Positions 1-52,942 of a stretch of DNA of 52,942 bases are shown here, one piece after another. The notes under the pieces were generated by a model that did not search any database, had not been told where the DNA came from, and worked only from the letters and a program-made list of their open reading frames with translations. The position numbers and the translations under genes were made by a program. Numbering within the stretch: position 1 is the first letter of the stretch; every line of letters starts with the position of its first letter. Source of the stretch: a virus (taxonomy: Duplodnaviria; Heunggongvirae; Uroviricota; Caudoviricetes). Location of the stretch: IMG/VR virus record IMGVR_UViG_2563366966_000001; one strand, written 5' to 3'.

Positions 1-1284
1 TTACAGACTTCTGGAAGGTTGCGCAGCTCTTACAACACGCGGTTGATCTTCCGCAGCGTCTTCCAGCGCACTTAAATCACGGTCTTTCACCTCTGGCATT
101 TTCAGCGCAGAGATTAAACCAATCACTGAATATGCCATGATCATAATGGCGATCGGATACCAGGATTCCGTCATGGTGCAGAAAATACCCGCCAGGATAG
201 GACCAAAACCGGAAGCGATAAGACCACCAATTTCTTTAGAAATAGCCATCCGGGTAAAGCGGTTTTTACAGCCGAACATTTCTGCCATGGTAATGTTTTC
301 CAGAGCAAATAATCCCAGCACCGCACAGTTATGAATCACAATCAGTGCAACCATAATGGTGCTCGGGGCATAGCTTTTATCTACAATGATAGAAAGCATT
401 GGCCATGCCAGCACAATCGCGGAGGTATTCATAATAATATACGGGATCCGGCGACCAATTTTATCGGATAACCAACCAAGGAACGGAATGGTCATAAAGC
501 CGAGAATCGAACTGATCATCAATGCATCTGTTGGAATTGCTTTGTTAAACAATAACGTCTGCACTAAATAGCCTGCAAGGAAAGTCTGAATTAACCCGGA
601 GTTACCCGCCTGACCAAAACGCAGCCCTGTTGCCAGCCAGAAGGATTTGCTCTGGAACATGCTACCAGCAGGTGCAGGTTTTGCTGTCGGTTGGTTACTG
701 TCGTTAACCTTCTCAAAGACCGGGCTTTCTTTCAGATTCATACGCAACCAGATAGCAAAGACCATCACGACAACACTCGCCAGGAACGGTATACGCCATC
801 CCCACGCCAGCAGTTCCTCTTTACTGAGAATGAAGAACATAAAGGCCCAGATTGCCGTTGCGCTCAAGGTTCCGCAGTTAGTTCCCATAGCCACAAATGA
901 GGAGATAATTCCGCGCTTACCTTTTGGCGCATATTCCGCCAGCATCGTACCGGCACCGGAAATTTCCGCACCTGCACCCAACCCCTGAATAATACGCAAC
1001 GTCACCAGCAAGATGGGTGCAAAAACACCAATCTGTGCATAGGTCGGTAACACACCAATTAAGGTGGTACAGATCCCCATCATGGTGATGGTAATAAAGA
1101 GCACTTTTTTACGCCCTATTCTGTCGCCCATTTTGCCGAAAATAAATGCTCCGACAATACGCGCCACATAACCTGCACCGTAGGTTCCCATTGCCAGAAT
1201 TAACGCCATTGCCGTTGATGATTCAGGAAAAAATATTTCATGAAACACTAACGCTGCGCCGAGCGAATATAACTGGAAATCCAT
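1..1284 (-). CDS. ydfJ: MFS-family metabolite transporter (YdfJ-like); N-terminus apparently replaced at the prophage junction
   Basis: 427-aa ORF with multiple hydrophobic helices and the MFS loop motif G-D-R-I-G-R-K-K after TM2; from memory of ShiA/ProP-type homologs about 30 N-terminal residues are missing, and an in-frame stop lies 2 codons upstream of the ATG. Confidence 0.85.
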   Translation of the reverse strand: MDFQLYSLGAALVFHEIFFPESSTAMALILAMGTYGAGYVARIVGAFIFGKMGDRIGRKKVLFITITMMGICTTLIGVLPTYAQIGVFAPILLVTLRIIQGLGAGAEISGAGTMLAEYAPKGKRGIISSFVAMGTNCGTLSATAIWAFMFFILSKEELLAWGWRIPFLASVVVMVFAIWLRMNLKESPVFEKVNDSNQPTAKPAPAGSMFQSKSFWLATGLRFGQAGNSGLIQTFLAGYLVQTLLFNKAIPTDALMISSILGFMTIPFLGWLSDKIGRRIPYIIMNTSAIVLAWPMLSIIVDKSYAPSTIMVALIVIHNCAVLGLFALENITMAEMFGCKNRFTRMAISKEIGGLIASGFGPILAGIFCTMTESWYPIAIMIMAYSVIGLISALKMPEVKDRDLSALEDAAEDQPRVVRAAQPSRSL

Positions 1285-1888
1285 AATTCACAGGTGTTTT
1301 TTCCCATCCTGTGGTTTCCTTGGCGTTTTCTAGGTTTTTTCAGATAGTTGCATTTTTTTAAAAAGCATCCTAAGTTCGATCTCAGTGTCTATCTGGGGCC
1401 TATTTCTGTCCCATATATGCCCCAAAAAAACTCCCCAACAGATAAGTAGTTTTTTCATGGATTTATGCGTAAAATCAAGAACGGCTGGAAATCATTCAAT
1501 ACTCACACTATCGAAAAATTTACCAGCCAATCGCAGCACGTTCTTGCATAAGGCGTGTCTGCGGTTTTTCAACTATTCAGATACATCACTCCCATCACAT
1601 TCATTCCTCCGCATCAAAGGCATATAGGCTATATCACCTTGATATTTTTCTTTTTCAGATAAAAACTGTTATCTATGTATACTTTTAAACCCAATCCGTG
1701 TAGAGTCTCTGCATAAGATAGTTTGCAGTTGCCGCTTCAGCTTGCGCCATAAACCGCCTGATTTTTGCTGCCACCTGTTAGCATTCCTGTATACCTGAAA
1801 CGACAATGTTTATCTACGAACTTTAAGAACACCCAAGATAAAAATTGTCAACTATATCATATATAACACATTACTAATTCGAGGCTAT

Positions 1889-2002
1889 ATGAACAGCATA
1901 CTGATAATCACATCTCTCCTTATCATATTCAGCATTTTTAGTCATGCCCTAATAAAATTAGGGATTGGCATATCCAATAACCCAGACAAAACCGATGTAT
2001 AA
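1889..2002 (+). CDS. Candidate small hydrophobic protein (37 aa, one predicted TM helix)
   Basis: ATG at 1889 preceded by GAGG 5 nt upstream; translation [37 protein letters not shown]; not in ORF track because under 60 aa. Confidence 0.35.
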
Positions 2003-2070
2003 GTCAACATATCCTGAATCAGACATACAATATCGCAATGAAAATCAATAATATTTTAAGGAATATCTTC

Positions 2071-2304
2071 ATGAAATCAAAAGACACCCTAAAGTGGTTC
2101 CCTGCGCAGCTTCCTGAAGTAAGAATTATCCTAGGGGATGCTGTAGTGGAAGTAGCAAAACAGGGAAGACCTATCAATACCAGAACATTGCTTGATTACA
2201 TTGAAGGAAACATAAAGAAAAAATCATGGCTGGATAACAAAGAATTATTACAAACAGCGATATCAGTTCTTAAAGACAACCAAAATTTAAATGGTAAAAT
2301 GTAA
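2071..2304 (+). CDS. ydfK: Cold-shock-associated prophage protein YdfK
   Basis: ORF track 2038..2304; internal ATG at 2071 with AAGGA upstream gives the 77-aa form matching my memory of K-12 YdfK. Confidence 0.8.
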   Translation: MKSKDTLKWFPAQLPEVRIILGDAVVEVAKQGRPINTRTLLDYIEGNIKKKSWLDNKELLQTAISVLKDNQNLNGKM

Positions 2305-2469
2305 TATAATAAACTTACTTTTTTATCATTTTTCCACTTTAACAACATTTTGCTCCACTTTTCCACGACCAAACAACTTGAAATCTGGTTAAAATAACAC
2401 GCAACACTATTCTTCTTCCTTGAGTCCGCCCGGAACTCGAAAAACAAACCGAGTTAAAGCCATTTTTCA

Positions 2470-2483
2470 CAAAATCGATTTTG
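2470..2483. promoter_or_regulatory. Perfect 14-bp palindrome CAAAATCGATTTTG upstream of pin (candidate operator or recombinase site)
   Basis: Exact dyad symmetry read from sequence, about 140 bp upstream of the pin start codon. Confidence 0.3.
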
Positions 2484-2620
2484 GGTCTCACCAAAATTAC
2501 GGGGTTGCATACGCATTCGTTTATTTTCGAACGTGTACATACAAATATGCACAAAAATAATCATAATTATTTTCTGAGATGCATTATGATATGAACACCA
2601 ATTTCGTATAGAGTCTCACT

Positions 2621-3211
2621 ATGTCTCAAATTTTTGCTTACTGTCGGATATCAACGCTGGATCAGACCACCGAAAATCAACGCCGGGAAATCGAAAGTGC
2701 AGGTTTTAAAATCAAACCTCAGCAAATAATCGAAGAACACATTAGCGGCTCAGCAGCAACCAGTGAGCGTCCTGGTTTTAACCGGTTGCTTGCTCGCCTG
2801 AAATGTGGTGATCAATTGATTGTGACAAAACTGGATCGCCTTGGTTGTAATGCAATGGATATCAGGAAAACAGTGGAACAACTGACCGAAACAGGTATCA
2901 GAGTGCATTGCTTAGCATTGGGGGGCATTGACCTGACCAGTCCAACAGGAAAAATGATGATGCAAGTAATTTCAGCAGTCGCTGAATTTGAACGAGACCT
3001 TTTACTTGAACGCACTCATTCCGGGATAGTAAGAGCCCGCGGCGCAGGGAAACGTTTTGGTCGACCACCTGTGTTAAATGAAGAACAGAAACAGGCGGTA
3101 TTCGAACGAATTAAGTCAGGTGTAAGTATAAGTGCCATTGCCCGGGAATTCAAAACCTCGCGGCAAACCATTTTAAGAGCCAAAGCAAAACTTCAGACAC
3201 CTGACATATAA
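2621..3211 (+). CDS. pin: Serine recombinase, Pin/Gin/Hin-type DNA invertase
   Basis: 196-aa ORF; N-terminal resolvase catalytic motif (YCRISTLDQ) and C-terminal HTH; matches Pin-family invertases from memory. Confidence 0.9.
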
Positions 3212-3308
3212 AAAATAATCTCGGTGTGAGATGCTTTACGTCTTCCAAGCCCCCTTCCTTGCCGTAAATGGAAAGATACATCTAATTATAGAATTTATAT
3301 GTTTTACC

Positions 3309-3884
3309 CTACGGCAGTGCTGGCCATTCAATATCCTGTGCAGTTGACGTATCAACACGGTTCAGCAATACCCGATACTTTTTCCATGCTTCCAGCAACG
3401 AGATTTCTTCCTCCGTTGCAATTTCCAGATCTGCAGCATCCTGAAGCGGCGCAATATGCTCACTGGCTACCTGCATCAGGTTGTTTTTTGTTTCTTCCGC
3501 CTCCCGGATCCGGAACAGTTTTTCTGCTTCCGTATCCTTCACCCAGGCTGTGCCGTTCCACTTCTGAAACTCCCCTTCCGGCGATAACCAGGTAACATTT
3601 TCCGGTAACGGACCGAGTTCAGAAATAAATAACGCGTCGCCGGAAGCCACGTCATAAACCGTTTTACCCCGATGATCTTCAACGAGATGCCACGATGACT
3701 CATCACTGTTGAAAACAGCCACGAAGCCAGCCGGAATATCTGGCGGTGCAATATCGGTACTGTTTGCTGGCAGACCTGTATGAGGCGGAATATATGCATC
3801 ACCTTCACCAATAAATTCATTAGTTCCGGCCAGCAGATTATAAATTTTTATGGTCCGTGGTTGTTCACTCATTCTGAATGCCAT
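3309..3884 (-). CDS. tfa: Tail fiber assembly protein Tfa
   Basis: 191-aa ORF highly similar to lambda Tfa as recalled; immediately downstream of stf. Confidence 0.9.
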
Positions 3885-6800
3885 TATGCAAGCCTCACAA
3901 TATAGTTAAATGCGATGTTTTTGACGGTGTTTTCCGCGTTACCAGCAGCGTTAACGGTGATGGTGTGTCCATGTGAACCAATCGCAACGGAGTGCGTATG
4001 AGCACCAATACCGACAGTATGTGCATGTGCGCCTGCGCTTGCAGCAGTGCCGGACAGCGAGTGGGTATGAGCACCATCTGATGATGTCTTCCCTGCATTA
4101 CGAGTCTGGCCACTACCGCTTGTTGTGCTCATAATCCCCGCGCTTAGATTTGAAATCGCGGTATAACCATTAGGGAAAATGCTCGTGTTCGTGCCACCAA
4201 ATGCACCGGAACTCTTGTGTTGGTGCGCACCGGCACTATTTGCGGTCCCGCTAATACTATGGGTATGCGCCCCGGTGTTATTCGTGGATTTGGTTCCGTA
4301 ATCAAACGACGATGTGGTTTTCGTCCCCAAATCCGTACTGGATGCGCTGGCGCTGTGGGTGTGCGATTTAATGCCGTCCTGTTCCTGAGATAATACGGCC
4401 CGACCACTGGCGGGCTTGCCCTTAATCGTCCAGCCACGCATATCAGGGATCACGCCTGACGGATAAGCAACTGCAAGTTTCGGGTATGCAGATTTGTCAA
4501 AAGTCTGCCCCTGCATCAGGGCATAACCAGACGGAACGGTATCTGATGGCCACGGGATTGGTGCACCGACTGGATAAAACTCTGCAGGAGGATGAGCCGA
4601 GGTGTAAAGCTGCGCCCACGGCGACCAGTTTGCGTCGGTCGTATCCCGTCGTGAACGAATAAATGCCGGAGCATGAGCACCGCTTGTACCACTCCAGCCG
4701 ATGAGTAACTCACCTTCGCCAACGGCTGTCATCCCTTTCAGGTGAATGATATTTCCATACGCTGTTGGATATCCGTTGTTATACACCTCGTATAACTCAA
4801 GACCTGCTGCCCCCTGCGTATTGTCTGTCAGCGCGGTTACCCGACCTTTTGAAGCCAGATTAACTGATGATACTGCTGTTCCACCTGACGGTAACGCCCC
4901 GATCTCTGATGCCGTTGGCTTATTTCTGGAGTTATAGTCCCTTCGCCAGCCAGGTGAATAATCTGTTCCGTGATTAATATAGGTAAACTGGGCGTTAGTT
5001 GTTCCACCACCAGTGGAGGTGGTCGGTGTGGTAATGCGGATCGTCATCGCTGACTTTATCCCCATTACTTCAATGACAGCTCCGGCGAGATGAATATTAC
5101 CGCAGTCAGTATCAGTAATGATTTTATTATTGCCATAAGACCAGGAACCCTTGCACATCCAGTATGGATGGTTAAATGCTCCCTGAGAATCCAGCCACTC
5201 GATAAACTGTGCAGTCGTCCAGTTTCCTGTTGTTGTGCTTACTGACCCACCGAAGGCACGGCAGGCACCAATATTTTTCGTAAAGGTATCTTTGCCAGGG
5301 ATATCCGCACCGTTCTGATCTTTCTGCAGACGTTTCTCAGCATTGTCATTGGCTGCTTTTACTGCCTTTGGTGTCGCGGCAAGCGTTTCAGACGTGCTGT
5401 TGGTCGCGCTGCTTAGCTGGATTATCCCTTTCTGTGCTGTCGTTGCATCCTGTGCGGTGTATTTCCCGTTAGCCAGGTCATACGCGGCCTTAACGGCTTT
5501 TGGTGTTGCCGCCAGTGACTCGGAAGTGCTGTTAGTCGCACTACTGAGCTGTACTATCCCCTTTTTCGTCGTGCTCGCATCCTCAAGCGCCACGGCGGAT
5601 GCAATATCCTCTGCCCGTTTTGCTGCTGTCTCGGCGCGCGTTGCTGCGGATTCTGCCGTACTTTTGCTCTGAGCTGCCGCCGTCGCACTGCCAGCAGCCT
5701 CTGTCGCCTTCGTGGATGCCGTCGTGGCGCTGCTCTTCGCTGCTGACGCTTGTCTGGTCGCCTCATCTTTTGAAGCAGACGCCGATGATGCCGATGACGC
5801 CGCCGAACTGGCTGACGATGCGGCAGCCGTTTTTGAGGATTCTGCGCTGGTTTCCGACGCTTTCGCGTTCGTTTCGGATGTCTTCGCTGCGGAAGCAGAC
5901 CTCGCTGCTGCGCTGGCCTGTTCAGTGGCTTCGCCAGCCTTCGTTGTGGCTGTTGAAGCAGACGATGCGGCGCTTTCTGCCGATTTTCCGGCGGCGGTGG
6001 CACTGGCTGAGGCCTGCCCGGCACTTGTTGACGCTGCACTGGCAGACGACGCAGCCGCTGTTTTTGAGCCTGCCGCAGCCGAGGCGCTCTGTCCCGCTGC
6101 CGTTTCAGAAGACCTGGCGTTCGTCTCTGACGTTTTTGCCGCCTTCGCGGAATTTCCTGCCGCTGTTGCCGAGGAAGCTGCGCTACTGGCGCTCGAGGAT
6201 GCGTTCGTTTCTGATGATTTTGCCGCCTCTTTTGAAGCCGACGCATCCCGGGCTGAGGTGGCAGCTTCTGACGCTTTCGTGGTCGCGGTGGATGCAGAAG
6301 TGGCTGCTGATTGTTGTGACGCTGCAGCATTCGTTTCTGACGTTTTCGCGGCACTGGCACTGGTAGCTGCCGCGCTTTTTGAGGACTCTGCAGCGGCAGC
6401 ACTTTTTGATGCTTCAGTGGCCTTTGTTGATGCCGTTCCTGCGCTGGAAGACGCTGACTGAGCCGACGAAGCGGCCTGTCCGGCTGACGTGCTGGCTGCG
6501 CGTGCTGAGCCTGCAGCATCAGTCGCATGGGTTGCCGCCTCACGGGCAGATGTGCCGGCATCGCCGGCTGACTTCTTCGCGGCTGCCGTGTTCTGTGCCA
6601 CCGCGGACGCGTTACGCGCCACCTCTTCCACCATCAGTTCAAAACGGCGCAGAGCCTCCGGACGGGCATCATCCTCCGTCATGGCACCGAGAAAATCATT
6701 CAGCGTACCGGGTCGGGAATCTTCATACACGGTGATGGTCCCGGCATGTGACGGCGGGAATCCTTCCACCAACAGAATAACGCTGTACTGACCGTACTCA

Positions 6801-6958
6801 ACGTCCATGCTGTAACGCCCGGCTTCATCCGGATTTTCTGAGGCCAGCGTGTTCACCACCACCGCGGTGCTGTTACGTTTTGCTTTCAGCTGGATTGTGC
6901 AGTTCTGTACCGGTTTTCCTGTGCCGTCTTTCAGTACACCTGAAATCTTTACTGCCAT
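3884..6958 (-). CDS. stf: Side tail fiber protein Stf (extended relative to lambda Stf)
   Basis: N-terminus [30 protein letters not shown] and C-terminus [31 protein letters not shown] match lambda Stf; ATG at 6958 chosen over the GTG that starts the track ORF. Confidence 0.9.
5330..6604. repeat. Coding repeats inside stf: Ala/Ser/Thr/Lys-rich low-complexity tract plus a roughly 130-bp tandem duplication (5366..5582)
   Basis: Protein repeat KGI(V/I)[11 protein letters not shown](S/T)[11 protein letters not shown] occurs twice 44 residues apart; DNA units at 5366..5450 and 5496..5582 are visibly similar; long antisense ORFs are generated by the low complexity. Confidence 0.6.
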
Positions 6959-6969
6959 ATTCACCCCAC

Positions 6970-6995
6970 AAAAAAGCCCGCCTGAACAGGCGGGC
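6970..6995 (-). terminator. Rho-independent terminator downstream of lom
   Basis: GC-rich hairpin GCCCGCCTG-AACA-GGCGGGC at 6976..6995 followed on the minus strand by a T-run. Confidence 0.6.
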
Positions 6996-7022
6996 TGTCA
7001 TAACACTGTGTTACCTGGCTAA

Positions 7023-7622
7023 TCAGAACTTATAACCGACACCCACGATGAAACCGTCAGTGCGCCAGTCGCCACTGCCGGAGCCTTCATAAGCAATATC
7101 AATGGCCACGGATTCGGTCGGGTTAAACTGCACGCCAGCTCCCCACGCCAGAGACGTGTTGCTGTGGCGACCGTCATCACTTCCGGTCAGCACGTCGTGC
7201 GTTTTCCCCTTGTTGTCAGTTACGCGGAGATAATCCCCGGAGAAAGTCGACACACGGCTGTAAGCCATACCCGCCATCGCATACGCGCTGAACCATTCAT
7301 TCACGCGCACAGACGGCCCCACCATCACGCTGAACCAGCGGTTACGCACGGAATCTTCATGCCAGCGGGTATCGCTGTAACGGGTAAGCTGGCGATTCTT
7401 GTCTCCTGCATAGCTGAATGACGTCACCAGCCCCAGTGTGTCCGTAAACTCATAACGGTATTTCACGTTAATCCCGTTAAGATCATCGCTGCCGGGAACG
7501 TTCGTCGAGGCATGAAGATACCCCGCGCTCAGCGTGGACTGATGTTCAGATGCCCATGCAGGCGCACCGGATACGGCCAGACAAATGGCTGCGGACAAAA
7601 TGGCGGCATAAAGTTTACGCAT
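7023..7622 (-). CDS. lom: Outer membrane protein Lom (Ail/Lom family)
   Basis: 199-aa ORF with signal peptide; matches lambda Lom from memory. Confidence 0.9.
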
Positions 7623-7646
7623 AATTACCTCTCGCTTTTCTGCAAT

Positions 7647-7670
7647 AAAAAAGGCACCATTTCTGGTGCC
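7647..7670 (-). terminator. Rho-independent terminator between J and lom
   Basis: Hairpin GGCACC-ATTTCT-GGTGCC at 7653..7670 followed on the minus strand by a T-run. Confidence 0.5.
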
Positions 7671-7691
7671 CTTATATGGGTTATAACAATT

Positions 7692-10600
7692 TCAACGAAT
7701 ACTGATGCCGGAAGCGGCTTTTTTGGTCACAATCACCGTACAGTCGGTGATATTGCCTGCCCCCTGATTGCCTTTCTGGAAAATCTTAAACTCCAGAGTG
7801 ACGCTACCACCACCACTAGGCATATCAATAACTGCACTGTAACTACCGGGAATGGCCCCTTTAGTTTCTCTGGATGCGATTAATACGCCGTTTTTGCGAA
7901 CTTCAAAACCATAACCCGTGTATCGCGTGCCTCCTGGGTTATTTCCGCTCCCCGGATCGTCATACGCTATACCGTTAAAAATAATGGGCGGAATAATAAT
8001 CTGGCGGTCAAAGTTATGATCATCGCTGATGGTGACTGTAACCGTACCGTTTGGTGTTTCCGTGTTACCCCACGTACCGACTTTTTTCGGGAAGGCTTTT
8101 GATACAGCTTTAACGAAATCCCCTCTGACCTGGGTCGCCTCCAGCATGCCCTTAATCGTACAGTTCTGGTTAATCGTGACATTGTTGAGCGTTCCTGAGT
8201 TCGCATTCACACTACCACTGATATCCGCATTTTTAGCGGTCAGCTTTCCGTCTGATGTCAGGGAAAATACCGGAGGACTGCCACCGCTGGTAATGGTGGG
8301 GGCCGTCAGGCGTTTCAGGAACACTTCATTCATGAATATCTGATCGCCCTGACCAACAAACATCGGCTTTGTGTTGCCATTCGCAGGATTAATCATCGCA
8401 ATCCTGTCTGCTGCCAGCAGCACCTGACTCTGCATGCCGTCAGGGGTGTTCTCAATACCGGCACCGATACCCGCAATATAAAGGCGTCCGTCCTGCATCT
8501 GCTGCAGCTTCACTGCCCACATGCTGTTCAGGTTATTATTTGTATCAACCTGAACCTTCTGTATCTGCTGGATTGCCGCACTCTGGTCTTCCAGTTTCTT
8601 ATTGACGGTCTGTGTTATTTCATTGCTGACATCCGTTATGGACGTCCTGATTTCAGTCAGGTCAGGCGCAAGCTGACCGTTATCAATCTGCGTCCACAGC
8701 TCCTGAGCCAGATGGGTTTTCCCTATCTCGCCTTTGAAAAAATCCAGATAGCCTGATGCATCATCACTCGGCTGACCGACAGCCTCCACGAATGCCGATT
8801 TGCCAACGGTGTTCACACTGCGAACGTAAAAATAATAATCATGGCCCGGTTTGATATTGATACTGGCGGCTATCCAGTACAGTGCCGTACCAAGATAACG
8901 CGCGCTGGTTTCAACCTGCCTGATATCCGCAATCCGTTTTTCCGAGAACCAGAACTCAAACTGTACCGTCGGGTCATAAACCGCAAGATGCGGCGTGGCG
9001 GTTATCTGAAAATAGCCCGGCGTCAGCTCAATCCGCGACGGCGCTGCCGGTGCGGCAATCCGGAACGATACCGACGCCGGATCGCCCTGCTGCCCCCACG
9101 CATTTACTGCCCGGACTGTCAGCCTGTAGTTCCCCAGAGCCAGTTGTGTGAAGCGGTAAGTGGTTTCCGTCGTCCGGGCCGTGCTGACCAGCCGCTCACG
9201 GCCGTCATCCGCTGCCACGGTCAGGCGAAGCAGGAAGCTCACGCCCTTCACCACCTTCGGCGTGTCCCAGCGCGCCAGCACCTGGTATTCCCCGCTGTCT
9301 GCGGTGACTTCTGCGGTCAGGTGCTGCACCGCTGGCGGCGTGACACCATTTACCGTGCCGCTCTGGTCGCCGTCAAAGTGCGCCCCGTTATCCACGATGG
9401 CCTCTTTTTCCGGTACATGCTGCACGGCGGTGATGGCATACGTGCCGTCGTCGTTCTCACGGATACTCACGCAGCGGAACAGGCGCTGGCGCAACGTCGA
9501 CAGCTTCAGCCCCCATACGCTGTATTCAGCAACGCCGTCAGGAACACGGCTCACTTTCACCTTCACGCCGTCGGTGACGGACTGAACCTCCACGCTGACC
9601 GGACTCCCCTGCCCGTCAACCAGGCTTATCAGCGTGGTGCCGGAAGATGGCAGCGTGATTTCACGGTCGAGCGTCAGCGTCCGGGTCTGGCTGTTTACCG
9701 CCAGCACGCGCCCGCCGGTGCGGATACCGGCATAGTCATCATCGCAGATTTCAATGACATCGCCCGGTACATGGCGAAGCCCTTCGGCACCCACGCTGAA
9801 GTCCACGGTCTGCGTTTCCAGCAGTTCTGTTTTAATCAGCCACAGCCCGGCGCGGTGTGCCTGCCCCCGGCTGGTACAGCCAAAAGCATCCATCTTCGTG
9901 ACGTTACGACCGTAACGGGCAATGGCCTGCGTGTCCTCCACAAGCTCTGTCGCCGTCTCCCAGCCGTTATTCGGGTCAATCCAGTTCACCTCAACGGCAT
10001 TATGGCGGTCCTTCAGGGCGCTGAAGCTGTAGCGGAACGGCGCACCATCATCCGGCATCACCACATTACTGCGGTTATAGGTCCACACCTTATCCGACGG
10101 TCGGTCCTGCACGAACGTCAGCGTCTGCCCGTTCCATACCGGCATACAGCGCATCGCAGAGCAGAAATCACTGAGCACATCCCACGCCTTGCGCTGTGTG
10201 GTCAGGTACGCATTACAGGTGATGCGCGGCTCTGTGCCGCCAAAACCGTCCGGCACCGACTGATCGCAATGCTGGCCGATGACATACAGCGCCCATTTGT
10301 CCACATCCGCCGCACCAAGACGTTTCCCCATGCCGTAGCGCGGATGGGTCAGCATATCCCACAGACACCAGGCCATGTTGTTGCTGTATGCTGGCTTAAA
10401 CGTTCCGTCCCAGATACCGCTGTATTGCCGCGTCTGCGGGTTATAGTTCGACGGCACCTGCAGAATGCGCCCGCGCAGATGATAATTACGGCTCACCTGC
10501 TGGCTGCCGAACTGCTCCGAATCCACCTGCACGCCGACCAGTGCCGTGTTCGGGTAGCACTGTTTCACATCGATGATTTCGGTGTATGACGACCAGAGCG

Positions 10601-11189
10601 TTTTGTTCTGCAGCTGGTCTGTGGTGCTGTCCGGCGTCATCCTGCGCATCCGTATATTGAACGGGCGCGGCGGCAGGTTACCCACCACCACCGAGGCCAG
10701 ATACTGCGAGGTGGTTTTGCCCTTAATGGTGATGTCTTTTTCCGTCACCCAGCCACCATTACGCTGGATCTGAACCAGCAGGCGGACTTCCGACGGATTC
10801 CGGTCCCCCTTTGAGGTGGTTTCCACCAGTGCCTGCACGCCGAAGGTAAAGCGCAGACGGTCGATGTTTGCAGACGTAATGGTGCGGGTGATCGGCGTGT
10901 CATATTTCACTTCCGTACCCAGCACCGTCTCGGAGCCGGAGGATTCAAACCCCTCCGGCGGTGTCTGCTCCTGCTCACCGGCACGGAACACCACCGTGAC
11001 ACCGGAGATGTTGGTATTCCCCTCAGTGTCCAGCACCGGCGTACTGTTCAGCAGCACGCTTTTTAATCCATCCACCGGACCTTCAACCGGCCCTTCGCTG
11101 ATGGCATCGATCACACTCAGCAGCTGCGTGGACTTCAGGTTGTCCTTCGCTTCGCGCGGGGTATGCCCCTTACTGCTGCCTTTACCCAT
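7692..11189 (-). CDS. J: Tail tip host-specificity protein J (central fiber); C-terminal receptor-binding region diverges from lambda J
   Basis: 1165-aa ORF; first roughly 800 residues near-identical to lambda J as recalled, last roughly 170 residues (about 7692..8190) differ. Confidence 0.95.
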
Positions 11190-11249
11190 TCCTCACGCTC
11201 CATAAATGACAAAACCGCCCGCAGGCGGTTTCACATAAAACATTTTGCA

Positions 11250-11921
11250 TCAGCGACCAATCACCACAACCTGACCACCGTCCCCTTCGTCTGCCGTGCT
11301 GATCTCCTGAGAAACCACGCGAGACCCCACGCGCATTTCCCCGTACAGAACAGGCAGAACATTGCCCTGGGCAACCATGTTATCCAGTGAGGAGAAATAG
11401 GTGTTCTGCTTACCGTTATCCGTTGTCTGTGTACGGGGAGTTCTGGCTTTCGGTGCCAGCATCTGCGCCACACCACCGAGCACCATACTGGCACCGAGAG
11501 AAAACAGGATGCCGGTCATACCACCGGTCCCAATGGCTGCCCCCCATGCTGCAAGGGTGGCTCCGGCGGTAAAGAATGATCCGGCAATGGCGGCAGCCCC
11601 CAGGACAATCTGGAATACGCCACCTGACTTGGCCCCGGCGACTCTGGGAACAATATGAATCACAGCGCCATCAGGCAGAGTCTCATGTAACTGCGCCGTT
11701 AACCCGGACGTGCTGACGTCCCGCCCGGCAATCCGTACCTGATACCAGCCGTCGCTCAGTTTCTGACGAAACGCCGGGAGCTGTGTGGCCAGTGCCCGGA
11801 TGGCTTCAGCCCCCGTTTTCACACGAAGGTCGATGCGGCGACCAAATCGTTGTAAATCCCCGTAAAGGCAGATGCGCGCCATGCCCGGTGACGCCAGAGG
11901 GAGTGTGTGCGTCGCTGCCAT
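11250..11921 (-). CDS. I: Tail assembly protein I
   Basis: 223-aa ORF matching lambda gpI; overlaps K by about 100 nt as in lambda. Confidence 0.9.
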   Translation of the reverse strand: MAATHTLPLASPGMARICLYGDLQRFGRRIDLRVKTGAEAIRALATQLPAFRQKLSDGWYQVRIAGRDVSTSGLTAQLHETLPDGAVIHIVPRVAGAKSGGVFQIVLGAAAIAGSFFTAGATLAAWGAAIGTGGMTGILFSLGASMVLGGVAQMLAPKARTPRTQTTDNGKQNTYFSSLDNMVAQGNVLPVLYGEMRVGSRVVSQEISTADEGDGGQVVVIGR

Positions 11922-12562
11922 TTGTCGGTGTACCTCTCTCGTTTGCTCAGTTGTTCAGGAATATGGTGCAGCAGCTCGCCGTCGCCGCAGTAAATTGCGG
12001 CGTGATTCGGCACTGATGAACCAAAACAGCACAGCAGCACATCGCCCGGCTGTGCCGCTGACAACGGCACCTGATACAGCCCCGTCGCCTCCAGATTATC
12101 CAGATAGAGATTCTGGCCGTTACGCCACCAGTCATCCTCACGATAAAAGTCCGGCATCTCAATCCCCGCCAGATGATAAGCATCCCGGAACAGTGTGTAA
12201 CAGTCCGTCACACCGTGCTCAAAGCGCCGCCCGGTGAGATGCGGCACACAGCGGAACTTATGAATCGTCCCCCGGCAGACCAGCCACCACGGCAAATCAC
12301 TCTGCACCTGCAGCCGCCGGTCGGCCTCACTCAGCCAGGGCAGACCACCGGGGTGGCTGTGGACCAGCGCCACAATCTCACCCTGCATTTCTGCCTGCAG
12401 CCAGTCTTCCGGCGACATACGGAAATACGCCTCCGGCTCACCGGAGATATTCACGCAGGGAAAATATCTTTCCCCCTCCGGCGTGCTTACCACGAAGCCG
12501 CACGACTCCGCTGGCGCACATCGCCGGGCGTGCGCCAGAATCGCTGATTCTGTCTGTGTCAT
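11819..12562 (-). CDS. K: Tail assembly protein K (NlpC/P60 and JAB/MPN-like domains)
   Basis: 247-aa ORF matching lambda gpK; contains HSHP metal-binding motif. Confidence 0.9.
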   Translation of the reverse strand: MTQTESAILAHARRCAPAESCGFVVSTPEGERYFPCVNISGEPEAYFRMSPEDWLQAEMQGEIVALVHSHPGGLPWLSEADRRLQVQSDLPWWLVCRGTIHKFRCVPHLTGRRFEHGVTDCYTLFRDAYHLAGIEMPDFYREDDWWRNGQNLYLDNLEATGLYQVPLSAAQPGDVLLCCFGSSVPNHAAIYCGDGELLHHIPEQLSKRERYTDKWQRRTHSLWRHRAWRASAFTGIYNDLVAASTFV

Positions 12563-12567
12563 GGGAT

Positions 12568-13266
12568 TTACTGCGAAAGTTTGTTAATGGAAAGGAAGCT
12601 GCCAAAGTTGCCGACATTATTGCGAAACTTACAGCCACTCAGGCATTTGCTGCATTTATCCTTCGTGATATCGGACGTCGGCTGGTCATATTCATCCGCG
12701 ACCGCCGGACCGCTATAACCGCACTCATCGCCGCGATAGGTCCAGGTGCAGGTGTTGGCCAGCATGATACGTCCCGGAAAAACAGCGCCATCCGTTTCCG
12801 TCGGCGTGGACAGTACAAAGGAGGCACTCACCGCGCTCAGTTCGCTGCACTGCTCAATGCGCCAGCGGCTGATCACCTCCTGCTCCGGATCGGCGTAACT
12901 GTTTCCGTTGACGAAGTTCACCGCATCCAGAAAACGGGCGTAAACCTTACGCCGGACCACCGTTCCGCCGACCAGACTCTGCATATCTTCCGCCATCCCG
13001 GTGACCATACCGTACAGGTTAGAAACCGTCAGCGTGGGGCGCGTACTGGTGCCTTTGCCATTCAGTTCAAAACCGCTCCCCTGAATGGGATACGGCTGAT
13101 ACTGTCGCCCCTGCCAGGTGACCGGCTCACCTTTTTCGTTCTGCTCATTACAGAAAAAATAACGTTCTCCACCGACCTCTGTCAGGTCGATTTCCCAGAG
13201 CACCACGCTGGCCGACTGCTCCGCACGGGTGCATTCATTCAGTGTTTCCTGCCGGATATCCTGCAT
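12568..13266 (-). CDS. L: Minor tail protein L
   Basis: 232-aa ORF matching lambda gpL; lambda gene order. Confidence 0.9.
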   Translation of the reverse strand: MQDIRQETLNECTRAEQSASVVLWEIDLTEVGGERYFFCNEQNEKGEPVTWQGRQYQPYPIQGSGFELNGKGTSTRPTLTVSNLYGMVTGMAEDMQSLVGGTVVRRKVYARFLDAVNFVNGNSYADPEQEVISRWRIEQCSELSAVSASFVLSTPTETDGAVFPGRIMLANTCTWTYRGDECGYSGPAVADEYDQPTSDITKDKCSKCLSGCKFRNNVGNFGSFLSINKLSQ

Positions 13267-13595
13267 CAGTTCACCACCTGTTCAAACTCTGCGCTGAACT
13301 CAACACGCAACATACTGACCCGCGACGACCATTTTGCGCAGGTCACCTTTATCTGCCGCCACTCATAAGGCGGCGTCCACAGAAAGGATTTCCAGCCCCC
13401 GTGCTCTTCCAGAAACGACTCCAGTACCGTGGCCTCCTCACGGGGGACAGAAAGCGTCACGCTGTACGTTTTCAGGTTGGCATTCAGCCCGGCAGGCGCT
13501 CGCTGAGAATAGCCATCACCAAAGCGCACCTTTCTTACAGAAGGGACCGAAGCCACATCCATACCGGGTTTCACTTTCCAGCGGAAGGTCTTCAT
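13266..13595 (-). CDS. M: Minor tail protein M
   Basis: 109-aa ORF matching lambda gpM. Confidence 0.9.
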   Translation of the reverse strand: MKTFRWKVKPGMDVASVPSVRKVRFGDGYSQRAPAGLNANLKTYSVTLSVPREEATVLESFLEEHGGWKSFLWTPPYEWRQIKVTCAKWSSRVSMLRVEFSAEFEQVVN

Positions 13596-16153
13596 CGTCC
13601 ACCTCCGGAGAACAGGCCACCATCACGCATCTGTGTCTGAATTTCATCACGGGCACCCTTGCGGGCCATGTCATACACCGCCTTCAGAGCAGCCGGACCT
13701 ATCTGCCCGTTCGTGCCGTCGTTGTTAATCACCACATGGTTATTCTGCTCAAACGTCCCGGACGCCTGCGACCGGCTGTCTGCCATGCTGCCCGGTGTAC
13801 CGACATAACCGCCGGTGGCATAGCCGCGCATCAGCCGGTAAAGATTCCCCACGCCAATCCGGCTGGTTGCCTCCTTCGTGAAGACAAATTCACCACGGTG
13901 AACAATCCCCGCTGGCTCATATTTGCCGCCGGTTCCCGTAAATCCTCCGGTTGCAAAATGGAATTTCGCCGCAGCGGCCTGAATGGCTGTACCGCCTGAC
14001 GCGGATGCGCCGCCACCAACAGCCCCGCCAATGGCGCTGCCGATACTCCCGACAATCCCCACCATTGCCTGCTTAAGCAGAATTTCTGTCATCATGGACA
14101 GCACGGAACGGGTGAAGCTGCGCCAGTTCTGCTCACTGCCGGTCAGCATCGCCGCCATATTCTGTGCAATACCATCAAAGGTCTGCGTGGCTGCACTTTT
14201 TACCTGCGACATACTGTCCGTGGCGCTCTCTTCCCACTCACTCCAGCCGGACTTCAGGCCTGCCATCCAGCTCCCGCGAAGCTGGTCTTCAGCCGCCCAG
14301 GTCTTTTTCTGCTCTGACATGACGTTATTCAGCGCCAGCGGATTATCGCCATACTGTTCCTTCAGGCGCTGTTCCGTGGCTTCCCGTTCTGCCTGCCGGT
14401 CAGTCAGCCCCCGGCTTTTCGCATCAATGGCGGCCCGTTTTGCCCGTTGCTGCTGTGCGAATTTATCCGCCTGCTGCGCCAGCGCGTTCAGGCGCTCCTG
14501 ATACGTAACCTTGTCGCCAAGTGCAGCCAGCTGGCGTTTGTACTCCAGCGTCTCATCTTTATGCGCCAGCAGGGATTTCTCCTGTGCAGACAGCTGGCGA
14601 CGTTGCGCCGCCTCCTCCAGTACCGCGAACTGACTCTCCGCCTTCCACAAATCCCGGCGCTGCTGGCTGATTTTCTCATTTGCTCCGGCATGCTTCTCCA
14701 GCGTCCGGAGTTCTGCCTGAAGCGTCAGCAGGGCAGCATGAGCACTGTCTTCCTGACGATCGCCCGCAGACACCTTCACGCCGGACTGTTTCGGCTTTTT
14801 CAGCGTCGCTTCATAATCCTTTTTCGCCGCCGCCATCAGCGTGTTGTAATCCGCCTGCAGGATTTTCCCGTCTTTCAGTGCCTTGTTCAGTTCTTCCTGA
14901 CGGGCGGTATATTTCTCCAGCGGCGTCTGCAGGCGTTCATAAGCCTTCTGCGCCTCTTCGGTATATTTCAGCCGTGACGCTTCGGTATCGCTCTGCTGCT
15001 GCGCATTTTTGTCCTGTTGACTCTGCTGCTCAGCCTTCTTTCGGGCGGCTTCAAGCGCAAGACGGGCCTTTTCACGATCATCCCAGTAACGCGCCCGCGC
15101 TTCATCGTTAACAAAATAATCATCCTTGCGCAGATTCCAGATATCGTCCGCTTTCTTAAACGCGGCCTCTGCCTTAATCAGCATCTCCTGCGCGGTATCA
15201 GGACGACCAATATCCAGCACCGCATCCCACATGGATTTGAATGCCCGTGCTGTCCTGTCTGCCCAGGTTTCCAGCGTGCCCATGTTCTCTTTCAGGCGGC
15301 GGGTCTGGTCATCAAACCCTTTCGTTGCGGCCTCGTTCGCCGCCTGCAATGCCCCGGCTTCATCGCCGGAACGCTGCAACTGAGCAACATACGCAATCTG
15401 CTCCGCCGTCACGTTATGGAACTGGCGTGCCATCGCCGTCAGCCCCGACGTCGGGTCTGTGGTCAGCTTCCCGAAGGCTTCAGCGACCTTGTCCACCTCC
15501 ACGCCGGATGCAGAGGAGAAACGCGCCACACTCTGGCTGATGGACGCAATCTGAGCCTCACCGCTTACCCCCGCCTTAACCAGTGCGCTGAGTGACTCGC
15601 TGGTCTGGTTAAACGTCAGCCCTGCCGCCTGCCCGGCTCTGGACAGGACCAGCATACGATCTGCCGTCAGTCCCGCCTGATTGCCGGAAAGGACCAGCGT
15701 TTTGTTGAAATCGGACAGGGTTGAGTTGCCCTGATACCAGGCATACGCCAGCGCTCCGGTCGCCACCGCCAGCGAGGTAGCCCCCACCATCGGCAGGGTG
15801 ATCGCACCGGCAAGCCCCCGGAACATGGGGATCATCCCGCCGAAGGAGTCCTTCACCTGACCCCCCTGTTGCAGCAGGATCAGCCACGGACTTTGCCCGC
15901 CTGCAAGCTGCGTGGCCACGTCGGTGAACTGTGCAGGCAGCATACGCATGGCGGCTTTATACTGCCCGACGGAAATCCCCGCTTTCTGTGCAGCCAGCGC
16001 CTGTCGGCTCAGCGACTGTTCAACGACTGCCGCTGTTTTTTTCGCATCAGTTTCCGTACCGGAAAAATGACGCCTGACTCTGGCCATCTGCTCGTCAAAT
16101 CTGGCCGCATCCAGACTTAAATCAACGACCAGATCGCCTACCGGTTCAGCCAT
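13592..16153 (-). CDS. H: Tail tape measure protein H
   Basis: 853-aa ORF, same length as lambda gpH, coiled-coil-rich, C-terminal Gly-rich region. Confidence 0.95.
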   Translation of the reverse strand: MAEPVGDLVVDLSLDAARFDEQMARVRRHFSGTETDAKKTAAVVEQSLSRQALAAQKAGISVGQYKAAMRMLPAQFTDVATQLAGGQSPWLILLQQGGQVKDSFGGMIPMFRGLAGAITLPMVGATSLAVATGALAYAWYQGNSTLSDFNKTLVLSGNQAGLTADRMLVLSRAGQAAGLTFNQTSESLSALVKAGVSGEAQIASISQSVARFSSASGVEVDKVAEAFGKLTTDPTSGLTAMARQFHNVTAEQIAYVAQLQRSGDEAGALQAANEAATKGFDDQTRRLKENMGTLETWADRTARAFKSMWDAVLDIGRPDTAQEMLIKAEAAFKKADDIWNLRKDDYFVNDEARARYWDDREKARLALEAARKKAEQQSQQDKNAQQQSDTEASRLKYTEEAQKAYERLQTPLEKYTARQEELNKALKDGKILQADYNTLMAAAKKDYEATLKKPKQSGVKVSAGDRQEDSAHAALLTLQAELRTLEKHAGANEKISQQRRDLWKAESQFAVLEEAAQRRQLSAQEKSLLAHKDETLEYKRQLAALGDKVTYQERLNALAQQADKFAQQQRAKRAAIDAKSRGLTDRQAEREATEQRLKEQYGDNPLALNNVMSEQKKTWAAEDQLRGSWMAGLKSGWSEWEESATDSMSQVKSAATQTFDGIAQNMAAMLTGSEQNWRSFTRSVLSMMTEILLKQAMVGIVGSIGSAIGGAVGGGASASGGTAIQAAAAKFHFATGGFTGTGGKYEPAGIVHRGEFVFTKEATSRIGVGNLYRLMRGYATGGYVGTPGSMADSRSQASGTFEQNNHVVINNDGTNGQIGPAALKAVYDMARKGARDEIQTQMRDGGLFSGGGR

Positions 16154-16984
16154 ACCGGACTCCTCCTGCGATCCCTTCTGATACTGTCATCAGCATTACG
16201 TCATCCTCCGTCATGTCCGCCACATCCGGGGAAGCGGGGATAACTTCATTCCCTTCCGGGCCAAAGCGGACGCCTCCGGCAAGCCCTGCCGCTTTCTGCA
16301 TCAGCACATCATCTTCAGGCTCTTCGTCAGCCTCACGCCGGTTCAGCAGACTGAAATCCAGCGGATGCATATCCGGATCGCTGAAAAACAGGCTGAGCAC
16401 GGTGTACGTCAGCCCGGAAAAGTGCATATCCAGCAGAACATCATGAAAATAATGGGTACTGTAAAAGCGGTGCCAGTCGGCATACTCCGTGGATGACATC
16501 CCGGCAAGCATGGCACGCCAGTCGGGTCGCCCCATCTCTCGCGCCAGTTTCAGGGCAAAACTCAGCTCACCATCGAACACTTTCCCGCAGAAACAGGCTC
16601 TGCAGGCCCGGCGTCCTCTGTCTGTTCAGGAGCATCATTCACCACAAACTCATACATACCGGACAGCCGGTACACCACGTTTTCAGCATGAGAAATTGCC
16701 TCCGTGGGCCAGGTGGTAAGCACTTCCTGCTCAATCTGTTTAACGGCTTCATTCATGGAAGGCAGCTTTGTCTTCTTCGGATGGTTATGCCACAGGGACA
16801 TCGCCACCAGAAACGCGCCGGTTCTGATGGCGTCTTCCACAGTAAACTTCCGGTTGCTGTCTGACTCCGCCTGTTCTGCCTGCCGTTTCATCAGGGCGAG
16901 ATGCTCAATACGCTGCAGGGCTGACAGTTCAGAAAGCGTGACGGTCACACCGTTATGTTCAAATGATTCGGTTTTCAGGAACAT
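16146..16984 (-). CDS. T: Tail assembly chaperone G-T fusion made by programmed -1 ribosomal frameshift
   Basis: T frame (16146..16580) overlaps the end of G; slippery heptamer GGGAAAG at 16580..16586 on the minus strand, as in lambda. Confidence 0.8.
16562..16984 (-). CDS. G: Tail assembly chaperone G
   Basis: 140-aa ORF matching lambda gpG. Confidence 0.9.
   Translation of the reverse strand: MFLKTESFEHNGVTVTLSELSALQRIEHLALMKRQAEQAESDSNRKFTVEDAIRTGAFLVAMSLWHNHPKKTKLPSMNEAVKQIEQEVLTTWPTEAISHAENVVYRLSGMYEFVVNDAPEQTEDAGPAEPVSAGKCSMVS
16580..16586 (-). other. Programmed -1 frameshift slippery site GGGAAAG (G to G-T)
   Basis: Plus-strand CTTTCCC at 16580..16586 at the G/T overlap. Confidence 0.8.
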
Positions 16985-16999
16985 CTCTGACTCCCCGGA

Positions 17000-17740
17000 T
17001 TAACTGGCGGTGACGGTGATTTCTGCAACCGCAGCAAACTCACCATTACCGGATACAACCGGAATGTTGACCTTGCCTGCAGCAACGCCGTTCACGGTGA
17101 TGGTCATACCACTGACCGACACGGTGGCTTTTGTTTTATCCGCAGACACCGCACGAAAGCTCTTGTCGGTTACGCCCTCCGGCTGGAAGGCCACGGTCAG
17201 CGTGGTGCTCTGCCCTTTCACCACCGAGGTGCTGGCAGGCGTCACGGTCATGCCGGTTGCCGCTGTTACCGTGCTGCGATCTTCTGCCATCGACGGACGT
17301 CCCACATTGGTGACTTTCACCGTGCGGGTGATCACTTCCTTCGCCGTCACCGCCTTACCGATACTGCTGACCCAGCCACGGAACACATCGACCGTGCCGT
17401 TCGGGAAGCGGATTTTATAGGCACGGGTATCGCCTTCATTAAACCACGCCAGCAGCGCCTGCTGCCCCTGCTCTCCGGGCATCCACGCCAGCGTGAAGCT
17501 GGTATCTCCGGCAGATTTCTGCCCCTGCCCGGTCGCAGTCCAGTCTGCATCTTCATCATCGAGATAGCTGTCGTCATAGGACTCAGCGGTCAGTTCGCCG
17601 GGCGTCAGGTCTTTAACTTTTGCCAGACGCGACCAGTCAACGTCTGAAAGCGGATTCGCATAAGGGTCACCGCTCCCCTTATAAACCCACAGGGTGGTCC
17701 CGGCACCTTTCACCGGCATTGTAGGATTTGGTACAGGCAT
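17000..17740 (-). CDS. V: Major tail tube protein V (C-terminal Ig-like domain)
   Basis: Matches lambda gpV; ATG at 17740 gives the 246-aa form; track ORF is 10 codons longer. Confidence 0.9.
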
Positions 17741-17747
17741 AGCGTCC

Positions 17748-18143
17748 TCACATTTCATAGGTAATGACATAAGTCAGATCGGCTGAACTCCACAGGCCCG
17801 CATCATCGTCGCGCCGGTAGTCATAGCCGCTGGCCACCATACTGGTGATCAAATCTGACAGTGCCGGGATATCGCTCATCACCGGATAAATCCGGGACTC
17901 CATCCACGCATCCAGCTCTGAATCCGGCACCTGAGCAGGCAGGAAAACTTCGATATGCAGCTCCGCCTGCCAGGTATCGCTGTCCAGCTCTTCGCCCGTG
18001 TATTCAGCGCCGGTGAGATAAACGGCAACTGCCGGAAAATCCGCCTCATCAAAAACAGCGGGGCGACCATCAAAAAACGTCGCCCCGGTGTCATGCTTCT
18101 CCAGTGCATCCAGTACGGCTGCACGGAGTTCAGTATGTTTCAT
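17748..18143 (-). CDS. U: Tail terminator protein U
   Basis: 131-aa ORF matching lambda gpU. Confidence 0.9.
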
Positions 18144-18718
18144 CGCTTTATTACCATCCTCAGTTGATGCTGCAGCGCATAGCCCAGCTCTTTCGGAAGA
18201 CGTTCACGCCGTATCCGCTCAATATTCTGTTTAAACGCCGTGGTCAGCGGCACCGCCATCGGGATTTTCACCACATCAATGGGGTAACGGTTTTTCCCGG
18301 CCACACGCTGCATGACATGCCACCGGCCATTTTTCAGTTGCTGAATAAACGCGCCGGGAATACGACGGTTACCCACCACAAGCACGCTGCCGCCACCTTT
18401 CAGGGATGAACGCTGCCCCTTTTTACGACGCCTGCGGCGCGAAAGGACAACCCGCGCATTACCCAGCTTGATTACGGGCAAATCCCCCCGGTTAACTTTG
18501 ATTCTGGCCTGCGGATTTTTGACCGTGGCCCTTTTCAGCCAGGCCCTTTCCTTTACCAGTTTCCGGCGTACCTTTGTCTCACGGGCAACTTGTGACGCCG
18601 ACTGCGATATCGCGGATGAAGCAACGCGGTTAATGGCCATTGCGGCGGCACCAGGCACCGCCGTTTTGCTGATACGGCTGAGGTTTTCAACGGCCTGCTC
18701 AAGACCTTTTATGGCCAT
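18140..18718 (-). CDS. Z: Tail completion protein Z
   Basis: 192-aa ORF matching lambda gpZ. Confidence 0.9.
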   Translation of the reverse strand: MAIKGLEQAVENLSRISKTAVPGAAAMAINRVASSAISQSASQVARETKVRRKLVKERAWLKRATVKNPQARIKVNRGDLPVIKLGNARVVLSRRRRRKKGQRSSLKGGGSVLVVGNRRIPGAFIQQLKNGRWHVMQRVAGKNRYPIDVVKIPMAVPLTTAFKQNIERIRRERLPKELGYALQHQLRMVIKR

Positions 18719-18729
18719 ACATCCCCCTT

Positions 18730-19083
18730 TCAGCGGCGACGGTTAACGGCAGGCGGTACGCCCCGTCCAAGCCAGAGATGACAACTTCCGCCATCATCCG
18801 GCGAAACCCGATCTACCCAGAAATTTTCCTCACCGATGGTCAGCGTGTCTCCACGCCGCAGCTGCCGCACCTCATCAGTCCGGACAAACAGGGACGGGCT
18901 GGAGCCTTCAACGCGCACGCCCTGTCCGGCATAGCTGATATTTTCAGGGTCATCAAAAACACCACGTATCACCGCACCTGACTGCTCACCGGATGTCATG
19001 GTGGCTGACGTTCCCATGTACCCGCGTATCGTTTCATCGGCGCGGGCAATGGCAGCATCGAACAGGTTATCGAAATCAGCCAC
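18730..19083 (-). CDS. FII: Head-tail connector protein FII
   Basis: 117-aa ORF matching lambda gpFII. Confidence 0.9.
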   Translation of the reverse strand: MADFDNLFDAAIARADETIRGYMGTSATMTSGEQSGAVIRGVFDDPENISYAGQGVRVEGSSPSLFVRTDEVRQLRRGDTLTIGEENFWVDRVSPDDGGSCHLWLGRGVPPAVNRRR

Positions 19084-19094
19084 AGCGCCTCCCG

Positions 19095-19493
19095 TTATTG
19101 CATTCTGGCCAGGCCGCGCTCTGTCATTTCGGCTGCCACACCGGCAGAGACACGAAACGCCGTTCCCGGCAGCACAAATGCCACAGGTTCATCCCGCGTG
19201 GCGTGAAGTGCATCAGTATGCAGCTTCACCAGTGCCACGACCGTGACCAGTTCAGACGTATCCAGAATCACGGTATCCGGCTGCGCTGATCCCACCTCAT
19301 TTTCATGTCCGGTCAGCACATTTTCCCGGCTGAGAGGGGTGTCCTGACCGGCAGTTTCATCCGTGTCATCAAGCTCCTCTTCCAGCTCTGCCACACGGAG
19401 CGCCAGTTCTTCTTTCGTCCCCGTCAGGCTGACATCACGGTTCAGTTGTTCACCCAGCGAGCGGAGACGGGCAATCAGTTCATCTTTCGTCAT
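19095..19493 (-). CDS. FI: DNA packaging protein FI
   Basis: Matches lambda gpFI; ATG at 19493 (MTKDELIARL) gives the 132-aa form. Confidence 0.85.
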   Translation of the reverse strand: MTKDELIARLRSLGEQLNRDVSLTGTKEELALRVAELEEELDDTDETAGQDTPLSRENVLTGHENEVGSAQPDTVILDTSELVTVVALVKLHTDALHATRDEPVAFVLPGTAFRVSAGVAAEMTERGLARMQ

Positions 19494-19534
19494 GGACTCC
19501 TCCACAGAGAAACAATGGCCCCGAAGGGCCATGA

Positions 19535-20560
19535 TTACGCCAGTTGTACGGACACGAACTCATCAGGGTCAGCCAGCAGCATCAGCGGTGCTGACTGAAT
19601 CATGGTGAACTCACGCGCCGGATCGCCGGTGGTCACCCAGTTTTTCGGGTAACGGGCAGAGGCGTTAATGCCTTCGCGCTGTGCGTCCGCATCCTGAATG
19701 CAGCCATAGGTGCGCAGACCGCGTGCCTGAGTGTTCCCCAGCACCATCGTGTTGTCCGGCAGGAAGTTCTTTTTGACGCCGTTTTCCACGTACTGTCCGG
19801 AATACACGACGATGGCCACATCGCCATACATCCCCTTATAGGACACCGCTTTGCCCAGGTCTTTCACCGCTGTCTCCAGCTCGGAATGAGAGCCACGACG
19901 GGTATCCAGCTTCTCCTTGACGGCTTTGAAGGAACGGAACAGCGCCCAGCCTTTCGGATCGAACACGATGATATTCACCACACCGCTGGCGTTCAGCGCG
20001 TAGGCTTCGATATCGTCGGTCGGGTCATACGTGGACTTGTCACGCTTGCTCCACTCCGTGCCGCCGGACTGCGTGATGTTATTCTCCTCACTGCGGCCCA
20101 TATCCACCTCAACCGGATCGAAGGCTTCACCGGTCATGGTGTATTTGCCCTTAAGCACGGCAGAAACTGCCTGCATCTCTTCGACCTGAGCAATGGCCAG
20201 CTCTTCGTCACGCATGTTCTGCATGATGATGCGACGGCGGCGGTAAGCCGGGTCCGCCAGATTCTGCGGATCTTCATCCGGCAGGCGACGCAGGGTCATC
20301 TGCGGATTCACTTCATGCTTCGGCTTGACATATCCCGGCGTAAATTCAGAGGTGGAGCCGCCACGGGAACGGATAACCTCACCGGAAACAATCGGCGAAA
20401 CGTACAGCGCCATGTTTACCAGTCCCGGAATTTGTGAGAGATAGACTTTCTCCGTGGTGAAGGGATAGCTCTCACGGAAAAAGAGACGCAGAAACAGCGG
20501 ATCAAACTTAAATTTCTGCTCATTTGCCGCCAGCAGTTGGGCGGTTGTGTACATCGACAT
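19535..20560 (-). CDS. E: Major capsid protein E
   Basis: 341-aa ORF matching lambda gpE. Confidence 0.95.
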   Translation of the reverse strand: MSMYTTAQLLAANEQKFKFDPLFLRLFFRESYPFTTEKVYLSQIPGLVNMALYVSPIVSGEVIRSRGGSTSEFTPGYVKPKHEVNPQMTLRRLPDEDPQNLADPAYRRRRIIMQNMRDEELAIAQVEEMQAVSAVLKGKYTMTGEAFDPVEVDMGRSEENNITQSGGTEWSKRDKSTYDPTDDIEAYALNASGVVNIIVFDPKGWALFRSFKAVKEKLDTRRGSHSELETAVKDLGKAVSYKGMYGDVAIVVYSGQYVENGVKKNFLPDNTMVLGNTQARGLRTYGCIQDADAQREGINASARYPKNWVTTGDPAREFTMIQSAPLMLLADPDEFVSVQLA

Positions 20561-20616
20561 AAAAAAATCCCGTAAAAAAAAGCCGCACAGGCGGCCTTTA
20601 GTGATGAAGGGTAAAG

Positions 20617-20949
20617 TTAAACGATGCTGATTGCCGTTCCGGCAAACGCGGTCCGTTTTTTCGTCTCGTCGCTGGCAGCCTCCGGCCAGAGCACATCCTC
20701 ATAACGGAACGTGCCGGACTTGTAGAACGTCAGCGTGGTGCTGGTCTGGTCAGCAGCAACCGCAAGAATGCCAACGGCAGCACCGTCGGTGGTGCCATCC
20801 CACGCAACCAGCTTACGGCTGGAGGTGTCCAGCATCAGCGGGGTCATTGCAGGCGCTTTCGCACTCAATCCGCCGGGCGCGGTTGCGGTATGAGCCGGGT
20901 CACTGTTGCCCAGCGGCTGGTAATGGGTAAAGGTTTCTTTGCTCGTCAT
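20617..20949 (-). CDS. D: Head decoration protein D
   Basis: Matches lambda gpD; ATG at 20949 (MTSKETF) gives 110 aa. Confidence 0.9.
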
Positions 20950-20958
20950 AAACATCCC

Positions 20959-21564
20959 TTACACTGGTGTGTTCAGCAAATCGTTAACGGCATCAGATGC
21001 CGGGTTACCTGCAGCCAGCGGTGCCGGTGCCCCCTGCATCAGACGATCCAGCGCAGTGTCACTGCGCGCCTGTGCACTCTGTGGTGCTGCGGCCAGAATG
21101 CGGCGGGCCGTTTCCACGGTCATACCGGGGGTTTCTGCCAGCACGCGTGCCTGTTCTTCGCGTCCGTGAGCCTCCTCACAGTTGAGGATCCCCATAATGC
21201 GGCTGTTTTCTGCCGCAACCGCTGCGGTGATCTGCGCGTTCACGTCCGGCTGCGCCGCGCTGGCGTTTTCGCCCTCCGTCGCTGGCACCACGTCAGTAAC
21301 GTCAGCCTGCGAAGCAGTGGCTGAAACAGTTGTTGATTGAGTCTCTTTGGTCATTCGCCCTCCTGAGAGACGGGATTTACGTGCATCCAGTGCATCACGC
21401 ATGACGGTGATCGCATCGGTGCTGTTAACAAGTTCATCAGCCAGTCCGGCATCAATGGCCTCCTGACCGCTGTACACTGCAGCCTCGGTATCCAGCACAG
21501 CCTGCACGGACAGGCCGGTATATGCCGACACCTTCTGCGCAAACATCTGGCGGGTTGCGTCCAT
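20959..21564 (-). CDS. Nu3: Scaffolding protein Nu3 (internal in-frame start within C)
   Basis: In-frame ATG at 21564 (MDATRQMFAQ) gives a 201-aa product co-terminal with C, as in lambda. Confidence 0.8.
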   Translation of the reverse strand: MDATRQMFAQKVSAYTGLSVQAVLDTEAAVYSGQEAIDAGLADELVNSTDAITVMRDALDARKSRLSGGRMTKETQSTTVSATASQADVTDVVPATEGENASAAQPDVNAQITAAVAAENSRIMGILNCEEAHGREEQARVLAETPGMTVETARRILAAAPQSAQARSDTALDRLMQGAPAPLAAGNPASDAVNDLLNTPV

Positions 21565-22258
21565 CCGGGACTGCAGTATCTCCCGGACGTCATCCGGAAG
21601 ATGGCTGTAGGGGTTGCCATCCACCTTATGGCTGCCGCTGTAAATCAGAGTGATTTCCACACCCTGTTTCTCCAGCGCAGCACCGTAATTACTGTGAGCC
21701 ATCATGACGCCGATGGAGCCTGTCCGGGCGGTCTGCGTGACCAGACGCCGGGAGGCGGCACTGGCAAGCAGCTGACCTGCACTGCAGTTCATGTCGTTGG
21801 CCAGCGCCCATACCGGTTTTATGTCACGCACACGGGCGATGATGTCAGCGCAGTCAAATGCCCCCGCCACCATCCCGCCGGGCGTGTCCATATCGAGCAG
21901 AATGCCGTCCACCATCGGATCGCTGGCAGCCTGTTGCAGACGGGCGATAATGCCGTTGTAACCGGTCATCCCCGAGTACGGCTGCAGCGCCCGCGTCCGG
22001 CTGACCAGCGTGCCGGACACCGGCAGCACGGCGATGCCGTTCATGACCTGATAACTGCGGGCCTGTCGTGGTCCGTCATCATCACCGGATAATGCCAGCG
22101 TCGCGAGTGCCTCCTGGGCAGTCAGGCTGTCGCCGGACACCGCATCCATCAGGCGGCTGATCCCAAGCTGGCCTGCAAGCGCACAAAAGAAAACCCGCGC
22201 ATAGGCGGGTTCAAGCATCAGCGGCTCATTAAAAGCCATGCTGGCAATATGCGGGAGA

Positions 22259-22278
<20 letters not shown>
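20959..22278 (-). CDS. C: Capsid assembly protease C (S49/ClpP-like)
   Basis: Matches lambda gpC; GTG start at 22278 (plus-strand CAC 22276..22278) gives 439 aa; the track ORF has 45 extra N-terminal codons. Confidence 0.9.
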
Positions 22279-25959
<3,681 letters not shown>

Positions 25960-25985
<26 letters not shown>

Positions 25986-26505
25986 TCAGCAACCCCGGTA
26001 TCAGTTCATCCAGCGCGGCTGCTTTGTTCATGGCTTTGATGATATCCCGTTTCAGGAAATCAACATGTCGGTTTTCCAGTTCCGGAAAACGCCGCTGCAC
26101 CGACAGGGGGATCCCGTCGAGAATACTGGCAATTTCACCTGCGATCCGCGACAGCACGAAAGTACAGAATGCGGTTTCCACCACTTCAGCGGAGTCTCTG
26201 GCATTTTTCAGCTCCTGTGCGTCGGCCTGCGCACGCGTAAGTCGATGGCGTTCGTACTCAATAGTCCCTGGCTGGAGATCTGTCTCGCTGGCCTGCCGCA
26301 GTTCTTCAACTTCCCGGCGCAGCTTTTCGTTCTCAATTTCAGCATCCCTTTCGGCATACCATCTTATAACGGCGGCAGAGTCATAAAGCACCTCATTACC
26401 CTTGCCACCGCCTCGCAGAACGGGCATTCCCTGTTCCTGCCAGTTCTGAATGGTACGGATACTCGCACCGAAAATGTCAGCCAGCTGCTTTTTGTTGACT
26501 TCCAT
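25960..26505 (-). CDS. Nu1: Terminase small subunit Nu1
   Basis: 181-aa ORF matching lambda Nu1 (N-terminal wHTH). Confidence 0.95.
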
Positions 26506-26700
26506 TGTTCATTCCACGGCCAAAAACAGAGAAAGGAAACGACAGAGGCCCAAAAGCTCGTTTTCAGCACCTGTCGTTTCCTTTCTTTTCAGGGGGTATT
26601 TTAAATAAAAACATTAAGTTACGACGAAGAAGAACGGAAATGCCTTAAACCGGAAAATTTTCATAAATAGCGAAAACCCGCGAGGTCGCCGCCCCGTAAC
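26506..26700 (-). other. cos site (cosB with R sites, cosN cohesive-end sequence at 26683..26694)
   Basis: Minus strand reads GGGCGGCGACCT followed by the AT-rich region and GGAAACGACAG-type R elements, near-identical to lambda cos as recalled. Confidence 0.85.
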
Positions 26701-26729
26701 CTGTCGGATCGCCGGAAAGGACCCGCAAA

Positions 26730-26746
26730 ATGATAATAATTATCAT
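26730..26746. promoter_or_regulatory. Near-perfect palindrome ATGATAAT-A-ATTATCAT (Fur-box-like) between cos and ynfO
   Basis: 16 of 17 positions dyad-symmetric; contains GATAAT hexamers typical of Fur boxes; about 150 bp upstream of the RHH gene. Confidence 0.3.
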
Positions 26747-26893
26747 CTGCATGTCACAACGTGCATCTACGCCATCAAACCACGTCAAATAATCAATTAT
26801 GACGCAGGTATCATATTAATTGATCTGCATCAACTTAACGTAAAAACAACTTCAGACAATACAAATCAGCGACACTGAATACGGGGCAACCTC

Positions 26894-27127
26894 ATGTCAA
26901 CGAAGAACAGAACCCGCAGAACAACAACCCGCAACATCCGCTTTCCTAACCAAATGATTGAACAAATTAACATCGCTCTTGAGCAAAAAGGGTCCGGGAA
27001 TTTCTCAGCCTGGGTCATTGAAGCCTGCCGCCGGAGACTGTGCTCAGAAAAAAGAGTTTCTTCTGAAGCAAACAAAGAAAAGAGTGACATTACTGAATTG
27101 CTCAGAAAACAGGTCAGACCAGATTGA
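26894..27127 (+). CDS. ynfO: Small ribbon-helix-helix (Arc/MetJ-like) DNA-binding protein, YnfO-like
   Basis: 77-aa ORF; N-terminal IRFPNQMIEQINIALEQKG fits the RHH beta-strand and helix pattern; position matches K-12 Qin ynfO from memory. Confidence 0.7.
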   Translation: MSTKNRTRRTTTRNIRFPNQMIEQINIALEQKGSGNFSAWVIEACRRRLCSEKRVSSEANKEKSDITELLRKQVRPD

Positions 27128-27184
27128 AGCAATTTAGATAATCGTGCAGACTACGCCCCCTCATATCACATGGAAGGTTTATCT

Positions 27185-27595
27185 ATGGATCAGGTAGTCA
27201 TTTTTAAACAAATATTTGATAAAGTTCGAAACGATTTAAACTATCAATGGTTTTATTCTGAGCTAAAACGTCACAATGTCTCACATTACATTTACTATTT
27301 AGCCACAGAGAATGTTCATATTGTATTAAAAAATGATAATACAGTGTTATTAAAGGGCCTAAAAAACATTGTGTCTGTCAAATTTTCAAAGGATAGGCAT
27401 CTTATAGAAACGACCTCTAATAAGCTGAAATCCAGAGAGATCACATTTCAGGAATACAGAAGAAACCTTGCTAAAGCAGGAGTTTTTCGGTGGGTTACAA
27501 ATATCCACGAACAAAAAAGATATTACTATACCTTTGATAATTCATTACTATTTACTGAAAGCATCCAGAAAACTACACAGATCTTACCACGCTAA
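27185..27595 (+). CDS. ydfO: DUF1398-family prophage protein YdfO
   Basis: Track ORF 27170..27595; ATG at 27185 gives the 136-aa form matching remembered YdfO/YbcV family. Confidence 0.75.
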
Positions 27596-27746
27596 ACCAT
27601 AACGTCCGGCTTCTCTCACTCCTGAGCCGGACTGCATTGGTTTAATAAAAACCATCAACAATTGTGATTTAGATATTCGGAACCATTCAAATATAACAAA
27701 ACCCCGTAAAAACGAGGTTTATGGATAAATTTTATTATTGAATACA

Positions 27747-27920
27747 TCAGATTAAATTAATCTTGACATCATAGCTTTCAAGACCCGTCATTTTTTCCCG
27801 TGCGGTAAACTGAATACTGGTAACTTCTTTCCCGGTCTTTTTCTTAAGTTCAATAATTTTTTTTGTTATATATTCAGAAATATCTGCTTCTGCTTTTGTT
27901 TTTAAGTTTTCAATATTCAT
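27747..27920 (-). CDS. gnsB: GnsA/GnsB-family protein
   Basis: 57-aa ORF not in track; translation MNIENLKTKAEADISEYITKKIIELKKKTGKEVTSIQFTAREKMTGLESYDVKINLI. Confidence 0.8.
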   Translation of the reverse strand: MNIENLKTKAEADISEYITKKIIELKKKTGKEVTSIQFTAREKMTGLESYDVKINLI

Positions 27921-28091
27921 CATTTCCTCTTTTAGTCTGTTATGACTTTCCAGTTACACAGTAAGTCGATTATATGGTGCAAACGTGTAAAAGATAAGAT
28001 GAAACATCGCAATAATCAACATACGATAGTCTAAATTTTACACAAACAGACAAAGAGAATTTTCCTGAATTATCAATGCAATAGCATCAAA

Positions 28092-28322
28092 TCAACTCAA
28101 GAGCCTTATTGCTGCTTCCAGAATTTCTTCTGAAGTAACATGTCGATCCGCGGCTACATAAATGACTTTATGATCTCCGGTCAGAGATGGAAACCCTGCG
28201 GCCATTACAGTAAGGTGTGTTTTTTCGCCATTTGGATATTCACGCATGATGGTGTTAACTCCAGTCATCGCTGGCACTACCACTGCTGGTTCAGAGTTAA
28301 AAAAAACTATGATTTTTTTCAT
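28092..28322 (-). CDS. ynfN: Cold-shock-inducible prophage protein YnfN (start uncertain)
   Basis: Track ORF 28092..28364 begins with TTG; ATG at 28322 gives 76 aa (MKKIIVFF...); a 51-aa form from ATG 28247 matches my memory of K-12 YnfN. Confidence 0.6.
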   Translation of the reverse strand: MKKIIVFFNSEPAVVVPAMTGVNTIMREYPNGEKTHLTVMAAGFPSLTGDHKVIYVAADRHVTSEEILEAAIRLLS

Positions 28323-28593
28323 GATGTTACCGTAGTATGTGAGTATCCATCGAATAGACACCAAGCAAAAAAGCTCCCGAAGGAGCCTTCATTTTCACTT
28401 TTTTAAATCCAACGACAGACGGCTGGCATTTAAGTATTGTGAAATATTATCAAATGTAATCATCATTGATTTACAAAAGATACATTTTGCCCCGAAAGGA
28501 TTCATGTCAGAAACATCAAAAGATGATGTTCTATACTGGGAACCATGACAACACGGGCATCTAAAGTGAATATGGTTTGTAATATTGTCTACC

Positions 28594-28806
28594 TCAAAGC
28601 GCCACTACATGAACAGCGGCAGGACCTTTAGGTCCGTTCTCAATACCAAATTCAACTTCCTGATTCTCAGTTAATGTTTTGAAATCGTTGCTCTGAATTG
28701 CTGAGAAATGGACAAACACATCTTTGCTGCCATCTTTCGGCGTGATGAAACCAAAACCTTTTTCAGGGTTAAACCATTTCACTAAACCAGTCATTTTGTT
28801 AGACAT
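28594..28806 (-). CDS. cspI: Cold shock protein CspI (CspA family)
   Basis: 70-aa ORF with RNP1/RNP2 motifs (KGFGFI, VFVHF). Confidence 0.9.
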
Positions 28807-29168
28807 AATTATTACCTTTTGAAGAAATTAGCCCTTGGGCAGAATGGTCCGAAAAAAAATATCAGAGAGAAAAACCAACAAGGAAATCTCAAGAGGTACA
28901 AATAATAAAATTATAACAATGACTGCTTCAGATAAATTTGTAACAAACCAGAACACCATTAACGCATGATTAACCACCCATAGCAAGGATTACTTTTGTA
29001 AAGAAAAACACAGCAATGAAAGAATAGCTTTATTTATTAATAAAACGTGTCATTCTGATTAAGACCTTTTATCTTACCCTTAAGATTTCAGGAATTTTGG
29101 CTCATGGAAGAGTCCTTTTTATTTAAATTTTACATTCCGCGATGTAAATGTTCCGATTTAATATTACC

Positions 29169-30192
<1,024 letters not shown>

Positions 30193-30196
<4 letters not shown>

Positions 30197-30504
30197 AGAT
30201 ATTTATGATGAGGACGCTCGTGCTTATTGGCAGGATTTTCAATCTTAAAGGAGTACTGATGCTGCAGATAAGACTCAACTTTTTCTGACAATTTTTCTGC
30301 TACTTCCAGGAAGACTTGCCGGACGCTCCTTCTGGCTGCTGCCTCATAAAACTCCAGCGCAGCTCCTTCAACACGGTCCATGGCGACATCCAGGTCAAAA
30401 ATTTCACCGTCAAAGCGTTCTTTGTCCTGTAAGGCTACAGTTACCGTAACTTTATTCTCAAAATTACGGACTCCTTTCACAACCAGTTCATAGTCTTGAG
30501 TCAT
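30193..30504 (-). CDS. ydfR: Prophage protein YdfR (DUF1327)
   Basis: 103-aa ORF between holin and endolysin, matching Qin YdfR from memory. Confidence 0.75.
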
Positions 30505-30508
30505 TGGA

Positions 30509-30724
30509 TTACTCTCCTCTCGCAGCCTTACGCCTGTCTTCTTTAATCTTGAAATAAAGATTTGTCAGATACGTCAGCAGGCCAAAAACCAGGCTACCCA
30601 GCACACCGATTGCAGCCCACTGTGACGGAGTTACTTTATCGAGTAACTGCAATGCCCAGAAACCAGCATTACCCGCCGATGTGCCATAGGCAACACCTGT
30701 TGTTAACTTATCCATTGATTTCAT
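30509..30724 (-). CDS. S: Class II holin (phage 21 S-type pinholin) with dual-start motif
   Basis: ATG at 30724 gives 71 aa starting MKSMDKL (two Met codons for antiholin/holin); two TM segments; track ORF extends upstream. Confidence 0.85.
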
Positions 30725-30943
30725 ATCCTCACCCCGATGTACACGGATGGTGCAATATGTTTGAAAAGATCGGAGTCTACGGGGTAGTTTTGACAGCACA
30801 CGTTGTTCTCAACGGCGCTAAAAAAACATACACATTAAAAATGTGGGTAATTATTTTGAAAGAAAGTCATATATAAAATAATAATACGAGAAATGTTTTC
30901 ATATTTAGTGTACTGTATACGGCCATTTATACAGGAAAAGCCT

Positions 30944-31114
30944 ATGTCAGAACGTAAAAACTCAAAATCACGCCGTAATTATCTCGTTAAATGTTCCTGC
31001 CCAAACTGCACCCAAGAGTCAGAACACAGTTTTTCAAGAGTACAAAAAGGTGCCCTTTTGATCTGCCCTCATTGCAACAAAGTATTCCAGACAAATCTTA
31101 AAGCTGTAGCCTGA
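30944..31114 (+). CDS. ynfU: Small zinc-ribbon protein YnfU
   Basis: 56-aa product from ATG 30944 (AGGAAAAG upstream); CxxC...CxxC motif (CSCPNC, CPHC). Confidence 0.7.
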   Translation: MSERKNSKSRRNYLVKCSCPNCTQESEHSFSRVQKGALLICPHCNKVFQTNLKAVA

Positions 31115-31170
31115 TTGATTTTATTAGTAACAAGTATTTTTTATATTTTAATAATATATTTAAAGCAGAT

Positions 31171-31195
31171 AATAAAAAACCCGCCTGAGCGGGTT
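31171..31195 (-). terminator. Rho-independent terminator downstream of cspB
   Basis: Hairpin AACCCGC-CTGA-GCGGGTT at 31178..31195 followed on the minus strand by a T-run. Confidence 0.6.
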
Positions 31196-31477
31196 TGAGA
31201 TTGTGGTGCTTTTTGTGGGAGTCATCCACTTACGCACTTTGTTTTGCCATGCCAGCAGTTAGCTTCTGCTGTAAAACTATTCATGCAGCAAACCTGCACT
31301 TCACCACAATGGTTAGCATACTTTTCCTGATTAAGATTTTGCCAAATATGCTAGCCATTGTTTCATGTATTGGACCTCCTTACTTTTTATTAAAGAGATC
31401 CAATATTCACTACTCTGTCCGTATCTCTACTCAGGCATCAGCCTTCTTCGTTATCGTATACAGACGAGCGATGAATT

Positions 31478-31693
31478 TTAATCAGTAATGATGACATTTG
31501 CTGCTGCAGGACCTTTAGCACCACTCTCTATAGAGAAGGTAACCTTTTGACCTTCAAATAAGGTTCGATAATTATCATTCTGAATCGCAGAAAAATGCAC
31601 AAACACATCTTTACTACCATCAACAGGAGAAATAAAGCCGAAACCTTTATCAGCGTTAAACCATTTTACTAAACCAGTCATTTTATTTGACAT
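31478..31693 (-). CDS. cspB: Cold shock protein CspB (CspA family)
   Basis: 71-aa ORF with RNP motifs. Confidence 0.9.
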
Positions 31694-31993
31694 TCTACAT
31701 TCCTTAACTTGAGCCTTTCGGCATAAATGGTTTGCATAACAGAAACGACTTCGTACTTAATTGGAGAGACTCAAAGAAGGAATAAGTGAATAACACCTGA
31801 AATGAGAACTGCTTTAGTAAACTACTTCGTATATCGTCTGTTCTTCAAACCGACGCAATCATTAACGCATAGTTGAACATATGAAGCAATGTTTATTTTA
31901 GACATCCAGCCATCTTCAACCCCATCAAAAAACTATAGCTTTCTTCAGGAACGTGTGTATAGTGCGCCAAGTTATCAGTATTAAGGAATTTTT

Positions 31994-32206
31994 TTGTCCC
32001 GTAAAATGACAGGAATTGTCAAAACCTTTGACGGCAAAAGCGGCAAGGGTCTTATCACCCCATCCGATGGTCGTATCGATGTCCAGCTTCATGTTTCAGC
32101 GCTCAATCTCCGCGATGCAGAAGAAATTACCACCGGATTACGCGTGGAATTTTGCCGGATAAATGGTCTGCGTGGCCCTTCAGCTGCCAATGTTTACCTT
32201 TCATGA
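31994..32206 (+). CDS. cspF: Cold shock protein family member CspF
   Basis: 70-aa ORF, divergent CspA-family member. Confidence 0.85.
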
Positions 32207-32260
32207 GCTATATTAAAGCTTTAATTTCAGGCCCCATCGGATCACACATGGAGAGTTTTT

Positions 32261-32350
32261 ATGAATAACCCCGTCTGTCTTGATGACTGGTTGATTGGCT
32301 TTAAAAGCTTATGCTGTACTTTGGCCGTAATAGCTCTGCTAATAATATAA
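32261..32350 (+). CDS. Candidate small hydrophobic peptide (29 aa)
   Basis: ATG at 32261 with GGAGAG 6 nt upstream; translation [29 protein letters not shown]. Confidence 0.3.
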
Positions 32351-32496
32351 TAAGCAGACTCATTGTGTTTAGGGACATTGTACTGGAAGAAAACATTTTA
32401 AACATCAGGCAAATAACCAAGTCACCAGCTAAATAATAAGTTAACAGACATGAGTCCCGGGATGAGATTCAACATTACCATTGCCCCATTTAAAGC

Positions 32497-32532
32497 ACAA
32501 AACCCGCTCATCAGCGGGTTTTCTACTTTTTC
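32497..32532. terminator. Hairpin terminator AACCCGCT-CATC-AGCGGGTT (candidate tR-prime for late operon and/or cspF terminator)
   Basis: Perfect 8-bp stem at 32501..32520; T-rich tract on plus strand after the hairpin. Confidence 0.55.
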
Positions 32533-32567
32533 TTAACGTCGGGTATACAAAGCCCATCGTTGAAAAA

Positions 32568-32596
32568 ATTTTATCCATATTTTTTGAAAAATGCAA
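32568..32596 (-). promoter_or_regulatory. Candidate late promoter pR-prime immediately downstream of Q
   Basis: Minus strand TTGCAT-17 bp-TAAAAT located 32..60 nt after the Q stop codon. Confidence 0.5.
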
Positions 32597-32627
32597 ACAT
32601 CATGTCGCCATCTTCAGCAAAAATCAT

Positions 32628-33380
32628 TTATCTCGTCACCTTCCTCAATTGCGCTTCCGCGTATGCTTCTTCCTGCCAGCACTTTGTTACCAGTTTACCA
32701 ATGACGTCCGCATACCCCTTATACCACTGATAATCGGTCAGGTCTGGTACCAGCTTCTGGACATGACGTCGTGCCAGCGTGGTCGGTAAACGACTAAACC
32801 GGTTTCCATTACAACGCCCACAAATCTTATATACCGGTACGCCATGAAACCGGGTTCTTTTTTCATCCAGAACAATCCCTTTACCCTTACACCCTCTGCA
32901 CGCTGTGCTGGCTTCGCCCTTACCATGGCAATGCTGACATAGTTCCTTCACCCATTCTTCCTTGATTACAGATTCCCCGCGTCTGTAGTGTTTCACCACT
33001 TCGCGCAATACATTATAAAATCCCGTACCTGAACAATGCTCACAGCGAGCCTTACTTGCCGCAGACCTGGAGTAATCAGCAAAGGCAAAACTCACGAGGT
33101 AAGGAATAATCTGTAACCGGATTTCTTCACTCAATTTGTTCAATGTCGGGTTATCCAGTGCCATCGCGTAATTTAGCAGGCCTTCAATCGCAAACTGAGG
33201 GTCCTGAACACCAACTTTTGCCAGAAATAAGGCCAACCCAAGTGGTGCTTTCGACTGCACCATCCCCTGCGCTGCCATTACATCCGTAATTGTTAAACAA
33301 CCGGTGCCTGTCGCTGGAGCGTCATCGCTCAATTTTGGAGATTTTGGGGAGTAATATTTTGGTAAGGCTTCAAGGTTCAT
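32628..33380 (-). CDS. Q: Late-gene antitermination protein Q
   Basis: ATG at 33380 gives 250 aa; Cys-rich zinc-binding region (CEHCSGTG...CQHCHGKG...CRGCKGKG); position upstream of lysis cassette. Confidence 0.85.
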   Translation of the reverse strand: MNLEALPKYYSPKSPKLSDDAPATGTGCLTITDVMAAQGMVQSKAPLGLALFLAKVGVQDPQFAIEGLLNYAMALDNPTLNKLSEEIRLQIIPYLVSFAFADYSRSAASKARCEHCSGTGFYNVLREVVKHYRRGESVIKEEWVKELCQHCHGKGEASTACRGCKGKGIVLDEKRTRFHGVPVYKICGRCNGNRFSRLPTTLARRHVQKLVPDLTDYQWYKGYADVIGKLVTKCWQEEAYAEAQLRKVTR

Positions 33381-33393
33381 GCTCGTTCTCCAC

Positions 33394-34443
33394 TTACGCC
33401 AGTACGCCAATTGTCAGCGCGCGATCGATAAAACGAAATATCAGCTCCAGTTGGGAGCCATACTTATCTTCAAATGCCACTGTATCCGTATGCAGCTCGT
33501 TGTGATGCTTTCTGCACAAAGGCAACACAAAGAGATCATGTGCTTTTGTTCCCATTCCGCCCTGCCCGTGACCAATCAGATGATGCGGATCGTCGGCTGG
33601 CATACCGCAGCAAGCACACGGCTGTGTCTTAACCCAACGTGTGTATTTCTCCTTAACCCAGCGGCGACGTTTAGGCAGCTTCATGAAAGATTCCGGAGAC
33701 TCTGGATCAACGGTGATGCTTACCACCGTCTTTTCCTGTGGTGATTTTTGTTGCTGGTGGGCGTAAGGCAACGGTGCAAGATTTTTTGTGCGTTGTTTCA
33801 ATATGCTGGTGGCGGTCTGCTCTCCCGGTACGATGTCGCTTTCGCGGTACACCGAGCAGATTTTTTCCGCTGGTAATCCCAGCGAACGACGCGATACAGC
33901 CTCAGGTAGTGCATCCACCACCTGATTGCAGACCGCCCACCAGGATAATTCAGCCAAAGATAATTCCCGCTCCTGCGTACCGCTTATTGCGTGACGGATG
34001 ACGTCAATCACCCATGCTGTCAGATTTTGTTGAGCAAGCAGCTCCAGTGATTCCGATGTCTGGTCACGCAGTTGGTTGTCGCAGTGCCAGCACAACACCA
34101 TTGCGCCGGTACCATAACGGTGAATGACTGTTTCAGTGTGATGGTAATCGCCATTAGGCCACTGGCAGGATGTAACATGACGTAATAGCCAGTCGGACAA
34201 TGCGCCAACGCCGCCAGCAGCACGAATCACCCGTTCGTTACTAAAAAACGGCAGCAATGTTTTGTCTTCCGCCAGCGGCTGGCGAACGGCAGGAACGACT
34301 CCGGATGGCAGATTACGCATGCTTTTTGGTTCCGGTTCCACCAGCACTCGAGGATTATGAAATATCTGTATGGATTCACGGCCCGGCTTAAGGACCACCA
34401 GCCCAAGCTCAGGCACCAGAACAGGTCTAAGTAATACCCGCAC
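33394..34443 (-). CDS. ydfU: DUF968-family protein YdfU with C-terminal HNH-like Cys/His motif
   Basis: Track ORF 33394..34482; GTG at 34443 lies 1 nt after the rem stop and gives 349 aa; motif CACCGMPADDPHHLIGHG...CRKHHNELH. Confidence 0.7.
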   Translation of the reverse strand: MRVLLRPVLVPELGLVVLKPGRESIQIFHNPRVLVEPEPKSMRNLPSGVVPAVRQPLAEDKTLLPFFSNERVIRAAGGVGALSDWLLRHVTSCQWPNGDYHHTETVIHRYGTGAMVLCWHCDNQLRDQTSESLELLAQQNLTAWVIDVIRHAISGTQERELSLAELSWWAVCNQVVDALPEAVSRRSLGLPAEKICSVYRESDIVPGEQTATSILKQRTKNLAPLPYAHQQQKSPQEKTVVSITVDPESPESFMKLPKRRRWVKEKYTRWVKTQPCACCGMPADDPHHLIGHGQGGMGTKAHDLFVLPLCRKHHNELHTDTVAFEDKYGSQLELIFRFIDRALTIGVLA

Positions 34444-34444
34444 G

Positions 34445-34723
34445 TTACCTCCAGATCCGTTGCTGGAAAGTGCGGGACGCACGTGGTGGGCGTTCGGAAT
34501 AAGGCAGCCTGACAGAGATTATCCAGTGCCGATAGTCGAGACTGAGAGCTTTCTTAACCTCGAACCCGCGCCTGCGGTAAGAATGAATCAGCCATTCGGC
34601 CTGTTCTGCAGTGCATGGAGGGTGCTGGAACCATTCAGACTTGAATGCGTGAGAATACCGCCCGTGCGTGCAGGCAAGAACGGGCGAATTATCAGAATTG
34701 TAATATTTTGCGTTGCGTGCCAT
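34445..34723 (-). CDS. rem: Prophage protein Rem
   Basis: 92-aa ORF matching Qin Rem from memory; start codon not resolved. Confidence 0.7.
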   Translation of the reverse strand: MARNAKYYNSDNSPVLACTHGRYSHAFKSEWFQHPPCTAEQAEWLIHSYRRRGFEVKKALSLDYRHWIISVRLPYSERPPRASRTFQQRIWR

Positions 34724-34789
34724 CGGTTTTCTCCGGTGGCACGGTGTTACTCAGCGGGAGTTCAGCCCCGCGCAAGATTGTAGATGAGT

Positions 34790-35041
34790 TTATTCTCCTG
34801 AAAAAGCAGAAAAGCCAGCTTTTATTCCGATCTCTTTCAATGCCTGTAATGAAGTGACAAACTCACCTTCGCGCAAGATAAATCCGTCCGTGACCCGAGC
34901 ATCCACAAAATTAATTAACGCAGCCCCATTCTTTCGCAAACACATAATGCGGTAATGACTAACAAGATTTCCATTTTCAACGCACACAGCATAGAGGCCA
35001 TCTTCACAAAAAATTTTACGCAGTTCTTCGATGTTCATCAT
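34790..35041 (-). CDS. Hypothetical protein (83 aa), unknown function
   Basis: ORF with tandem ATG start, GGAAGGA 7 nt upstream, and a minus-strand TTGAAG-18-TAGAAT promoter-like element at 35120..35149. Confidence 0.6.
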   Translation of the reverse strand: MMNIEELRKIFCEDGLYAVCVENGNLVSHYRIMCLRKNGAALINFVDARVTDGFILREGEFVTSLQALKEIGIKAGFSAFSGE

Positions 35042-35160
35042 CAGAATCCTTCCGGATAATTAGCTCTCCCCTTTAAGGGACCATCCCTCTTATCCCTGCG
35101 CGCTACTTAAGTATTTTTGATTCTATTCCGGCACCGTCCAGAACTTCAAACGCGTTGAAA

Positions 35161-35189
35161 ATAAAAACAAAAACCCGCCGAAGCGGGTT
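35161..35189 (-). terminator. Rho-independent terminator downstream of hokD
   Basis: Hairpin AACCCGC-CGAA-GCGGGTT at 35172..35189 followed on the minus strand by a T-run. Confidence 0.65.
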
Positions 35190-35257
35190 AAGTGCGGGTG
35201 CGTTGAGGATGCCTGCCACATCAGAGGTGGCGAGGGATTTCTCCCCCGCCGGGTCTC

Positions 35258-35413
35258 TTACTCCTCAGGTTCGTAAGCTGTGAAGACAGCGACCTCCGTC
35301 TGGCCGGTTCGGATTCGTACCTCGCAGAGGTCTTTCCTCGTTACCAGTGCCGTCACTATGACGGTTAAACAGATGACGATCAGGGCGATTAACATCGCCT
35401 TTTGCTGCTTCAT
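35258..35413 (-). CDS. hokD: Hok-family membrane toxin HokD (RelF)
   Basis: 51-aa ORF not in track; translation MKQQKAMLIALIVICLTVIVTALVTRKDLCEVRIRTGQTEVAVFTAYEPEE; immediately downstream of relE. Confidence 0.9.
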   Translation of the reverse strand: MKQQKAMLIALIVICLTVIVTALVTRKDLCEVRIRTGQTEVAVFTAYEPEE

Positions 35414-35484
35414 AGCCTGCTTCTCCTGTCAACGCAAAGCAGAAGTGTCACCTTCGGTGCGAAACAGAGATGTCATGCTTTGGT

Positions 35485-35772
35485 TCAGAGAATGCGTTTG
35501 ACCGCCTCGCTATATACTTCCGAGCGTTCTCTTTTCCCAACAGAAATCACGAAAACGACAACTTTCTCGTCTATAACCTGGTATACAAGGCGATAGCCTG
35601 AAGACCGGAGCTTAATCTTGTAACAATCAGGCATACCACGGAGCTTGTTTGCTTCAATCCGGGGTGACTCAAGTACTTCAACCAGCTTCTTTTTCAACTG
35701 TTCACGTACCGTCGAGCCCAGCTTTCGCCATTCCTTTAGTGCCCGCTCGTCAAAATCCAGAAAATACGCCAT
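35485..35772 (-). CDS. relE: mRNA interferase toxin RelE
   Basis: 95-aa ORF matching RelE. Confidence 0.95.
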   Translation of the reverse strand: MAYFLDFDERALKEWRKLGSTVREQLKKKLVEVLESPRIEANKLRGMPDCYKIKLRSSGYRLVYQVIDEKVVVFVISVGKRERSEVYSEAVKRIL

Positions 35773-36011
35773 CAGAGTTCATCCAGCGTCACACGTACTG
35801 GCTTAGGATTACGAAGCCGTTCTTTCACTATCTCCACAAGTTCAGCATCTTCATCACTCAGGAGTGTCTGTTTGAACGGCAAGCGTTCATTGTCAGCGAT
35901 ATACTCGAGCATGAGACGAAGCGCTTCAGAAGGAGTTACACCCATTTTTTCAAGCGCGGCGTAAGAACGCGCTTTAAGTTCATCGTCAATACGCAGGTTA
36001 ATGCTACCCAT
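35772..36011 (-). CDS. relB: Antitoxin RelB (RHH)
   Basis: 79-aa ORF matching RelB; overlaps relE start. Confidence 0.95.
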   Translation of the reverse strand: MGSINLRIDDELKARSYAALEKMGVTPSEALRLMLEYIADNERLPFKQTLLSDEDAELVEIVKERLRNPKPVRVTLDEL

Positions 36012-36035
36012 GTCTTACACCTCTTGTAATTACAA

Positions 36036-36341
36036 ATGTCATTACAAGTATCGCACTACAACATGCTTAGGGCAAGTCACGAAGGAAGTCAGAAAGTAGT
36101 CGTAAGAACGGTGATCACTGTCCGCTTTGTGCCAGGAGCAGCCATTGCTAAGTCCATCCTGTATTGTGCAGGTCAGCTCGTTTTTAAAGAGTCCGGCCAT
36201 CATCTTACTGGTACAGACACCATATACTTTGTGACGGTCAGGCTACATATGCACAACTCAACTTATTCATCTATTTTTTGCTTTAGCATGTCAGTGTTGC
36301 TTTCTCGTCGGCGGGTGAGCGGTGACCTGACCTGTCGATAA
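36036..36341 (+). CDS. ydfV: Hypothetical protein YdfV-like
   Basis: 101-aa ORF at the position and size of K-12 ydfV; no independent support for coding. Confidence 0.4.
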   Translation: MSLQVSHYNMLRASHEGSQKVVVRTVITVRFVPGAAIAKSILYCAGQLVFKESGHHLTGTDTIYFVTVRLHMHNSTYSSIFCFSMSVLLSRRRVSGDLTCR

Positions 36342-36493
36342 AGGAACGTAACACGTTTTATGCAACACCCGCATGCGGCAGAAAATTATTGCCGAACGTT
36401 TACCCCTGTCAACAAGCTTTACTTTCTGAGGCGCGCCAGCCCGCGAGGAAAACAATCTGAACATCAAACAATTAATGACACAAGAAATACGAT

Positions 36494-36520
36494 TAAAGAT
36501 TTTTTTGTGCATGCCGATAG
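36494..36520 (+). promoter_or_regulatory. Sigma-28 (FliA) promoter of flxA
   Basis: TAAAGATT-11 bp-GCCGATAG matches the sigma-28 consensus TAAAGTTT-N11-GCCGATAA; 24 nt upstream of the flxA ATG. Confidence 0.75.
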
Positions 36521-36543
36521 TGCTTTTTTAAAAGGAGAAATCT

Positions 36544-36876
36544 ATGTCTGTCACAATTCAGGGAAATACCTCAACCGTTATTTCAAACAACTCCGCCCCG
36601 GAAGGAACATCAGAAATAGCCAAAATCACAAGACAAATTCAGGTGCTGACTGAAAAGCTTGGGAAAATCTCATCGGAAGAGGGGATGACGACACAGCAGA
36701 AAAAAGAAATGGCTGCATTGGTACAGAAGCAAATTGAAAGCCTCTGGGCTCAACTGGAGCAGTTGTTAAGGCAGCAGGCAGAGAAAAAGAATGAAGACGC
36801 GACAGTTCAGCCTGATAAAAAAGAAGAGAAAAAAGACGATACAAATACCGCTGGCACCATTGATATTTACGTCTAA
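36544..36876 (+). CDS. flxA: FliA-regulated protein FlxA
   Basis: 110-aa ORF with AGGAGA RBS, matching FlxA. Confidence 0.85.
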   Translation: MSVTIQGNTSTVISNNSAPEGTSEIAKITRQIQVLTEKLGKISSEEGMTTQQKKEMAALVQKQIESLWAQLEQLLRQQAEKKNEDATVQPDKKEEKKDDTNTAGTIDIYV

Positions 36877-36890
36877 GTGACAGCCGTATT

Positions 36891-36914
36891 GTGGCCCTCA
36901 TCGGGCCACTTTTC
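36891..36914 (+). terminator. Rho-independent terminator of flxA
   Basis: Hairpin GTGGCCC-TCATC-GGGCCAC followed by TTTTCG. Confidence 0.65.
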
Positions 36915-36963
36915 GCCATCAGCCTTTTCTTTAAAGACATATTATCTTTGTATCATTTCTGAT

Positions 36964-38812
36964 AGTTAACATTACAAGATATAAGTAATGGACGCACTCC
37001 CAATTAGTCTATTTAAATCGCCACGAGTTTAACTGACAACCCATGATCAATTATGAATTGCAACTATTTCTGTAGTCACTTTTGTGGGGACAGTCCACAA
37101 AACTGCCAACTTCCGCTTCTTGCTCTTAGCGGACATTAGCATAGGCTATTTACCATAACGCCTCATTACGCGCACCGCCCAGACTGACTCAGCGCGTTTC
37201 TGGCATATCCCCGGTAAAACAAGTAACAAACCACCCGAAAATGAACACCAGAAACGCGACTTAAGAATCTACCCTATGAATGGATATGCACTCAACCGAA
37301 TCGATCTTGGTTTCAATCTTTTTTATCGGGATCAGGCTTCTTTTTAGGTAACTTCGGGGGCTTAACTTGCTGATGACTTTGCGTTCGGCGCGTAAGCCAG
37401 GGATGGTCAGCTTTAGGTTTAACATAGTATTTTGAGCGTAAATCAATACGGGCATTATCCACTCGTTCATGGACACTCTTTTCATCATCCAGTGGTATAG
37501 GCTCCGGGCCATCAACATACTTTTCCCAGCCCAGCGCTTTCCCGTCATACAGAACGTTAATTTCACCGTCAAAGTTCTCGCATACAGTAACAACCGAATG
37601 CCTAAGTCGATATCCCCGGCCCTCACTGCGTACCTGAAACGCACTGCTTTTGTACTGGAAAGTGAGATTTTTAGACAGAACGCGCTTCGCCTGTAGGCTG
37701 AAGATATAACCCAGTTCCTCTTCAGAATGGTGCACATCAAGATGAGCATTATCAGTAGTACGAGGCGACGTAGCGAACCGGTTGTTATAGGCTTCAATAA
37801 AGGTCGGCAACCATGCATTTGCTGTTTCAATATCACTGATATTCTGAAGCCGCATTTCTTTGACCAGCCTGTCCTGTAGTGTCTGATTGGCGCGCTCTAC
37901 CCGCCCTTTTGCCTGCGGGCTGTTGGCATGGATTGGCTCGATGCCCAGTGTCTTTATCGCACGAGTGAACTGGGTCAGCTCACCTTCCCGCTCTGGGTTA
38001 TTTACCCTGAATATACTGTGTCTATCAGAGTAGAGAGCGAGCGGTACGCCATGATCATTAAGGTAACCCCGGAGGGTTTCCATGTAAGCCCGGGTTGTTT
38101 CAGCAGGCACAAAACGCAACGCCATCAACGCACTGGTGGCATCATCAATGAAAACGATCAGTGTACATCTGGGGCCTCGATTTTCAAACCAGTCATGAGG
38201 TGAGCCATCAATCTGGATCAGTTCACCGTAAGATGGTCGTCGCATGCGGCGTTGATATATACGGGCAATTTTACGACGGCGTTCACGCCATAACCCCTCT
38301 TCTATCATCCACTTTCTGAGAGTTTCAACGGATAAAGATAAACCGTGTATCTCGCGCAATTTTTCGCACGCAAACGTAGGTCCAAAATCAGCGTAACGGC
38401 CTTTGAGGAGTGAAATTACTGTTGCTCTGAATTCAGTAGAAAAGGAATTATTAGGACGCTTTCCACGTCGGTGGGAAACCAGACCAGAAGGCCCTTCATT
38501 TCTATACCGTTGCACCAGACGTTTAACCTGCCGAATAGAAATGCCAATGCGTGCCGCAGCTTGTTCCTGAATAATCTGAAGTCGGTGGAGTTCCTTATGA
38601 CTCATCGTAACAGTCTCTTTGATCATGAAAAATCCCCCAGAGAATTGTCTGGGGACATTTTAGAATGGTTCAAAGGGGACATTACAGCTTGGTGTTAACA
38701 ATAGCCTGCTTCTCCGTGCCTTTCGGCACGTAAGAGGCTAACCTACATGTGTCTAGCATGAAATTGGCCTCAGATTAATGTTAAGCGTCTTGCAGGACGC
38801 GTAATGTTAACT
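36964..38812. mobile_element. Possible extent of the IS481-like element, bounded by a 12-bp perfect inverted repeat (AGTTAACATTAC / GTAATGTTAACT)
   Basis: Inverted repeat at 36964..36975 and 38801..38812 flanking the transposase ORF; no target duplication identified, so boundaries are tentative. Confidence 0.3.
37313..38626 (-). CDS. DDE transposase with N-terminal HTH (integrase-core type; IS481-family-like)
   Basis: 437-aa ORF; HTH-like N-terminus (RIGISIRQVKRLVQRY) and integrase-core signatures (D...D...E with GRVERANQTL); no IstB-like partner. Confidence 0.7.
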   Translation of the reverse strand: MIKETVTMSHKELHRLQIIQEQAAARIGISIRQVKRLVQRYRNEGPSGLVSHRRGKRPNNSFSTEFRATVISLLKGRYADFGPTFACEKLREIHGLSLSVETLRKWMIEEGLWRERRRKIARIYQRRMRRPSYGELIQIDGSPHDWFENRGPRCTLIVFIDDATSALMALRFVPAETTRAYMETLRGYLNDHGVPLALYSDRHSIFRVNNPEREGELTQFTRAIKTLGIEPIHANSPQAKGRVERANQTLQDRLVKEMRLQNISDIETANAWLPTFIEAYNNRFATSPRTTDNAHLDVHHSEEELGYIFSLQAKRVLSKNLTFQYKSSAFQVRSEGRGYRLRHSVVTVCENFDGEINVLYDGKALGWEKYVDGPEPIPLDDEKSVHERVDNARIDLRSKYYVKPKADHPWLTRRTQSHQQVKPPKLPKKKPDPDKKD

Positions 38813-38985
38813 GGGGCTTTTCTCTATCTGCCGTTGGTGTCCATGCCCGAGGCAGATAGCCTCAAGCACCCGCAGTCATTCTACTTAACTAAGATTTCCC
38901 CGCAAACCGTTTTTGTCCAGCACAGTAAATATCCAACTAAACCAATGGAGTTCGCTGTATTTACCGCCAGTATTCAATGCACATG

Positions 38986-39000
38986 ACCGCCATGAACACC
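38986..39000. repeat. 15-bp direct repeat ACCGCCATGAACACC, left flank of IS2-like element
   Basis: Identical 15-mer immediately outside both ends of the IS2-like element. Confidence 0.85.
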
Positions 39001-39091
39001 TGAGCTGGCCCCCTGAAATACCAGACAGTAGATGTATCTTAAAATAAGAGATAGGCTTGGATATATGTCTAACACTAGTTCTAATTTTGAG

Positions 39092-39460
39092 ATGGCTGGC
39101 GTTTTGTTAGGAAAAGAGGTGCGTAAACGTAAAACACCTCAGGAAAAAATCGCAATTATTCAACAGACTATGGAGCCGGGCATGACGGTGTCCCACGTGG
39201 CGCGTTTGCATGGAATTCAGCCCAGTCTGTTGTTTAAGTGGAAGAAACAATACCAGGAAGGAAGCCTCACTGCTGTGGCTGCCGGTGAAGACGTTGTTCC
39301 TGCTTCTGAACTGGCCGCTGCAATAAAGCAGATTAATCAGCTTCAGCGTTTACTGGGTAAGAAAACCATGGAAGTTGAGATCCTCAAAGAAGCGGTGGAG
39401 TATGCACAATCGCGAAAATGGATAGCGCATGTGCCCTTGTTACCTTCGGACAAGGAATAG
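39092..39460 (+). CDS. IS2-type OrfA (InsC-like, HTH)
   Basis: Similarity to IS2 InsC ([28 protein letters not shown]); ATG at 39092 chosen by alignment to InsC. Confidence 0.75.
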
Positions 39461-40299
39461 CCCCGGTAAGCCGTGTTCTGGGCGTGTCACGTGCGCAGTT
39501 AACATTACGGATGAAGGCATCTGATAACAAGCCAGATAAACGGCGTCAGAGGCGCGATGAGGCTGCGGATGCAGAAGTCTTATCGCGCATCCTTGATATC
39601 ATTGGCGATATGCCAGCATACGGGTATCGCCGTGTCTGGGCGATACTCAGGCGGCAGTCCCGAAATGAAGGACTACCGTTCGTGAATGCAAAGCGTGTTT
39701 ACCGGATAATGAGCGAAAATAGTCTGTTGTTGTTACATGACAAACCATCACGACGGCAGCGGGAACATAAAGGCCGAATATCGGTGAAGGAAAGCGACCA
39801 GCGTTGGTGTTCCGATGGCTTTGAGTTCGGTTGCGATGATGGCGAAAAACTGCGTGTTACGTTCGTCCTGGACTGTTGCGATCGTGAAGCCATAGACTGG
39901 GCCGCAAGCACGGGAGGTTACGATAAAGCGACAGTGCAGGATGTGATGTTAGGAGCGATAGAAAAACGCTTTGGCGATAAAGTACCGGAACAGTCCATCC
40001 AGTGGCTGACAGATAACGGTTCAGCGTACAGAGCGCATGAAACACGGCAGTTCGCCAGAGAGCTGAATCTGAAGCCCTGCACAACGGCAATCAGTAGCCC
40101 TCAGAGTAATGGAATGGCAGAACGGTTCGTGAAAACGATGAAGGAAGACTACATCGCGTTCATGCCGAAACCGAATGTAAGAACGGCATTGCATAACCTT
40201 GCAGTGGCGATCGAGCATTACAATGAAAACCATCCGCATAGTGCGTTGGGTTATCGCTCTCCGCGAGAATATCGACGTCAGCGGGTAATGTTAACTTAA
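39418..40299 (+). CDS. IS2-type OrfB (InsD-like DDE transposase catalytic domain)
   Basis: 293-aa ORF similar to IS2 InsD; likely expressed as an OrfAB fusion by frameshifting. Confidence 0.75.
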
Positions 40300-40530
40300 G
40301 ATACAACCCCTGTCTGGAAATAAGGGGGCAAGAACAACCGCCATGAACACCCCTAAAAAAAGGGCATTTATATATCCAAATATTAATATCAAAACATCAA
40401 CTTTTTCCATATACCTTGCTGTGAAGATGATGGGCATACATGATGCGAACAACCAGAACGCAACAAACAAAAACTGCAATGCGTTTTTCATTATTCCTCC
40501 TACAATCAATGTGCAATTACATTTAAACAC
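40291..40530 (-). CDS. Small hydrophobic protein whose 3-prime end is replaced by IS2-like sequence
   Basis: ORF of 79 aa; the last 14 codons lie inside the IS; removing the IS and one repeat copy restores a 72-aa ORF ending MCIEYWR. Confidence 0.4.
40337..40351. repeat. 15-bp direct repeat ACCGCCATGAACACC, right flank of IS2-like element
   Basis: Identical 15-mer immediately outside both ends of the IS2-like element. Confidence 0.85.
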
Positions 40531-40745
40531 ACCTCAATTTGGCCGGACATATAAATATCTAAACCAGAAAAAATCACTTACATAGCGTTACAAACTCTTT
40601 AGTCTAAAGGTTCATCGTAAAACATTCCCCATACTTATCAGTCCGTTCCGCGCCAGGTAGCTCATTGCCTTATCTGGCAACCTGTAATCAGGTTTCCGCT
40701 TTTTCAGTTGGCTGGTCGTTTAACCGACATAGTTAATCCATTAAT

Positions 40746-41033
40746 CTAGTTGCCGGATGTTGGTGGATTTTCGCGTTTTAGTTGTTCATAAAAGTGCACA
40801 GCTTTAACCAGTTCTTCTGATGTAACTGGGACTGGTGAGGCAGTGAATAAGGCCTGAATTTGATAGTTCGGCCTGTCGTTACAATCCTCTTTTTTCGGTA
40901 CATATTTCCAGTCACCAGACCACTACTTCCCCTGAAAGTCCGTAACGCCTTTTTTCACGTAGCGATATCGCCATGCCACTGGTTTTGCTTGCCCCGCCGT
41001 TTCATGCCCTTCCTGATAATTAATCTCGCTCAT
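40746..41033 (-). pseudogene. Decayed ORF with in-frame amber codon (36 codons, TAG at 40923..40925, then 58 more codons)
   Basis: Translation MSEINYQEGHETAGQAKPVAWRYRYVKKGVTDFQGK-stop-WSGDWKYVPKKEDCNDRPNYQIQALFTASPVPVTSEELVKAVHFYEQLKRENPPTSGN. Confidence 0.3.
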
Positions 41034-41165
41034 TCATCGCCCCACTCATCACAATATGCTTCGACCGGAGTTTTTCCCGCTTCATAGTCATCACGCTAGG
41101 ATTCGACATCAGCAGCACTTCCACCGCGTAACTCACCATAGTCCATTAATAGTTCATCCCGCTCT

Positions 41166-41173
41166 TCAAAACT
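41166..41173. repeat. Target site duplication TCAAAACT (left) of IS66-family element
   Basis: Identical 8-mer at 41166..41173 and 43629..43636 abutting the GTAAGCG termini. Confidence 0.85.
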
Positions 41174-41254
41174 GTAAGCGTCGTCTCAGCACCGTCTGGC
41201 AGATCCTGAAATTCCTGAGAGAATAGTGGACACCAAATATGGTGGACGCAATCC

Positions 41255-41659
41255 ATGAAATCATTAACCGCAGTGCGTAAAAAAAGCCCTAATTATCCCG
41301 TTGAGTTCAAAATCAAAATGGTTGAACTCTCGCATCGACCAGAGATCTCCGTAGCGCAACTCGCTCGTGAGCATGGGATCAACGATAATTTGCTGTTCAA
41401 GTGGCGCCAGTACTGGCGCGAAGGAAAACTACGTCCTCCTTCAACAACAGAAAACAACGTGCCTGAGCTGCTCCCGATAACACTTGATGCCGAAGATGTT
41501 GTCCCTACAACCTCCCCCCGGTCACAACCTGTAGCTGCTGCGACACCTGAATCACTCAATATCAGCTGTGAAGTGACGTTCCGGCACGGATCACTCCGTC
41601 TGAATGGTGCCATCAGCGAAAATATCCTGAACCTGCTGATACGGGAGCTCAAACGTTGA
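41255..41659 (+). CDS. IS66-family TnpA (OrfA)
   Basis: 134-aa ORF, first of the IS66 triplet. Confidence 0.85.
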   Translation: MKSLTAVRKKSPNYPVEFKIKMVELSHRPEISVAQLAREHGINDNLLFKWRQYWREGKLRPPSTTENNVPELLPITLDAEDVVPTTSPRSQPVAAATPESLNISCEVTFRHGSLRLNGAISENILNLLIRELKR

Positions 41660-42003
41660 TCCCATTACCATCAGGGACAAAGATCTGGCTGGTCGCTGGC
41701 ATCACCGATATGAGAAACGGCTTCAACGGCCTGGCGGCAAAGGTGCAGACGACGCTGAAAGACGATCCGATGTCAGGTCACGTTTTTATCTTCCGTGGGC
41801 GTAATGGCAGTCAGGTAAAGCTCCTCTGGTCTACCGGCGATGGACTGTGTCTGCTGACCAAACGGCTGGAGCGCGGCCGCTTCGCCTGGCCGTCAGCCCG
41901 GGATGGCAAAGTGTTCCTCACACCGGCACAGCTGGCGATGCTGCTGGAAGGTATCGACTGGCGGCAGCCTAAAAGACTGCTTACGTCCCTGACTATGTTG
42001 TAA
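41656..42003 (+). CDS. IS66-family TnpB (OrfB)
   Basis: 115-aa ORF overlapping tnpA stop. Confidence 0.85.
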   Translation: MIPLPSGTKIWLVAGITDMRNGFNGLAAKVQTTLKDDPMSGHVFIFRGRNGSQVKLLWSTGDGLCLLTKRLERGRFAWPSARDGKVFLTPAQLAMLLEGIDWRQPKRLLTSLTML

Positions 42004-42051
42004 GCCTCTTTATCCTGGTCGACGCTGAATGAGCCTGGTAATATACCCGGT

Positions 42052-43587
42052 ATGAGCAGCTCACTTCCTGACGATATCAATGCACTGAAACGTCTCCTTG
42101 CCGAACAGGAGGCGCTGAACCGTGCCCTGCAGGAAAAGCTGAACGAGCGTGAACGCGAAATAGACCATCTGCAGGCACAGCTGGATAAGCTGCGCCGGAT
42201 GAACTTCGGCAGCCGCTCGGAAAAAGTCTCCCGTCGTATCGCACAGATGGAAGCTGACCTGAAGGCACTTCAGAAAGAAAGTGATACCCTTACCGGTCGG
42301 GTTGACGACCCGGCCGTGCAGCGCCCGCTGCGTCAAACCCGCACCCGCAAACCGTTCCCCGAATCACTCCCCCGCGATGAAAAACGGCTGCTGCCGGCAG
42401 CGTCATGCTGCCCGGAATGTGGAGGCTCGCTGAGCTATCTGGGTGAGGATGCCGCCGAACAGCTGGAGCTGATGCGCAGCGCCTTCCGGGTTATCCGGAC
42501 TGTACGTGAAAAGCATGCCTGTACTCAGTGCGATGCCATCGTGCAGGCCCCCGCGCCTTCACGGCCCATCGAGCGGGGTATCGCAGGACCGGGGCTGCTG
42601 GCCCGCGTGCTGATCTCAAAGTATGCAGAGCACACCCCGCTGTACCGCCAGTCTGAAATGTACGGCCGCCAGGGCGTGGAGCTGAGTCGTTCACTGCTGT
42701 CGGGCTGGGTGGATGCATGCTGCCGGCTACTGTCACCGCTGGAAGAAGCGCTTCAGGACTATGTGCTGACTGACGGTAAGCTCCATGCTGATGACACGCC
42801 TGTCCCGGTGCTGTTGCCAGGCAATAAGAAAACGAAGACCGGGCGGTTATGGACCTACGTTCGTGACGACCGTAACGCCGGGTCAACGCTGGCGCCGGCG
42901 GTGTGGTTCGCTTACAGCCCGGACAGAAAAGGCATCCATCCGCAGACCCATCTTGCGGGGTTCAGTGGTGTACTGCAGGCGGATGCATACGCCGGGTTCA
43001 ACGAGCTGTACCGGGATGGCCGGATAACGGAAGCCGCCTGTTGGGCTCACGCCCGCCGTAAAATCCACGATGTGCACGTTCGCACCCCGTCAGCCCTGAC
43101 GGAGGAAGCGCTGAAACGGATCGGCGAACTGTACGCCATCGAGGCAGAGATAAGGGGAATGACGGCGGAGCAGCGCCTTGCCGAACGTCAGTTGAAAACG
43201 AAACCGCTGCTGAAATCCCTGGAAAGCTGGCTGCGTGAAAAGATGAAAACCCTGTCGCGACACTCAGAACTGGCGAAAGCGTTCGCATACGCCCTGAACC
43301 AGTGGCCGGCGCTGACGTACTATGCAGATGATGGCTGGGCTGAGGCGGACAATAACATCGCTGAAAATGCGTTGCGGATGGTCAGTCTGGGCCGCAAAAA
43401 CTACCTGTTCTTCGGTTCGGATCATGGAGGAGAGCGGGGAGCGCTGCTGTACAGCCTGATCGGGACGTGCAAACTGAACGGAGTGGAGCCAGAAAGCTAC
43501 CTCCGCTATGTCCTTGACGTCATAGCCGACTGGCCGATAAACCGGGTCGGCGAACTGCTCCCCCTGGCGCGTAGCACTGCCGACTGA
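42052..43587 (+). CDS. IS66-family transposase TnpC
   Basis: 511-aa ORF with N-terminal leucine zipper, CxxC zinc-binding motif and DDE domain typical of IS66 transposases. Confidence 0.9.
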
Positions 43588-43628
43588 ATAACACATCCCC
43601 GTCAATACGGTTCTTGCTGCACGCTTAC

Positions 43629-43636
43629 TCAAAACT
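43629..43636. repeat. Target site duplication TCAAAACT (right) of IS66-family element
   Basis: Identical 8-mer at 41166..41173 and 43629..43636 abutting the GTAAGCG termini. Confidence 0.85.
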
Positions 43637-44106
43637 GATGTTATATTTAGCTGAACAAAAATCAGCCACTTTGTTCTTCCTCATCGTCTTTTATTTCGTG
43701 GTATGAGTAATTGCAGTAGTTAAAGAAAATTTCTTATGCTCCGTCATGAATTTCCTCAGGTGTTGCGTCATCGTCCACTTCGAATACATCCTCAAAATCT
43801 CCACCAGCTATTCCCGTTTCAATAATAATTTTGAACTTTCGCATTTCACTACCGCCCTTTCGGGCGGCCTCCTGATGTTCTGAGGGTGCAGAAATCCATC
43901 CGGTTAAGGATTAAATTTTATTTACAGAACTGAATTTAATTATTCAGATATACGTATCTGTAGCCTTACGAATCTACTCACTGGATGCCTCTTTCATAAA
44001 AATAATCCAGTGGGTTTTATCGTTTTTTCCCTGTTCGTTGACAGATAACAGGTTTTCTGTCTGTCAGTGCCAGAATCTGGCTTACCGGTATTTGCGTTTC
44101 ATTCCA

Positions 44107-44463
44107 TTAAAAAATCAGAACGCCGTGCGGCCTCAACACCCGAAAGGCTTCTTTAAATCTCTGTCGCGAATCATCACGCCAGGCATCTTTATTCAGCCGT
44201 CCATATTTCTTTCCCATCCAGGCGTTATCACCAACACTCTCAAGATGCGGAGGGTCTAATACAACCATCGAAAAAGATGCGTCTGCAAATGATAATGCAC
44301 GAAAATCTGCGATAATGTCAGGGCTGATAATCAAGCGTCTCCCATTGCGTAATGTGTATCCTTCTTTTCTGATATCGCTGAATATCGCCCGTTCGTCAGA
44401 CTTATCGAACCAGAACATGCGGCTGCCACAGCACATATCAAGAATGGTTGCCGGTGCACTCAC
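44107..44463 (-). CDS. SAM-dependent methyltransferase-like protein, probably truncated (motif I-like DMCCGSR and motif IV-like DPPH)
   Basis: 118-aa ORF; order motif I then D-P-P-H resembles gamma-class amino-methyltransferases, but the ORF ends about 48 aa after DPPH. Confidence 0.45.
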   Translation of the reverse strand: MSAPATILDMCCGSRMFWFDKSDERAIFSDIRKEGYTLRNGRRLIISPDIIADFRALSFADASFSMVVLDPPHLESVGDNAWMGKKYGRLNKDAWRDDSRQRFKEAFRVLRPHGVLIF

Positions 44464-44882
44464 TGCGCCACGTCCTGAAAATTACCCTGATAGAAAGCCA
44501 GTATGCGCTGCATAACTTCGCTCTTCCGGCACTCGCGACAGATTATGTTTAGGCGACTGTCGTAGCGACGTATTTCTCCGTCAGGTGATGACCAGATAAG
44601 GTCCGGATCAACCACAGCAGGTTTCTTCACCTTTGCCCTCGAGAGTTTTTTGCGGGCGTTTTGCCAGTCCTTACGCGCCTGTTCAGAGGGGAATAACCCG
44701 TAGCCGGAGTTGTATACATCGCCACTGGCTACCAGCTCTCTGGCAAGAACGCTCATCAGATATCTAGTCGCACCTGTTTTAGCTTCCAGTTGCCGTAACG
44801 TCTCACGGCCGCTCTGGCGCACGAGTTCCACCACCTGCCATTTAATTTTTTCCCGCTCTTCTTGTGTAAAAACTTTTGCCAC
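44460..44882 (-). CDS. Hypothetical protein (140 aa), translationally coupled to the methyltransferase-like ORF
   Basis: Stop codon overlaps the downstream start (ATGA-type overlap at 44460..44463); no recognisable domain. Confidence 0.55.
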   Translation of the reverse strand: MAKVFTQEEREKIKWQVVELVRQSGRETLRQLEAKTGATRYLMSVLARELVASGDVYNSGYGLFPSEQARKDWQNARKKLSRAKVKKPAVVDPDLIWSSPDGEIRRYDSRLNIICRECRKSEVMQRILAFYQGNFQDVAQ

Positions 44883-44922
44883 AAGTCCCCCTTAAAATTA
44901 CCTCATGACCTGAAATCAACAC

Positions 44923-45942
44923 TTATCCTCTGAAACCAGGCGGAATTTCTGTATCCGGTTCAGAAATATGATTAACACAACGCTGTACAGGTGAACGTCC
45001 CAGGCGGATGACCAGTTCGTCCCATTTTTCGCGGAGCTTTGACGGGCTCATGATGTTTTTTACCCAGAATGGATCTCGCTGAACCCGACCAAACATTTCG
45101 CAAATTTGTCTGTGGCTTCTGCCATCCAGCATCCGCATTGTGCGCACGTCATTGGCCCAGGCAGTCCAGTTAGGCTCTTTTGGTCGCATGATCTCGCCAT
45201 CATCACTGGCTGCCTGTTCGTAGAGACCCACGATCCGCCCCCAGATCCACTGCGCACACGCCAAATCCTCCCTGCTACCCCACTGGCGTTTTTTCGCACT
45301 AAACACAACCGCGTCGGAGTTCCGGGTTAAAAAATCCTGTTCAGTCGTCTGCGGGTCCGGTTGCGAAGCTTCCGGACGAAAAGTGTTTTTATTCTCTGTA
45401 GTAATCTCTGTTGTATTCTCTGTAAGATCATCAGGCCATTTTGACCCGATGACATTGGGTCGTTTTGAACCAATGGAGCGTTTCATTTTGACCTCTTCCA
45501 TCGTGTCATTTTGACCTGATGGAGCGGCGCATTTTGAACCGATGGATTCGCTCAATTTGCCACCATCTAAAAGCTCGCTCCCATAGTTGATCGTGTAGAA
45601 ATTGGTCATATCGCGCTTTGATTTATTGAGCTTTTCACAACGCAAAAGCCCCAGCGTTTTCAGACTTGCAAACGCGCGCTTTAACGTTGACTCTGACCAG
45701 AATGGGAACTGTTCCAGCCATTGTTCCGTTGTGTTATAAATCCAGCGAACACCATCACATTCCATGCCGGAGTTGGTATCTCTCAACCAGTAGTGCAGTT
45801 GTTGCAAAACAATGGCTTCGTTTAAGCCAATTTTCATTGCCAGCTGCGTGTTTATAACCAGTGGACGTTCAGCAAAAAGAAGGCTCATAATTCCATCCAG
45901 CTTTTTGTTGGTATTGCTGTCGATACGCAAGTTTGAAAGCAA
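44923..45942 (-). CDS. Putative phage replication protein (replisome-organizer-like); start uncertain
   Basis: 339-aa ORF in the position of lambdoid replication genes downstream of the cro-like gene; acidic, Ser/Thr-rich linker. Confidence 0.6.
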   Translation of the reverse strand: MLSNLRIDSNTNKKLDGIMSLLFAERPLVINTQLAMKIGLNEAIVLQQLHYWLRDTNSGMECDGVRWIYNTTEQWLEQFPFWSESTLKRAFASLKTLGLLRCEKLNKSKRDMTNFYTINYGSELLDGGKLSESIGSKCAAPSGQNDTMEEVKMKRSIGSKRPNVIGSKWPDDLTENTTEITTENKNTFRPEASQPDPQTTEQDFLTRNSDAVVFSAKKRQWGSREDLACAQWIWGRIVGLYEQAASDDGEIMRPKEPNWTAWANDVRTMRMLDGRSHRQICEMFGRVQRDPFWVKNIMSPSKLREKWDELVIRLGRSPVQRCVNHISEPDTEIPPGFRG

Positions 45943-46390
45943 TTGCTTTTTCTATAAGTTCGTCAGTTTCACGATCCACTACGGCAGGATCAGCAAAAAG
46001 CAGTCCGGACTCCACCACATCGCCATATTCTTTGTTTAACCCGGCGATCATGCACGTGATGCTTTTTCCGTCAGTAATTTCACGATACAACCTGAAATCA
46101 TTAATCCGGATAGCCTCCATAATTGCAGGCACTAGCGCCGTGAACTTTTCACGCTTATCCCTGGTGTCGATAGCCTTCCAGCGTTCAAATATCTTCACTC
46201 GATTAACGCCAAGCGCTCGCTGATCAATCGCGCCACCTTCATATGTGACACGCTGAACATCGATGTTCGGGCGCTCTTTCAAAGCCCAGAATGCTTCAGT
46301 GATTAATATCGTCGCCTGCTCCTGTGTCATTCCTGGTCGACATATCCAGGCATCCAGAGCCTCACGAGCCTGTTCAGGAGTGATTTTCAT
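45869..46390 (-). CDS. YdaT-like/CII-position protein (173 aa), function unknown
   Basis: First gene after dicC in the rightward-equivalent operon; family assignment from memory only. Confidence 0.5.
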   Translation of the reverse strand: MKITPEQAREALDAWICRPGMTQEQATILITEAFWALKERPNIDVQRVTYEGGAIDQRALGVNRVKIFERWKAIDTRDKREKFTALVPAIMEAIRINDFRLYREITDGKSITCMIAGLNKEYGDVVESGLLFADPAVVDRETDELIEKAIAFKLAYRQQYQQKAGWNYEPSFC

Positions 46391-46604
46391 TGTTCAACCG
46401 CCCCGCCCGCTTCGTCTTACGATATTCATCATAAACTTTGGGATCATACTGAAGCTCCCCGCCAGATGCCTCCTGTAGACGCATCGCGCGACCTTCGGGA
46501 ACTAAATCCCCTTTCCAGCTATAAAGCGAAGCCAAACGAATACCTGCTGCTTGTGCAAGTTTTGTTTTTGAACCGAAATACAAAAGAGCGTCAGTTTTAA
46601 GCAT
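46374..46604 (-). CDS. dicC: Cro-like regulator DicC
   Basis: 76-aa ORF matching DicC; divergent from dicA. Confidence 0.85.
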   Translation of the reverse strand: MLKTDALLYFGSKTKLAQAAGIRLASLYSWKGDLVPEGRAMRLQEASGGELQYDPKVYDEYRKTKRAGRLNNENHS

Positions 46605-46619
46605 TTAAAACACCTTTAT

Positions 46620-46685
46620 TGTTAGTCATAACTAACAAGATAGATGTTAACAAAAACATAGTCAATACGATTTAGCATTAGCTAA
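46620..46685. promoter_or_regulatory. dicA-dicC divergent control region with two operator-like dyads (TTAGTCATAACTAA at 46622..46635; TTAGCATTAGCTAA at 46672..46685)
   Basis: Two 14-bp sites of form TTAG(Y)-N4-(R)CTAA in the 83-bp divergent intergenic region. Confidence 0.6.
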
Positions 46686-46687
46686 CT

Positions 46688-47095
46688 ATGGAAACAAAAA
46701 ATTTAACTATCGGCGAACGCATCAGGTATCGTCGGAAAAACCTCAAACACACCCAAAGGTCTCTTGCTAAAGCCCTGAAAATCTCCCATGTGTCTGTATC
46801 ACAATGGGAACGGGGTGATAGTGAACCTACAGGGAAGAACCTTTTTGCCCTCAGCAAAGTATTGCAATGCTCACCAACATGGATTCTATTTGGCGATGAA
46901 GACAAGCAACCAACACCACCTGTTGAGAAGCCAGTTGCCTTATCCCCCAAAGAACTAGAGCTCCTTGAGCTGTTTAATGCACTGCCAGAATCAGAACAGG
47001 ATACCCAGCTCGCCGAAATGCGAGCTCGAGTAAAAAACTTCAATAAACTCTTTGAAGAATTACTAAAAGCCCGTCAGCGGACAAATAAAAGATAA
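46688..47095 (+). CDS. dicA: Repressor DicA (XRE-family HTH)
   Basis: 135-aa ORF matching DicA. Confidence 0.9.
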   Translation: METKNLTIGERIRYRRKNLKHTQRSLAKALKISHVSVSQWERGDSEPTGKNLFALSKVLQCSPTWILFGDEDKQPTPPVEKPVALSPKELELLELFNALPESEQDTQLAEMRARVKNFNKLFEELLKARQRTNKR

Positions 47096-47132
47096 CATCA
47101 TCAATGAGTTATCTTTTACCACATCAATTATG

Positions 47133-47184
47133 TTAGCTATAGCATACAAAATCACTTGACCGATATGTTAGTCATGGCTAATCT
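47133..47184 (+). promoter_or_regulatory. Candidate dicB-operon promoter with two more operator-like dyads (47133..47146, 47168..47181)
   Basis: TTGACC (47156..47161)-17 bp-TAATCT (47179..47184); the dyad TTAGTCATGGCTAA overlaps the spacer and -10. Confidence 0.5.
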
Positions 47185-47261
47185 TGTTTGCATCAACACA
47201 CCGCACGGTGTTCTCAGCAAACAGTTCCGCTACCCCAGCGTTAAGGGGAAATGAGGTCAGC

Positions 47262-47417
47262 ATGGATACTATCGATCTTGGCAACAACGAATCTCTGGTG
47301 TACGGCGTGTTTCCAAACCAGGACGGCACGTTCACCGCAATGACGTATACCAAAAGCAAAACGTTTAAAACCGAAAATGGTGCCCGTCGCTGGCTGGAAA
47401 GAAACTCAGGTGAGTGA
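47262..47417 (+). CDS. ydfA: YdfA
   Basis: 51-aa product MDTIDLGNNESLVYGVFPNQDGTFTAMTYTKSKTFKTENGARRWLERNSGE from internal ATG of track ORF. Confidence 0.75.
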   Translation: MDTIDLGNNESLVYGVFPNQDGTFTAMTYTKSKTFKTENGARRWLERNSGE

Positions 47418-47418
47418 T

Positions 47419-47547
47419 ATGGATTTCGACACAATCATGGAAAAGGCTTACGAAGAATACTTCGAAGGCCTTGCCGAAGGCGAAGAAGCTCTCAGCTTCA
47501 GTGAGTTTAAACAGGCGCTTTCCAGTTCGGCAAAATCTAACGGCTGA
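47419..47547 (+). CDS. ydfB: YdfB
   Basis: 42-aa ORF not in track; MDFDTIMEKAYEEYFEGLAEGEEALSFSEFKQALSSSAKSNG; starts 2 nt after ydfA stop. Confidence 0.7.
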   Translation: MDFDTIMEKAYEEYFEGLAEGEEALSFSEFKQALSSSAKSNG

Positions 47548-47576
47548 TAAGCGAAACAGCACCGCGAGGAATCAGT

Positions 47577-47795
47577 ATGCAGAAACGAGAACCCGTCATC
47601 ATCGCGCCAGACTATACCGATGATGAACTTTATGAGTGGATGCGCCAGAAAATTAATGCAGCGCAGGATCTGAAATGGGCTAATGAAGCCAGGGCTAAGC
47701 AGGCTGAAAATCTGTCCGCTCTGGAGCAGGATATCACCAATCTGGAAAAAGCAGCGGCATTAAGCATTGCCAGAATGATTACATACCCGCGTTAG
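47577..47795 (+). CDS. ydfC: YdfC
   Basis: 72-aa ORF. Confidence 0.75.
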   Translation: MQKREPVIIAPDYTDDELYEWMRQKINAAQDLKWANEARAKQAENLSALEQDITNLEKAAALSIARMITYPR

Positions 47796-48135
47796 TAGCT
47801 AATCAACAAAGCTAAGGTTAGTAATTAAGGAGTTCTCCACGGGTGAGGTGGAGTGCGTGCGCCGGACACGGGTGCGCATCCGGAACTGACAGTTTACTGA
47901 AAGGATATTTCCCTGAAAAGTCAGACCATAACGCGAAAGCGCACGGCGAGGTAGCTGGTTCATAGATAGCCTGTCGTTAAATTTTCGTCGACCGTGCGCT
48001 TCCGGTTGTGGCAACCCGCGAAATGGCGCGGCGGTAAGTATGGCGGGGTTATTCCTTCCCCGTTGAGGACACCGGGTTGTCAGGTTGACCATACGCTTAA
48101 GTGACAACCCCGCTGCAACGCCCTCTGTTATCAAT

Positions 48136-48193
48136 TTTCTGGTGACGTTTGGCGGTATCAGTTTTACTCCGTGACTGCTCTGCCGCCCTTTTT
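48136..48193 (+). ncRNA. dicF: DicF small regulatory RNA (ftsZ-targeting)
   Basis: Sequence TTTCTGGTGACGTTTGGCGGTATCAGTTTTACTCCGTGACTGCTCTGCCGCCCTTTTT matches DicF as recalled, ending in a terminator hairpin and T-tract. Confidence 0.85.
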
Positions 48194-48362
48194 AAAGTGA
48201 ATTTTGTGATGTGGTGAATGCGGCTGAGCGCACGCGGAACAGTTAAAACCAAAAACAGTGTTATGGGTGGATTCTCTGTATCCGGCGTTAATTGTTAACT
48301 AGTTAACGTCACCTGGAGGCACCAGGCACTGCATCACAAAATTCATTGTTGAGGACGCGATA

Positions 48363-48551
48363 ATGAAAACGTTATTACCAAACGTTAATACGTCTGAAGG
48401 TTGTTTTGAAATTGGTGTCACTATCAGTAACCCAGTATTTACTGAAGATGCCATTAACAAGAGAAAACAAGAACGGGAGCTATTAAATAAAATATGCATT
48501 GTTTCAATGCTGGCTCGTTTACGTCTGATGCCAAAAGGATGTGCACAATGA
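48363..48551 (+). CDS. dicB: Cell division inhibitor DicB
   Basis: 62-aa ORF MKTLLPNVNTSEGCFEIGVTISNPVFTEDAINKRKQERELLNKICIVSMLARLRLMPKGCAQ. Confidence 0.95.
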   Translation: MKTLLPNVNTSEGCFEIGVTISNPVFTEDAINKRKQERELLNKICIVSMLARLRLMPKGCAQ

Positions 48552-48739
48552 ATTCAGCATTTGTGCTTGTTCTGACAGTTTTTCTTGTTTCCGGAGAGCC
48601 AGTTGATATTGCAGTCAGTGTTCACAGGACAATGCAGGAGTGTATGACTGCAGCAACCGAACAGAAAATTCCCGGTAACTGTTACCCGGTCGATAAAGTT
48701 ATTCACCAGGATAATATCGAAATCCCGGCAGGTCTTTAA
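48548..48739 (+). CDS. ydfD: Small membrane lysis protein YdfD
   Basis: 63-aa product from ATG overlapping the dicB stop (ATGA); N-terminal TM segment. Confidence 0.85.
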   Translation: MNSAFVLVLTVFLVSGEPVDIAVSVHRTMQECMTAATEQKIPGNCYPVDKVIHQDNIEIPAGL

Positions 48740-48831
48740 AACAGTTCCGTAATAAATATCCGGTTTCATTCTTATATGCCAGCAATGGCAGGGATTTGTT
48801 CATCCTTAAATCTGTCATGAGGTTAAAACAA

Positions 48832-51303
48832 ATGAGTAAAGTCTTTATTTGCGCCGCTATTCCTGACGAACTGGCAACAAGGGAAGAAGGCGCTGTGGCT
48901 GTAGCCACAGCCATTGAAGCTGGCGACGAACGCCGTGCTCGAGCAAAATTTCACTGGCAATTCCTGGAACATTATCCGGCTGCTCAGGACTGCGCTTATA
49001 AATTTATTGTCTGCGAGGATAAACCTGGCATACCCCGCCCTGCCCTCGATTCATGGGATGCTGAATATATGCAGGAAAACCGCTGGGATGAGGAGTCTGC
49101 TTCTTTTGTCCCGGTTGAGACTGAATCCGATCCGATGAACGTCACTTTTGACAAGCTGGCCCCTGAAGTACAGAACGCTGTCATGGTTAAGTTCGACACA
49201 TGTGAAAACATCACCGTTGATATGGTTATTAGCGCACAGGAATTGTTGCAGGAAGACATGGCAACATTCGACGGACATATCGTTGAAGCGTTGATGAAAA
49301 TGCCAGAAGTTAACGCCATGTATCCGGAGCTTAAGTTGCACGCCATTGGGTGGGTTAAGCATAAATGTATTCCTGGTGCTAAATGGCCCGAAATTCAGGC
49401 AGAGATGCGCATCTGGAAAAAACGTCGCGAAGGTGAACGCAAGGAAACCGGAAAATACACGTCTGTTGTTGATCTCGCCCGCGCCAGAGCCAATCAACAG
49501 TACACTGAAAATTCAACAGGAAAAATCAGCCCGGTCATTGCTGCCATTCATCGCGAATACAAGCAGACATGGAAAACACTGGATGACGAACTGGCCTACG
49601 CTCTCTGGCCTAGTGATGTGGATGCCGGAAACATTGACGGCAGCATCCATCGCTGGGCAAAAAAAGAAGTTATCGACAACGACCGCGAAGACTGGAAGCG
49701 TATCTCGGCATCAATGCGCAAACAGCCTGATGCCCTTCGCTACGACCGCCAAACTATTTTTGGCCTTGTCCGTGAGCGTCCGATCGACATTCACAAAGAT
49801 CCCGTAGCACTGAACAAATATATCTGCGAATACCTGACGACAAAGGGCGTGTTTGAGAATGAAGAAACAGACCTGGGCACTGTTGATGTTCTCCAGTCAT
49901 CAGAAACACAAACTGATGCAGTGGAAACTGAGGTATCTGATATCCCAAAAAATGAAACCGCGCCGGAAGCTGAACCATCTGTAGAGCGTGAGGGGCCGTT
50001 CTATTTCCTCTTCGCAGATAAGGACGGAGAAAAATACGGTCGCGCAAACAAACTCTCTGGTCTGGATAAGGCACTGGCTGCTGGCGCCACTGAAATCACA
50101 AAAGAAGAATATTTTGCCCGAAAAAATGGCACATACACGGGCTTACCGCAAAATGTAGATACCGCTGAAGATTCAGAACAACCAGAGCCGATAAAAGTTA
50201 CCGCTGACGAAGTAAACAAAATTATGCAGGCAGCCAATATCAGCCAGCCTGACGCCGATAAGTTGCTTGCTGCATCACGTGGTGAATTTGTTGAAGGGAT
50301 TAGTGACCCGAATGATCCGAAATGGGTTAAGGGGCTCCAGACCCGCGATTCTGTGAACCAGAACCAGCATGAATCGGAACGGAACTACCAAAAAGCGGAA
50401 CAAAACAGTCCAAATGCGTTACAAAACGAGCCAGAAACGAAACAGCCTGAACCAGTAGCGCAACAGGAAGTGGAAAAAGTCTGCACCGCCTGCGGTCAGA
50501 CCGGCGGCGGCAACTGCCCTGATTGTGGCGCGGTGATGGGCGACGCAACATACCAAGAAACATTCGATGAAGAGTATCAGGTTGAAGTTCAGGAAGATGA
50601 TCCGGAGGAAATGGAAGGCGCTGAACATCCACACAAGGAGAACACTGGCGGCAATCAGCATCACAATAGCGATAATGAAACTGGCGAGACGGCAGATCAC
50701 CCAATTAAGGTGAACGGTCATCACGAAATCACATCCACCAGCAGGACGTGTGACCATCTAATGATCGACCTTGAAACCATGGGAAAAAATCCTGATGCCC
50801 CGATCATCTCAATAGGTGCAATATTTTTCGATCCGCAAACCGGAGATATGGGACCGGAATTTAGTAAGACTATCGATCTGGAAACTGCTGGCGGAGTCAT
50901 TGATCGGGACACCATTAAATGGTGGCTTAAGCAATCACGCGAAGCGCAATCTGCCATTATGACCGATGAAATCCCGTTAGATGATGCACTGTTACAATTG
51001 CGAGAATTTATCGACGAAAACTCCGGTGAATTTTTTGTTCAGGTTTGGGGAAATGGAGCCAACTTCGACAACACGATTTTGCGCCGTTCATACGAACGGC
51101 AGGGGATCCCCTGCCCGTGGCGTTACTACAACGATCGCGATGTACGCACAATCGTTGAGCTGGGGAAAGCCATAGACTTCGATGCCAGAACGGCTATTCC
51201 ATTCGAAGGTGAGCGCCATAATGCACTTGATGACGCCCGTTACCAGGCAAAATACGTTTCAGTTATCTGGCAAAAACTGATCCCGAGTCAGGCTGATTCT
51301 TAA
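48832..51303 (+). CDS. ydfE: YdfE-like large protein with C-terminal DEDDh 3-prime to 5-prime exonuclease domain (intact)
   Basis: Track ORF 48796..51303 starts with TTG; ATG at 48832 has GAGG 9 nt upstream; C-terminus has Exo I (IDLETMG), Exo II (WGNGANFD) and Exo III (HNALDDARY) motifs; central CTACG...CPDCG zinc ribbon. Confidence 0.8.
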   Translation: MSKVFICAAIPDELATREEGAVAVATAIEAGDERRARAKFHWQFLEHYPAAQDCAYKFIVCEDKPGIPRPALDSWDAEYMQENRWDEESASFVPVETESDPMNVTFDKLAPEVQNAVMVKFDTCENITVDMVISAQELLQEDMATFDGHIVEALMKMPEVNAMYPELKLHAIGWVKHKCIPGAKWPEIQAEMRIWKKRREGERKETGKYTSVVDLARARANQQYTENSTGKISPVIAAIHREYKQTWKTLDDELAYALWPSDVDAGNIDGSIHRWAKKEVIDNDREDWKRISASMRKQPDALRYDRQTIFGLVRERPIDIHKDPVALNKYICEYLTTKGVFENEETDLGTVDVLQSSETQTDAVETEVSDIPKNETAPEAEPSVEREGPFYFLFADKDGEKYGRANKLSGLDKALAAGATEITKEEYFARKNGTYTGLPQNVDTAEDSEQPEPIKVTADEVNKIMQAANISQPDADKLLAASRGEFVEGISDPNDPKWVKGLQTRDSVNQNQHESERNYQKAEQNSPNALQNEPETKQPEPVAQQEVEKVCTACGQTGGGNCPDCGAVMGDATYQETFDEEYQVEVQEDDPEEMEGAEHPHKENTGGNQHHNSDNETGETADHPIKVNGHHEITSTSRTCDHLMIDLETMGKNPDAPIISIGAIFFDPQTGDMGPEFSKTIDLETAGGVIDRDTIKWWLKQSREAQSAIMTDEIPLDDALLQLREFIDENSGEFFVQVWGNGANFDNTILRRSYERQGIPCPWRYYNDRDVRTIVELGKAIDFDARTAIPFEGERHNALDDARYQAKYVSVIWQKLIPSQADS

Positions 51304-51375
51304 TGTTCAACTGTCGCCGGTTGTGACTGGTATTCTGCAACCGGCGCTCGTCTGATGTAAGAGATAAAGAAATCG

Positions 51376-51627
51376 ATGAGCGAAGTAATCATGATTGTCT
51401 CTCCCGGCAAATGGGTATCCGAAGAGCAGTTAATTGCGCTGAAAGGAATAAAAAAAGGTACGTTAAAAAAGGCCCGGGAAAAATCGTTTATGGAAGGAAG
51501 GGAATATAAGCATGTCGCTCATGACGGTATGCCATGGGATAACAGTCCATGCTTTTACAACCTGGAAGAAATTGATCGCTGGATTGAGCGCCAGGCATCA
51601 GCGAGACCAAGACGTCATCTTACTTGA
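51376..51627 (+). CDS. xis: Excisionase-like protein
   Basis: 83-aa ORF immediately upstream of int. Confidence 0.6.
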   Translation: MSEVIMIVSPGKWVSEEQLIALKGIKKGTLKKAREKSFMEGREYKHVAHDGMPWDNSPCFYNLEEIDRWIERQASARPRRHLT

Positions 51628-51661
51628 CTAAAAGCCACACTAACTAATGAGAGAAGTTGAA

Positions 51662-52942
51662 ATGAAATATCCGACAGGCGTGGAAAACCATGGAGGGAAA
51701 TTACGTATCTGGTTTGTTTATAAAGACGTAAGAGTCAGGGAAAATCTGGGGGTTCCTGACACAGCAAAAAACAGGCGCGTTGCAGGTGAACTACGCTCCT
51801 CTGTTTGTTACGCAATAAAAACTGGTGTTTTCGACTATGCAAAACAGTTTCCCTCCTCACGCAATCTGGAAAAATTTGGTGAGGCCCGACAAGATTTAAC
51901 CATAAAAGAACTGGCTGAAAAATTTCTGGCACTGAAAGAAACTGAAGTCGCCAAAACATCACTCAACACATACCGTGCCGTCATCAAAAATATCCTGAGC
52001 ATAATCGGTGAAAAAAATCTTGCCTCATCGATTAATAAAGAAAAATTACTGGAGGTTCGTAAAGAGTTACTGACTGGATACCAGATCCCCAAAAGTAACT
52101 ATATTGTTACACAACCAGGGAGATCGGCTGTAACTGTAAATAATTACATGACAAATCTTAACGCCGTGTTCCAGTTTGGTGTTGATAACGGTTACCTGGC
52201 AGATAATCCGTTTAAGGGGATCTCGCCATTAAAGGAATCAAGAACCATTCCGGATCCTCTTTCGCGGGAAGAATTTATCCGTCTTATCGATGCGTGCAGA
52301 AATCAGCAAGCAAAAAATTTATGGTGTGTTTCTGTTTATACTGGAGTTCGCCCTGGTGAGCTGTGTGCACTTGGATGGGAGGACATAGATCTGAAAAATG
52401 GAACAATGATGATCAGGAGAAATTTAGCAAAAGACCGTTTCACGGTACCAAAAACACAGGCGGGAACCAATCGGGTCATTCATCTTATTAAGCCAGCAAT
52501 CGACGCTCTCCGGAGTCAGATGACATTAACGAGACTGAGCAAAGAGCATATCATTGATGTTCACCTCAGAGAGTATGGCAGAACAGAAAAACAAAAATGC
52601 ACCTTTGTTTTTCAACCTGAAGTGTCAGCGAGAGTAAAAAATTATGGTGACCATTTTACCGTTGACTCAATAAGGCAGATGTGGGACGCAGCGATAAAAC
52701 GTGCCGGACTCCGCCATCGAAAATCATATCAGTCGAGACATACTTATGCCTGCTGGTCGCTGACAGCTGGTGCTAACCCGGCATTTATAGCAAACCAGAT
52801 GGGCCATGCAGATGCGCAAATGGTATTTCAGGTATACGGAAAATGGATGTCTGAAAACAATAATGCACAGGTAGCTTTGTTAAATACACAGTTAAGCGAG
52901 TTTGCCCCAACCATGCCCCATAACGAAGCAATGAAAAATTAA
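51662..52942 (+). CDS. int: Tyrosine recombinase (phage integrase)
   Basis: ATG at 51662 with GAGAAG RBS; C-terminal catalytic residues R...HxxR...Y (SRHTYACW...HADAQMVFQVYGKW); stop codon is the last 3 bases of the window. Confidence 0.9.
   Translation: MKYPTGVENHGGKLRIWFVYKDVRVRENLGVPDTAKNRRVAGELRSSVCYAIKTGVFDYAKQFPSSRNLEKFGEARQDLTIKELAEKFLALKETEVAKTSLNTYRAVIKNILSIIGEKNLASSINKEKLLEVRKELLTGYQIPKSNYIVTQPGRSAVTVNNYMTNLNAVFQFGVDNGYLADNPFKGISPLKESRTIPDPLSREEFIRLIDACRNQQAKNLWCVSVYTGVRPGELCALGWEDIDLKNGTMMIRRNLAKDRFTVPKTQAGTNRVIHLIKPAIDALRSQMTLTRLSKEHIIDVHLREYGRTEKQKCTFVFQPEVSARVKNYGDHFTVDSIRQMWDAAIKRAGLRHRKSYQSRHTYACWSLTAGANPAFIANQMGHADAQMVFQVYGKWMSENNNAQVALLNTQLSEFAPTMPHNEAMKN

Follow-up and report, generated by a model that had tools for sequence, protein, structure and literature searches.

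A prophage that integrates inside a protein-coding gene can cut the gene short, restart it or fuse it to coding sequence of its own, and the left end of the DNA analysed here (52,942 nt, referred to below as the window) raises the question of which of these befell the host transporter gene ydfJ. The first-pass annotation had placed a prophage junction inside the 5' end of ydfJ and proposed that the prophage supplies a new start codon, giving a fused or truncated transporter. Our analysis gives a probability of roughly 90% that window positions 1270-1300 are one host-prophage junction, produced by integration of a Qin-family lambdoid prophage into codons 28-31 of ydfJ. Coordinates of the features discussed are given in Table 1.

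Table 1. Features of the 52,942-nt window, with the basis of each assignment
Feature	Position	Strand	Basis or remark
ydfJ 3' remnant, codons 29-455 plus stop	1..1284	-	427-aa MHS-family MFS ORF; ORF listing and translation
att core TTATGGATTTC (ydfJ sense), 11 bp	1276..1286	-	Exact-match scan; contains the Met29 ATG
Phage-side att arm adjoining the core (putative)	1287..1564		Kept among otherwise different ydfJ-site prophages
In-frame TGA from the phage arm	1288..1290	-	Minus-strand translation of 1-1329: ...GKKHL*IMDFQ
IS009 RNA inside tfaQ	3343-3541	-	Rfam
Side tail fibre gene, 1,026 aa	3884-6964	-	Long Ala/Ser/Thr-rich repetitive segment
cspA-type thermoregulator leaders (cspI and cspB regions)	28567-28952; 31462-31854	-	Rfam
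sok antitoxin RNA adjoining hokD	38700-38871	-	Rfam
DicF sRNA	48137-48188	+	Rfam
Excisionase gene, 83 aa	51376..51627	+	Pfam DUF1233 putative excisionase, E = 1.6e-31
Lambda-type tyrosine integrase gene, intact	51647..52942	+	PGAP start 51662, 426 aa

The interrupted gene and its intact counterpart

Strains 23CRST035 and ESY002 carry an uninterrupted ydfJ of 1368 nt, encoding 455 aa, within a contiguous rspA-rspB-ydfJ-ydfI cluster. Intergenic gaps in the intact cluster measure only about 57 and 88 nt, and gaps this short suggest organisation as an operon. The cluster has been linked to L-gulonate/hexonate catabolism; RspA and RspB reportedly figure in the L-gulonate pathway described by Wichelecki et al. 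in 2014.

Intact YdfJ begins MTIEKHERSTKDLVKAAVSGWLGTALEF-M-DFQLYS.... When the two proteins were aligned, the window ORF corresponded to residues 29-455 of the intact protein, identical at 427 of 427 positions and followed by the stop codon, which forms the exact left edge of the window. The remnant is without the 28 N-terminal residues, and its product starts with MDFQLYS (longer start string, MDFQLYSLGAAL). At the codon level, GAA TTT ATG GAT TTC in the intact gene stands against TGA ATT ATG GAT TTC in the window, and similarity to intact ydfJ ends at approximately window 1286-1290. The interval of 1270-1300 proposed in the first-pass annotation brackets this breakpoint, and its estimate that about 30 N-terminal residues including part of TM1 were missing was close to the actual loss of 28 residues, which takes away the first half of TM1. 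The comparison it had called for, against uninterrupted alleles, returned the 455-aa form in 23CRST035 and ESY002 and no uninterrupted ydfJ of 427 aa.

To place the breakpoint in a wider sample, window 900-1700 was compared by megablast with 5,426 complete E. coli genomes, and matches were obtained in 5,423. The left junction, scored as a match to at least 80% of window 900-1700, was present in 2,565 genomes. In many genomes without this prophage arm the match broke at window 1290 (position 391 of the query). The junction is a genuine homology breakpoint across thousands of genomes and no chance feature. A 300-bp probe spanning the empty site was contiguous (attB) in 2,009 of the 5,426 genomes (37%) and split at the same point in most of the remainder, giving an occupied/empty polymorphism at ydfJ of 63% to 37% among complete E. 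coli genomes.

Attachment site

An 11-bp identity, TTATGGATTTC, is common to attB and to both prophage junctions. In an exact-match scan it occurred once in intact ydfJ from 23CRST035 and from ESY002, at both ends of K-12 Qin (3278-3288 and 23747-23757 in the extracted locus), and 37 nt past the int stop codon in strains cq9 and F41. The codons with which the remnant opens, ATG GAT TTC, fall within the core. Both an overlap of the core with the first codons and a repeat of it beyond the integrase gene had been anticipated in the first-pass annotation, and both were found. The left boundary of the 'cryptic prophage Qin' in the K-12 record, 1632277, corresponds to the first core base at window 1276. 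Phage and host are also partly alike in the sequence flanking the core (TGAATTTATGGATTTCCAG in attB, TGAATT-ATGGATTTCAAG in attP), and this partial identity fits the longer att site described by Nakamura et al. (PMC8112680). Rfam and tRNA scans returned nothing at the junction, so the att site is not of the tRNA or sRNA type.

The right edge of the window is the exact stop codon of the integrase gene. The right junction, with its core copy and rspB flank, lies beyond that edge, and it was read from genomes that match the window at 100% identity across the integrase region. The integrase gene is present in 3,057 of the complete E. coli genomes, and its region is 100% identical in many genomes, with rspB next. 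Strains cq9 and F41 have rspB after their 100%-identical int and carry the ydfJ remnant at the opposite end of the prophage. Past the int stop, in ydfJ sense, the sequence in cq9, F41 and K-12 reads ...GGCACTGCGCTTGAATTTATGGATTTC / AAGAGTCATGCGTGTTAA.... By comparison with these strains, a second core copy should lie 38-48 nt beyond the window end, and the DNA to the right of the window would consist of 37 nt, GAAATCCATAA, ydfJ codons 1-28 in reverse complement and then rspB.

At this integrase-side junction the first 31 codons of ydfJ continue into five phage codons and a stop, forming the 36-aa YnfP (MTIEK...EFMDFKSHAC). Annotations for Qin, for the 427-aa ydfJ and for ynfP (b4534) stand at matching places in the K-12 record, and the 36-aa YnfP has been detected as a protein in K-12 (PMC6001520, Table 1).

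On the phage side of the left junction, other prophage types matched the query through the junction and broke only at query position 525 or 665, which correspond to window 1424 and 1564. A prophage at the same ydfJ site in Escherichia ruysiae was 98.6% identical over window ~1285-3420. Such an arm, common to different ydfJ-site prophages, is as expected of an att arm, and the segment listed in Table 1 may hold binding sites for integrase or accessory factors. A k-mer search for arm-type repeats in the reconstructed attP gave nothing convincing.

The E. ruysiae junction, just upstream of position 3001 of its locus, reads TTATGGATTTT. Its core ends in T instead of C, as does the corresponding stretch of intact ydfJ in E. 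whittamii; if the attB of E. ruysiae also carries T, strand exchange would have taken place 5' of that base. A sequence deposited as 'MAG: Caldithrix sp.' (SMXE01000224.1, match 2205-3485) contained the E. coli ydfJ remnant at 100% identity, with the junction also identical, and some 2.2 kb of the Qin arm at 99.6% identity. This match is almost certainly E. coli contamination or mis-binning.

Start codon and lost N-terminus

The remnant ATG, at window 1282-1284, is the native Met29 codon of YdfJ and lies inside the core common to attP and attB. Orthologues were recovered from about 75 enterobacterial species, including Citrobacter, Enterobacter, Klebsiella, Leclercia, Kosakonia, Salmonella arizonae, Serratia and others. 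Met29 and the surrounding EFMDF were kept in every one of them, and all encoded the N-terminal segment. Residues 16-28 (AAVSGWLGTALEF), which form the first half of TM1 and are lost from the remnant, were invariant across genera.

In ydfJ sense, the window sequence leading into the remnant reads ...AAA CAC CTG TGA ATT ATG GAT TTC CAG.... The in-frame stop two codons upstream of the ATG, which the first-pass annotation had rightly pointed out, belongs to the phage arm. Because of this TGA, the remnant ORF opens at Met29 and there is no translational fusion into it. A tblastn search with the N-terminus for a substitute anywhere in the window found only residues 29-40, with all other matches at E of at least 0.26. 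The phage arm brings only the TGA and unrelated upstream DNA, and no replacement gene end. Of the fused or truncated transporter that had been proposed, truncation by 28 residues held and fusion did not, given the in-frame TGA and the lack of N-terminus-like sequence in the window. Direct reading of the sequence revealed nothing resembling a Shine-Dalgarno motif in the roughly 15 nt that precede the remnant ATG.

Model of insertion

The element showed the marks of a Qin-family prophage at ydfJ: a position with rspB on one side and the 3' part of ydfJ on the other, sequence identity to Qin, a direct repeat of the core at the prophage ends (the right copy seen through related genomes) that is single in the empty site, and an arm-binding tyrosine integrase with an excisionase adjoining one att site. 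The insertion splits the rspA-rspB-ydfJ-ydfI sugar-acid gene cluster, and we propose that the phage's own arm-binding tyrosine integrase made it by recombining across the 11-bp core. Codons 1-31 of ydfJ remain beside rspB, about 53 kb off, as the YnfP stub with its five phage codons, and codons 29-455 remain beside ydfI as the window ORF. The insertion parts the ydfJ remnant and ydfI from rspAB and from any promoter serving the cluster, and the remnant has probably lost its promoter and its normal translation start. Precise excision by Int and Xis would be predicted to restore intact ydfJ.

State of the truncated transporter

The 427-aa product scored 453.5 bits against the metabolite/H+ symporter model TIGR00883 (cut-off 443.45), aligned from profile position 7, and intact YdfJ scored 462.9 bits. 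The MFS_1 alignment began at profile position 33 for the truncated protein compared to position 2 for the intact protein, and the truncated protein started at position 37 of the ShiA model and position 40 of the ProP model. With the invariant AAVSGWLGTALEF gone and the profile starts shifted, the remnant is without the full TM1 of the 12-helix MFS core. A Kyte-Doolittle plot, which stood in for topology prediction, showed TM1 to be weakly hydrophobic, with residues 31-47 still compatible with a membrane span. A PDB sequence search gave only distant MFS matches, to the phosphate transporter 7sp5 and to SV2A, at E of about 1e-5, which were of no use for placing the ends of TM1. Given the profile alignments and the missing start region, the 427-aa product is best seen as a remnant, most likely crippled or non-functional, and not as a new gene product. 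PGAP routinely labels the remnant 'incomplete; missing N-terminus', as in strain F41.

Alternatively, truncated YdfJ could be expressed from prophage signals as a working and possibly altered transporter, and the insertion would then be lysogenic conversion rather than inactivation. The ORF is uninterrupted by stops in every phage-split ydfJ allele examined, and the curated K-12 annotation carries the remnant as a CDS (b1543, 427 aa). Changes at the transcript level and a knockout phenotype have also been reported in K-12: ydfJ RNA responds to DicC induction, and a ydfJ knockout was reported to be more azithromycin-resistant. A transporter table gives YdfJ the entry 'K+ *', which is said to derive from work on K+ paths by Buurman et al. 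in 2004. However, an intact ORF is no guide to function here, because the interrupted allele of the window and K-12 is nucleotide-identical to the intact ESY002 allele over 1,284 nt and has had no time to decay. A dN/dS comparison of interrupted with intact alleles, aimed at selection on the remnant, has no power owing to the same identity, and divergence in other alleles possibly predates insertion. Promoter-like sites in window 1200-2700 numbered 7, against 5.7 +/- 2.3 expected from shuffled sequence, and in the combined promoter and terminator scan of this interval for phage-borne signals that might drive the remnant, counts were at chance level. The deleted segment is, moreover, invariant across genera and starts TM1 in the family profiles. 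We consider a working transporter unlikely.

Truncation as the preferred reading bears mainly on annotation hygiene. What is annotated as 'YdfJ' in K-12 and many other strains is a 427-aa remnant without an invariant part of TM1 and, presumably, without the operon promoter, and knockout or transport studies of ydfJ in K-12 are therefore not informative about the native transporter of 455 aa.

The occupied/empty polymorphism might itself be functional, either because the prophage acts as a reversible switch or because the 427-aa remnant, driven by phage-arm signals, is a working transporter of altered properties; taken together, these possibilities appear very improbable. The first of them is active lysogeny, in which conditional precise excision would restore ydfJ and with it the rspAB-ydfJ-ydfI cluster. 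Elements that excise precisely to restore a gene in other bacteria include phi10403S in comK and skin in sigK. The int and xis ORFs are intact in the window, unlike intQ in K-12, recombination at the core would give back the exact gene, and identical ydfJ alleles occur in occupied and empty states, with 37% of complete genomes empty. Nevertheless, there was no sign of regulated excision, ordinary gain and loss would account for the polymorphism equally well, IS elements lie in the early region of the prophage, and lambdoid phages often integrate inside genes, mostly to no regulatory effect. Active lysogeny at ydfJ is very unlikely.

Hardly any credence can be given to a phage-host fusion or re-started transporter for which the prophage supplies the start and perhaps new N-terminal codons: the ATG in the core is also present in attP and could derive from phage DNA depending on the point of strand exchange, but every intact ydfJ has this ATG as its codon 29, as do orthologues from about 75 species, the phage-arm TGA lies two codons upstream of it, nothing in the window resembles a coding sequence for an N-terminus, and the 15 nt or so before the ATG hold no Shine-Dalgarno-like motif. 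Aligned with each other, the intact and interrupted alleles contradict a new start codon of phage origin, and the corresponding claim of the first-pass annotation was abandoned in favour of native Met29 inside the shared core.

The integrated element

The integrase matched the Pfam families Arm-DNA-bind_2 (E = 3.7e-22) and Phage_integrase (E = 3.9e-18). For the excisionase gene, PGAP calls the 100%-identical region of cq9 'excisionase family protein'. The window was 99.9% identical to K-12 Qin over 1-4839, 25977-37497, 46111-49598 and 51783-52942. Two blocks are missing from K-12, one of 21 kb for head and tail (4839-25977) and one of 8.6 kb (37497-46111). K-12 also carries IS2 in place of a stretch of about 2.2 kb upstream of int (window 49598-51783), and intQ is a pseudogene in K-12 as a result. 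From this comparison, K-12 Qin looks like the window element minus the 21-kb morphogenesis block and the 8.6-kb early-region block, with IS2 exchanged for the stretch upstream of int, and the window presents a fuller relative of the K-12 cryptic prophage.

Insertion sequences were seen in the early region at 39000-40337, 41255-43587 and 37313-38626. One is of IS3 type (HTH_Tnp_1 and rve ORFs) and is not carried by strain F41, which is nearly identical in other respects; the others are an element of the IS66 family (tnpA/tnpB/DDE_Tnp_IS66) and another transposase-like ORF. Despite intact int and xis, the prophage is probably not fully lytic-competent.

Five Rfam matches reached the gathering level (Table 1). 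About 600 nt from the junction, positions 1889-2002 on the plus strand encode a hydrophobic small ORF of 37 aa, ynfT (named 'ynfQ' in PMC6001520). The ynfT ORF has been detected as a protein in K-12, and the identical 37-aa sequence is that of ynaM, between ynaE and ttcC (PMC6001520, Table 1). The repeat segment of the side tail fibre gene yields spurious long ORFs of up to 335 aa in other frames and on both strands, overlapping 5343-6791. In K-12, stfQ is a truncated version of the side tail fibre gene, fused toward nohA.

Comparison with known insertions

Earlier publications already describe the junction, the loss of 28 codons and the att site. Ramisetty & Sudhakari (2019) described ydfJ at Qin as 'lacking 28 codons', the ydfJ-Qin junction is covered in the legend to Fig. 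4E of PMC6379469, and ydfJ is listed as a Qin or lambdoid insertion site in comparative genome papers (PMC3032704, PMC2608844).

The closest relative is K-12 Qin (ydfJ b1543, ynfP b4534), which shares with the window the insertion site, the 11-bp core and a junction region 99.9% identical over window 1-4839. Its remnant is nucleotide-identical to that of the window over 1,284 nt and gives the same 427-aa product. The two elements differ in content: the window prophage is about 53 kb long with a head/tail block and intact int and xis, whereas K-12 Qin is 20.5 kb long with intQ disrupted by IS2.

The PPydfJ lambdoid prophages of STEC and EPEC likewise integrate into ydfJ (PMC8112680). These carry effector loci and often stand in tandem clusters, and the window prophage does neither. 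Using PCR and sequencing, Nakamura et al. (2021; PMC8112680, S7 Fig) determined an att site of 18-19 bp for ydfJ prophages, aligning attP, attL, attR and attB with a prophage-free strain as the source of attB. In contrast, the core in our alignment is only the 11-bp exact stretch, with imperfect flanks.

Two other lambdoid prophages, e14 in icd and Rac in ttcA (PMC6379469, Fig. 4), resemble the window prophage in having integrated inside a coding gene, with the core in the coding sequence. An in-frame replacement of the gene end, of the kind seen with e14 at icd, was not found for the window prophage by reading of the TGA or by tblastn of the N-terminus. Both e14 and Rac bring a substitute terminus that leaves the host gene complete or nearly so, whereas the window prophage brings a stop codon and no substitute for the 28 codons that it removes from ydfJ.

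Follow-up and report, generated by a model that had tools for sequence, protein, structure and literature searches.

The small open reading frame (ORF) at the edge of this prophage is the known gene ynfT, a member of the YnaM/YnfT family that had already been named and catalogued. On the evidence laid out below we consider it very likely that ynfT is a translated and selected gene of an att-proximal cassette, that its product is a predicted inner-membrane protein co-expressed with the neighbouring gene ydfK, and that it acts as a protein and is neither a toxin nor a leader ORF. The window, meaning the whole stretch of DNA that was analysed, is a viral record of 52,942 nucleotides (IMGVR_UViG_2563366966_000001), and all positions without another label refer to it. 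The ORF and its immediate surroundings comprise the following features:

1881 to 1884, plus strand: Shine-Dalgarno core GAGG, 4 nt ahead of the ATG, kept in four of five lineages.
1889 to 2002, plus strand: ynfT coding sequence (RefSeq, PF23676, NF041477, dN/dS 0.078, SPA-tag immunoblot in PMC6001520).
1898 to 1954, plus strand: predicted transmembrane helix, codons 4-22 (Hessa-scale sum; AlphaFold2 helix 2-30).
1955 to 1999, plus strand: codons 23-37, a Lys past the helix and then a polar tail conserved in the E. coli and Salmonella variants.
2003 to 2070, plus strand: spacer of 68 nt, terminator-free, with the ydfK Shine-Dalgarno sequence AAGGAA (2058-2063).
2071 to 2304, plus strand: ydfK, encoding the cold shock protein YdfK of 77 aa (RefSeq), the second gene of the cassette.

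The first-pass annotation, made from the sequence alone, had described a hydrophobic ORF of 37 aa upstream of ydfK, preceded by a strong ribosome-binding site at optimal spacing. The frame is just as it stated, opening with the ATG at 1889 on the plus strand, running for 37 codons to the TAA at 2000-2002 and giving an identical translation, and ydfK begins after 68 nt. The GAGG is likewise there, at 1881-1884, but the words strong and optimal do not stand: the core is four nucleotides long and spaced by 4 nt, and its duplex with the 3' end of 16S rRNA has a dG of -5.9 kcal/mol, which puts it in the top 8.7% among all ATGs of the window. Such quality is matched by 29 of the window's 336 short-ORF starts, and the ribosome-binding site is decent rather than exceptional.

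The description of the ORF as unannotated was mistaken, since RefSeq carries ynfT, with the product WP_120795384.1, at the same coordinates, and UniProt holds the identical peptide as the Swiss-Prot entry YNAM_ECOLI. In a K-12-derived record, a coding sequence lies at exactly corresponding coordinates, with WP_120795384.1, 'YnaM/YnfT family protein', as its product. A 721-nt query consisting of the ORF and ydfK matches 2,809 of 5,426 complete E. coli genomes, where the feature is ynfT (or ynaM), a YnaM/YnfT family protein; a genome that is 100% identical to the window across the 721-nt match has the same ynfT annotation. At this ORF, ynfT is called by RefSeq in about 2,790 of the 5,426 genomes, and the exact peptide sequence occurs on about 1000 contigs. 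Only some older phage GenBank records (mEp460, 2H10 and Tritos) leave the gene uncalled. The peptide scores 96.2 bits with Pfam PF23676 (cut-off 27), aligned over residues 1-37 of 37, and 63.9 bits with NCBIfam NF041477 (cut-off 35). Its HMM scores, its identity to the reference and its att-proximal position before ydfK/ynaE all place YnfT within the YnaM/YnfT family.

The names require some care. VanOrsdel et al. 2018 (PMC6001520) printed the same peptide sequence for two K-12 loci, ynaE/ttcC (ynaM) and ydfJ/ydfK, and named the Qin copy ynfQ. RefSeq now uses ynfQ for another gene, beside cspI, and the gene between ydfJ and ydfK is today's ynfT. YnaM of the Rac prophage of K-12 and YnfT of the Qin prophage have the same 37-aa sequence as the product of the ORF in the window and occupy the same place, upstream of ynaE or ydfK and of pin.

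YnfT is a genuine, translated protein of 37 aa. Ribosome profiling had been proposed as a check on the ORF, and the published data are positive: both ynaM and the ydfJ/ydfK small ORF were recovered in a screen based on tetracycline-arrested ribosome profiling, and the chromosomally SPA-tagged proteins of both loci were detected by immunoblot in exponential and stationary phase (PMC6001520). According to Weaver et al. (bioRxiv 10.1101/511675), the abundance of YnaM-SPA is above that of most newly detected small proteins; in the same study YnaM is without a start-codon peak in retapamulin or Onc112 ribosome profiling. Given that the Rac and Qin copies of one K-12-like genome are exactly identical over 75 nt around the start codon, we infer that the missing start-site peak is due to reads that map to more than one place.

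Judged by its pattern of substitutions, ynfT is a protein-coding gene under strong purifying selection. The Salmonella phage 118970_sal3 carries a coding sequence of 114 nt followed by one of 234 nt, in the layout of ynfT-ydfK, and the small peptide it encodes is equal in length and 78% identical to YnfT. Fifteen of the 23 nucleotide differences between the two small genes fall at third codon positions, and the dN/dS of this pair is 0.078 for ynfT and 0.079 for ydfK. Among 11 distinct ynfT alleles, variable sites are distributed 5/4/17 over the first, second and third codon positions. The other two frames of the region contain many stops. A synonymous-site pattern inconsistent with coding had been put forward as the result that would speak against the ORF, and what we find speaks strongly for coding instead.

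Divergent relatives were sought without bias, by taking YdfK relatives as anchors and inspecting the DNA upstream of each. Two lineages, in which YdfK is 72% and 67% identical, encode YnfT versions of 39 aa, one of them with a GTG start; both had been missed by gene callers. A fifth lineage, whose YdfK is identical at 60%, encodes upstream of it a 39-aa relative, MNFPGWIAIVLMIAFAGAGIVALVKIASQVSNNNDEKEP, that is 35% identical to YnfT. This relative shares the architecture of YnfT and its SNN-D tail, and its pairwise BLASTP alignment with YnfT (E = 3e-4) covers the C-terminal half. The divergent 39-aa YnfT-like ORFs, each upstream of a YdfK relative of 60-72% identity, are located as follows:

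Locus L105, 2305 to 2424.
Locus L106, 688 to 807.
Locus L107, 691 to 810.
Locus L109, 1202 to 1321.

The ORFs in L107/L108 and in L109 are uncalled by gene callers. All five lineages preserve the start position and a length of 37-39 aa, and four retain a clear Shine-Dalgarno sequence. In the four closer lineages pS is 0.6-1.0, with synonymous sites near saturation, and pN is 0.09-0.18.

The family is very narrow: when 1.84 billion representative proteins were searched exhaustively with HMMER, only 4 clusters came up, all at least 81% identical, which limits the comparative power. With the E. coli peptide as query, that search returned none of the divergent 39-aa lineages at E <= 0.001, and the family is therefore somewhat broader than current models show. 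A scan of viral contigs with the YdfK alignment gave 80 loci, all with an identical YdfK, and so provides population depth without divergence. In a tblastn search of the YnfT peptide against phages and plasmids, only residues 23-37 were aligned, the helix being masked by the low-complexity filter.

The surroundings of ynfT place it in a recurrent phage context. The left end of the window is the edge of a Qin-type prophage of E. coli, with these features:

1 to 1284, minus strand: truncated ydfJ', at the left end of the window.
1273 to 1285, no strand: approximate position of attR, the junction of phage and host, where the truncated ydfJ' stops; homology to phage mEp460 starts at 1273 and ydfJ' ends at 1284.
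1527 to 4087, plus strand: block common to Qin-type and Rac-type prophages (ynfT/ynaM, ydfK/ynaE, pin, tfa), 99% identity by blastn against the Rac loci L009 and L012.
1836 to 1888, plus strand: 53-nt upstream segment conserved with the Salmonella cassette (homology to 118970_sal3 from 1836), with a -10-like TATAAC at 1862-1867 that reads CATAAT in Salmonella.
2621 to 3211: pin invertase gene, in the left end of the window.
3309 to 3884, minus strand: tfaQ, tail-fibre assembly gene.
3884 to 6964, minus strand: full-length tail-fibre gene of 1,026 aa, with a long Ala/Ser-rich region of many imperfect repeats.

The ORF had been said to sit right at the prophage edge, and the junction at about 1273-1285, roughly 600 nt upstream, agrees with this. 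The homology to mEp460 starts 35 nt past the end of the integrase gene of that phage, and the order in the free phage is xis-int-attP-ynfT-ydfK-pin-tfa-stf. The position of ynfT at the prophage edge thus follows from the fact that the cassette adjoins attP in mEp460/Qin/Rac-type phages. The Qin and Rac copies of one K-12-like genome are 98.9% identical across 2561 nt. The Salmonella phage shares only 1836-2308, that is, the 53 nt upstream and the two genes, and is without pin; in phage 2H10 and in a prfC-integrated prophage a dinI-like gene stands in front of the cassette. Given these several phage contexts, the pair ynfT-ydfK behaves like a portable cassette, placed where a 'moron' typically is. 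ynfT is the first cistron of this cassette, which lies between the integrase/att region and the pin/tail-fibre genes in mEp460/Qin/Rac-type and related Salmonella phages.

The two genes keep close company. The small ORF lies within 150 nt of ydfK in 87 of 87 loci with enough flank, many of which are near-identical copies, and the divergence of YnfT parallels that of YdfK across lineages. The length of the spacer between the genes varies among lineages from 27 to 76 nt. YdfK-family genes are also found without a small ORF, in a lineage beside a GH94 gene and in Limnobaculum, which indicates that YdfK has no strict need for YnfT and that the ynfT-ydfK pairing is frequent and old, not obligatory. 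The first of these, a second YdfK lineage (MKSEDTLDWYP...), lies beside a 2,860-aa GH94 glycosyl-hydrolase-like gene in L099-L102 and L110-L114, with the YdfK-like gene at 2501 or 1501, and often has a divergent ynfU-like zinc-ribbon small gene upstream in place of ynfT. The Limnobaculum copy has a BON-domain gene and a lysis cassette of a phage in its neighbourhood and likewise has a divergent ynfU-like gene upstream; a further entry of this set (second YdfK lineage/Limnobaculum) is L103, 2218-2379.

Several other observations concern the cassette and its neighbours. Two loci, L011 of E. coli (2774-3147) and L013 of Shigella flexneri (2776-3183), contain a second, decayed cassette in which both genes are frameshifted, leaving pseudogene remnants. 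A 21-nt direct repeat (81% identical) at 1689-1709 and 2597-2617, ACCCAATCCGTGTAGAGTCTC and ACCAATTTCGTATAGAGTCTC, flanks ynfT-ydfK, and its second copy abuts the start codon of pinQ; it could be a trace of cassette insertion, or chance. The sequence TTCCTGTATACC at 1784-1795 on the plus strand looks like a crossover half-site of the Gin/Pin invertases, which we take to be TTCCTGTAAACC. An invertible segment was rejected here, for there is no inverted partner nearby and the sole other near-match in the window is at 16970-16981. The Rfam family IS009 (RF02111) matches 3343-3541 on the minus strand with 220.9 bits, wholly within tfaQ, and does likewise in mEp460, Shigella and further loci; what this 'RNA family' captures appears to be conserved coding sequence. 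The Qin prophage of K-12 retains a mere fragment of the tail-fibre gene, which the window has at full length, so that the prophage of the window is more complete at this end. In assemblies assigned to Caldithrix, Alistipes, Draconibacterium and Chryseobacterium (L002, L004, L007 and L010), ydfK is 99-100% identical to that of E. coli and is almost certainly the result of E. coli contamination or mis-binning. Finally, a 'non-mobilizable plasmid' record of 42,027 bp (NZ_CP141086.1) has an annotated YnaM/YnfT gene at 9645-9689, and its size suggests a circularised lambdoid phage genome, not a plasmid.

How the cassette is transcribed can be approached from several sides. A scan of the ynfT-ydfK spacer reveals no terminator-like site, and in one RNA-seq table ynfT (5.7-fold) and ydfK (5.3-fold) are upregulated together with cspB/G/I, ymcE/F, deaD and rhlE (PMC13058169). 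From the layout and this one co-regulation table we infer that ynfT and ydfK are co-transcribed. At the protein level, YdfK and YnaE were seen after refrigeration of colonies (PMC5594050). Genomic SELEX places low-resolution RNA polymerase peaks upstream of ydfK and ynaE (PMC5493296), which by our own coordinate arithmetic convert to about 1610-1720 of the window, and a consensus scan, in which the number of sites is not above that of shuffled sequences, gives one weak candidate:

1654 to 1683, plus strand: candidate sigma-70 promoter-like site, TTCAGA-18-TATACT.

The conserved -10-like TATAAC/CATAAT at 1862-1867 is an alternative candidate promoter element. The genomic SELEX hexamers given for ydfK (TTCCCA-16-GATAAT) map to 882-909 inside ydfJ' and were set aside as uninformative, and none of ydfK, ynaE and pinQ appears in the SMRT-Cappable-seq supplements. 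We propose that ynfT would be expressed from the lysogen in the manner of a phage 'moron', together with the cold-inducible ydfK. The Qin prophage that carries ynfT holds other tiny ORFs beside cold-shock genes, YnfR and YnfQ/YmcF next to cspI, in the order cspI-ynfQ-ynfR-ynfN. Their sequences are unrelated to YnfT, and YnfR-SPA is itself cold-induced, whereas for YnfT there is the co-upregulation with cold-shock genes in one RNA-seq table.

The peptide had also been called a single-transmembrane one, and the predictions concur. The segment of residues 4-22 has a summed Hessa dGapp of -1.83 kcal/mol, and a 19-mer sum of -1 kcal/mol or lower is reached by 4 of the window's 255 ATG-initiated ORFs of 30-60 aa. 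AlphaFold2 models YnfT as one helix over residues 2-30 (pLDDT 88.6). Among the E. coli and Salmonella variants, K23, I26, G27, S29, N30, N31, P32, K34 and D36 are invariant or nearly so; SNNPDKTD forms the conserved tail, of which the SNN-D motif persists in the distant 39-aa relative. We would expect residues 4-22 of YnfT to span the inner membrane as its one helix, leaving Lys23 and the acidic SNNPDKTD tail on one side, and this lysine together with the conserved tail would be the only exposed surface of the protein.

What might such a peptide do? The first-pass annotation had likened it to type I toxins. A toxin of this kind harms the inner membrane when it is made, and a small RNA, antisense or encoded close by, normally keeps it silent. 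YnfT is small, prophage-borne and predicted to span the membrane once, it faintly resembles the toxin model PepG1 (E 0.055), and a single promoter-like hexamer pair is found on the minus strand at 2080-2053. The PepG1 match, however, reaches 13.1 bits against a cut-off of 70, and neither the other toxin models nor PADLOC give any match. The promoter-like sites number 7 against 5.9 +/- 2.6 in shuffles, and an antisense terminator is absent. At the ynfT locus the Rfam scan finds no sRNA family and RefSeq annotates no ncRNA. A CssrB sRNA candidate at 1532-1669 was discarded: its 25 bits fall short of the gathering score of 76, and it does not recur in the related loci that were searched, two Shigella loci among them. 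Nor is there an excess of structure: compared with shuffles, folding gives z scores of +0.27 for the mRNA, +0.11 for the minus strand and -0.40 for Salmonella, there is no covariation, and the ynfT Shine-Dalgarno sequence is not sequestered. Type I toxins are normally silenced. The tagged protein, in contrast, is present at a comparatively high level in growing cells from its native locus (bioRxiv 10.1101/511675; PMC6001520). YnfT does resemble Hok, Ldr, Ibs, TisB, ShoB and PepG1 in being shorter than 60 aa, with one hydrophobic helix, and in a prophage or island location that is frequent among them; it differs from all of them in that no antisense RNA or sRNA, silenced mRNA or family match was detected and in that it accumulates in growing cells. 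What is left of the likeness is a small, hydrophobic peptide, and we regard a toxin as highly improbable.

Two further readings were weighed. If ynfT were a cis-acting leader ORF, its translation would only control ydfK, in the cold for instance, and its product would be functionless. Such a role is suggested by its place ahead of a cold-shock gene, from which 68 nt and no terminator separate it, by the co-regulation of the two genes in one data set (PMC13058169), and by the minimum-free-energy fold of the E. coli sequence, in which a UCCUUA inside ynfT pairs with the Shine-Dalgarno region of ydfK. Yet this long-range pairing is lost in the consensus fold, where the RNAalifold covariation term is -0.1, and a conserved RNA structure that couples ynfT to ydfK was dismissed, being unsupported by the consensus fold and by shuffles. 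The spacing, as described above, is variable, and ydfK keeps a Shine-Dalgarno sequence of its own (dG -6.1), both of which argue against coupling, and homologues of YdfK function without any such ORF. Moreover, the amino acids are constrained (dN/dS about 0.08, with the transmembrane core and tail motif conserved) and tagged YnfT/YnaM accumulates stably. Neither the conserved structure or fixed spacing of a leader peptide or uORF nor the dispensable peptide sequence that such ORFs have, arrest peptides apart, is found here; a purely cis-acting leader ORF is unlikely, and we give this reading only a slim chance. Alternatively, YnfT may be a membrane factor, expressed in the lysogen and independent of YdfK, that guards the host against other phages by superinfection exclusion or abortive infection. 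Its position beside attP and the genes for tail fibres, moron-like and shared by several unrelated phage backbones, its expression in lysogens without induction, and the predicted membrane helix would all fit. On the other side, YnfT matches none of the PADLOC defence models, its PHROG family is one of unknown function, and ynfT is strictly linked to ydfK and co-diverges with it, which suggests a joint role of YnfT and YdfK. Nothing specific supports phage exclusion, and we think the odds are heavily against it.

A small membrane regulatory protein, the other possibility that had been raised at the outset, appears to be the best remaining reading of YnfT, and the single transmembrane helix that is predicted to insert, as in the small regulatory proteins of the inner membrane, accords with it. 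Acting as a protein, YnfT would then most probably bind a larger membrane protein or cooperate with YdfK. AcrZ, MgrB and MgtS are small single-pass inner-membrane regulators of E. coli. Like YnfT, they have 30-50 aa, one transmembrane helix (a predicted one in YnfT) and a short polar tail, they can be detected with a chromosomal SPA tag, and their genes, like ynfT, are in an operon with, or adjoin, a gene that answers the same stimulus. The likeness is one of form only: YnfT has no sequence relationship to them, is phage-borne and has a very narrow distribution.

The partner gene provides a lead of its own. The AlphaFold2 model of YdfK consists of three helices (pLDDT 77.7), and its closest match in the PDB, far ahead of the rest, is YmgB/AriR of E. 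coli (2OXL), with a TM-score normalised to the target of 0.81 and an rmsd of 2.1 A; Foldseek assigns this match a probability of 1.00 and an E-value of only 0.07. The YcgZ model, too, is hit weakly by YdfK (E 0.012; 15.9 bits, cut-off 80). It is possible that YdfK is distantly related to YmgB/AriR and YcgZ, which we offer as a lead and not as a result. YmgB and YcgZ are small 'connector' regulators of low temperature that feed into envelope signalling. It is conceivable, if rather unlikely, that YnfT and YdfK form a phage-carried two-part module of the cold response, in which YnfT would sense the cold membrane, or be stabilised by it, and would recruit or control YdfK.

As a discovery, the ORF is of small value, for the discovery of the gene, its naming and the demonstration of its translation date from 2018, and RefSeq, UniProt, Pfam and NCBIfam all contain it. 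What is added here is quantitative evidence of selection, a definition of the ynfT-ydfK cassette and of the phage contexts it occupies, three new relatives that have diverged, a remote one of 39 aa among them, and the structural hint on YdfK. These additions amount to a concrete, testable lead on the role of the prophage cold-shock cassette. If the idea of a cold-response module were true, it would mean that the prophage rewires the envelope or biofilm behaviour of its host at low temperature.

Follow-up and report, generated by a model that had tools for sequence, protein, structure and literature searches.

The pinQ recombinase gene of a tailed phage probably belongs to a decayed Tn3-family mini-transposon

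The DNA examined here (the window) is the complete 52,942-nucleotide stretch of a Caudoviricetes virus record (IMGVR_UViG_2563366966_000001), in which a gene for a small serine recombinase faces the genes of the side tail fibre. The genes at this locus are as follows, with the position of ynfT transferred from the 99.9% identical locus of E. coli K-12 (L001; offset 2716).

1889..2002, plus strand: ynfT, a YnaM/YnfT small protein, from the annotation of the K-12 locus; a neighbour outside the element described below
2071..2304, plus strand: ydfK, cold shock protein YdfK, with no Pfam match; a neighbour outside the element
2621..3211, plus strand: pinQ, a small serine recombinase of 196 amino acids with Resolvase and HTH_7 domains; probable tnpR of the fossil element
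3309..3884, minus strand: tfa, tail fibre assembly protein (Caudo_TAP, E = 3.6e-43); convergent with pin and outside the element
3884..6964, minus strand: stf, side tail fibre of 1026 amino acids with phage_tail_N, Phage_fiber_2 and Collar domains; the sole copy in the window

The initial annotation had described a pin gene convergent with a single tfa/stf pair, separated from it by 97 bp and accompanied by no alternative tail-fibre cassette. This layout was borne out: the gap spans positions 3212-3308, and tblastn searches of the whole window with Tfa and with the C-terminal 450 amino acids of Stf found only the genes themselves. Prophages integrated at three different sites, and inducible phages too, have the same cassette-free pin-tfa arrangement. 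The whole window was also searched for a second crossover site, and none was found. Scans with hix and gix sequences, followed by scans with the e14 pix sites themselves, gave matches at chance level only. On a matrix derived from those e14 sites (L170), the best 26-mer of the window scored 11.0, compared with 29-30 for real pix sites and 9.6-20 for simulated windows, and the e14 pix inverted repeat was absent from the window even with 3 mismatches allowed. The region 2380-2620 is contiguous in 2789 of 2799 E. coli records, and the two orientations that an inversion would produce were not found among the natural isolates in these records. In e14 the pix site and the P segment lie directly upstream of pinE, and in Din-family systems the gene points away from the segment, whereas pinQ is transcribed towards tfa.

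The pin product is 100% identical to PinQ of K-12. Outside the Qin and Rac phages its closest relatives are the tnpR genes of Tn5403-like Tn3-family transposons, with 72-84% amino acid identity, whereas identity to the e14 invertase PinE is 38%. The placement of the protein in the Gin/Hin/Pin family of invertases therefore does not hold, given that the much closer relatives belong to tnpA<-res->tnpR modules. Among solved structures the top match is Gin invertase (106 bits) rather than gamma-delta resolvase (84 bits); the label of resolvase thus rests on genomic context, and the protein sequence by itself slightly favours Gin. The helix-turn-helix of PinQ hardly differs from that of the transposon resolvases, enzymes associated with TGTmCGAAA half-sites, and is unlike the recognition helix of PinE. 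With the Din-family invertases (Gin, Hin, Cin and PinE, which use 26-bp crossover sites and a Fis enhancer) PinQ shares its superfamily, its size, its phage-borne location and its position adjoining tail-fibre genes, but its locus has no crossover sites, invertible segment or alternative cassettes, and its nearest relatives are resolvases. We take the related transposons to be Tn5403-like on the basis of literature mentions and of element size, an assignment made by description rather than by a reference sequence. Automatic annotation already labels the Tn5403-associated resolvase as 'pinR' (PMC13253593). The invertase label has also been propagated backwards onto transposon resolvases.

The relatives at 72-84% identity share a conserved array upstream of the recombinase gene, consisting of a site I of 26 bp (consensus TGwCCGAAA-N8-TTTCGTACA), a 14-bp spacer, a site II of 32 bp, a -10 hexamer and a site III. 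Many of them carry a divergent open reading frame of 1047 amino acids with DDE_Tnp_Tn3 and DUF4158 domains, and relatives with 38-bp inverted repeats (IRs, of the type GGGG...ACGYTAAG) at both ends have the left repeat at a fixed 3177 bp upstream of tnpR. One locus (L164) is a complete 3.79-kb IR-tnpA-res-tnpR-IR unit whose intact res lies within its positions 4480-4616, and another (L003), on a ColV-type plasmid, is a tnpA-less IR-res-tnpR-IR element of ~850 bp. When the surroundings of pin were compared with these elements, the following features were recognized.

2416..2420, no strand: TTCCT, left copy of a candidate 5-bp target-site duplication, directly outside the left repeat and identical to 3255-3259
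2421..2458, plus strand: decayed left 38-bp terminal inverted repeat (IRL), of a Tn3-family element, matching the family IR consensus at 24/38 positions
2470..2483, no strand: palindrome CAAAATCGATTTTG, lying in the spacer that separates IRL from res site I
2478..2497, no strand: second dyad ATTTTGG-GTCTCA-CCAAAAT, overlapping the palindrome; forms a centroid hairpin with an energy not better than that of shuffles
2508..2533, no strand: decayed res site I homologue, CATACGCAT-TCGTTTAT-TTTCGAACG (9+8+9), from a gap-free alignment with family site I
2548..2579, no strand: decayed res site II homologue, TGCACAAAA-N14-TTTCTGAGA (9+14+9), from alignment with family res
2585..2590, plus strand: probable -10 hexamer of pin, TATGAT, aligned with the conserved TATAAT of the family and presumed to act as a promoter element
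2589..2610, no strand: res site III homologue with two half-sites in the same direction (..GAACA.. and TTTCGTATA), from alignment with family res
2846..2848, plus strand: codon 76 of pinQ, TGT (Cys) in place of the CGT (Arg) of the family; equivalent in alignments to catalytic R71 of Tn3/gamma-delta resolvase
3220..3254, minus strand: decayed right terminal repeat (IRR), following the stop codon of pin directly
3255..3259, no strand: TTCCT, right copy of the candidate target-site duplication, with a boundary that presupposes the loss of 3 bp from IRR

The two best IR matches in the window, on either strand, flank pin in inverted orientation, at 2421 (plus) and 3220 (minus). IRL, the second best, matches the family consensus at 24 of 38 positions and the left repeat of L003 at 26 of 38, and none of 3000 shuffles reached its score. 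The best match, IRR, was scored without gaps over 3220-3257 (25/38); it is in register with the right repeats of L003, L013, L017 and L042, and when a 3-bp deletion is assumed (3220-3254) the match becomes 27 of 35 bases, with the conserved terminal CCCC back in place. Identity of the remnants to the consensus is only 63-68%. Between IRL and the gene, the decayed res spans 2508-2612, and sites I, II and III align to the family res without gaps, matching its consensus at 40 of 53 highly informative columns but at only 33 of 82 others. As dyads of their respective geometries, the site I homologue ranks 17th of 52,917 positions and the site II homologue 2nd of 52,911, and the site III half-site at 2601-2612 (core 2602-2610) scores 11.7, the third-best match to the family half-site in the window. 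The half-sites are degenerate overall, with scores from -7.8 to 11.7 against a family mean of 15. Within the window, tblastn with the family TnpA gave no significant remnant of tnpA, and no second res-like dyad was found.

PinQ resembles the resolvases of Tn3 and gamma-delta in being a small serine recombinase, in having upstream of the gene a res of three subsites, overlapping the promoter, and in its half-sites of the TGTCCGAAA type, but the similarity amounts to only ~84 bits. The spacings of the res subsites differ as well, with 28, 34 and 25 in Tn3 and gamma-delta and 26, 32 and a same-direction pair in the PinQ family. Of the catalytic set of serine resolvases (Y6, R8, S10, D36, R68 and R71), the equivalents of Y6, R8, S10 and R68 are present in PinQ as Y7, R9, S11 and R73, and the set is incomplete at two positions. 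The equivalent of D36 is Glu39, a glutamate throughout the PinQ/tnpR family, and the equivalent of R71 is Cys76. Position 76 is Cys in 15 of 15 PinQ/PinR-type proteins and Arg in 185 of 186 others, and codon 76 did not vary in 89 copies of the gene. Four proteins with Arg76 and 90-92% identity (P0004-P0007) were considered as evolutionary intermediates and rejected, as they are sharp chimeras of plasmid-type and PinQ-type halves; they come from short contigs of metagenomes and could have arisen in assembly. In Tn3 resolvase, R71A and R71K abolished recombination and cut cleavage ~1000-fold but did not abolish binding at site I (PMC2794168); the mutants measured carried Ala and Lys, and a like effect of Cys would follow by analogy. 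On the stem branch of PinQ, 12 substitutions fall at sites with a conservation of 97% or more elsewhere. Within the clade, 14 synonymous and 8 nonsynonymous variants (pN/pS ~0.18) and the absence of premature stops in the 89 copies show that the reading frame is under purifying selection, and the frame is intact in about half of E. coli genomes and in inducible phages. Kept intact in this way, the protein does something.

Together these features make it probable that 2421-3254 is a fossil non-autonomous Tn3-family (Tn5403-like) mini-transposon of the form IR-res-tnpR-IR, with pinQ as the resolvase gene of the decayed element and the palindrome as a by-product. Such an element would have inserted just downstream of tfa, in a dispensable region of an ancestral lambdoid phage, and would have left the 5-bp TTCCT duplication; the terminal repeats and the three res subsites would then have decayed, and the recombinase would have lost one catalytic arginine (Cys76 in place of R71). 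A query of joined flanks, with the expected junction ...CACTATTCTTCTTCCT followed by TGCCGTAAATGG..., found no unoccupied site in 5,426 E. coli genomes or 50,697 phage records, and for this reason we infer the transposition rather than regard it as demonstrated. Since pinQ would be the resolvase gene of a decayed mini-transposon, no invertible tail-fibre segment is expected; none would ever have been present here, and convergence with tfa/stf would be an accident of the insertion site. With no tnpA, no partner res and the catalytic arginine lost, PinQ most likely performs no recombination in cis. It would bind DNA at sites II and III, the res remnants with which its own promoter overlaps, any catalysis in trans being weak or dependent on a partner, and DNA binding of an autoregulatory type is the most economical guess as to its role.

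The cryptic Tn5403-like units (IR-tnpA<-res->tnpR-IR, ~3.7-3.8 kb) agree with the window in a recombinase 72-84% identical, in a three-part res with the same layout and register upstream of the gene, and in the family of 38-bp IRs, the right one directly following the tnpR stop codon, as in L003 and L164. The window differs from them in having no tnpA, IRs only 63-68% intact, decayed res half-sites and a cysteine in place of the catalytic arginine. Because tnpA is absent, we file the element as a non-autonomous derivative resembling TIME-RES and not as a transposon proper. TIME-RES is a mobile non-autonomous Tn3-derived element with only res and tnpR between IRs of 38-40 bp (Szuplewska et al. 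2014, PMC4133298), and it shares with the window the IR-res-tnpR-IR order without transposase, a 5-bp target duplication and a size of ~0.8-1.2 kb. It differs in its Tn5563 lineage, its Pseudomonas host, its resolvase of 309 amino acids and its demonstrated transposition, whereas the copy in the window would be a degenerate phage fossil; L003 is an apparently intact enterobacterial example of the TIME-RES type. The locus would thus be a clean case of a Tn3-family 'portable res' fossilised in a phage, with the gene then kept by selection. As originally posed, the observation of an invertase gene without a cassette is an ordinary one, and the transposon origin of PinQ is a modest new point. It bears on pinQ and pinR genes annotated as DNA invertases in E. 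coli K-12 and thousands of other genomes, for it would explain why no invertible segment was ever found beside them and would make the search for one needless.

A role for PinQ beyond its own locus has been described in a peer-reviewed 2025 report, according to the main text of which overproduction of PinQ inverts the P segment of e14 in trans (from ~30% to ~88%), survivors of T2 infection carried the P-segment inversion, deletion of stfP, stfE or e14 abolished the effect of PinQ, and inversions were found only in e14 (PMC12529663). The same text has the P segment locked in pinE and in pinE pinQ mutants and, since it is locked in pinE mutants, PinE was present in every experiment there that showed inversion; neither a PinQ-only nor an active-site-mutant control was found in that main text. 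We tentatively entertain the possibility that PinQ and PinR are exapted, catalytically crippled resolvases kept by lambdoid phages for a non-catalytic role, either as DNA-binding regulators or as partners that bias or stimulate a PinE-like invertase. If so, the published phenotype of PinQ inverting e14 would be indirect and dependent on PinE. It is rather unlikely that PinQ is a genuine, active invertase with its substrate elsewhere, acting in trans on the e14 P segment at 26-bp pix sites. The rise in inversion on overproduction, the inverted T2 survivors and the need for stfP, stfE and e14 favour it, as do the purifying selection on the reading frame, which fits a retained function, and the cross-action among serine invertases established in work cited in the same text (PMC12529663). 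Set against these are the presence of PinE wherever inversion was seen, the lack in PinQ of the arginine equivalent to R71, at which Tn3 resolvase mutants do not recombine (PMC2794168), and a resolvase-like helix-turn-helix unlike that of PinE, when the real pix half-sites read TTCTCCCAAACC. Activity in trans is compatible with the transposon origin but not with a loss of catalysis. The missing catalytic arginine is a concrete caveat where PinQ itself is claimed to invert the P segment in defence against phages. The e14 element itself lies outside the window.

The perfect 14-bp palindrome CAAAATCGATTTTG from which the inquiry started is present upstream of pin at 2470..2483, but it is not the only dyad there, although the initial annotation saw no other strong one: ATTTTGG-N6-CCAAAAT overlaps it and TGCACAAAA-N14-TTTCTGAGA (2548-2579) lies downstream. 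Nor is it statistically special in the window, which holds seven perfect 14-bp palindromes against 3.7 +/- 1.9 expected in Markov-1 simulations, 9% of which reach seven. In a search for inverted and direct repeats over positions 1-9000 it had no partner, and no inverted repeat involved 2470-2483. It was rejected as an RNA hairpin, terminator or known RNA family, with folding no better than that of shuffles (z = -0.12) and no terminator-like site or Rfam match overlapping it. It was likewise rejected as res site I, which the alignment puts at 2508-2533, and as a copy of site I with a 4-bp central deletion, for which the similarity to a correspondingly deleted L003 site I (14/22 matches) was too weak. 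The 26-mer centred on it scores 5.5 on the e14 pix matrix. The palindrome matches neither resolvase nor Gin/Hin/Pin-type sites, and nothing marks it as a site of recombination. The best reading is that it arose in AT-rich DNA by chance or as a neutral by-product and is not a crossover site, and no significance has been demonstrated for it.

It is unlikely that the palindrome is a functional protein-binding site, whether an additional site for PinQ or the operator of another regulator, that controls pin or leftward transcription. Its position as a perfect dyad in the promoter-proximal spacer is suggestive (P ~0.036 for one such palindrome in the AT-rich 316-bp ydfK-pin spacer taken alone), and, scored as two family-type half-sites around a 4-bp spacer, it comes 24th among 52,921 positions, but its half-sites score -5.9 and -4.1 on the resolvase-family matrix (family mean 15) and far worse, -12.5 and -16.8, in the second haplotype. 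None of the 17 upstream alleles seen differs within the inner 12 bp, which is not significant at a divergence of 8-12%, and this divergence between haplotypes is even over 2346-2612, with no dip at the palindrome. The outer pair varies freely among alleles (C/G, A/T, A/A or A/G) instead of being kept as a pair; the changes C2470A and G2483T in allele L010 had looked like compensatory maintenance of the dyad, an idea rejected as other alleles pair A with A or G. The stretch of the plasmid mini-element L003 that aligns with the palindrome is a non-conserved spacer and has no such palindrome, in one natural allele an IS insertion has abolished the palindrome and the pin gene is still intact, and the seven palindromes of the window also count against a binding site. 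A further point in favour of a binding site is a third CCAAAAT motif two helical turns past the palindrome.

The initial annotation had proposed that either the invertible segment was lost or the recombinase acts on a different substrate; no segment or second crossover site was found here, the natural substrate would indeed be something else, and the second option is also what is claimed for the e14 P segment in the main text of PMC12529663. The first option does not survive. That PinQ is a Gin/Hin/Pin-family invertase whose adjacent tail-fibre segment and second crossover site were deleted is very improbable and already contradicted by the tests run here, in spite of the adjoining tail-fibre genes, the 38% identity to PinE, Gin as the best solved-structure match and the historical name Pin, for transposon tnpR genes accompanied by res sites are by far the closest relatives, the window keeps the res, IR and duplication relics of a transposon, pin points towards tfa when e14 has its pix site and P segment immediately upstream of pinE, neither a pix- or hix-like site nor an alternative tfa or stf fragment occurs anywhere in the window, and the cassette-free arrangement recurs at three prophage integration sites and in inducible phages. 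The two partial or broken alleles examined, from the search of E. coli records (H84/L163) and from a viral contig (L122), are IS insertions. A break in homology at ~2511 in L122, considered as a resolvase crossover and rejected as such, is an IS903/IS102-like insertion.

Invertible DNA was sought around pin (2621-3211, + strand), a gene of a lambdoid prophage that occupies the Qin site within ydfJ. A truncated transporter gene comes first. Next to it are ynfT, ydfK and pin, and tfa, stf, lom and tail gene J follow on the other strand; the integrase gene lies at the opposite end of the prophage, and the early region holds several IS elements. The prophage is probably defective, because its early region (37313-43587) carries rve-type, IS3-family and IS66-family IS elements.

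Prophage features in the window.
1-1284 (-), truncated MFS transporter gene
37313-38626, rve-type IS, early region
39032-40299, IS3-family element, early region
41255-43587, IS66-family element, early region

The protein encoded by pin matches K-12 PinQ at 100% identity and PinR of Rac at about 99%. The ynfT-ydfK-pin-tfa-stf block also occurs at a third integration site, adjoining prfC, and in inducible phages (e.g., mEp460, 2H10, and Tritos), and pin is present in about half of complete E. coli genomes.

The initial annotation described a single tfa and a single stf, separated from pin by 97 bp, and no obvious alternate tail-fibre cassette. The gene counts and the gap were confirmed, and pix-site, repeat, and contiguity checks gave no sign of an invertible segment. 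In the K-12 element e14, pinE lies directly beside the P segment, which is bounded by the 26-bp crossover (pix) sites TTCTCCCAAACC-AA-GGTTTTCGAGAG and TTCTCCCAAACC-AA-CGTTTATGAAAA. A matrix derived from these sites scored 29-30 on the true sites and at most 11.0 anywhere in the window, within the 9.6-20.1 obtained with simulated sequence; hence the second 26-bp Gin/Hin-type crossover site that the annotation had proposed searching for was not found, the best score being at chance level. The e14 repeat itself is absent from the window. Among complete E. coli genomes, 2380-2620 is contiguous in 2789 of the 2799 records containing that stretch, and both partial or broken alleles examined (H84/L163 from the E. 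coli search and viral contig L122) are IS insertions. Since pix scores are at chance, no repeat partner exists, 2380-2620 is contiguous, and the broken alleles are IS insertions, a Gin/Hin-type inversion system is absent here.

PinQ has thousands of homologues. The closest outside the Qin/Rac phage lineage (72-84% amino acid identity) come from many Enterobacterales, where they are both plasmid-borne and chromosomal, as well as from Vibrio, Shewanella, and Burkholderiaceae. These are tnpR genes of the Tn3 family, and the regions upstream of them hold a strikingly conserved array, to which the window aligns without gaps from site I to the ATG.

Recombination-site (res) arrays of the family and of the window.
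Family site I, TGwCCGAAA-N8-TTTCGTACA, 26 bp
Family spacer between sites I and II, 14 bp, variable
Family site II, TGTCCGAAA-N14-TTTCGGACA, 32 bp
Family -10 hexamer, TATAAT, after site II
Family third half-site pair, after the -10 hexamer, then the ribosome-binding site and ATG
2508-2533, window site I
2548-2579, window site II
2585-2590, window -10 hexamer
2589-2610, window site III

Many family loci carry a divergent ORF beginning MPRRQI..., which starts about 45 bp left of site I; its equivalent at comparison locus L013, listed as 1047 aa, has a Tn3 transposase DDE domain and DUF4158. The units are bounded by 38-bp inverted repeats of Tn3-family type (GGGGTCCGC...ACGCTAAG), the left one always 3177 bp upstream of tnpR, the right one beyond variable cargo. 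Locus L164 is a complete IR-tnpA-res-tnpR-IR unit of 3.79 kb, and L003, from a ColV-type plasmid, is an IR-res-tnpR-IR version of ~850 bp without tnpA. Judged by literature mentions and by size, the units are Tn5403-like elements. Elements of the IR-res-tnpR-IR type without transposase (TIME-RES) still transpose and make 5-bp duplications (PMC4133298). Homology between L003 and L164 runs from L164 position 4501 (L003 5943), one base before res site I (which begins at L003 5944), to 5253, the outer end of the right repeat; these limits would be the expected pattern of res-mediated exchange between related transposons. At another locus (L052, Erwinia oleae), two family tnpR genes facing apart (starts 1864, -, and 2068, +) have one site I in common, flanked by site II and III arrays that mirror each other, a head-to-head double res arrangement.

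Of the columns of the family res, the window matches 40 of the 53 that are highly informative and 33 of the 82 that are uninformative. The stretch immediately following the pin stop codon, 3220-3257, can be aligned in register to the right repeats of four family loci (L003, L013, L017, and L042). When the whole window was scanned on both strands with the inverted-repeat consensus, the top match was at 3220 (-, 25/38) and the second at 2421 (+, 24/38; 26/38 against the L003 left repeat), a score reached by none of 3000 shuffles; the two best matches thus flank pin in inverted orientation. Allowing a 3-bp deletion in the right repeat restores the conserved terminal CCCC and places the element end at 3254, which leaves TTCCT outside both ends (2416-2420 and 3255-3259). 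A 5-bp duplication is a hallmark of Tn3-family transposition. No trace of tnpA was found in the window. Judged from these alignments, the window retains decayed copies of every part of a Tn3-family unit except tnpA. As no unoccupied insertion site was found in E. coli genomes or phages, we infer the insertion event from its relics. A scoring matrix was derived from 164 family half-sites, which average 15.0; on it the window res half-sites scored -7.8, 5.4, 5.8, 0.9, -5.9, and 11.7, and are thus decayed; no second res-like dyad is present in the window. The best family half-site match in the whole window, ACTGACCGAAAC (2881-2892, score 13.3), falls within the pin coding sequence and is probably coincidental.

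The perfect palindrome CAAAATCGATTTTG is present at 2470-2483, as annotated, though not as the only strong dyad, since a second at 2478-2497 overlaps it. It is unremarkable and not significant: the window holds 7 perfect 14-bp palindromes against 3.7 +/- 1.9 expected, and the chance of one in the AT-rich ydfK-pin spacer (34% G+C) is about 0.036. Folded as RNA, the region does no better than shuffles; neither a terminator-like site nor an Rfam match overlaps the palindrome, and an inverted-repeat search of 1-9000 found no partner pairing with it. The palindrome falls within the fossil element, in the 49-bp spacer that separates the left repeat from res site I; its left arm corresponds to the T-rich bases that all relatives have just inside the left repeat, and the remainder aligns with the non-conserved spacer of L003, which has no such palindrome. 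Its halves scored -5.9 and -4.1 on the family half-site matrix (-12.5 and -16.8 in a second natural haplotype), and the 26-mer centred on it scored 5.5 on the pix matrix. Across 17 upstream alleles the inner 12 bp are invariant and the outer pair is C/G, A/T, A/A, or A/G; haplotype divergence is even over 2346-2612 (8-12%), with no dip at the palindrome, and in one allele an IS insertion removed the palindrome and left pin intact. Given its spacer position, half-site scores, allele variation, the even divergence, and the IS allele, nothing marks it as a crossover site or operator, and a protein-binding role is unlikely though conceivable.

Codon 76 of pin is TGT (Cys), at the position of R71 of Tn3/gamma-delta resolvase; Arg occupies it in 185 of 186 relatives and in Gin, PinE, and gamma-delta resolvase (LDRLGR). 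The R71A and R71K mutants of Tn3 resolvase do not recombine and cleave ~1000-fold more slowly, with binding to site I not abolished (PMC2794168). All 89 collected copies of the PinQ/PinR gene encode Cys76, and of 105 positions with at least 97% conservation elsewhere in the family, PinQ departs at 12. The 27 alleles contain 14 synonymous and 8 nonsynonymous variants without any premature stop (pN/pS ~0.18), showing that pin is not decaying and is under purifying selection. The two natural haplotypes of 2346-3320 (window versus L162 and L010-type alleles) diverge by 8-12% upstream (2346-2612), 0.7% in the pin coding sequence, and 2-3% in the 3' flank; inter-prophage recombination, with a boundary near the ATG, appears to have homogenised the coding sequence. 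Four short metagenome and Logan contigs (L165-L168; proteins P0004 and P0006) encode recombinases that are plasmid-type, with Arg76, through codon 76 and PinQ-type thereafter, followed by tfa. The switch falls at window 2847-2877. Either these contigs stem from genuine recombination between plasmid and prophage that restored the catalytic Arg, or they are assembly chimeras at a shared 30-mer.

That the segment was lost or that the recombinase acts on a different substrate had been offered as alternatives. The second has a published form: Kirigo et al. 2025 report that PinQ overproduction leads to inversion of the e14 P segment, outside the window, in trans, blocking phage T2 (PMC12529663). Whether PinQ itself catalyses this inversion is uncertain. 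Inversion upon overproduction speaks for it; in the same paper, however, the P segment is locked in pinE and pinE pinQ mutants, which means that every observed inversion took place with PinE present (PMC12529663). PinQ also lacks the R71-equivalent arginine, and its recognition helix is of the transposon-resolvase type, associated with TGTmCGAAA half-sites, and does not resemble the helix of PinE, which has TTCTCCCAAACC sites.

We propose that a Tn5403-like mini-element inserted downstream of tfa in an ancestral phage. The fossil would now be unable to move or resolve anything in cis, because there is no tnpA, no partner res, and no observed rearrangement polymorphism. From the R71 data, PinQ has probably lost most catalytic power, and the purifying selection shows that it is nevertheless kept for some function. 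Speculatively, that function would most likely be DNA binding at the res remnants overlapping its own promoter, and possibly interaction with other serine recombinases. PinQ and its lack of a cis segment are already in the literature; our literature search found no publication on the origin of pinQ/pinR as a fossil Tn3-family mini-transposon resolvase without the catalytic arginine. This origin and the lost arginine offer a direct experimental test of the recent claim on PinQ.

Several other observations were made. Window 40141-40245 shares 97% identity with an IS fragment adjoining the L003 mini-element. A partial Rfam match to the candidate small RNA IS009 (3343-3400, -; 51.5 bits, E = 2.6e-10, below the gathering score) lies within the 3' part of tfa and is clipped at the edge of the searched range. 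Near the prophage end, ~100 bp (~1445-1550) share 81-88% identity with unannotated sequences among the sampled rows (H17-H30), and roughly 2,700 records at 80-90% identity are apparently mostly matches to this stretch, which resembles a dispersed repeat; a weak CssrB sRNA match lies at 1532-1669 (-). In E. coli ECDA1023 (CP178308.1), near-identical Rac-type and Qin-type pin modules (L008 and L011) lie in opposite orientation ~200 kb apart, near 1.43 and 1.63 Mb, and if the two recombined with each other, the 200 kb in between would be inverted.

Follow-up and report, generated by a model that had tools for sequence, protein, structure and literature searches.

A Qin-type lambdoid prophage module with a recombinant J protein, a 434-type tip predicted to recognize OmpC, and a modular side tail fibre

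The four minus-strand genes J, lom, stf and tfa examined here form the host-recognition gene block of an ordinary lambda-like prophage of E. coli. They lie in a stretch of viral DNA of 52,942 nucleotides (IMG/VR record IMGVR_UViG_2563366966_000001; hereafter the window), and they are very probably best explained as a Qin-type module that combines a recombinant J protein, carrying a tip predicted to bind OmpC, with a modular Stf side fibre. The module is of an already known type and contains nothing novel. An original prediction made from the sequence alone had described host-range determinants that diverge from those of lambda; most of what it described is real, but it is ordinary and already known, and the description was incomplete. 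The features of the module are as follows:

3309–3884, minus strand: tfa, tail fibre assembly chaperone, 191 aa (PF02413, E 4e-43).
3884–6958, minus strand: stf, side tail fibre protein, 1024 aa (PF08400, two copies of PF03406, PF07484; 93% identical to PhiR42_1 Stf).
3887–4570, minus strand: Stf distal collar, HxH needle and tip, aa 797–1024, T4 gp37-like (PDB 2XGF; PF07484, Collar).
4571–5326, minus strand: Stf middle module, aa 545–796, absent from lambda and shared with the tail fibres of P1, P7, P2 and Mu.
5327–5590, minus strand: two tandem 44-aa PF03406 tail-fibre repeats (copy 1, 5459–5590; copy 2, 5327–5458; Pfam E 6e-37).
5591–6607, minus strand: Stf Ala/Ser/Thr-rich heptad tract (proximal coiled coil), aa 118–456, with a 7-residue period.
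6557–6958, minus strand: Stf N-terminal tail-attachment domain, aa 1–134 (PF08400 over its full length, E 3e-71).
7023–7622, minus strand: lom, Ail/Lom outer-membrane beta-barrel protein, 199 aa, 434-type allele (PF06316, E 1e-119).
7692–11189, minus strand: J, tail tip/central fibre protein, 1165 aa (Pfam order of lambda gpJ; 99% identical to PhiR42_1 J).
7695–8309, minus strand: J block C, aa 961–1165, lower fibre and receptor-binding Ig-like domain, phage 434 type (alignment, PF12421).
8310–8774, minus strand: J block B, aa 806–960, alpha-helical shaft and upper beta-prism fibre, diverged from lambda.
8775–11189, minus strand: J block A, aa 1–805, hub domains and two FNIII/Ig domains, lambda-like (alignment).

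Relative to lambda J, with which it shares 82% identity overall, the window J is a mosaic of three blocks. Its Pfam domains, all above the cut-offs, follow the order of lambda gpJ, namely FNIII-A_GpJ (PF24801), Phage-tail_3 (PF13550), Ig_J (PF24421), Ig_J_second (PF24489), Phage_Tail_Tip (PF09327) and Ig_GpJ_C (PF12421), and the gene sits after those for the tape-measure protein and for homologues of M, L, K and I; the RefSeq order at an identical locus is tape measure, tail protein, minor tail protein L, C40 peptidase, tail assembly protein and gpJ. Block A is identical to lambda J at 789 of 805 aa (98%), with 90–99% nucleotide identity in 90-nt windows. The original prediction had taken all of J upstream of its last 170 or so residues to be near-identical to lambda, which fails for block B (aa 806–960, window 8310–8774). 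Here only 70 of 127 aa (55%) agree with lambda J, with 28 gap positions, and a 28-aa insertion lies in the alpha-helical shaft at about aa 836–866 (window 8592–8684). The comparison with lambda h434 J gives the same picture, its counterpart of aa 806–960 being of another type from that of the window J, which has 28 extra residues, while PhiR42_1 J matches block B at 155 of 155 aa. The names used for the shaft and fibre domains are those of the lambda gpJ structure paper (PMC11101478).

Block C, comprising the lower fibre and the Ig-like receptor-binding domain, is shared with phage 434 and lambda h434. It is identical to J of lambda h434 imm21 at 200 of 205 aa (97.6%), with about 96–99% nucleotide identity per 90-nt window, and its C-terminal host-range segment matches that of phage 434, which places the protein in the 434-type (h434) class. 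PF12421 covers aa 1029–1164 over the full profile (E 6e-25), and the receptor-binding domain aligns through its C-terminus to the structures of lambda gpJ–LamB (PDB 8XCJ) and A8 gpJ (PDB 9WCA). The last 153 aa are only 39% identical to lambda J, in line with the expectation that the end of the protein, put at about 170 residues, would differ, and far from the identity that would have counted against the original prediction. The change at the C-terminus is a block replacement with sharp boundaries and not drift. No solved structure of a 434-type receptor-binding domain was found in the copy of the PDB that was searched, and a single-sequence AlphaFold2 model of aa 961–1165 (mean pLDDT 43.1, pTM 0.37) was too poor for a fold search; the placement of this domain rests on Pfam and on sequence matches to the PDB.

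Our alignments suggest that the receptor of J is OmpC and not LamB, because block C is near-identical to the J protein of 434, whose host range uses OmpC. According to two papers, lambda in which J is exchanged for the fibre gene of 434 takes OmpC as its receptor, like 434 itself (PMC11101478, PMC3509688); a literature search yielded no paper linking 'h434' and OmpC by those words. By homology to 434, attachment of the J trimer to OmpC, itself a trimeric porin, should be irreversible, and this binding would be transmitted up the beta-prism and the shaft so that the tail tip opens, by analogy with lambda gpJ and LamB. The protein as a whole is a recombinant of a lambda-like hub with its FNIII domains, a common alternative shaft and upper fibre, and a 434-type segment of 205 aa at the end.

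A tip that recognizes neither LamB nor OmpC but a different receptor, such as OmpF or some other porin, or that accepts only certain OmpC alleles, is unlikely. The cause would lie in five substitutions, all within aa 1047–1143, that separate the window J from lambda h434 J (N1047D, D1078N, I1136V, Q1138H and G1143W). OmpC serves both natural J chimeras, A8 and 1A2, as receptor, yet the two are not alike in the OmpC alleles that they accept (PMC11338833), and point mutations in lambda J have been reported to allow the use of OmpF as a receptor (PMC11101478). However, the last 152 aa of J are 96.7–97.4% identical to the phage 434 records OL657226 and OL657227 and occur at 100% identity in nine phage records (eight phages, one of them deposited twice). 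Variation of this kind is normal inside the 434-type class, with 74 phage records at 90–100% identity to the same segment. We retain OmpC as the predicted receptor of J.

The side fibre is of 1024 aa when read from the ATG at 6958, as in RefSeq (the GTG at 6964 preferred by the ORF finder gives two residues more). The Ur-lambda Stf used as reference, reconstructed by repair of the lambda PaPa frameshift, has 774 aa, and the difference of 250 aa is the one predicted. Like Ur-lambda, the window has a Tfa and an Stf that combines an N-terminal collar domain and a heptad coiled coil with a PF03406 repeat, a collar domain and an HxH needle; the window Stf differs in having 105 aa more of coiled coil, one more PF03406 repeat and a different tip loop. 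Its N-terminal prophage tail-fibre docking domain (PF08400) aligns to lambda Stf without gaps from residue 1. In Ur-lambda Stf, residues 1–91 form a collar around the gpV/gpM junction, and a domain map and OmpC binding are given for that protein in the same study (PMC12617516).

The long Ala/Ser/Thr/Lys tract that had been singled out is present, with 339 aa (A 37.5%, S 24.8%, T 12.1%, K 6.5%), but it is no departure from lambda, whose Stf has the same Ala/Ser/Thr tract (80% identity over the first 352 aa); it is merely 105 aa longer. Residue autocorrelation in the tract is 0.39–0.44 at lags that are multiples of 7 versus about 0.18 at other lags, and the spacings of its DNA repeats are mostly multiples of 21 nt. 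The 105 aa, or 15 heptads, that have no lambda counterpart form a single gap against Ur-lambda at Stf aa 308–412 (window 5723–6037). Long open reading frames across the tract (5554–6561 on the minus strand; 5599–6366 and 5712–6461 on the plus strand) were rejected as by-products of its GC-rich repetitive codons. The tandem duplication of roughly 44 residues was also recovered, as the two PF03406 copies at aa 457–500 and 501–544, which are identical at 30 of 44 aa (68%) and 82 of 132 nt; lambda has one copy. A DNA-level repeat search across stf returned only heptad-spaced low-complexity repeats; it did not pick up the 44-aa duplication, nor any recent one that could account for the extra 105 aa. 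The 44-aa repeat is not recent but old and diverged, and its motif is a known one.

Beyond the repeats, the hinge and distal segment of Ur-lambda Stf are replaced by a module like that of P1, P2 and Mu. In tblastn searches, aa 545–796 matched P1 Sv' at 74% (query coverage 96%), P2 at 82% within the first 147 aa and Mu S' at 70%; the PDB match was to 8JU3, 'Tail fiber protein S/S'' (E 2e-71), and a Pfam search assigned no family to this segment. The 434-type Stf, in contrast, is a collagen-repeat fibre of 437 aa in lambda h434 imm21 and beyond its N-terminus is unrelated to the window Stf.

The distal segment resembles the tip of T4 gp37 (PDB 2XGF, E 1.8e-84), which likewise has a collar ahead of a needle carrying repeated HxH metal-binding motifs. 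The seven HxH pairs, which are iron-site motifs in gp37, do not vary among the proteins of T4, lambda, PhiR42_1 and the window, but a block between them does; the lambda needle aligns with two extra repeat blocks relative to the window. The 3' 956 nt of stf, distal segment included, are 99.8% identical to the K-12 stfQ remnant. The hypervariable tip occupies aa 916–964 (window 4067–4213). By alignment, the receptor-contact residues 933–953 of gp37 (PMC6957217) co-locate with this block, but opposite gp37 residues of about 933–966, the region of contact with LPS/OmpC, the window Stf has a longer segment of different sequence. The loop matched none of the fibres with a known receptor and differs from those of lambda, T4 and PhiR42_1. 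The window Stf is also a siphovirus side fibre with a Tfa, whereas T4 gp37 uses gp38. We propose that Stf is a trimeric side fibre that would be assembled with Tfa, dock on the tail by its N-terminal domain, and be extended by a coiled coil 15 heptads longer than that of lambda, two PF03406 repeats and the P1/P2/Mu-type module. The gp37-like, iron-binding HxH needle would then present the hypervariable tip for the first, reversible contact with the cell surface. There is a slim chance that this tip recognizes something on the cell surface that is neither OmpC nor the LPS core and, further, that the added length of the J shaft (28 aa) and that of the Stf coiled coil (105 aa) are a co-adapted geometry and not independent mosaics. 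Compared with Ur-lambda, the Stf coiled coil is predicted to be longer by about 15–16 nm and the J shaft by about 4 nm.

Tfa is 95% identical to lambda Tfa and is named tfaQ in RefSeq; as expected of a side-fibre chaperone, its gene adjoins stf and overlaps the stf stop codon. RefSeq annotates a pinQ-like recombinase gene at 2621–3211, and an invertible tail-fibre switch of the Gin/Cin/Pin type was considered and rejected. A search for gix/hix-like crossover sites (AAACCNNGGTTT, one mismatch) gave two distant matches, no more than chance, and none near the pinQ-like gene; a DNA repeat search found no inverted repeats on the two sides of stf/tfa; and neither the ORFs nor the annotated genes between pin and tfa include an alternative fibre cassette.

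The module belongs to an intact Qin-type lambdoid prophage integrated in ydfJ, and the window is the intact counterpart of the Qin remnant of K-12. The chromosomal locus, with ydfJ, ydfK, pinQ and tfaQ, is shared with K-12 Qin (RefSeq annotation and match to K-12), and DicF was found in the window; the K-12 cryptic prophage has stfQ, tfaQ, pinQ and DicF at the same locus. K-12 Qin keeps only the 3' part of stf, adjoining nohA (features under the match), whereas the window has a complete J-lom-stf-tfa block and further tail genes upstream. Uninterrupted matches to the 7.9-kb block at 100% identity are present in at least seven complete E. coli genomes, and phage PhiR42_1 (PV340562) is 97.7% identical in DNA to the whole module over 98% of the query. 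PhiR42_1 and its relatives PhiR68_2, mEp460_ev081 and mEp332 have the same gene order.

It is very unlikely that the module is a decaying cryptic-prophage remnant without functional fibres. The Qin locus is one at which K-12 has only a remnant, including a truncated stfQ, and, among the matches listed at 100% identity, 8 of the 15 stretches include an IS3-family transposase. However, J, lom, stf and tfa are each open over their full length (ORF listing), J and Stf are 99% and 93% identical to the proteins of PhiR42_1, whose record gives ECOR13 as host, and the seven HxH pairs are all intact, as are the Pfam domains.

A separate observation concerns the Stf tip, of which different versions have been swapped into phages with about 98% identity elsewhere: the tip loop of PhiR42_1 (window about 4081–4247) does not align with the window at the DNA level and its protein sequence is also different. 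Fibre modules are known to be exchanged at conserved motifs, and the swap is an example of this, which may help in the choice of fibre parts for engineered lambda particles. This fibre type is carried by 800 genomes.

Continued use of LamB, with the C-terminal divergence of J as neutral drift, is hardly credible. The tip does share the receptor-binding Pfam family with lambda (PF12421), but it is only 38% identical to the lambda domain, with 17 gap positions, and near-identical to the domain of phage 434, whose OmpC-dependent host range is the classical alternative to that of lambda; the change is a sharply bounded block replacement. The prediction of a receptor other than LamB is supported by the match of block C to lambda h434 J. 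Its presentation as a notable divergence from lambda was misleading, however, even though the J end does differ. Lambda is the unusual one, its J end not being the commonest form among E. coli prophages, because 2090 of the 5426 complete E. coli genomes (39%) carry the 434-type end; the long shaft of block B is present in 3559 of the 5426 at a coverage of at least 80%. The analysis offers a specific receptor call, putatively OmpC, for a prophage J tip; its importance beyond annotation is little.

The 434-like DNA runs contiguously from the 3' end of J through lom into the 5' end of stf (window 6537–8523), at 94% identity. The product of the adjacent lom agrees with Lom of lambda h434 imm21 at 198 of 199 residues (99%). 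The original prediction made no mention of lom, which lies inside the region that it described and whose product is 45% identical to lambda Lom.

The sequence features originally noted for the J-lom-stf-tfa host-recognition module are real, given corrections that include one to the remainder of J, and their arrangement is an already known and very common lambdoid tail-fibre mosaic. The four genes belong to the Pfam families expected of them:

3309-3884, minus strand, tfa (Caudo_TAP)
3884-6958, minus strand, stf, ATG start, protein of 1024 aa beginning MAVKISG
7023-7622, minus strand, lom (Ail_Lom)
7692-11189, minus strand, J, 1165 aa (gpJ domain series)

In Pfam, J has the complete gpJ domain series, ending with the receptor-binding domain PF12421, and Stf comprises PF08400, two copies of PF03406 and a Collar domain. 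The mechanical stf ORF opens at a GTG two codons 5' of the ATG; the RefSeq annotation of an identical locus gives 1024 aa. Tfa shares 95% identity with its lambda counterpart. Entirely within the tfa coding sequence, Rfam reports IS009 (221 bits; 3343-3541, minus strand), a match that probably reflects the family definition rather than a separate RNA gene.

Overall identity between J and lambda J is 82%, with the differences clustered in blocks. Their boundaries come from a four-way alignment of the window, lambda, lambda h434 imm21 (a lambda derivative with the 434 host-range J) and the close Escherichia phage PhiR42_1:

aa 1-805, 789/805 identical to lambda J and 789/805 to lambda h434 J
aa 806-960, 70/127 plus 28 inserted residues, and 71/127 plus 28 inserted
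aa 961-1012, 46/52 and 52/52
aa 1013-1165, 56/142 and 148/153

The original prediction was that the last ~170 residues of J differ from lambda while the rest is near-identical. The first part is borne out by aa 1013-1165, with only 56 of 142 residues shared, but the second fails at another divergent block of 155 residues (window 8310-8774). In the lambda gpJ structure, the domain order is FNIII, alpha-helical shaft, beta-prism fibre and receptor-binding domain, and residues 841-861 are shaft helices that refold upon receptor binding (PMC11101478). This published order places the 28-residue insertion (around aa 836-866) in the shaft, where it would add about four heptads to the helix bundle.

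The C-terminal 205 residues of J are identical to those of lambda h434 imm21 at 200 of 205 positions, and DNA identity over this 434-type end is about 96-99% per 90-nt window. The last 152 residues show 96.7-97.4% identity to phage 434 itself (two records) and occur at 100% identity in nine records of phages, among them mEp460_ev081 and several Stx2 phages. When the 434 fibre gene replaces lambda J, the receptor becomes OmpC, as for 434 (PMC11101478; PMC3509688). Given this near-identity, OmpC is the best-supported prediction for the receptor of J, which both supports and sharpens the earlier expectation, likewise drawn from the J end, of a receptor other than LamB. This prediction is to be read with caveats: five substitutions separate this J from lambda h434 J, all within aa 1047-1143, and natural OmpC-binding J variants accept different OmpC alleles (PMC11338833). 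No chain in the PDB copy searched was a 434-type receptor-binding domain, the nearest solved ones being the OmpC-binding chimera 'A8 gpJ' (9WCA) and lambda gpJ (8XCJ); a single-sequence structure model of the C-terminal segment was unusable (pLDDT 43).

Lom is a 434-type allele, with 45% identity to lambda Lom and 198/199 (99%) to that of lambda h434 imm21. A contiguous 434-like DNA block (window 6537-8523, 94% identity) extends from the interior of J across lom and covers the initial ~420 nt of stf. Because this block is unbroken, the J tip and lom appear to have been acquired together as one 434-type segment. In lambda h434 imm21, Stf (positions 7283-8596) is a collagen-repeat fibre of 437 aa whose C-terminus is PF06820; past the N-terminal domain it has no relation to Stf of the window, and hence J tip and side fibre assort independently.

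As anticipated, Stf is about 250 residues longer than its lambda counterpart: 1024 against 774 aa (+250) in Ur-lambda Stf, obtained by repairing the lambda PaPa frameshift. Over the first ~307 residues, covering the N-terminal domain and part of the Ala/Ser/Thr-rich tract, the alignment with lambda is ungapped. Lambda then has one gap of 105 aa, opposite aa 308-412, after which the alignment resumes. The long tract singled out in the original prediction is thus present (aa 118-456), but lambda shares it and is only 105 aa shorter there. It has a strong 7-residue period (identity of 0.39-0.44 at multiple-of-7 lags versus about 0.18 elsewhere) and is the counterpart of the proximal coiled coil of Ur-lambda Stf (PMC12617516). 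The extra 105 aa equal 15 heptads, resemble the remaining tract only as expected of such repeats, and have no DNA-level duplication behind them. The ~44-residue tandem duplication was confirmed as a pair of PF03406 repeats, at aa 457-500 and 501-544 (68% protein and 62% DNA identity), against one in lambda. In alternative frames and on the opposite strand, long ORFs of 249-335 aa also overlie the tract (5554-6561, minus; 5599-6366, plus; 5712-6461, plus); these are not genes but by-products of repetitive GC-rich codons.

Residues 545-796 of Stf form a module missing from lambda that matches P1 Sv' (74%), P7, P2 (82% over the first 147 aa), Mu S' (70%) and PDB 8JU3; judged by these matches, it is classic tail-fibre module sharing between unrelated phages. 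The distal part (aa 797-1024) matches the solved tip of T4 gp37 (2XGF, E 1.8e-84). All seven HxH pairs, the repeated metal-site motif of this needle, are invariant in the window, PhiR42_1, lambda and T4; the loop between the third and fourth motifs (aa 916-964) is different in all four. This loop aligns to about gp37 residues 933-966, a region in which contacts to LPS and OmpC have been demonstrated (PMC6957217). Its DNA (window 4081-4247) is the sole stretch of the 7.9-kb module without alignment to PhiR42_1, otherwise about 98% identical, and by this comparison the difference is a localised swap flanked by conserved HxH motifs.

The flanking genes ydfJ (truncated, 1-1284), ynfT, ydfK, pinQ and tfaQ, together with the DicF RNA, assign the module to the locus of Qin, the K-12 cryptic prophage. 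Coordinates of these and of further RNAs are:

2621-3211, plus strand, pinQ-like serine recombinase gene, adjoining tfa
28567-28952 and 31462-31854, minus strand, two cspA-type thermoregulator leaders
38700-38871, minus strand, sok antitoxin RNA
48137-48188, plus strand, DicF sRNA

From these RNAs and the truncated ydfJ, the window is recognisable as an intact Qin-type prophage. Over its 3' 956 nt, stf of the window shares 99.8% identity with the K-12 stfQ remnant. Neither gix/hix-type crossover sites nor alternative fibre cassettes were detectable for the pinQ-like gene, which on these grounds appears to be an orphan invertase.

Among the matches listed, at least seven complete E. coli genomes carry the module uninterrupted at 100% identity, and eight more E. 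coli copies at 100% identity, including NZ_CP010371 and NZ_CP067399, match in two pieces, with an annotated IS3-family transposase inside the matching stretch. At a threshold of ≥99% identity, the matching records number 114. Close sequenced phages are, among others, PhiR68_2, mEp460_ev081 and, at 97.7% DNA identity with 98% query coverage, PhiR42_1. In recent work on defence systems, PhiR68_2 is listed in a panel of lambda-related temperate phages; PhiR42_1 appears to come from that series. At a coverage of ≥80%, the 434-type J end was present in 2090 of 5426 complete genomes, the long-shaft J block in 3559 and the 3' half of stf in 800.

Follow-up and report, generated by a model that had tools for sequence, protein, structure and literature searches.

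The window, by which we mean the whole stretch of 52,942 nucleotides that was analysed, is by sequence comparison a PhiR42_1/Qin-like lambdoid prophage, and the interval considered here (positions 26701–27595) lies next to its cos site. The gene for Nu1, the terminase small subunit and a homologue of nohA, occupies 25960–26505 on the minus strand (PF07471 Phage_Nu1, E = 2.4e-101) and carries the same annotation in PhiR42_1 and K-12; its transcription heads away from the studied interval, crossing cosB. On the plus strand lie ynfO (26894–27127) and ydfO (27185–27595). RefSeq places the start of ydfO at 27185, where the Shine-Dalgarno sequence (GGAAGG at 27172–77) is better than at the alternative start, 27170, from which the product would be 141 aa long. 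Positions 26500–27130 share 93–98% identity with the lambda right end, and the stretch from cos to the ynfO core shows 93–98% identity with lambda and with Qin and DLP12 of K-12. From Nu1 via cos, the Fur box and the FNR box to about codon 50 of ynfO the likeness to these three is approximately 97–100%, and past that codon only Qin is still identical to the window. A 1.2-kb query matched Qin at 99.1% identity and the inducible phage PhiR42_1 at 100%, and at least part of the query region is contained in about 87% of complete E. coli genomes. Mean column identity was 98% in alignment A1 (400 bp) and 93% in alignment A2 (640 bp).

The right end of lambda (bp ~47000–48502) holds lambdap78 (ybcV-like), lambdap79 (ybcW-like), an unannotated ylcI-like ORF, cosQ and cosN, while its K-12 copies read nohA-ynfO-ydfO in Qin and nohD-ylcI-ybcW-ybcV-bor in DLP12. 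The window and Qin have ydfO immediately after ynfO, whereas an antisense ybcW intervenes in lambda and DLP12, and the window has gnsB, ynfN and cspI in place of the bor of the latter two. The C-terminal tails that follow the ribbon-helix-helix (RHH) core also differ between ynfO (77 aa) and ylcI (64 aa). A previous reading made from the sequence only had placed a module here in the position of lambda bor; since in lambda, too, homologues of the two genes lie between bor and cos, the interval is not a bor replacement. The sequence features which that reading described were nevertheless all present where it had placed them. The genes are already-named y-genes, with no sign of a new kind of system, and an Rfam scan of 25900–29500 returned only the cspA-type thermoregulator of cspI, with no RNA element in 26701–27595.

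The 12-nt cohesive-end sequence of cosN, AGGTCGCCGCCC, is found at 26683–26694; it is the reverse complement of lambda GGGCGGCGACCT and is identical in alignments A1 and A2. Position 26695 of the window corresponds to lambda bp 48502, the end of the match to the lambda record. The packaging-termination site cosQ (AGGACCC, the reverse complement of GGGTCCT) lies at 26718–26724, and we take these seven bases and their lambda coordinates, 48473–48479, to be those of Wieczorek & Feiss 2001. This heptamer is invariant across all cos-anchored loci, including those whose homology stops directly after it. With the cohesive ends, a cosQ heptamer at lambda spacing, adjacent cosB and Nu1 and a gap-free alignment to lambda, the window has a lambda-type cos, and an inducible phage whose sequence is identical to this cos region exists (PhiR42_1). 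By identity to lambda, cosQ and cosN are shown to be packaging signals. The sequence GGAAAGGA (26714–26721), previously called a ribosome binding site, overlaps cosQ, which replaces it in the corrected annotation; cosQ had itself been overlooked.

Beside cosQ is the 17-bp palindrome ATGATAATAATTATCAT (26730–26746), which had been described as near-perfect and is in fact a perfect 8-1-8 repeat. Its proposed resemblance to a Fur box holds: the inner 15 bp, TGATAATAATTATCA (26731–26745, corresponding to lambda bp 48452–48466), which begin six base pairs beyond cosQ, are an exact match to the 7-1-7 consensus TGATAATnATTATCA. This was the only exact match in the 52.9 kb and none of 100 shuffled sequences contained one; by our own calculation, about 2e-4 exact 14-base matches are expected in a window of this size. 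Against the 19-bp Fur consensus GATAATGATAATCATTATC, 16 of the 19 positions agree, where 0.01 matches are expected. Judged as sequence, the Fur-box motif of the palindrome is genuine and perfect, beyond what chance would give. In having an exact 7-1-7 unit and 16/19 of the 19-bp box it is like the Fur operators of E. coli, but classical Fur boxes consist of an overlapping 7-1-7 pair, TGATAATnATTATCA within GATAATGATAATCATTATC, whereas the window site is a single unit, to which E. coli Fur may bind weakly. It also differs in its location, as it adjoins a packaging signal and does not precede an iron gene.

The palindrome overlaps a 20-codon reading frame, MIIIIICMSQRASTPSNHVK (26730–26792, plus strand), that had been put forward as a mini-ORF with its own ribosome binding site. 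The frame exists, but its standing as a gene does not survive comparison, given that the supposed binding site is cosQ. In lambda it starts with GTG and 5 of the 20 residues differ; elsewhere the start is ATG or GTG, the variants include Y7C, M8I, I3M, S13W/C, T14R/K and P15Q/S, the substitutions are mostly non-synonymous, and in other contexts the frame runs into unrelated tails of 17 or 51 aa. A profile search with the peptide gave no family match. As only the part that coincides with the Fur box is conserved, the mini-ORF is not a gene and has been removed from the annotation; it is probably a chance reading frame of the AT-rich palindrome.

The Fur box is common to lambda, Qin and DLP12, and only its centre and flanks vary. 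There are two haplotypes, one with centre A and flank ATG (the window and DLP12) and one with centre G and flank GTG (lambda and Qin). The box arms are nearly invariant within the most variable stretch of the region, with variation at 1 of 14 arm positions and at 12 of 37 flank positions, a difference that by our own estimate is suggestive at most. A scan of genome contigs for the cosQ-side pattern returned mostly contaminating lambda sequence or random matches in GC-rich MAGs, leaving about 10 real diverged cos ends that could be used. Beside cosQ the box is retained in five unrelated downstream contexts (the ynfO/ylcI type, the CFT073 type, the L013/L061 type, L216 and the Kosakonia locus L195), at a nearly constant spacing of 6–8 bp, and homology breakpoints fall just distal to it in at least four independent mosaics. 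It is missing from three natural cos ends (L063/L037/L085, L153 and L167). We also considered the box as a feature of the whole DUF3950 family, to which YnfO belongs, and rejected this, the best sites upstream of distant members having at least four mismatches. Since the box stays with cosQ across contexts and is absent upstream of distant ynfO homologues, it travels with cos and not with ynfO. It is not a ynfO-specific operator, and with ~130 bp between it and the likely start of ynfO downstream it is too distant to serve the ynfO promoter as an operator.

Few genomes have been studied as closely as that of lambda, yet our literature search turned up no mention of any Fur box at the cos of lambdoid phages, including the perfect operator 6 bp from lambda cosQ, nor any paper joining ynfO with Fur. 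The sole trace of a cos-side Fur site was one line, for a CFT073 prophage, in a supplementary ChIP-exo table. Public Fur ChIP-exo reads, which include MG1655, W3110, BL21(DE3) and Sakai, accompany PMC10164565. In iron-replete CFT073, Fur ChIP-exo peak P53 (NC_004431.1:1424699–1424711, equal to 2000–2012 of locus L004) falls on GTGATAATTATTCTCG, a site 6 bp from cosQ that is orthologous to the window box and more degenerate. Genes on both sides of this site are derepressed in the CFT073 fur mutant, with log2(delta-fur/wt) values of +2.95 for C_RS26755, +2.33 for C_RS07340, +2.13 for C_RS07370 and +1.57 for C_RS07365, and an indirect cause, such as induction of the prophage when fur is mutated, could account for these rises.

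The published K-12 data differ. The Qin and DLP12 copies have no Fur ChIP-exo peak listed in MG1655 or W3110, though their boxes are perfect, and the K-12 fur mutant shows no derepression of ynfO, ydfO, ylcI or nohA/nohD. Multi-mapping was considered as the cause of the absent peaks and is ruled out, because some 9 differences near the box distinguish Qin from DLP12, so that the two can be mapped separately. In the MG1655 fur mutant ynfO, ydfO, nohQ and ybcV are unchanged. In the W3110 fur deletion, where the sign of the change is opposite to that in CFT073, ynfO (-5.1) and ydfO (-2.0) are lower, and ynfO, ylcI, ybcV, ybcW and appY drop along with the FNR-dependent ansB.

We read the interval as an accessory region on the cosQ side (right end) of a prophage of the lambda family, in which separable and mostly known parts lie side by side and do not form a single module; we would put the probability of this reading at about 60%. 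The Fur operator among these parts is, as a motif, a perfect single-dimer site inherited with the cos end. At replete iron Fur-Fe2+ would most likely occupy the window box, as it does the orthologous site in CFT073. The reach of Fur would be local and weak, a damping of transcription that starts at or crosses the box in either direction, including leftward over cos into the terminase genes; the orthologous CFT073 site behaves in this manner. The best promoter predicted at the box is on the minus strand, GTGACA-16-TATCAT, whose -10 coincides with the box's left arm, and it is lost in lambda. A conserved leftward promoter of this kind was rejected, as our own approximate PWM detects it in the window and L013, finds it weak in CFT073 and does not find it in lambda; across contexts, the predictions yield no consistent promoter over the box. 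If the site works, the cos-proximal accessory region would be wired to iron through Fur and to oxygen through FNR, both of which are cues of the gut and of infection, and Fur would also control neighbouring cargo in pathogen prophages, of which iss/bor, a TonB-family lipoprotein and a small secreted protein in CFT073 are examples.

An unlikely alternative is that the palindrome is a relic or passenger, an AT-rich inverted repeat that matches the Fur consensus by chance, has been kept in the cos recombination block and has no function here. The two perfect K-12 copies, with neither a Fur peak nor Fur-dependent derepression, are what such a passenger would predict, and the excess of variation in the flanks over the arms is small enough to suit it. 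Because conservation is high over the whole region in both alignments, conservation of the box alone is weak evidence. Against a passenger are the rarity of an exact match, both as calculated and in the shuffled sequences, the occupancy in vivo of even the degenerate CFT073 orthologue, and the independent breakpoints just distal to the box.

It is also conceivable, although very unlikely in our judgement, that the Fur box functions within an extended cos and not as a transcriptional operator, with Fur slowing terminase before cosQ/cosN or acting on the DNA end that enters first. The retention of the box beside cosQ in unrelated contexts, its near-constant spacing and the lack of a consistent promoter across it all fit a role in cos. 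In L013/L061, L216 and the Kosakonia locus the closest gene runs in the same direction as the late operon, which leaves no divergent gene to regulate. The cos plasmids of the Feiss laboratory (lambda bp 48446–182) contain the box, and IHF, a host cofactor at cosB, provides a precedent. However, cosQ is described as a highly conserved element of 7 bp (PMC4669245), and the natural cos ends that lack the box indicate that it is dispensable for packaging. A targeted literature search found no experiment tying Fur to lambda growth. We see a slimmer chance still that iron-loaded host Fur, sitting 6–8 bp upstream of cosQ, couples DNA maturation or early infection to the iron status of the host.

To return to the reading of separate parts, ynfO would be driven from a weak promoter of its own with a perfect FNR site at about -41.5. 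The FNR box, TTGATCTGCATCAA (26820–26833), is a perfect TTGAT-N4-ATCAA centred at 26826.5, 67 bp ahead of the ATG of ynfO, and is the one match to the exact FNR consensus in the whole window. Its left half belongs to an inverted repeat, ATCAATTA-N17-TAATTGAT (26792–26824). Generic sigma-70 scans detected no good plus-strand promoter. GACAAT at 26855–26860 on the plus strand is a candidate -10 for an FNR class II-type promoter, with which transcription would start near 26868 and the FNR site would be centred at -41.5, a geometry that we infer from the sequence. The K-12 FNR ChIP-chip peaks 'nohA/ydfO' and 'nohB' list a 24-mer that is the reverse complement of 26815–26838 (Grainger et al. 2007, PMC1802558). 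Purified FNR gave a positive EMSA on this K-12 target, and a lacZ fusion in the nohA direction was weak and independent of FNR (PMC1802558). The target of Grainger et al. 2007 is thus identical to the window over 24 bases, but lacZ was fused in the nohA direction only; ynfO was unannotated then. FNR binding is shown on the identical K-12 sequence, and activation of ynfO would follow from the position of the site. With an FNR site at about -41.5 of its promoter, ynfO would be expected to be expressed in the lysogen at low oxygen, and it can now be tested as a candidate FNR-dependent small regulator. The genes ybcV and ybcW are up by 1.7–1.8 log2 in microaerobic growth. The FNR site did not appear in the sequence-only reading.

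YnfO is a 77-aa protein of the YlcI/YnfO family (DUF3950), matching PF13132 with 75.6 bits (cutoff 25) and NF041551 YlcI_YnfO_N with 36.6 (cutoff 30). Its C-terminal tail is variable, and the family core reads K-x-IRFPhxLIExI...NFSAWVIEACrxKL. An AF2 monomer model (pLDDT 69) has residues 13–18 extended, a helix at 19–32 and a second helix from 37 onward, so that model and alignment (K-x-IRFP / LIExI / NFSAWVIEAC) together give a strand-helix-helix core with a conserved hydrophobic pattern. In this predicted core and in its basic N-terminal arm YnfO resembles RHH proteins such as Arc, Mnt, CopG, ParD and KacA, and the strand and helix A of Arc align to YnfO TRNIRFPNQMIEQINIALEQKG. The top Foldseek matches were RHH proteins, the best being the KacA antitoxin with a TM of 0.60, all non-significant (E > 5). 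Other scores were similarly low: hhalign of YnfO against Arc gave E = 0.014 at a probability of 3%, a profile search of the PDB reached the CopG-family entry 9kkd at a non-significant E = 0.54, one of 20 family members had a weak RHH_6 match, and a sequence search of the PDB with YnfO found nothing. The earlier identification of an Arc-like RHH protein is therefore sound as to ynfO, by PF13132, and plausible as to the fold; unlike known RHH regulators and antitoxins, YnfO has neither a significant sequence or structure score nor a conserved partner gene. YnfO is probably an RHH dimer that would bind DNA as a regulator. The direct repeats ATCTGCAT and TGCATCTAC were considered as YnfO operators and rejected, as neither repeat has its first copy conserved among other phages.

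The DUF3950 family is tiny, with 120 cluster representatives among 1.84 billion proteins, and is confined to enterobacterial phages, satellites and islands. In PICI-like satellites its distant genes are placed as regulators would be, and the iterated repeats upstream of them are quite different from those of the window. Unrelated phages have members next to their packaging modules, and the members of PICI-like satellites are fused to the DNA-binding N-terminus of a small terminase; with these neighbours and fusions in mind, DUF3950 proteins such as YnfO might take part in recognition of the packaging site.

The identity of ydfO as a DUF1398 gene directly after ynfO is borne out by PF07166 (E = 1.7e-46; 157.5 bits against a cutoff of 22) and by PDB entry 2HH8, 'hypothetical protein ydfO', to which 140 of 141 residues are identical. 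The two genes are co-oriented with a gap of 42–57 nt, and this layout, with a small RHH-like gene immediately preceding another small gene of the same orientation, is that of type II toxin-antitoxin modules, in which an RHH-like fold is frequent among the antitoxins. Among 69 cos-anchored loci with a ynfO-like gene, DUF1398 is adjacent in 30, separated by ~650–700 bp in 12 (lambda among them), with an antisense gene between, and absent from 27; none of the distant DUF3950 genes examined has a DUF1398 neighbour. The pairing is not conserved, and a toxin-antitoxin module, as the layout had been taken to suggest, is therefore unlikely. YdfO has no Pfam toxin match, only DUF1398/2HH8, PADLOC gave no defence-system match for ynfO, ydfO, gnsB or ynfN, and overexpression of YdfO, cited in one paper as raising resistance to oxidative stress, implies that the protein is tolerated. 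It is scarcely credible, then, that the palindrome is an iron-responsive operator, bound by Fur or by YnfO itself, of an autoregulated toxin-antitoxin-like or accessory ynfO-ydfO operon with the mini-ORF as leader peptide: the Fur motif is perfect, the genes are often adjacent and KacA is the closest structural match, but the box is remote from the ynfO start and is kept where ynfO is absent, the mini-ORF and the repeats upstream of distant members are not shared, derepression is lacking in the K-12 fur mutant, and ydfO has a separate PdhR box.

This PdhR-box-like site, AACAGGTCAGACCAGAT (27108–27124), covers the last codons of ynfO upstream of ydfO and had been passed over in the sequence-only reading. 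Among the separable parts, ydfO would be an independently regulated, optional neighbour of YnfO and not its partner. A genomic-SELEX site for PdhR is listed between ynfO and ydfO in K-12, and in a pdhR mutant the paralogues ybcV and ybcW were 10-fold and 8.9-fold lower, respectively (PMC7660256).

The region around 26701-27595 belongs to a lambdoid prophage. Terminase A (24060-25985) and Nu1 (25960-26505; PF07471, E = 2.4e-101) are encoded on the minus strand, and past Nu1 come cos, with its 12-nt cohesive end at 26683-26694, then ynfO and ydfO on the plus strand, gnsB, ynfN and cspI on the minus strand, and the lysis genes. Identity over the 1.2 kb around ynfO/ydfO is 100% with the inducible phage PhiR42_1, which the remainder of the window also resembles, 99.1% with Qin of K-12 and about 89-98% with lambda's right end. 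Of 5426 complete E. coli genomes, 4700 match it, in part at least. In a gap-free alignment, the window, lambda, Qin and DLP12 show near-identity from Nu1 across cos and over the first ~50 codons of ynfO, lambda bp 48502 corresponding to position 26695. The sequence-only reading had placed the cassette where lambda carries bor; this placement fails, since in lambda itself the interval from cos to bor already contains a ylcI-like ORF and genes resembling ybcW and ybcV, the latter of the DUF1398 family. All the elements described were found at their coordinates, so the observation is confirmed while its interpretation is right only in part. The interval 26701-27595 is the accessory region on the cosQ side of lambda-family prophages, which was already known. 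Where lambda has bor, gnsB (27747-27923), ynfN (28092-28364) and cspI form a cold-shock-type cargo cluster, cspI being preceded by a cspA-type thermoregulator 5' UTR (28567-28952, minus strand; Rfam RF01766, 112.8 bits against a gathering score of 78).

The 17-bp palindrome ATGATAATAATTATCAT (26730-26746) had been called Fur-like and near-perfect; the likeness to Fur sites stands, but the 8-1-8 inverted repeat is in fact perfect. Its inner 15 bp are the exact Fur 7-1-7 consensus TGATAATnATTATCA, the sole such site in 52.9 kb and one that arose in 0 of 100 dinucleotide shuffles, and the classical 19-bp Fur box is matched at 16 of 19 positions (expected hits 0.01). The distribution of the box was followed in viral contigs scanned with cosN-proximal sequence and in species-representative genomes scanned with cosQ-side sequence. 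Five unrelated downstream contexts retain it, with 0-2 mismatches, at 6-8 bp from cosQ. They are the ynfO/ylcI type; the CFT073 type, which carries iss and genes for a small secreted Cys-rich protein and a lipoprotein of the TonB family; the type of cos ends L013 and L061; cos end L216; and a prophage of Kosakonia. For the three listed last, the first gene is directed toward cos, leaving no divergent gene for the box to regulate. Three contexts (cos ends L063/L037/L085, L153 and L167) have no box, so packaging can do without it. In the ynfO class its arms hardly change; the variation falls on the centre base and the two flanks and gives two haplotypes, one in the window and DLP12 and the other in lambda and Qin. 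Because the box is kept at cosQ across contexts and is absent upstream of distant genes of DUF3950, the family of ynfO, it travels with the cos end and not with ynfO, and its reading as an ynfO-linked operator is not sustained. A perfect Fur operator motif joined to the cos end, it is the one element of the region that seems to be undescribed, and it may exert weak local transcriptional control, act as a cos accessory or be a relic.

Beside the box lies cosQ, a 7-bp, highly conserved site required for packaging termination (PMC4669245). The GGAAAGGA at 26714-26721, proposed as the RBS of a 20-codon mini-ORF, cannot be kept as such, since part of it falls within AGGACCC (26718-26724), which is cosQ read on the opposite strand. 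We take the sequence of the heptamer, and its position in lambda, to be those of Wieczorek and Feiss (2001); the heptamer is invariant across all collected cos ends, even where homology stops right after it. The mini-ORF, as judged by comparison, is not a gene: its start codon is GTG in lambda and Qin, with 5 of 20 residues differing, its peptide is variable at many positions in about 120 cos-anchored sequences and, where other DNA follows, gains unrelated tails of 17 or 51 residues, and no plus-strand promoter is predicted upstream. The only constant part of the peptide, an N-terminal MI(I/M)II, is the Fur box read as codons. A 47-aa minus-strand ORF across cosN and cosQ (26645-26788), annotated as a hypothetical protein in PhiR42_1 (CDS 3146-3289), is almost certainly a spurious call over the cos site.

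Binding data for this class of box come from the E. coli Fur pan-regulon study, in which ChIP-exo peak P53 of CFT073 (NC_004431.1:1424699-1424711, iron-replete) lies between the terminase operon ('nohD') and divergent genes (PMC10164565). Inspection of the CFT073 DNA puts the orthologous box, GTGATAATTATTCTCG, under the peak, with 6 bp separating it from cosQ. Genes on both sides of P53 belong to the CFT073 Fur regulon, with log2(delta-fur/wt) of +2.95, +2.33, +2.13 and +1.57, whereas no Fur peak is listed near either K-12 copy of the box in MG1655 or W3110 (PMC10164565). Multi-mapping is a poor excuse for the missing peaks, since the two copies are distinguishable by sequence. Fur binding to the cos-end box is thus real in at least one prophage, and for the window's own sequence we infer it. 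In the MG1655 fur mutant ydfO, nohQ and ybcV are unchanged; in that of W3110 ynfO (-5.1), ydfO (-2.0), ybcV, ybcW and nohD are lower, with ylcI at -3.9, which is not significant (p 0.12) (PMC10164565). Repression of ynfO by Fur in the classical manner finds no support. In CFT073, the Fur-bound region beside cos (prophage piece L004, NC_004431.1 1422700-1426700; about 1650-1990 and 955-1281) holds three cargo genes, those for the Cys-rich protein (MKIRNILAISLATSSFS...), the lipoprotein and iss; the old tags C_RS07340 and C_RS26755 are in the published Fur regulon and gone from the current annotation.

Overlooked by the sequence-only reading was TTGATCTGCATCAA (26820-26833), the one perfect TTGAT-N4-ATCAA of the window; its centre lies 67 bp ahead of the ynfO ATG. 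For the K-12 FNR ChIP-chip peaks 'nohA/ydfO' and 'nohB', the published site is the window's exact 24-mer, and purified FNR shifted a fragment containing it; a lacZ fusion, made in the nohA direction only, gave low, FNR-independent activity, ynfO then not being annotated (PMC1802558). With GACAAT (26855-60) as -10, the FNR box would lie at about -41.5 of a candidate class II promoter. Counted as support for FNR control are the increase of ybcV and ybcW under microaerobic growth; the drop of ynfO, ylcI (p 0.12), ybcV, ybcW and appY alongside FNR-dependent ansB in the W3110 fur mutant; and the rise of DLP12 ybcV and ybcW by >1000-fold on overexpression of T4 MotB, which alters H-NS-dependent repression. 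FNR is the more likely direct controller of ynfO. In Dataset 3 of PMC10164565 (W3110 vs MG1655), the levels of ynfO, ydfO, ylcI, ybcV and ybcW follow appY (counts of about 1100 in W3110 wild type, about 55 in its fur mutant and about 35 in MG1655), a correlation only, which hints at common anaerobic/AppY/FNR-type control. Also upstream of ynfO is a perfect 8-bp inverted repeat, ATCAATTA-N17-TAATTGAT (26792-26799 / 26817-26824), invariant in lambda and K-12. The FNR box overlaps the right arm of this repeat, which may be a further protein site or have arisen by chance.

The naming of ynfO and ydfO was borne out by matches to the DUF3950 / YlcI-YnfO and DUF1398 families, and YdfO shares 140 of 141 residues with PDB 2HH8, a structural-genomics entry without function. 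Their layout had suggested a toxin-antitoxin or coupled module. Among cos-anchored loci with an ynfO-like gene, DUF1398 is adjacent in 30, about 650-700 bp off in 12, with ybcW antisense between the two, and missing from 27; it never neighbours the distant DUF3950 genes. A PdhR-box-like palindrome in the last ynfO codons, AACAGGTCAGACCAGAT (27108-27124), gives ydfO a site of its own; its counterpart is listed among the PdhR genomic-SELEX sites of K-12, and mutation of pdhR lowers the DLP12 paralogues ybcV and ybcW about 10-fold (PMC7660256). ydfO also responds to stresses on its own, and neither gene matched a toxin or defence model. A toxin-antitoxin pair is unlikely.

The YnfO family counts 120 cluster representatives (E <= 1e-3) in 1.84 billion proteins, which makes it very small. 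Many 'homologues' (protein matches P0014-P0120 and P0253-P0353; several of loci L141-L197) are in truth lambda sequence, frequently with frame-shifts, that sits in ENA contigs of ~3.5 kb or in the genomes of unrelated phyla (Staphylococcus, Bacillus, a spider, various MAGs). Carry-over of the lambda control DNA used in sequencing is the likely source, and it inflates apparent family size and host range. The Arc-like RHH fold claimed for YnfO is plausible, though not proven: the conserved core has the ribbon-helix-helix pattern, the AF2 model (pLDDT 69) has an extended segment followed by two helices, and the top Foldseek hits are almost all RHH (KacA, StnY/CopG, ParD2, MatP, Arc), but no Foldseek match is significant and profile comparisons are weak. 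Distant DUF3950 members are solitary in islands and, in PICI-like satellites, occupy regulator-like positions with iterated repeats upstream. Such operator-like repeats precede the genes in the distant loci L126 (4546-4590), L130 (about 4560-4650) and L136 (about 500-560), the types being 2x TGGTACGTACCA around TATAAT, 3x GTGCA(C)AAACAC and GTGYWCATACAC repeats, and they suggest that these proteins may be autoregulating DNA binders. In two satellite members (L126 5001-5363, P0208; L130 4714-5103, P0190) the DUF3950 domain is joined to the first ~50 residues of a small subunit of Terminase_2 type; these could be packaging-redirection or regulator proteins. The satellites bearing them carry an integrase, an AlpA-like gene, primase, TerS and capsid, and a second, stand-alone DUF3950 gene adjoins the fusion. 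A DUF3950 gene of a neighbouring HNH/Terminase_2 (HK97-like) prophage (L126 8576-8776) likewise has the lysis genes on one side and the packaging module on the other, running divergently from HNH, and this location beside the packaging module recurs over different packaging systems.

Follow-up and report, generated by a model that had tools for sequence, protein, structure and literature searches.

The 29-codon open reading frame (ORF) considered here is ynfS (b4750), a genuine protein-coding gene of Qin-type lambdoid prophages, and cross-genus sequence comparison indicates that purifying selection acts on the encoded peptide in prophages of both Escherichia and Citrobacter. The ORF lies within a 52,942-nucleotide stretch of viral DNA (IMG/VR record IMGVR_UViG_2563366966_000001; Caudoviricetes), the whole of which is referred to as the window. 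Reading of the sequence, together with the ORF list, places the ATG start codon at position 32261 and the TAA stop codon at positions 32348 to 32350. The features of the surrounding region are as follows.

30944 to 31114, + strand: ynfU, encoding a small zinc-ribbon protein (annotation; Pfam PF23499, NCBIfam NF038384), the outer gene of the cassette
31478 to 31693, - strand: cspB (annotation), with a cspA-type 5' UTR thermoregulator extending to 31854
31955 to 31965, + strand: invariant block GTGTATAGTGC with a -10-like TATAGT (31958 to 31963), a candidate cspF-ynfS promoter element
31994 to 32206, + strand: cspF (annotation), separated from ynfS by a 54-nt spacer
32250 to 32255, + strand: Shine-Dalgarno sequence GGAGAG of ynfS, 5 nt before the ATG (TTTTT spacer)
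32261 to 32350, + strand: ynfS (b4750), 29 codons plus TAA (ORF list, reference identity, Pfam PF23697)
32499 to 32522, bidirectional: intrinsic terminator hairpin with a 10-bp stem and a 4-nt loop, followed by a T-run (terminator scan)
32628 to 33380, - strand: quuQ/ydfT, encoding a Q antiterminator (PF03589; annotation; Pfam Antiterm E = 3.6e-54), convergent with ynfS

Identity and published translation of ynfS

The translation of the ORF is 100% identical over all 29 amino acids to that of ynfS (b4750, YP_009518791.1) at positions 1642122 to 1642211 of NC_000913.3, where the gene is located within the cryptic prophage Qin and is flanked by cspF and ydfT. Positions 28300 to 33413 of the window, representing 5.1 kb around ynfS, match NC_000913.3 base for base, and a wider comparison of 8 kb with MG1655 returned 99.96% identity (2 mismatches and 1 gap). 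The ORF and K-12 ynfS are the same gene, their sequence, their flanks, and their place between cspF and ydfT/quuQ being identical. The sole Pfam match of the peptide is to PF23697 ("YnfS"), a profile of 29 positions which was founded on YnfS itself, with a score of 80.9 bits (cutoff of 27; E = 4.7e-23) and with residues 1 to 29 aligned to profile positions 1 to 29. No YnfS family was present in PHROGs or NCBIfam, and PADLOC returned no match.

The feature is, therefore, already known, being a named reference gene with a Pfam family and published translation evidence, and the preliminary description of the ORF as unannotated was mistaken in view of its entry in NC_000913.3, the PGAP calls elsewhere in E. 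coli, and the Pfam family. Many E. coli genomes match the 411 bases surrounding the ORF at 100% identity, and in these the PGAP label is "hypothetical protein," a designation which differs from that of K-12, as does the RefSeq record of phage 2H10, in which ynfS is not annotated. Phage records such as that of 2H10 thus miss the gene. In the record of phage HannyBb, tiny antisense ORFs are annotated across ynfS in place of ynfS itself. Two ORFs of the window that overlap ynfS, at positions 32301 to 32420 on the - strand (antisense) and 32311 to 32436 on the + strand, were considered and rejected, as homologs have stops within the corresponding frames.

Evidence for the translation of ynfS was obtained in published work by the very approaches, ribosome profiling and epitope tagging, that had been suggested as checks in the preliminary description, with positive outcomes for both (PMC6001520; 10.1101/511675). 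VanOrsdel 2018 (PMC6001520) included ynfS, listed with a sequence identical to the present one, in a set of 36 small proteins revealed by chromosomal SPA tagging and immunoblotting, and the gene was also positive in a tetracycline ribosome-profiling screen (PMC6001520); the reference annotation has carried ynfS since the 2018 tagging study. Weaver 2019 (bioRxiv 10.1101/511675) described "strong start peaks" at ynfS with retapamulin and Onc112, the tagged protein being scarcer than these initiation peaks would suggest (10.1101/511675). Both tagged YnfS and the initiation peaks were seen in uninduced MG1655 during ordinary growth in LB (PMC6001520; 10.1101/511675), and a tiling-array study detected a ynfS transcript, which was grouped with fluoride-down-regulated genes. 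The initial reading, that the ORF is a real gene whose translation yields a small hydrophobic peptide, is thus corroborated by the published SPA-tag and start-peak data. A 2024 survey (PMC11551758) still places ynfS among the uncharacterized genes of Qin, the gene belonging to the y-ome together with many other validated small proteins of E. coli; no experiment on the membrane localization, topology, partner, or phenotype of YnfS was found in the accessible literature, and no report on YnfS overexpression toxicity was found in the searchable literature.

A length of 29 codons could by itself arise by chance, the 4 kb around ynfS containing 74 ORFs of at least 20 amino acids according to the ORF list. 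The case for ynfS stands above chance because of its ribosome-binding site (RBS), its cross-genus purifying selection, and the published translation evidence. The ATG at position 32261, its GGAGAG RBS, and the 29 codons are present as first described, and the RBS proved to be invariant across genera.

Conservation of the peptide between and within genera

The deep sample comprised loci encoding CspF relatives, with one genome per species. The Citrobacter homologs were located via CspF and not via YnfS, and the sample is therefore unbiased with regard to YnfS. Four Citrobacter species were found to harbor a 29-codon ORF at 62 to 65 nt after the CspF-type gene, whose products share 52 to 59% amino acid identity with YnfS (that of C. 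braakii being MYQKIYLNDWLTGLKSSCCTLIVTLLVFI) and score 31 to 37 bits against the Pfam YnfS profile, in every case past the cutoff of 27. Nei-Gojobori dN/dS ratios of 0.12 to 0.26 were obtained in comparisons between the genera as well as inside Citrobacter, synonymous sites being close to saturated, and the synonymous excess was significant in each comparison (Fisher p = 0.001 to 0.03). Among the six frames, that of ynfS alone is stop-free in all six sequences.

Conservation in the nucleotide alignment runs from the RBS to the stop codon, the DNA 3' of the stop codon not being alignable between genera; upstream, GGAGAG is invariant in the E. coli and Citrobacter copies, and the remainder of the cspF-ynfS spacer is variable. 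Conservation of the reading frame in related prophages, which had been put forward as a further check, was thus confirmed, the 29 codons being kept in Citrobacter. The residues that are invariant in YnfS are M1, L7, D9, W10, L11, G13, K15, S16, C18, T20, and L26.

A second scan, in which a Citrobacter-tuned degenerate DNA pattern was applied to metagenomes and viral contigs, returned 43 matches, all but one of which (42/43) are 29-codon members of the family with a GGAGAG RBS. A CspF-type gene is located directly upstream in each of the 39 matches with sufficient upstream DNA (39/39). No YnfS-like ORF or remnant was detected after the chromosomal cspH of E. coli, the closest cspF paralog, or after the CspF/CspH-type genes of Salmonella, Klebsiella, Enterobacter, E. 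albertii, and C. sedlakii. A suspected tRNA-like 3' fragment following the C. braakii copy was rejected, ARAGORN having made no call.

Within E. coli, the full region is present in 1,406 of the 5,426 complete genomes, always at a nucleotide identity of at least 90%, and the 90-nt ORF is kept in the divergent alleles; a search with the 41-amino-acid read-through translation retrieved E. coli variants only, all labeled "hypothetical protein," and added no more distant members to the family. Start and stop codons are retained in 119 of 120 E. coli-type loci from IMG/VR. Such E. coli-only conservation is too shallow to inform on selection: the alleles number only eight at the DNA level, diverge by at most 4% in the ORF, and belong to a sample in which the search pattern itself forced the conservation of residues 7 to 15. 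The nine variable sites comprise eight non-synonymous changes and one synonymous change, in addition to one start loss (ATG to ATA), which is consistent with neutrality given a neutral expectation of approximately 74% non-synonymous changes. Rare frameshift and indel variants also exist. Approximately 216 of the 5,426 genomes yielded a partial match, confined to the final 44 bases of the query, and the one such genome inspected, ATCC 25922, carries a deletion of the 3' end of cspF and the whole of ynfS. Because of these partial-match and deletion alleles, it is apparent that ynfS is dispensable, and constraint on the gene may be relaxed within E. coli.

The probable cspF-ynfS transcription unit and its cassette

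The position of ynfS between cspF and a strong hairpin terminator, noted in the preliminary description, was upheld, and a location shortly after a CspF-type gene and ahead of a strong hairpin is a constant feature of the gene. On the basis of sequence, cspF and ynfS are probably co-transcribed; both genes are intact in 112 of 114 loci, and in the other two cspF contains an internal stop and ynfS is intact. The 11-nt block GTGTATAGTGC constitutes the sole invariant island in the variable DNA upstream of cspF when E. coli and three Citrobacter species are compared. A simple consensus promoter scan called no + strand promoter at this block, which, by virtue of its invariance and its -10-like hexamer, is a plausible promoter element of cspF-ynfS.

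The hairpin at the other end of the unit is predicted to fold stably whichever strand is transcribed, at -16.3 kcal/mol (+) and -23.9 kcal/mol (-). Among alleles that are approximately 90% identical, its stem is invariant, the loop and flanks being variable. It would end the cspF-ynfS transcript on the + strand, the ynfS ORF terminating 150 nt before it and the intervening 3' UTR, from stop codon to terminator, not being conserved. On the - strand, it is predicted to represent the Q-proximal, tR'-like late terminator, a role suggested by its position downstream of Q. In the arrangement that we propose, ynfS would be the second gene of a short transcript which starts near the -10-like element (approximately position 31958) and ends at the hairpin.

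Together with ynfU and cspB, these two genes form a cassette, ynfU(+)-cspB(-)-cspF(+)-ynfS(+), which is inserted between Q and the holin-endolysin-spanin lysis genes. The cspB leader was recognized as Rfam RF01766 at positions 31462 to 31854 on the - strand (158.8 bits), and the corresponding place in C. braakii is taken by a ynfU homolog. The genes quuQ, essQ, rrrQ, and rzpQ are all on the - strand, so that cspF and ynfS, on the + strand, face against Q-dependent late transcription. An identical cassette layout is found in the classified phage 2H10, and phages HannyBb, PhiR42_1, and PhiR63_1 likewise encode YnfS. The Citrobacter prophages again harbor the CspF-type gene and the ynfS homolog between Q and the lysis genes. 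The phage functions on either side are of other types: the Citrobacter Q is a 137-amino-acid PF06530 protein, unrelated to the PF03589 Q of E. coli, and the Citrobacter holin is a 92-amino-acid protein of the HP1 type (PF16080), that of E. coli being a P21-type class II holin (PF04971). As the cassette is associated with different Q and holin types, it follows that it moves between phage backbones, a mobility which is moron-like behavior.

Phage morons are cassettes which are expressed in the lysogen and are located between phage modules, as exemplified by bor and lom of lambda. The ynfS cassette shares with these elements a location between modules (in this case between Q/pR'-tR' and the lysis cassette), an orientation against the late operon, a terminator of its own, a variable presence among related prophages, and an occurrence in several phage backbones. 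It differs from them in being a four-gene unit rather than a single gene and in having a promoter that is only inferred. Two of the properties by which morons are recognized were observed. Insertion between phage modules with variable presence is apparent from the Qin-type, 2H10, and Citrobacter contexts and from the deletion in ATCC 25922-type alleles, and expression from an uninduced prophage is apparent from the literature in the form of protein, initiation peaks, and the tiling-array transcript. In keeping with this moron-type character, expression of the cassette would belong to the lysogenic state and not to lytic development.

Properties and possible roles of the YnfS peptide

The best 19-residue window of YnfS, residues 10 to 28, has a Wimley-White octanol value of -8.25 kcal/mol and is predicted to partition into the membrane. 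The corresponding reference values for TisB and ShoB are -5.4 and -6.9 kcal/mol, respectively, YnfS falling between TisB/ShoB and AcrZ, and the Citrobacter variants are less hydrophobic (-2.8 to -6.9 kcal/mol). The strictly hydrophobic run comprises 13 residues (17 to 29) and ends at the C terminus, and a membrane-spanning helix would have to include K15 and S16. Positive charges are found solely on the N-terminal side, in the form of K15 and, in some variants, K3 or K4. Because of this distribution, and in line with the positive-inside rule, an N-in tail-anchored helix is predicted. The paired cysteines to which attention was originally drawn are present in this sequence, and as a feature of the family they were not sustained: C18 alone is invariant, C19 being replaced by Ser in one Citrobacter lineage and C6 by Tyr in all Citrobacter copies. 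Geometric reasoning on an ideal helix suggests that the N-proximal half carries the invariant residues mostly along a single face. The C-terminal half is variable in sequence yet always hydrophobic, and the residue pattern fits that of a membrane anchor combined with a specific interaction surface.

With somewhat more confidence than doubt, we propose that ynfS encodes a moron-borne small membrane protein which is co-transcribed with cspF, is expressed in the lysogen, and acts by binding a membrane protein. YnfS would insert as a tail-anchored single helix of approximately residues 10 to 29, with its short polar N terminus and K15 directed toward the cytoplasm and with almost nothing exposed on the far side of the membrane. 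Residues D9, W10, G13, K15, S16, C18, and T20 would cluster on one face of this helix, the C-terminal half being required merely to be hydrophobic. The likeliest action would be helix-helix binding to another membrane protein of host or phage, which is favored because of the invariant face and of a C-terminal half needing only hydrophobicity; pore formation and holin control are considered less likely than such binding.

Small single-pass inner-membrane regulators of E. coli include AcrZ, MgrB, and MgtS. YnfS resembles these in being shorter than 50 amino acids, in possessing one predicted hydrophobic helix, and in having been found by the same tagging and ribosome-profiling approaches, and the conserved polar or small residues on one face of its helix are compatible with helix-helix binding as in AcrZ, MgrB, and MgtS. 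In contrast, it shares no sequence similarity with them, it is prophage borne and restricted to Escherichia and Citrobacter prophages, and its hydrophobic segment is C-terminal, with nothing beyond, and is less hydrophobic than that of AcrZ or MgrB.

Alternative explanations concern, on the one hand, whether the peptide matters at all in the present host. According to one of these, ynfS was functional in ancestral phages and is now drifting neutrally in Qin, a defective prophage, and in its relatives within E. coli, translation of the gene being inconsequential. This functionless reading within E. coli is a serious rival because of the neutral-looking polymorphism (eight non-synonymous changes to one synonymous, with the start loss, matching the neutral expectation) and the deletion alleles that would remove ynfS in approximately 216 genomes; the rare frameshift and indel variants, the scarcity of tagged protein relative to its initiation peaks, and the lack of a known phenotype point in the same direction. 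We nevertheless regard it as unlikely, given the low dN/dS both across genera and within Citrobacter, the fixed length and RBS, the intact gene in the sequenced phages 2H10, HannyBb, PhiR42_1, and PhiR63_1, and the retention of start and stop codons in all but one of the sampled E. coli-type loci, the divergence within E. coli being, moreover, too shallow for relaxation to be demonstrated. It might also be supposed that the act of translating ynfS is what matters, and not its product, through stabilization of the cspF mRNA 3' end, termination, or antisense collision. The location of ynfS toward the 3' end of what would be the cspF transcript, a short distance before the terminator, and the low product abundance despite strong initiation would accord with such a role. 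However, amino acids are conserved where synonymous sites are saturated and the number of codons is fixed, which argues for selection on the peptide itself; as conservation is also lacking in the 3' UTR that leads up to the terminator, this explanation appears highly improbable.

The remaining alternatives accept a membrane peptide and assign to it one of the two functions suggested in the preliminary description, toxicity or the timing of lysis, neither of which found support. A peptide acting in the manner of the type I toxins TisB (29 amino acids), ShoB (26 amino acids), Ibs, and Hok would depolarize or permeabilize the inner membrane when its expression rises. YnfS resembles these toxins in its length and hydrophobic free energy, its 29 amino acids and predicted energetics being within the TisB/ShoB range and those of a small hydrophobic peptide, and it is prophage encoded, a genuine Hok toxin (hokD) as well as relBE being present in the same prophage. 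A weak antisense promoter-like match (9/12), at positions 32371 to 32342, overlaps the 3' end of ynfS. The region of this match is, however, not alignable between genera, and there is consequently no conserved antitoxin element; no cognate antisense RNA or sRNA antitoxin was detected, an Rfam search of positions 29000 to 36000 having returned only the cspA leader and two sub-threshold matches elsewhere, with no sRNA family, and PADLOC having no match. Furthermore, the initiation peaks are strong in LB and the product of the chromosomally tagged gene is detectable there, in contrast to the tight repression of type I toxins in unstressed cells, and the RBS of ynfS is open, its mean unpaired probability of approximately 0.5 being no lower than that of the surrounding RNA, so that it is not sequestered in the predicted structure. 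A type I toxin gene, moreover, stands alone behind a long structured leader, whereas ynfS is the second gene after cspF, and the conserved polar and small residues of YnfS would appear to differ from a generic amphipathic pore pattern. Toxicity of this kind is, in our assessment, distinctly unlikely. Still less probable is an antiholin-like modulator which binds the holin in the membrane and tunes the lysis trigger, for which the encoding of a predicted membrane peptide between Q and the holin-endolysin-spanin cassette, and its presence in viable lambdoid phages, could be cited. As ynfS is carried on the strand opposite that of the late operon and converges on the Q-dependent transcript, late transcription should oppose its expression. 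Moreover, cspF, cspB, and ynfU intervene between ynfS and the holin gene, which is approximately 1.5 kb away; translation of ynfS takes place in a defective prophage without induction; and YnfS matches no holin family. Neither co-orientation with the late operon nor co-variation with the holin was observed, the module accompanying two holin families as well as unrelated Q proteins, a pattern that weighs against a partnership specific to the holin.

The comparative results, which are new to this study, comprise the cross-genus purifying selection, the fixed 29-codon length, the conserved polar helix face, the strict linkage to CspF-type genes, and the mobility of the cassette between phage backbones with different Q and holin types. 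They narrow the range of hypotheses, disfavoring lysis control and type I toxicity and favoring a membrane modulator expressed in the lysogen, and render ynfS a better-justified functional target than the typical prophage small ORF. A more specific form of the membrane-binding proposal, which we advance tentatively as possible though doubtful, is that CspF and YnfS constitute a conserved two-gene cargo expressed in the lysogen, in which YnfS binds a host inner-membrane protein and thereby confers a selectable phenotype on the lysogen. If this were true, the cargo phenotype could be one such as tolerance of envelope or cold stress or the exclusion of other phages, and the face formed by D9, W10, G13, K15, S16, C18, and T20 would represent the interaction surface.

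Small ORFs adjoining csp paralogs are also represented by YnfR, YnfQ/YmcF, and YmcE (ynfQ, ymcF, and ymcE in the K-12 reference), which share this arrangement with YnfS and are not homologous to it. Cold-shock induction has not been reported for YnfS; YnfR, which was identified in the same tagging study, is cold-shock induced (VanOrsdel 2018, PMC6001520).

Apparent mobility of the ynfS cassette between phage backbones

The cassette that harbors ynfS was compared with its counterparts in Citrobacter-type prophage contigs (L189, L177, L163 and L200) and in Citrobacter braakii ATCC 51113 (L135), across the following region:

30944-32522 of the window: cassette region, from ynfU to the terminator

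As in E. coli, the interval between Q and the lysis genes of the Citrobacter prophages houses a CspF-type gene together with a ynfS homolog, the complete ynfU-cspB-cspF-ynfS order having been confirmed within Citrobacter in C. braakii L135 only. The Q proteins of the Citrobacter prophages (PF06530, 137 aa) and of E. coli (PF03589, 250 aa) belong to unrelated families, and the former encode an HP1-type holin versus the P21-type holin of the latter. Because the Q and holin types of the Citrobacter prophages differ while the position of the CspF-type gene and ynfS homolog is retained, the cassette appears to be mobile between phage backbones.

In C. braakii, the sequence located past the ynfS homolog and its hairpin (L135, approximately 2560-2640) resembles a tRNA gene 3′ end lying on the opposite strand (...GGTACCCGGAGTGGGACTTGAACCC...); no tRNA was called by ARAGORN for this stretch, which may represent the remnant of an att site. 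The surroundings of this locus, with a 178-aa ORF upstream and a 395-aa ORF downstream, seem unlike phage DNA.

Natural alleles of cspF and ynfS

A natural deletion allele, equivalent to approximately 32196-32454 of the window, is present in E. coli ATCC 25922, from which the 3′ end of cspF, the whole of ynfS and approximately 100 nt beyond have been removed, while the terminator is retained and the truncated cspF carries a pseudogene annotation. A partial match of this kind was obtained for approximately 216 of 5,426 complete E. coli genomes, the deletion itself having been read in one of these, ATCC 25922. In two further E. coli loci, cspF contains an internal stop and ynfS is intact. The ynfS homolog of Citrobacter meridianamericanus (L155, minus strand, approximately 907-1400) is likewise intact, and its neighboring cspF-type gene appears to be reduced to its 3′ half, since the sequence upstream fails to align; ynfS may therefore persist in this locus without an intact cspF.

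Second Q-proximal region beyond the terminator

Phage HannyBb shares with approximately 40 E. coli genomes a distinct arrangement after the terminator, as represented by the following regions:

4100-6060 of L008 (phage HannyBb): region after the terminator
1227-2778 of L204 (E. coli 95-3322): region after the terminator

Here, a 58-nt remnant of the 3′ end of a Q gene is followed by approximately 1.55 kb of AT-rich DNA (37% GC), in which a single ORF, of 61 aa, is annotated and which yielded neither an Rfam match nor a tRNA. The Q-proximal region then occurs again, this time with a Q allele that is 89% identical. This arrangement looks like a scar of phage-phage recombination.

Sequence context and annotation

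Alignment of window positions 28138-36139 with E. coli K-12 MG1655 (NC_000913.3, 1638000-1646000) revealed two mismatches and one gap in these 8 kb, none of them within 28300-33413; the window is not an exact copy of MG1655. With regard to phage records, ynfS was left unannotated at 3501-3587 in the RefSeq entry of phage 2H10 (NC_049950.1), and in HannyBb the automatic annotation covers the region around 4001-4087 not with ynfS but with many tiny ORFs of 30-45 aa, most of which run antisense to it.

The cspA thermoregulator (RF01766, 158.8 bits) was strongly matched at window positions 31462-31854 on the minus strand, spanning the 5′ untranslated region and entire coding region of cspB, and this neighbor of ynfS in the cassette therefore carries the classic cold-shock mRNA leader. 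Elsewhere in the window, immediately downstream of the prophage hokD gene, a full-length but subthreshold match to isrK, an Hfq-binding sRNA described from Salmonella prophages, was recorded at 35168-35249 on the minus strand (E = 0.029; 25.1 bits, with the gathering score set at 50).
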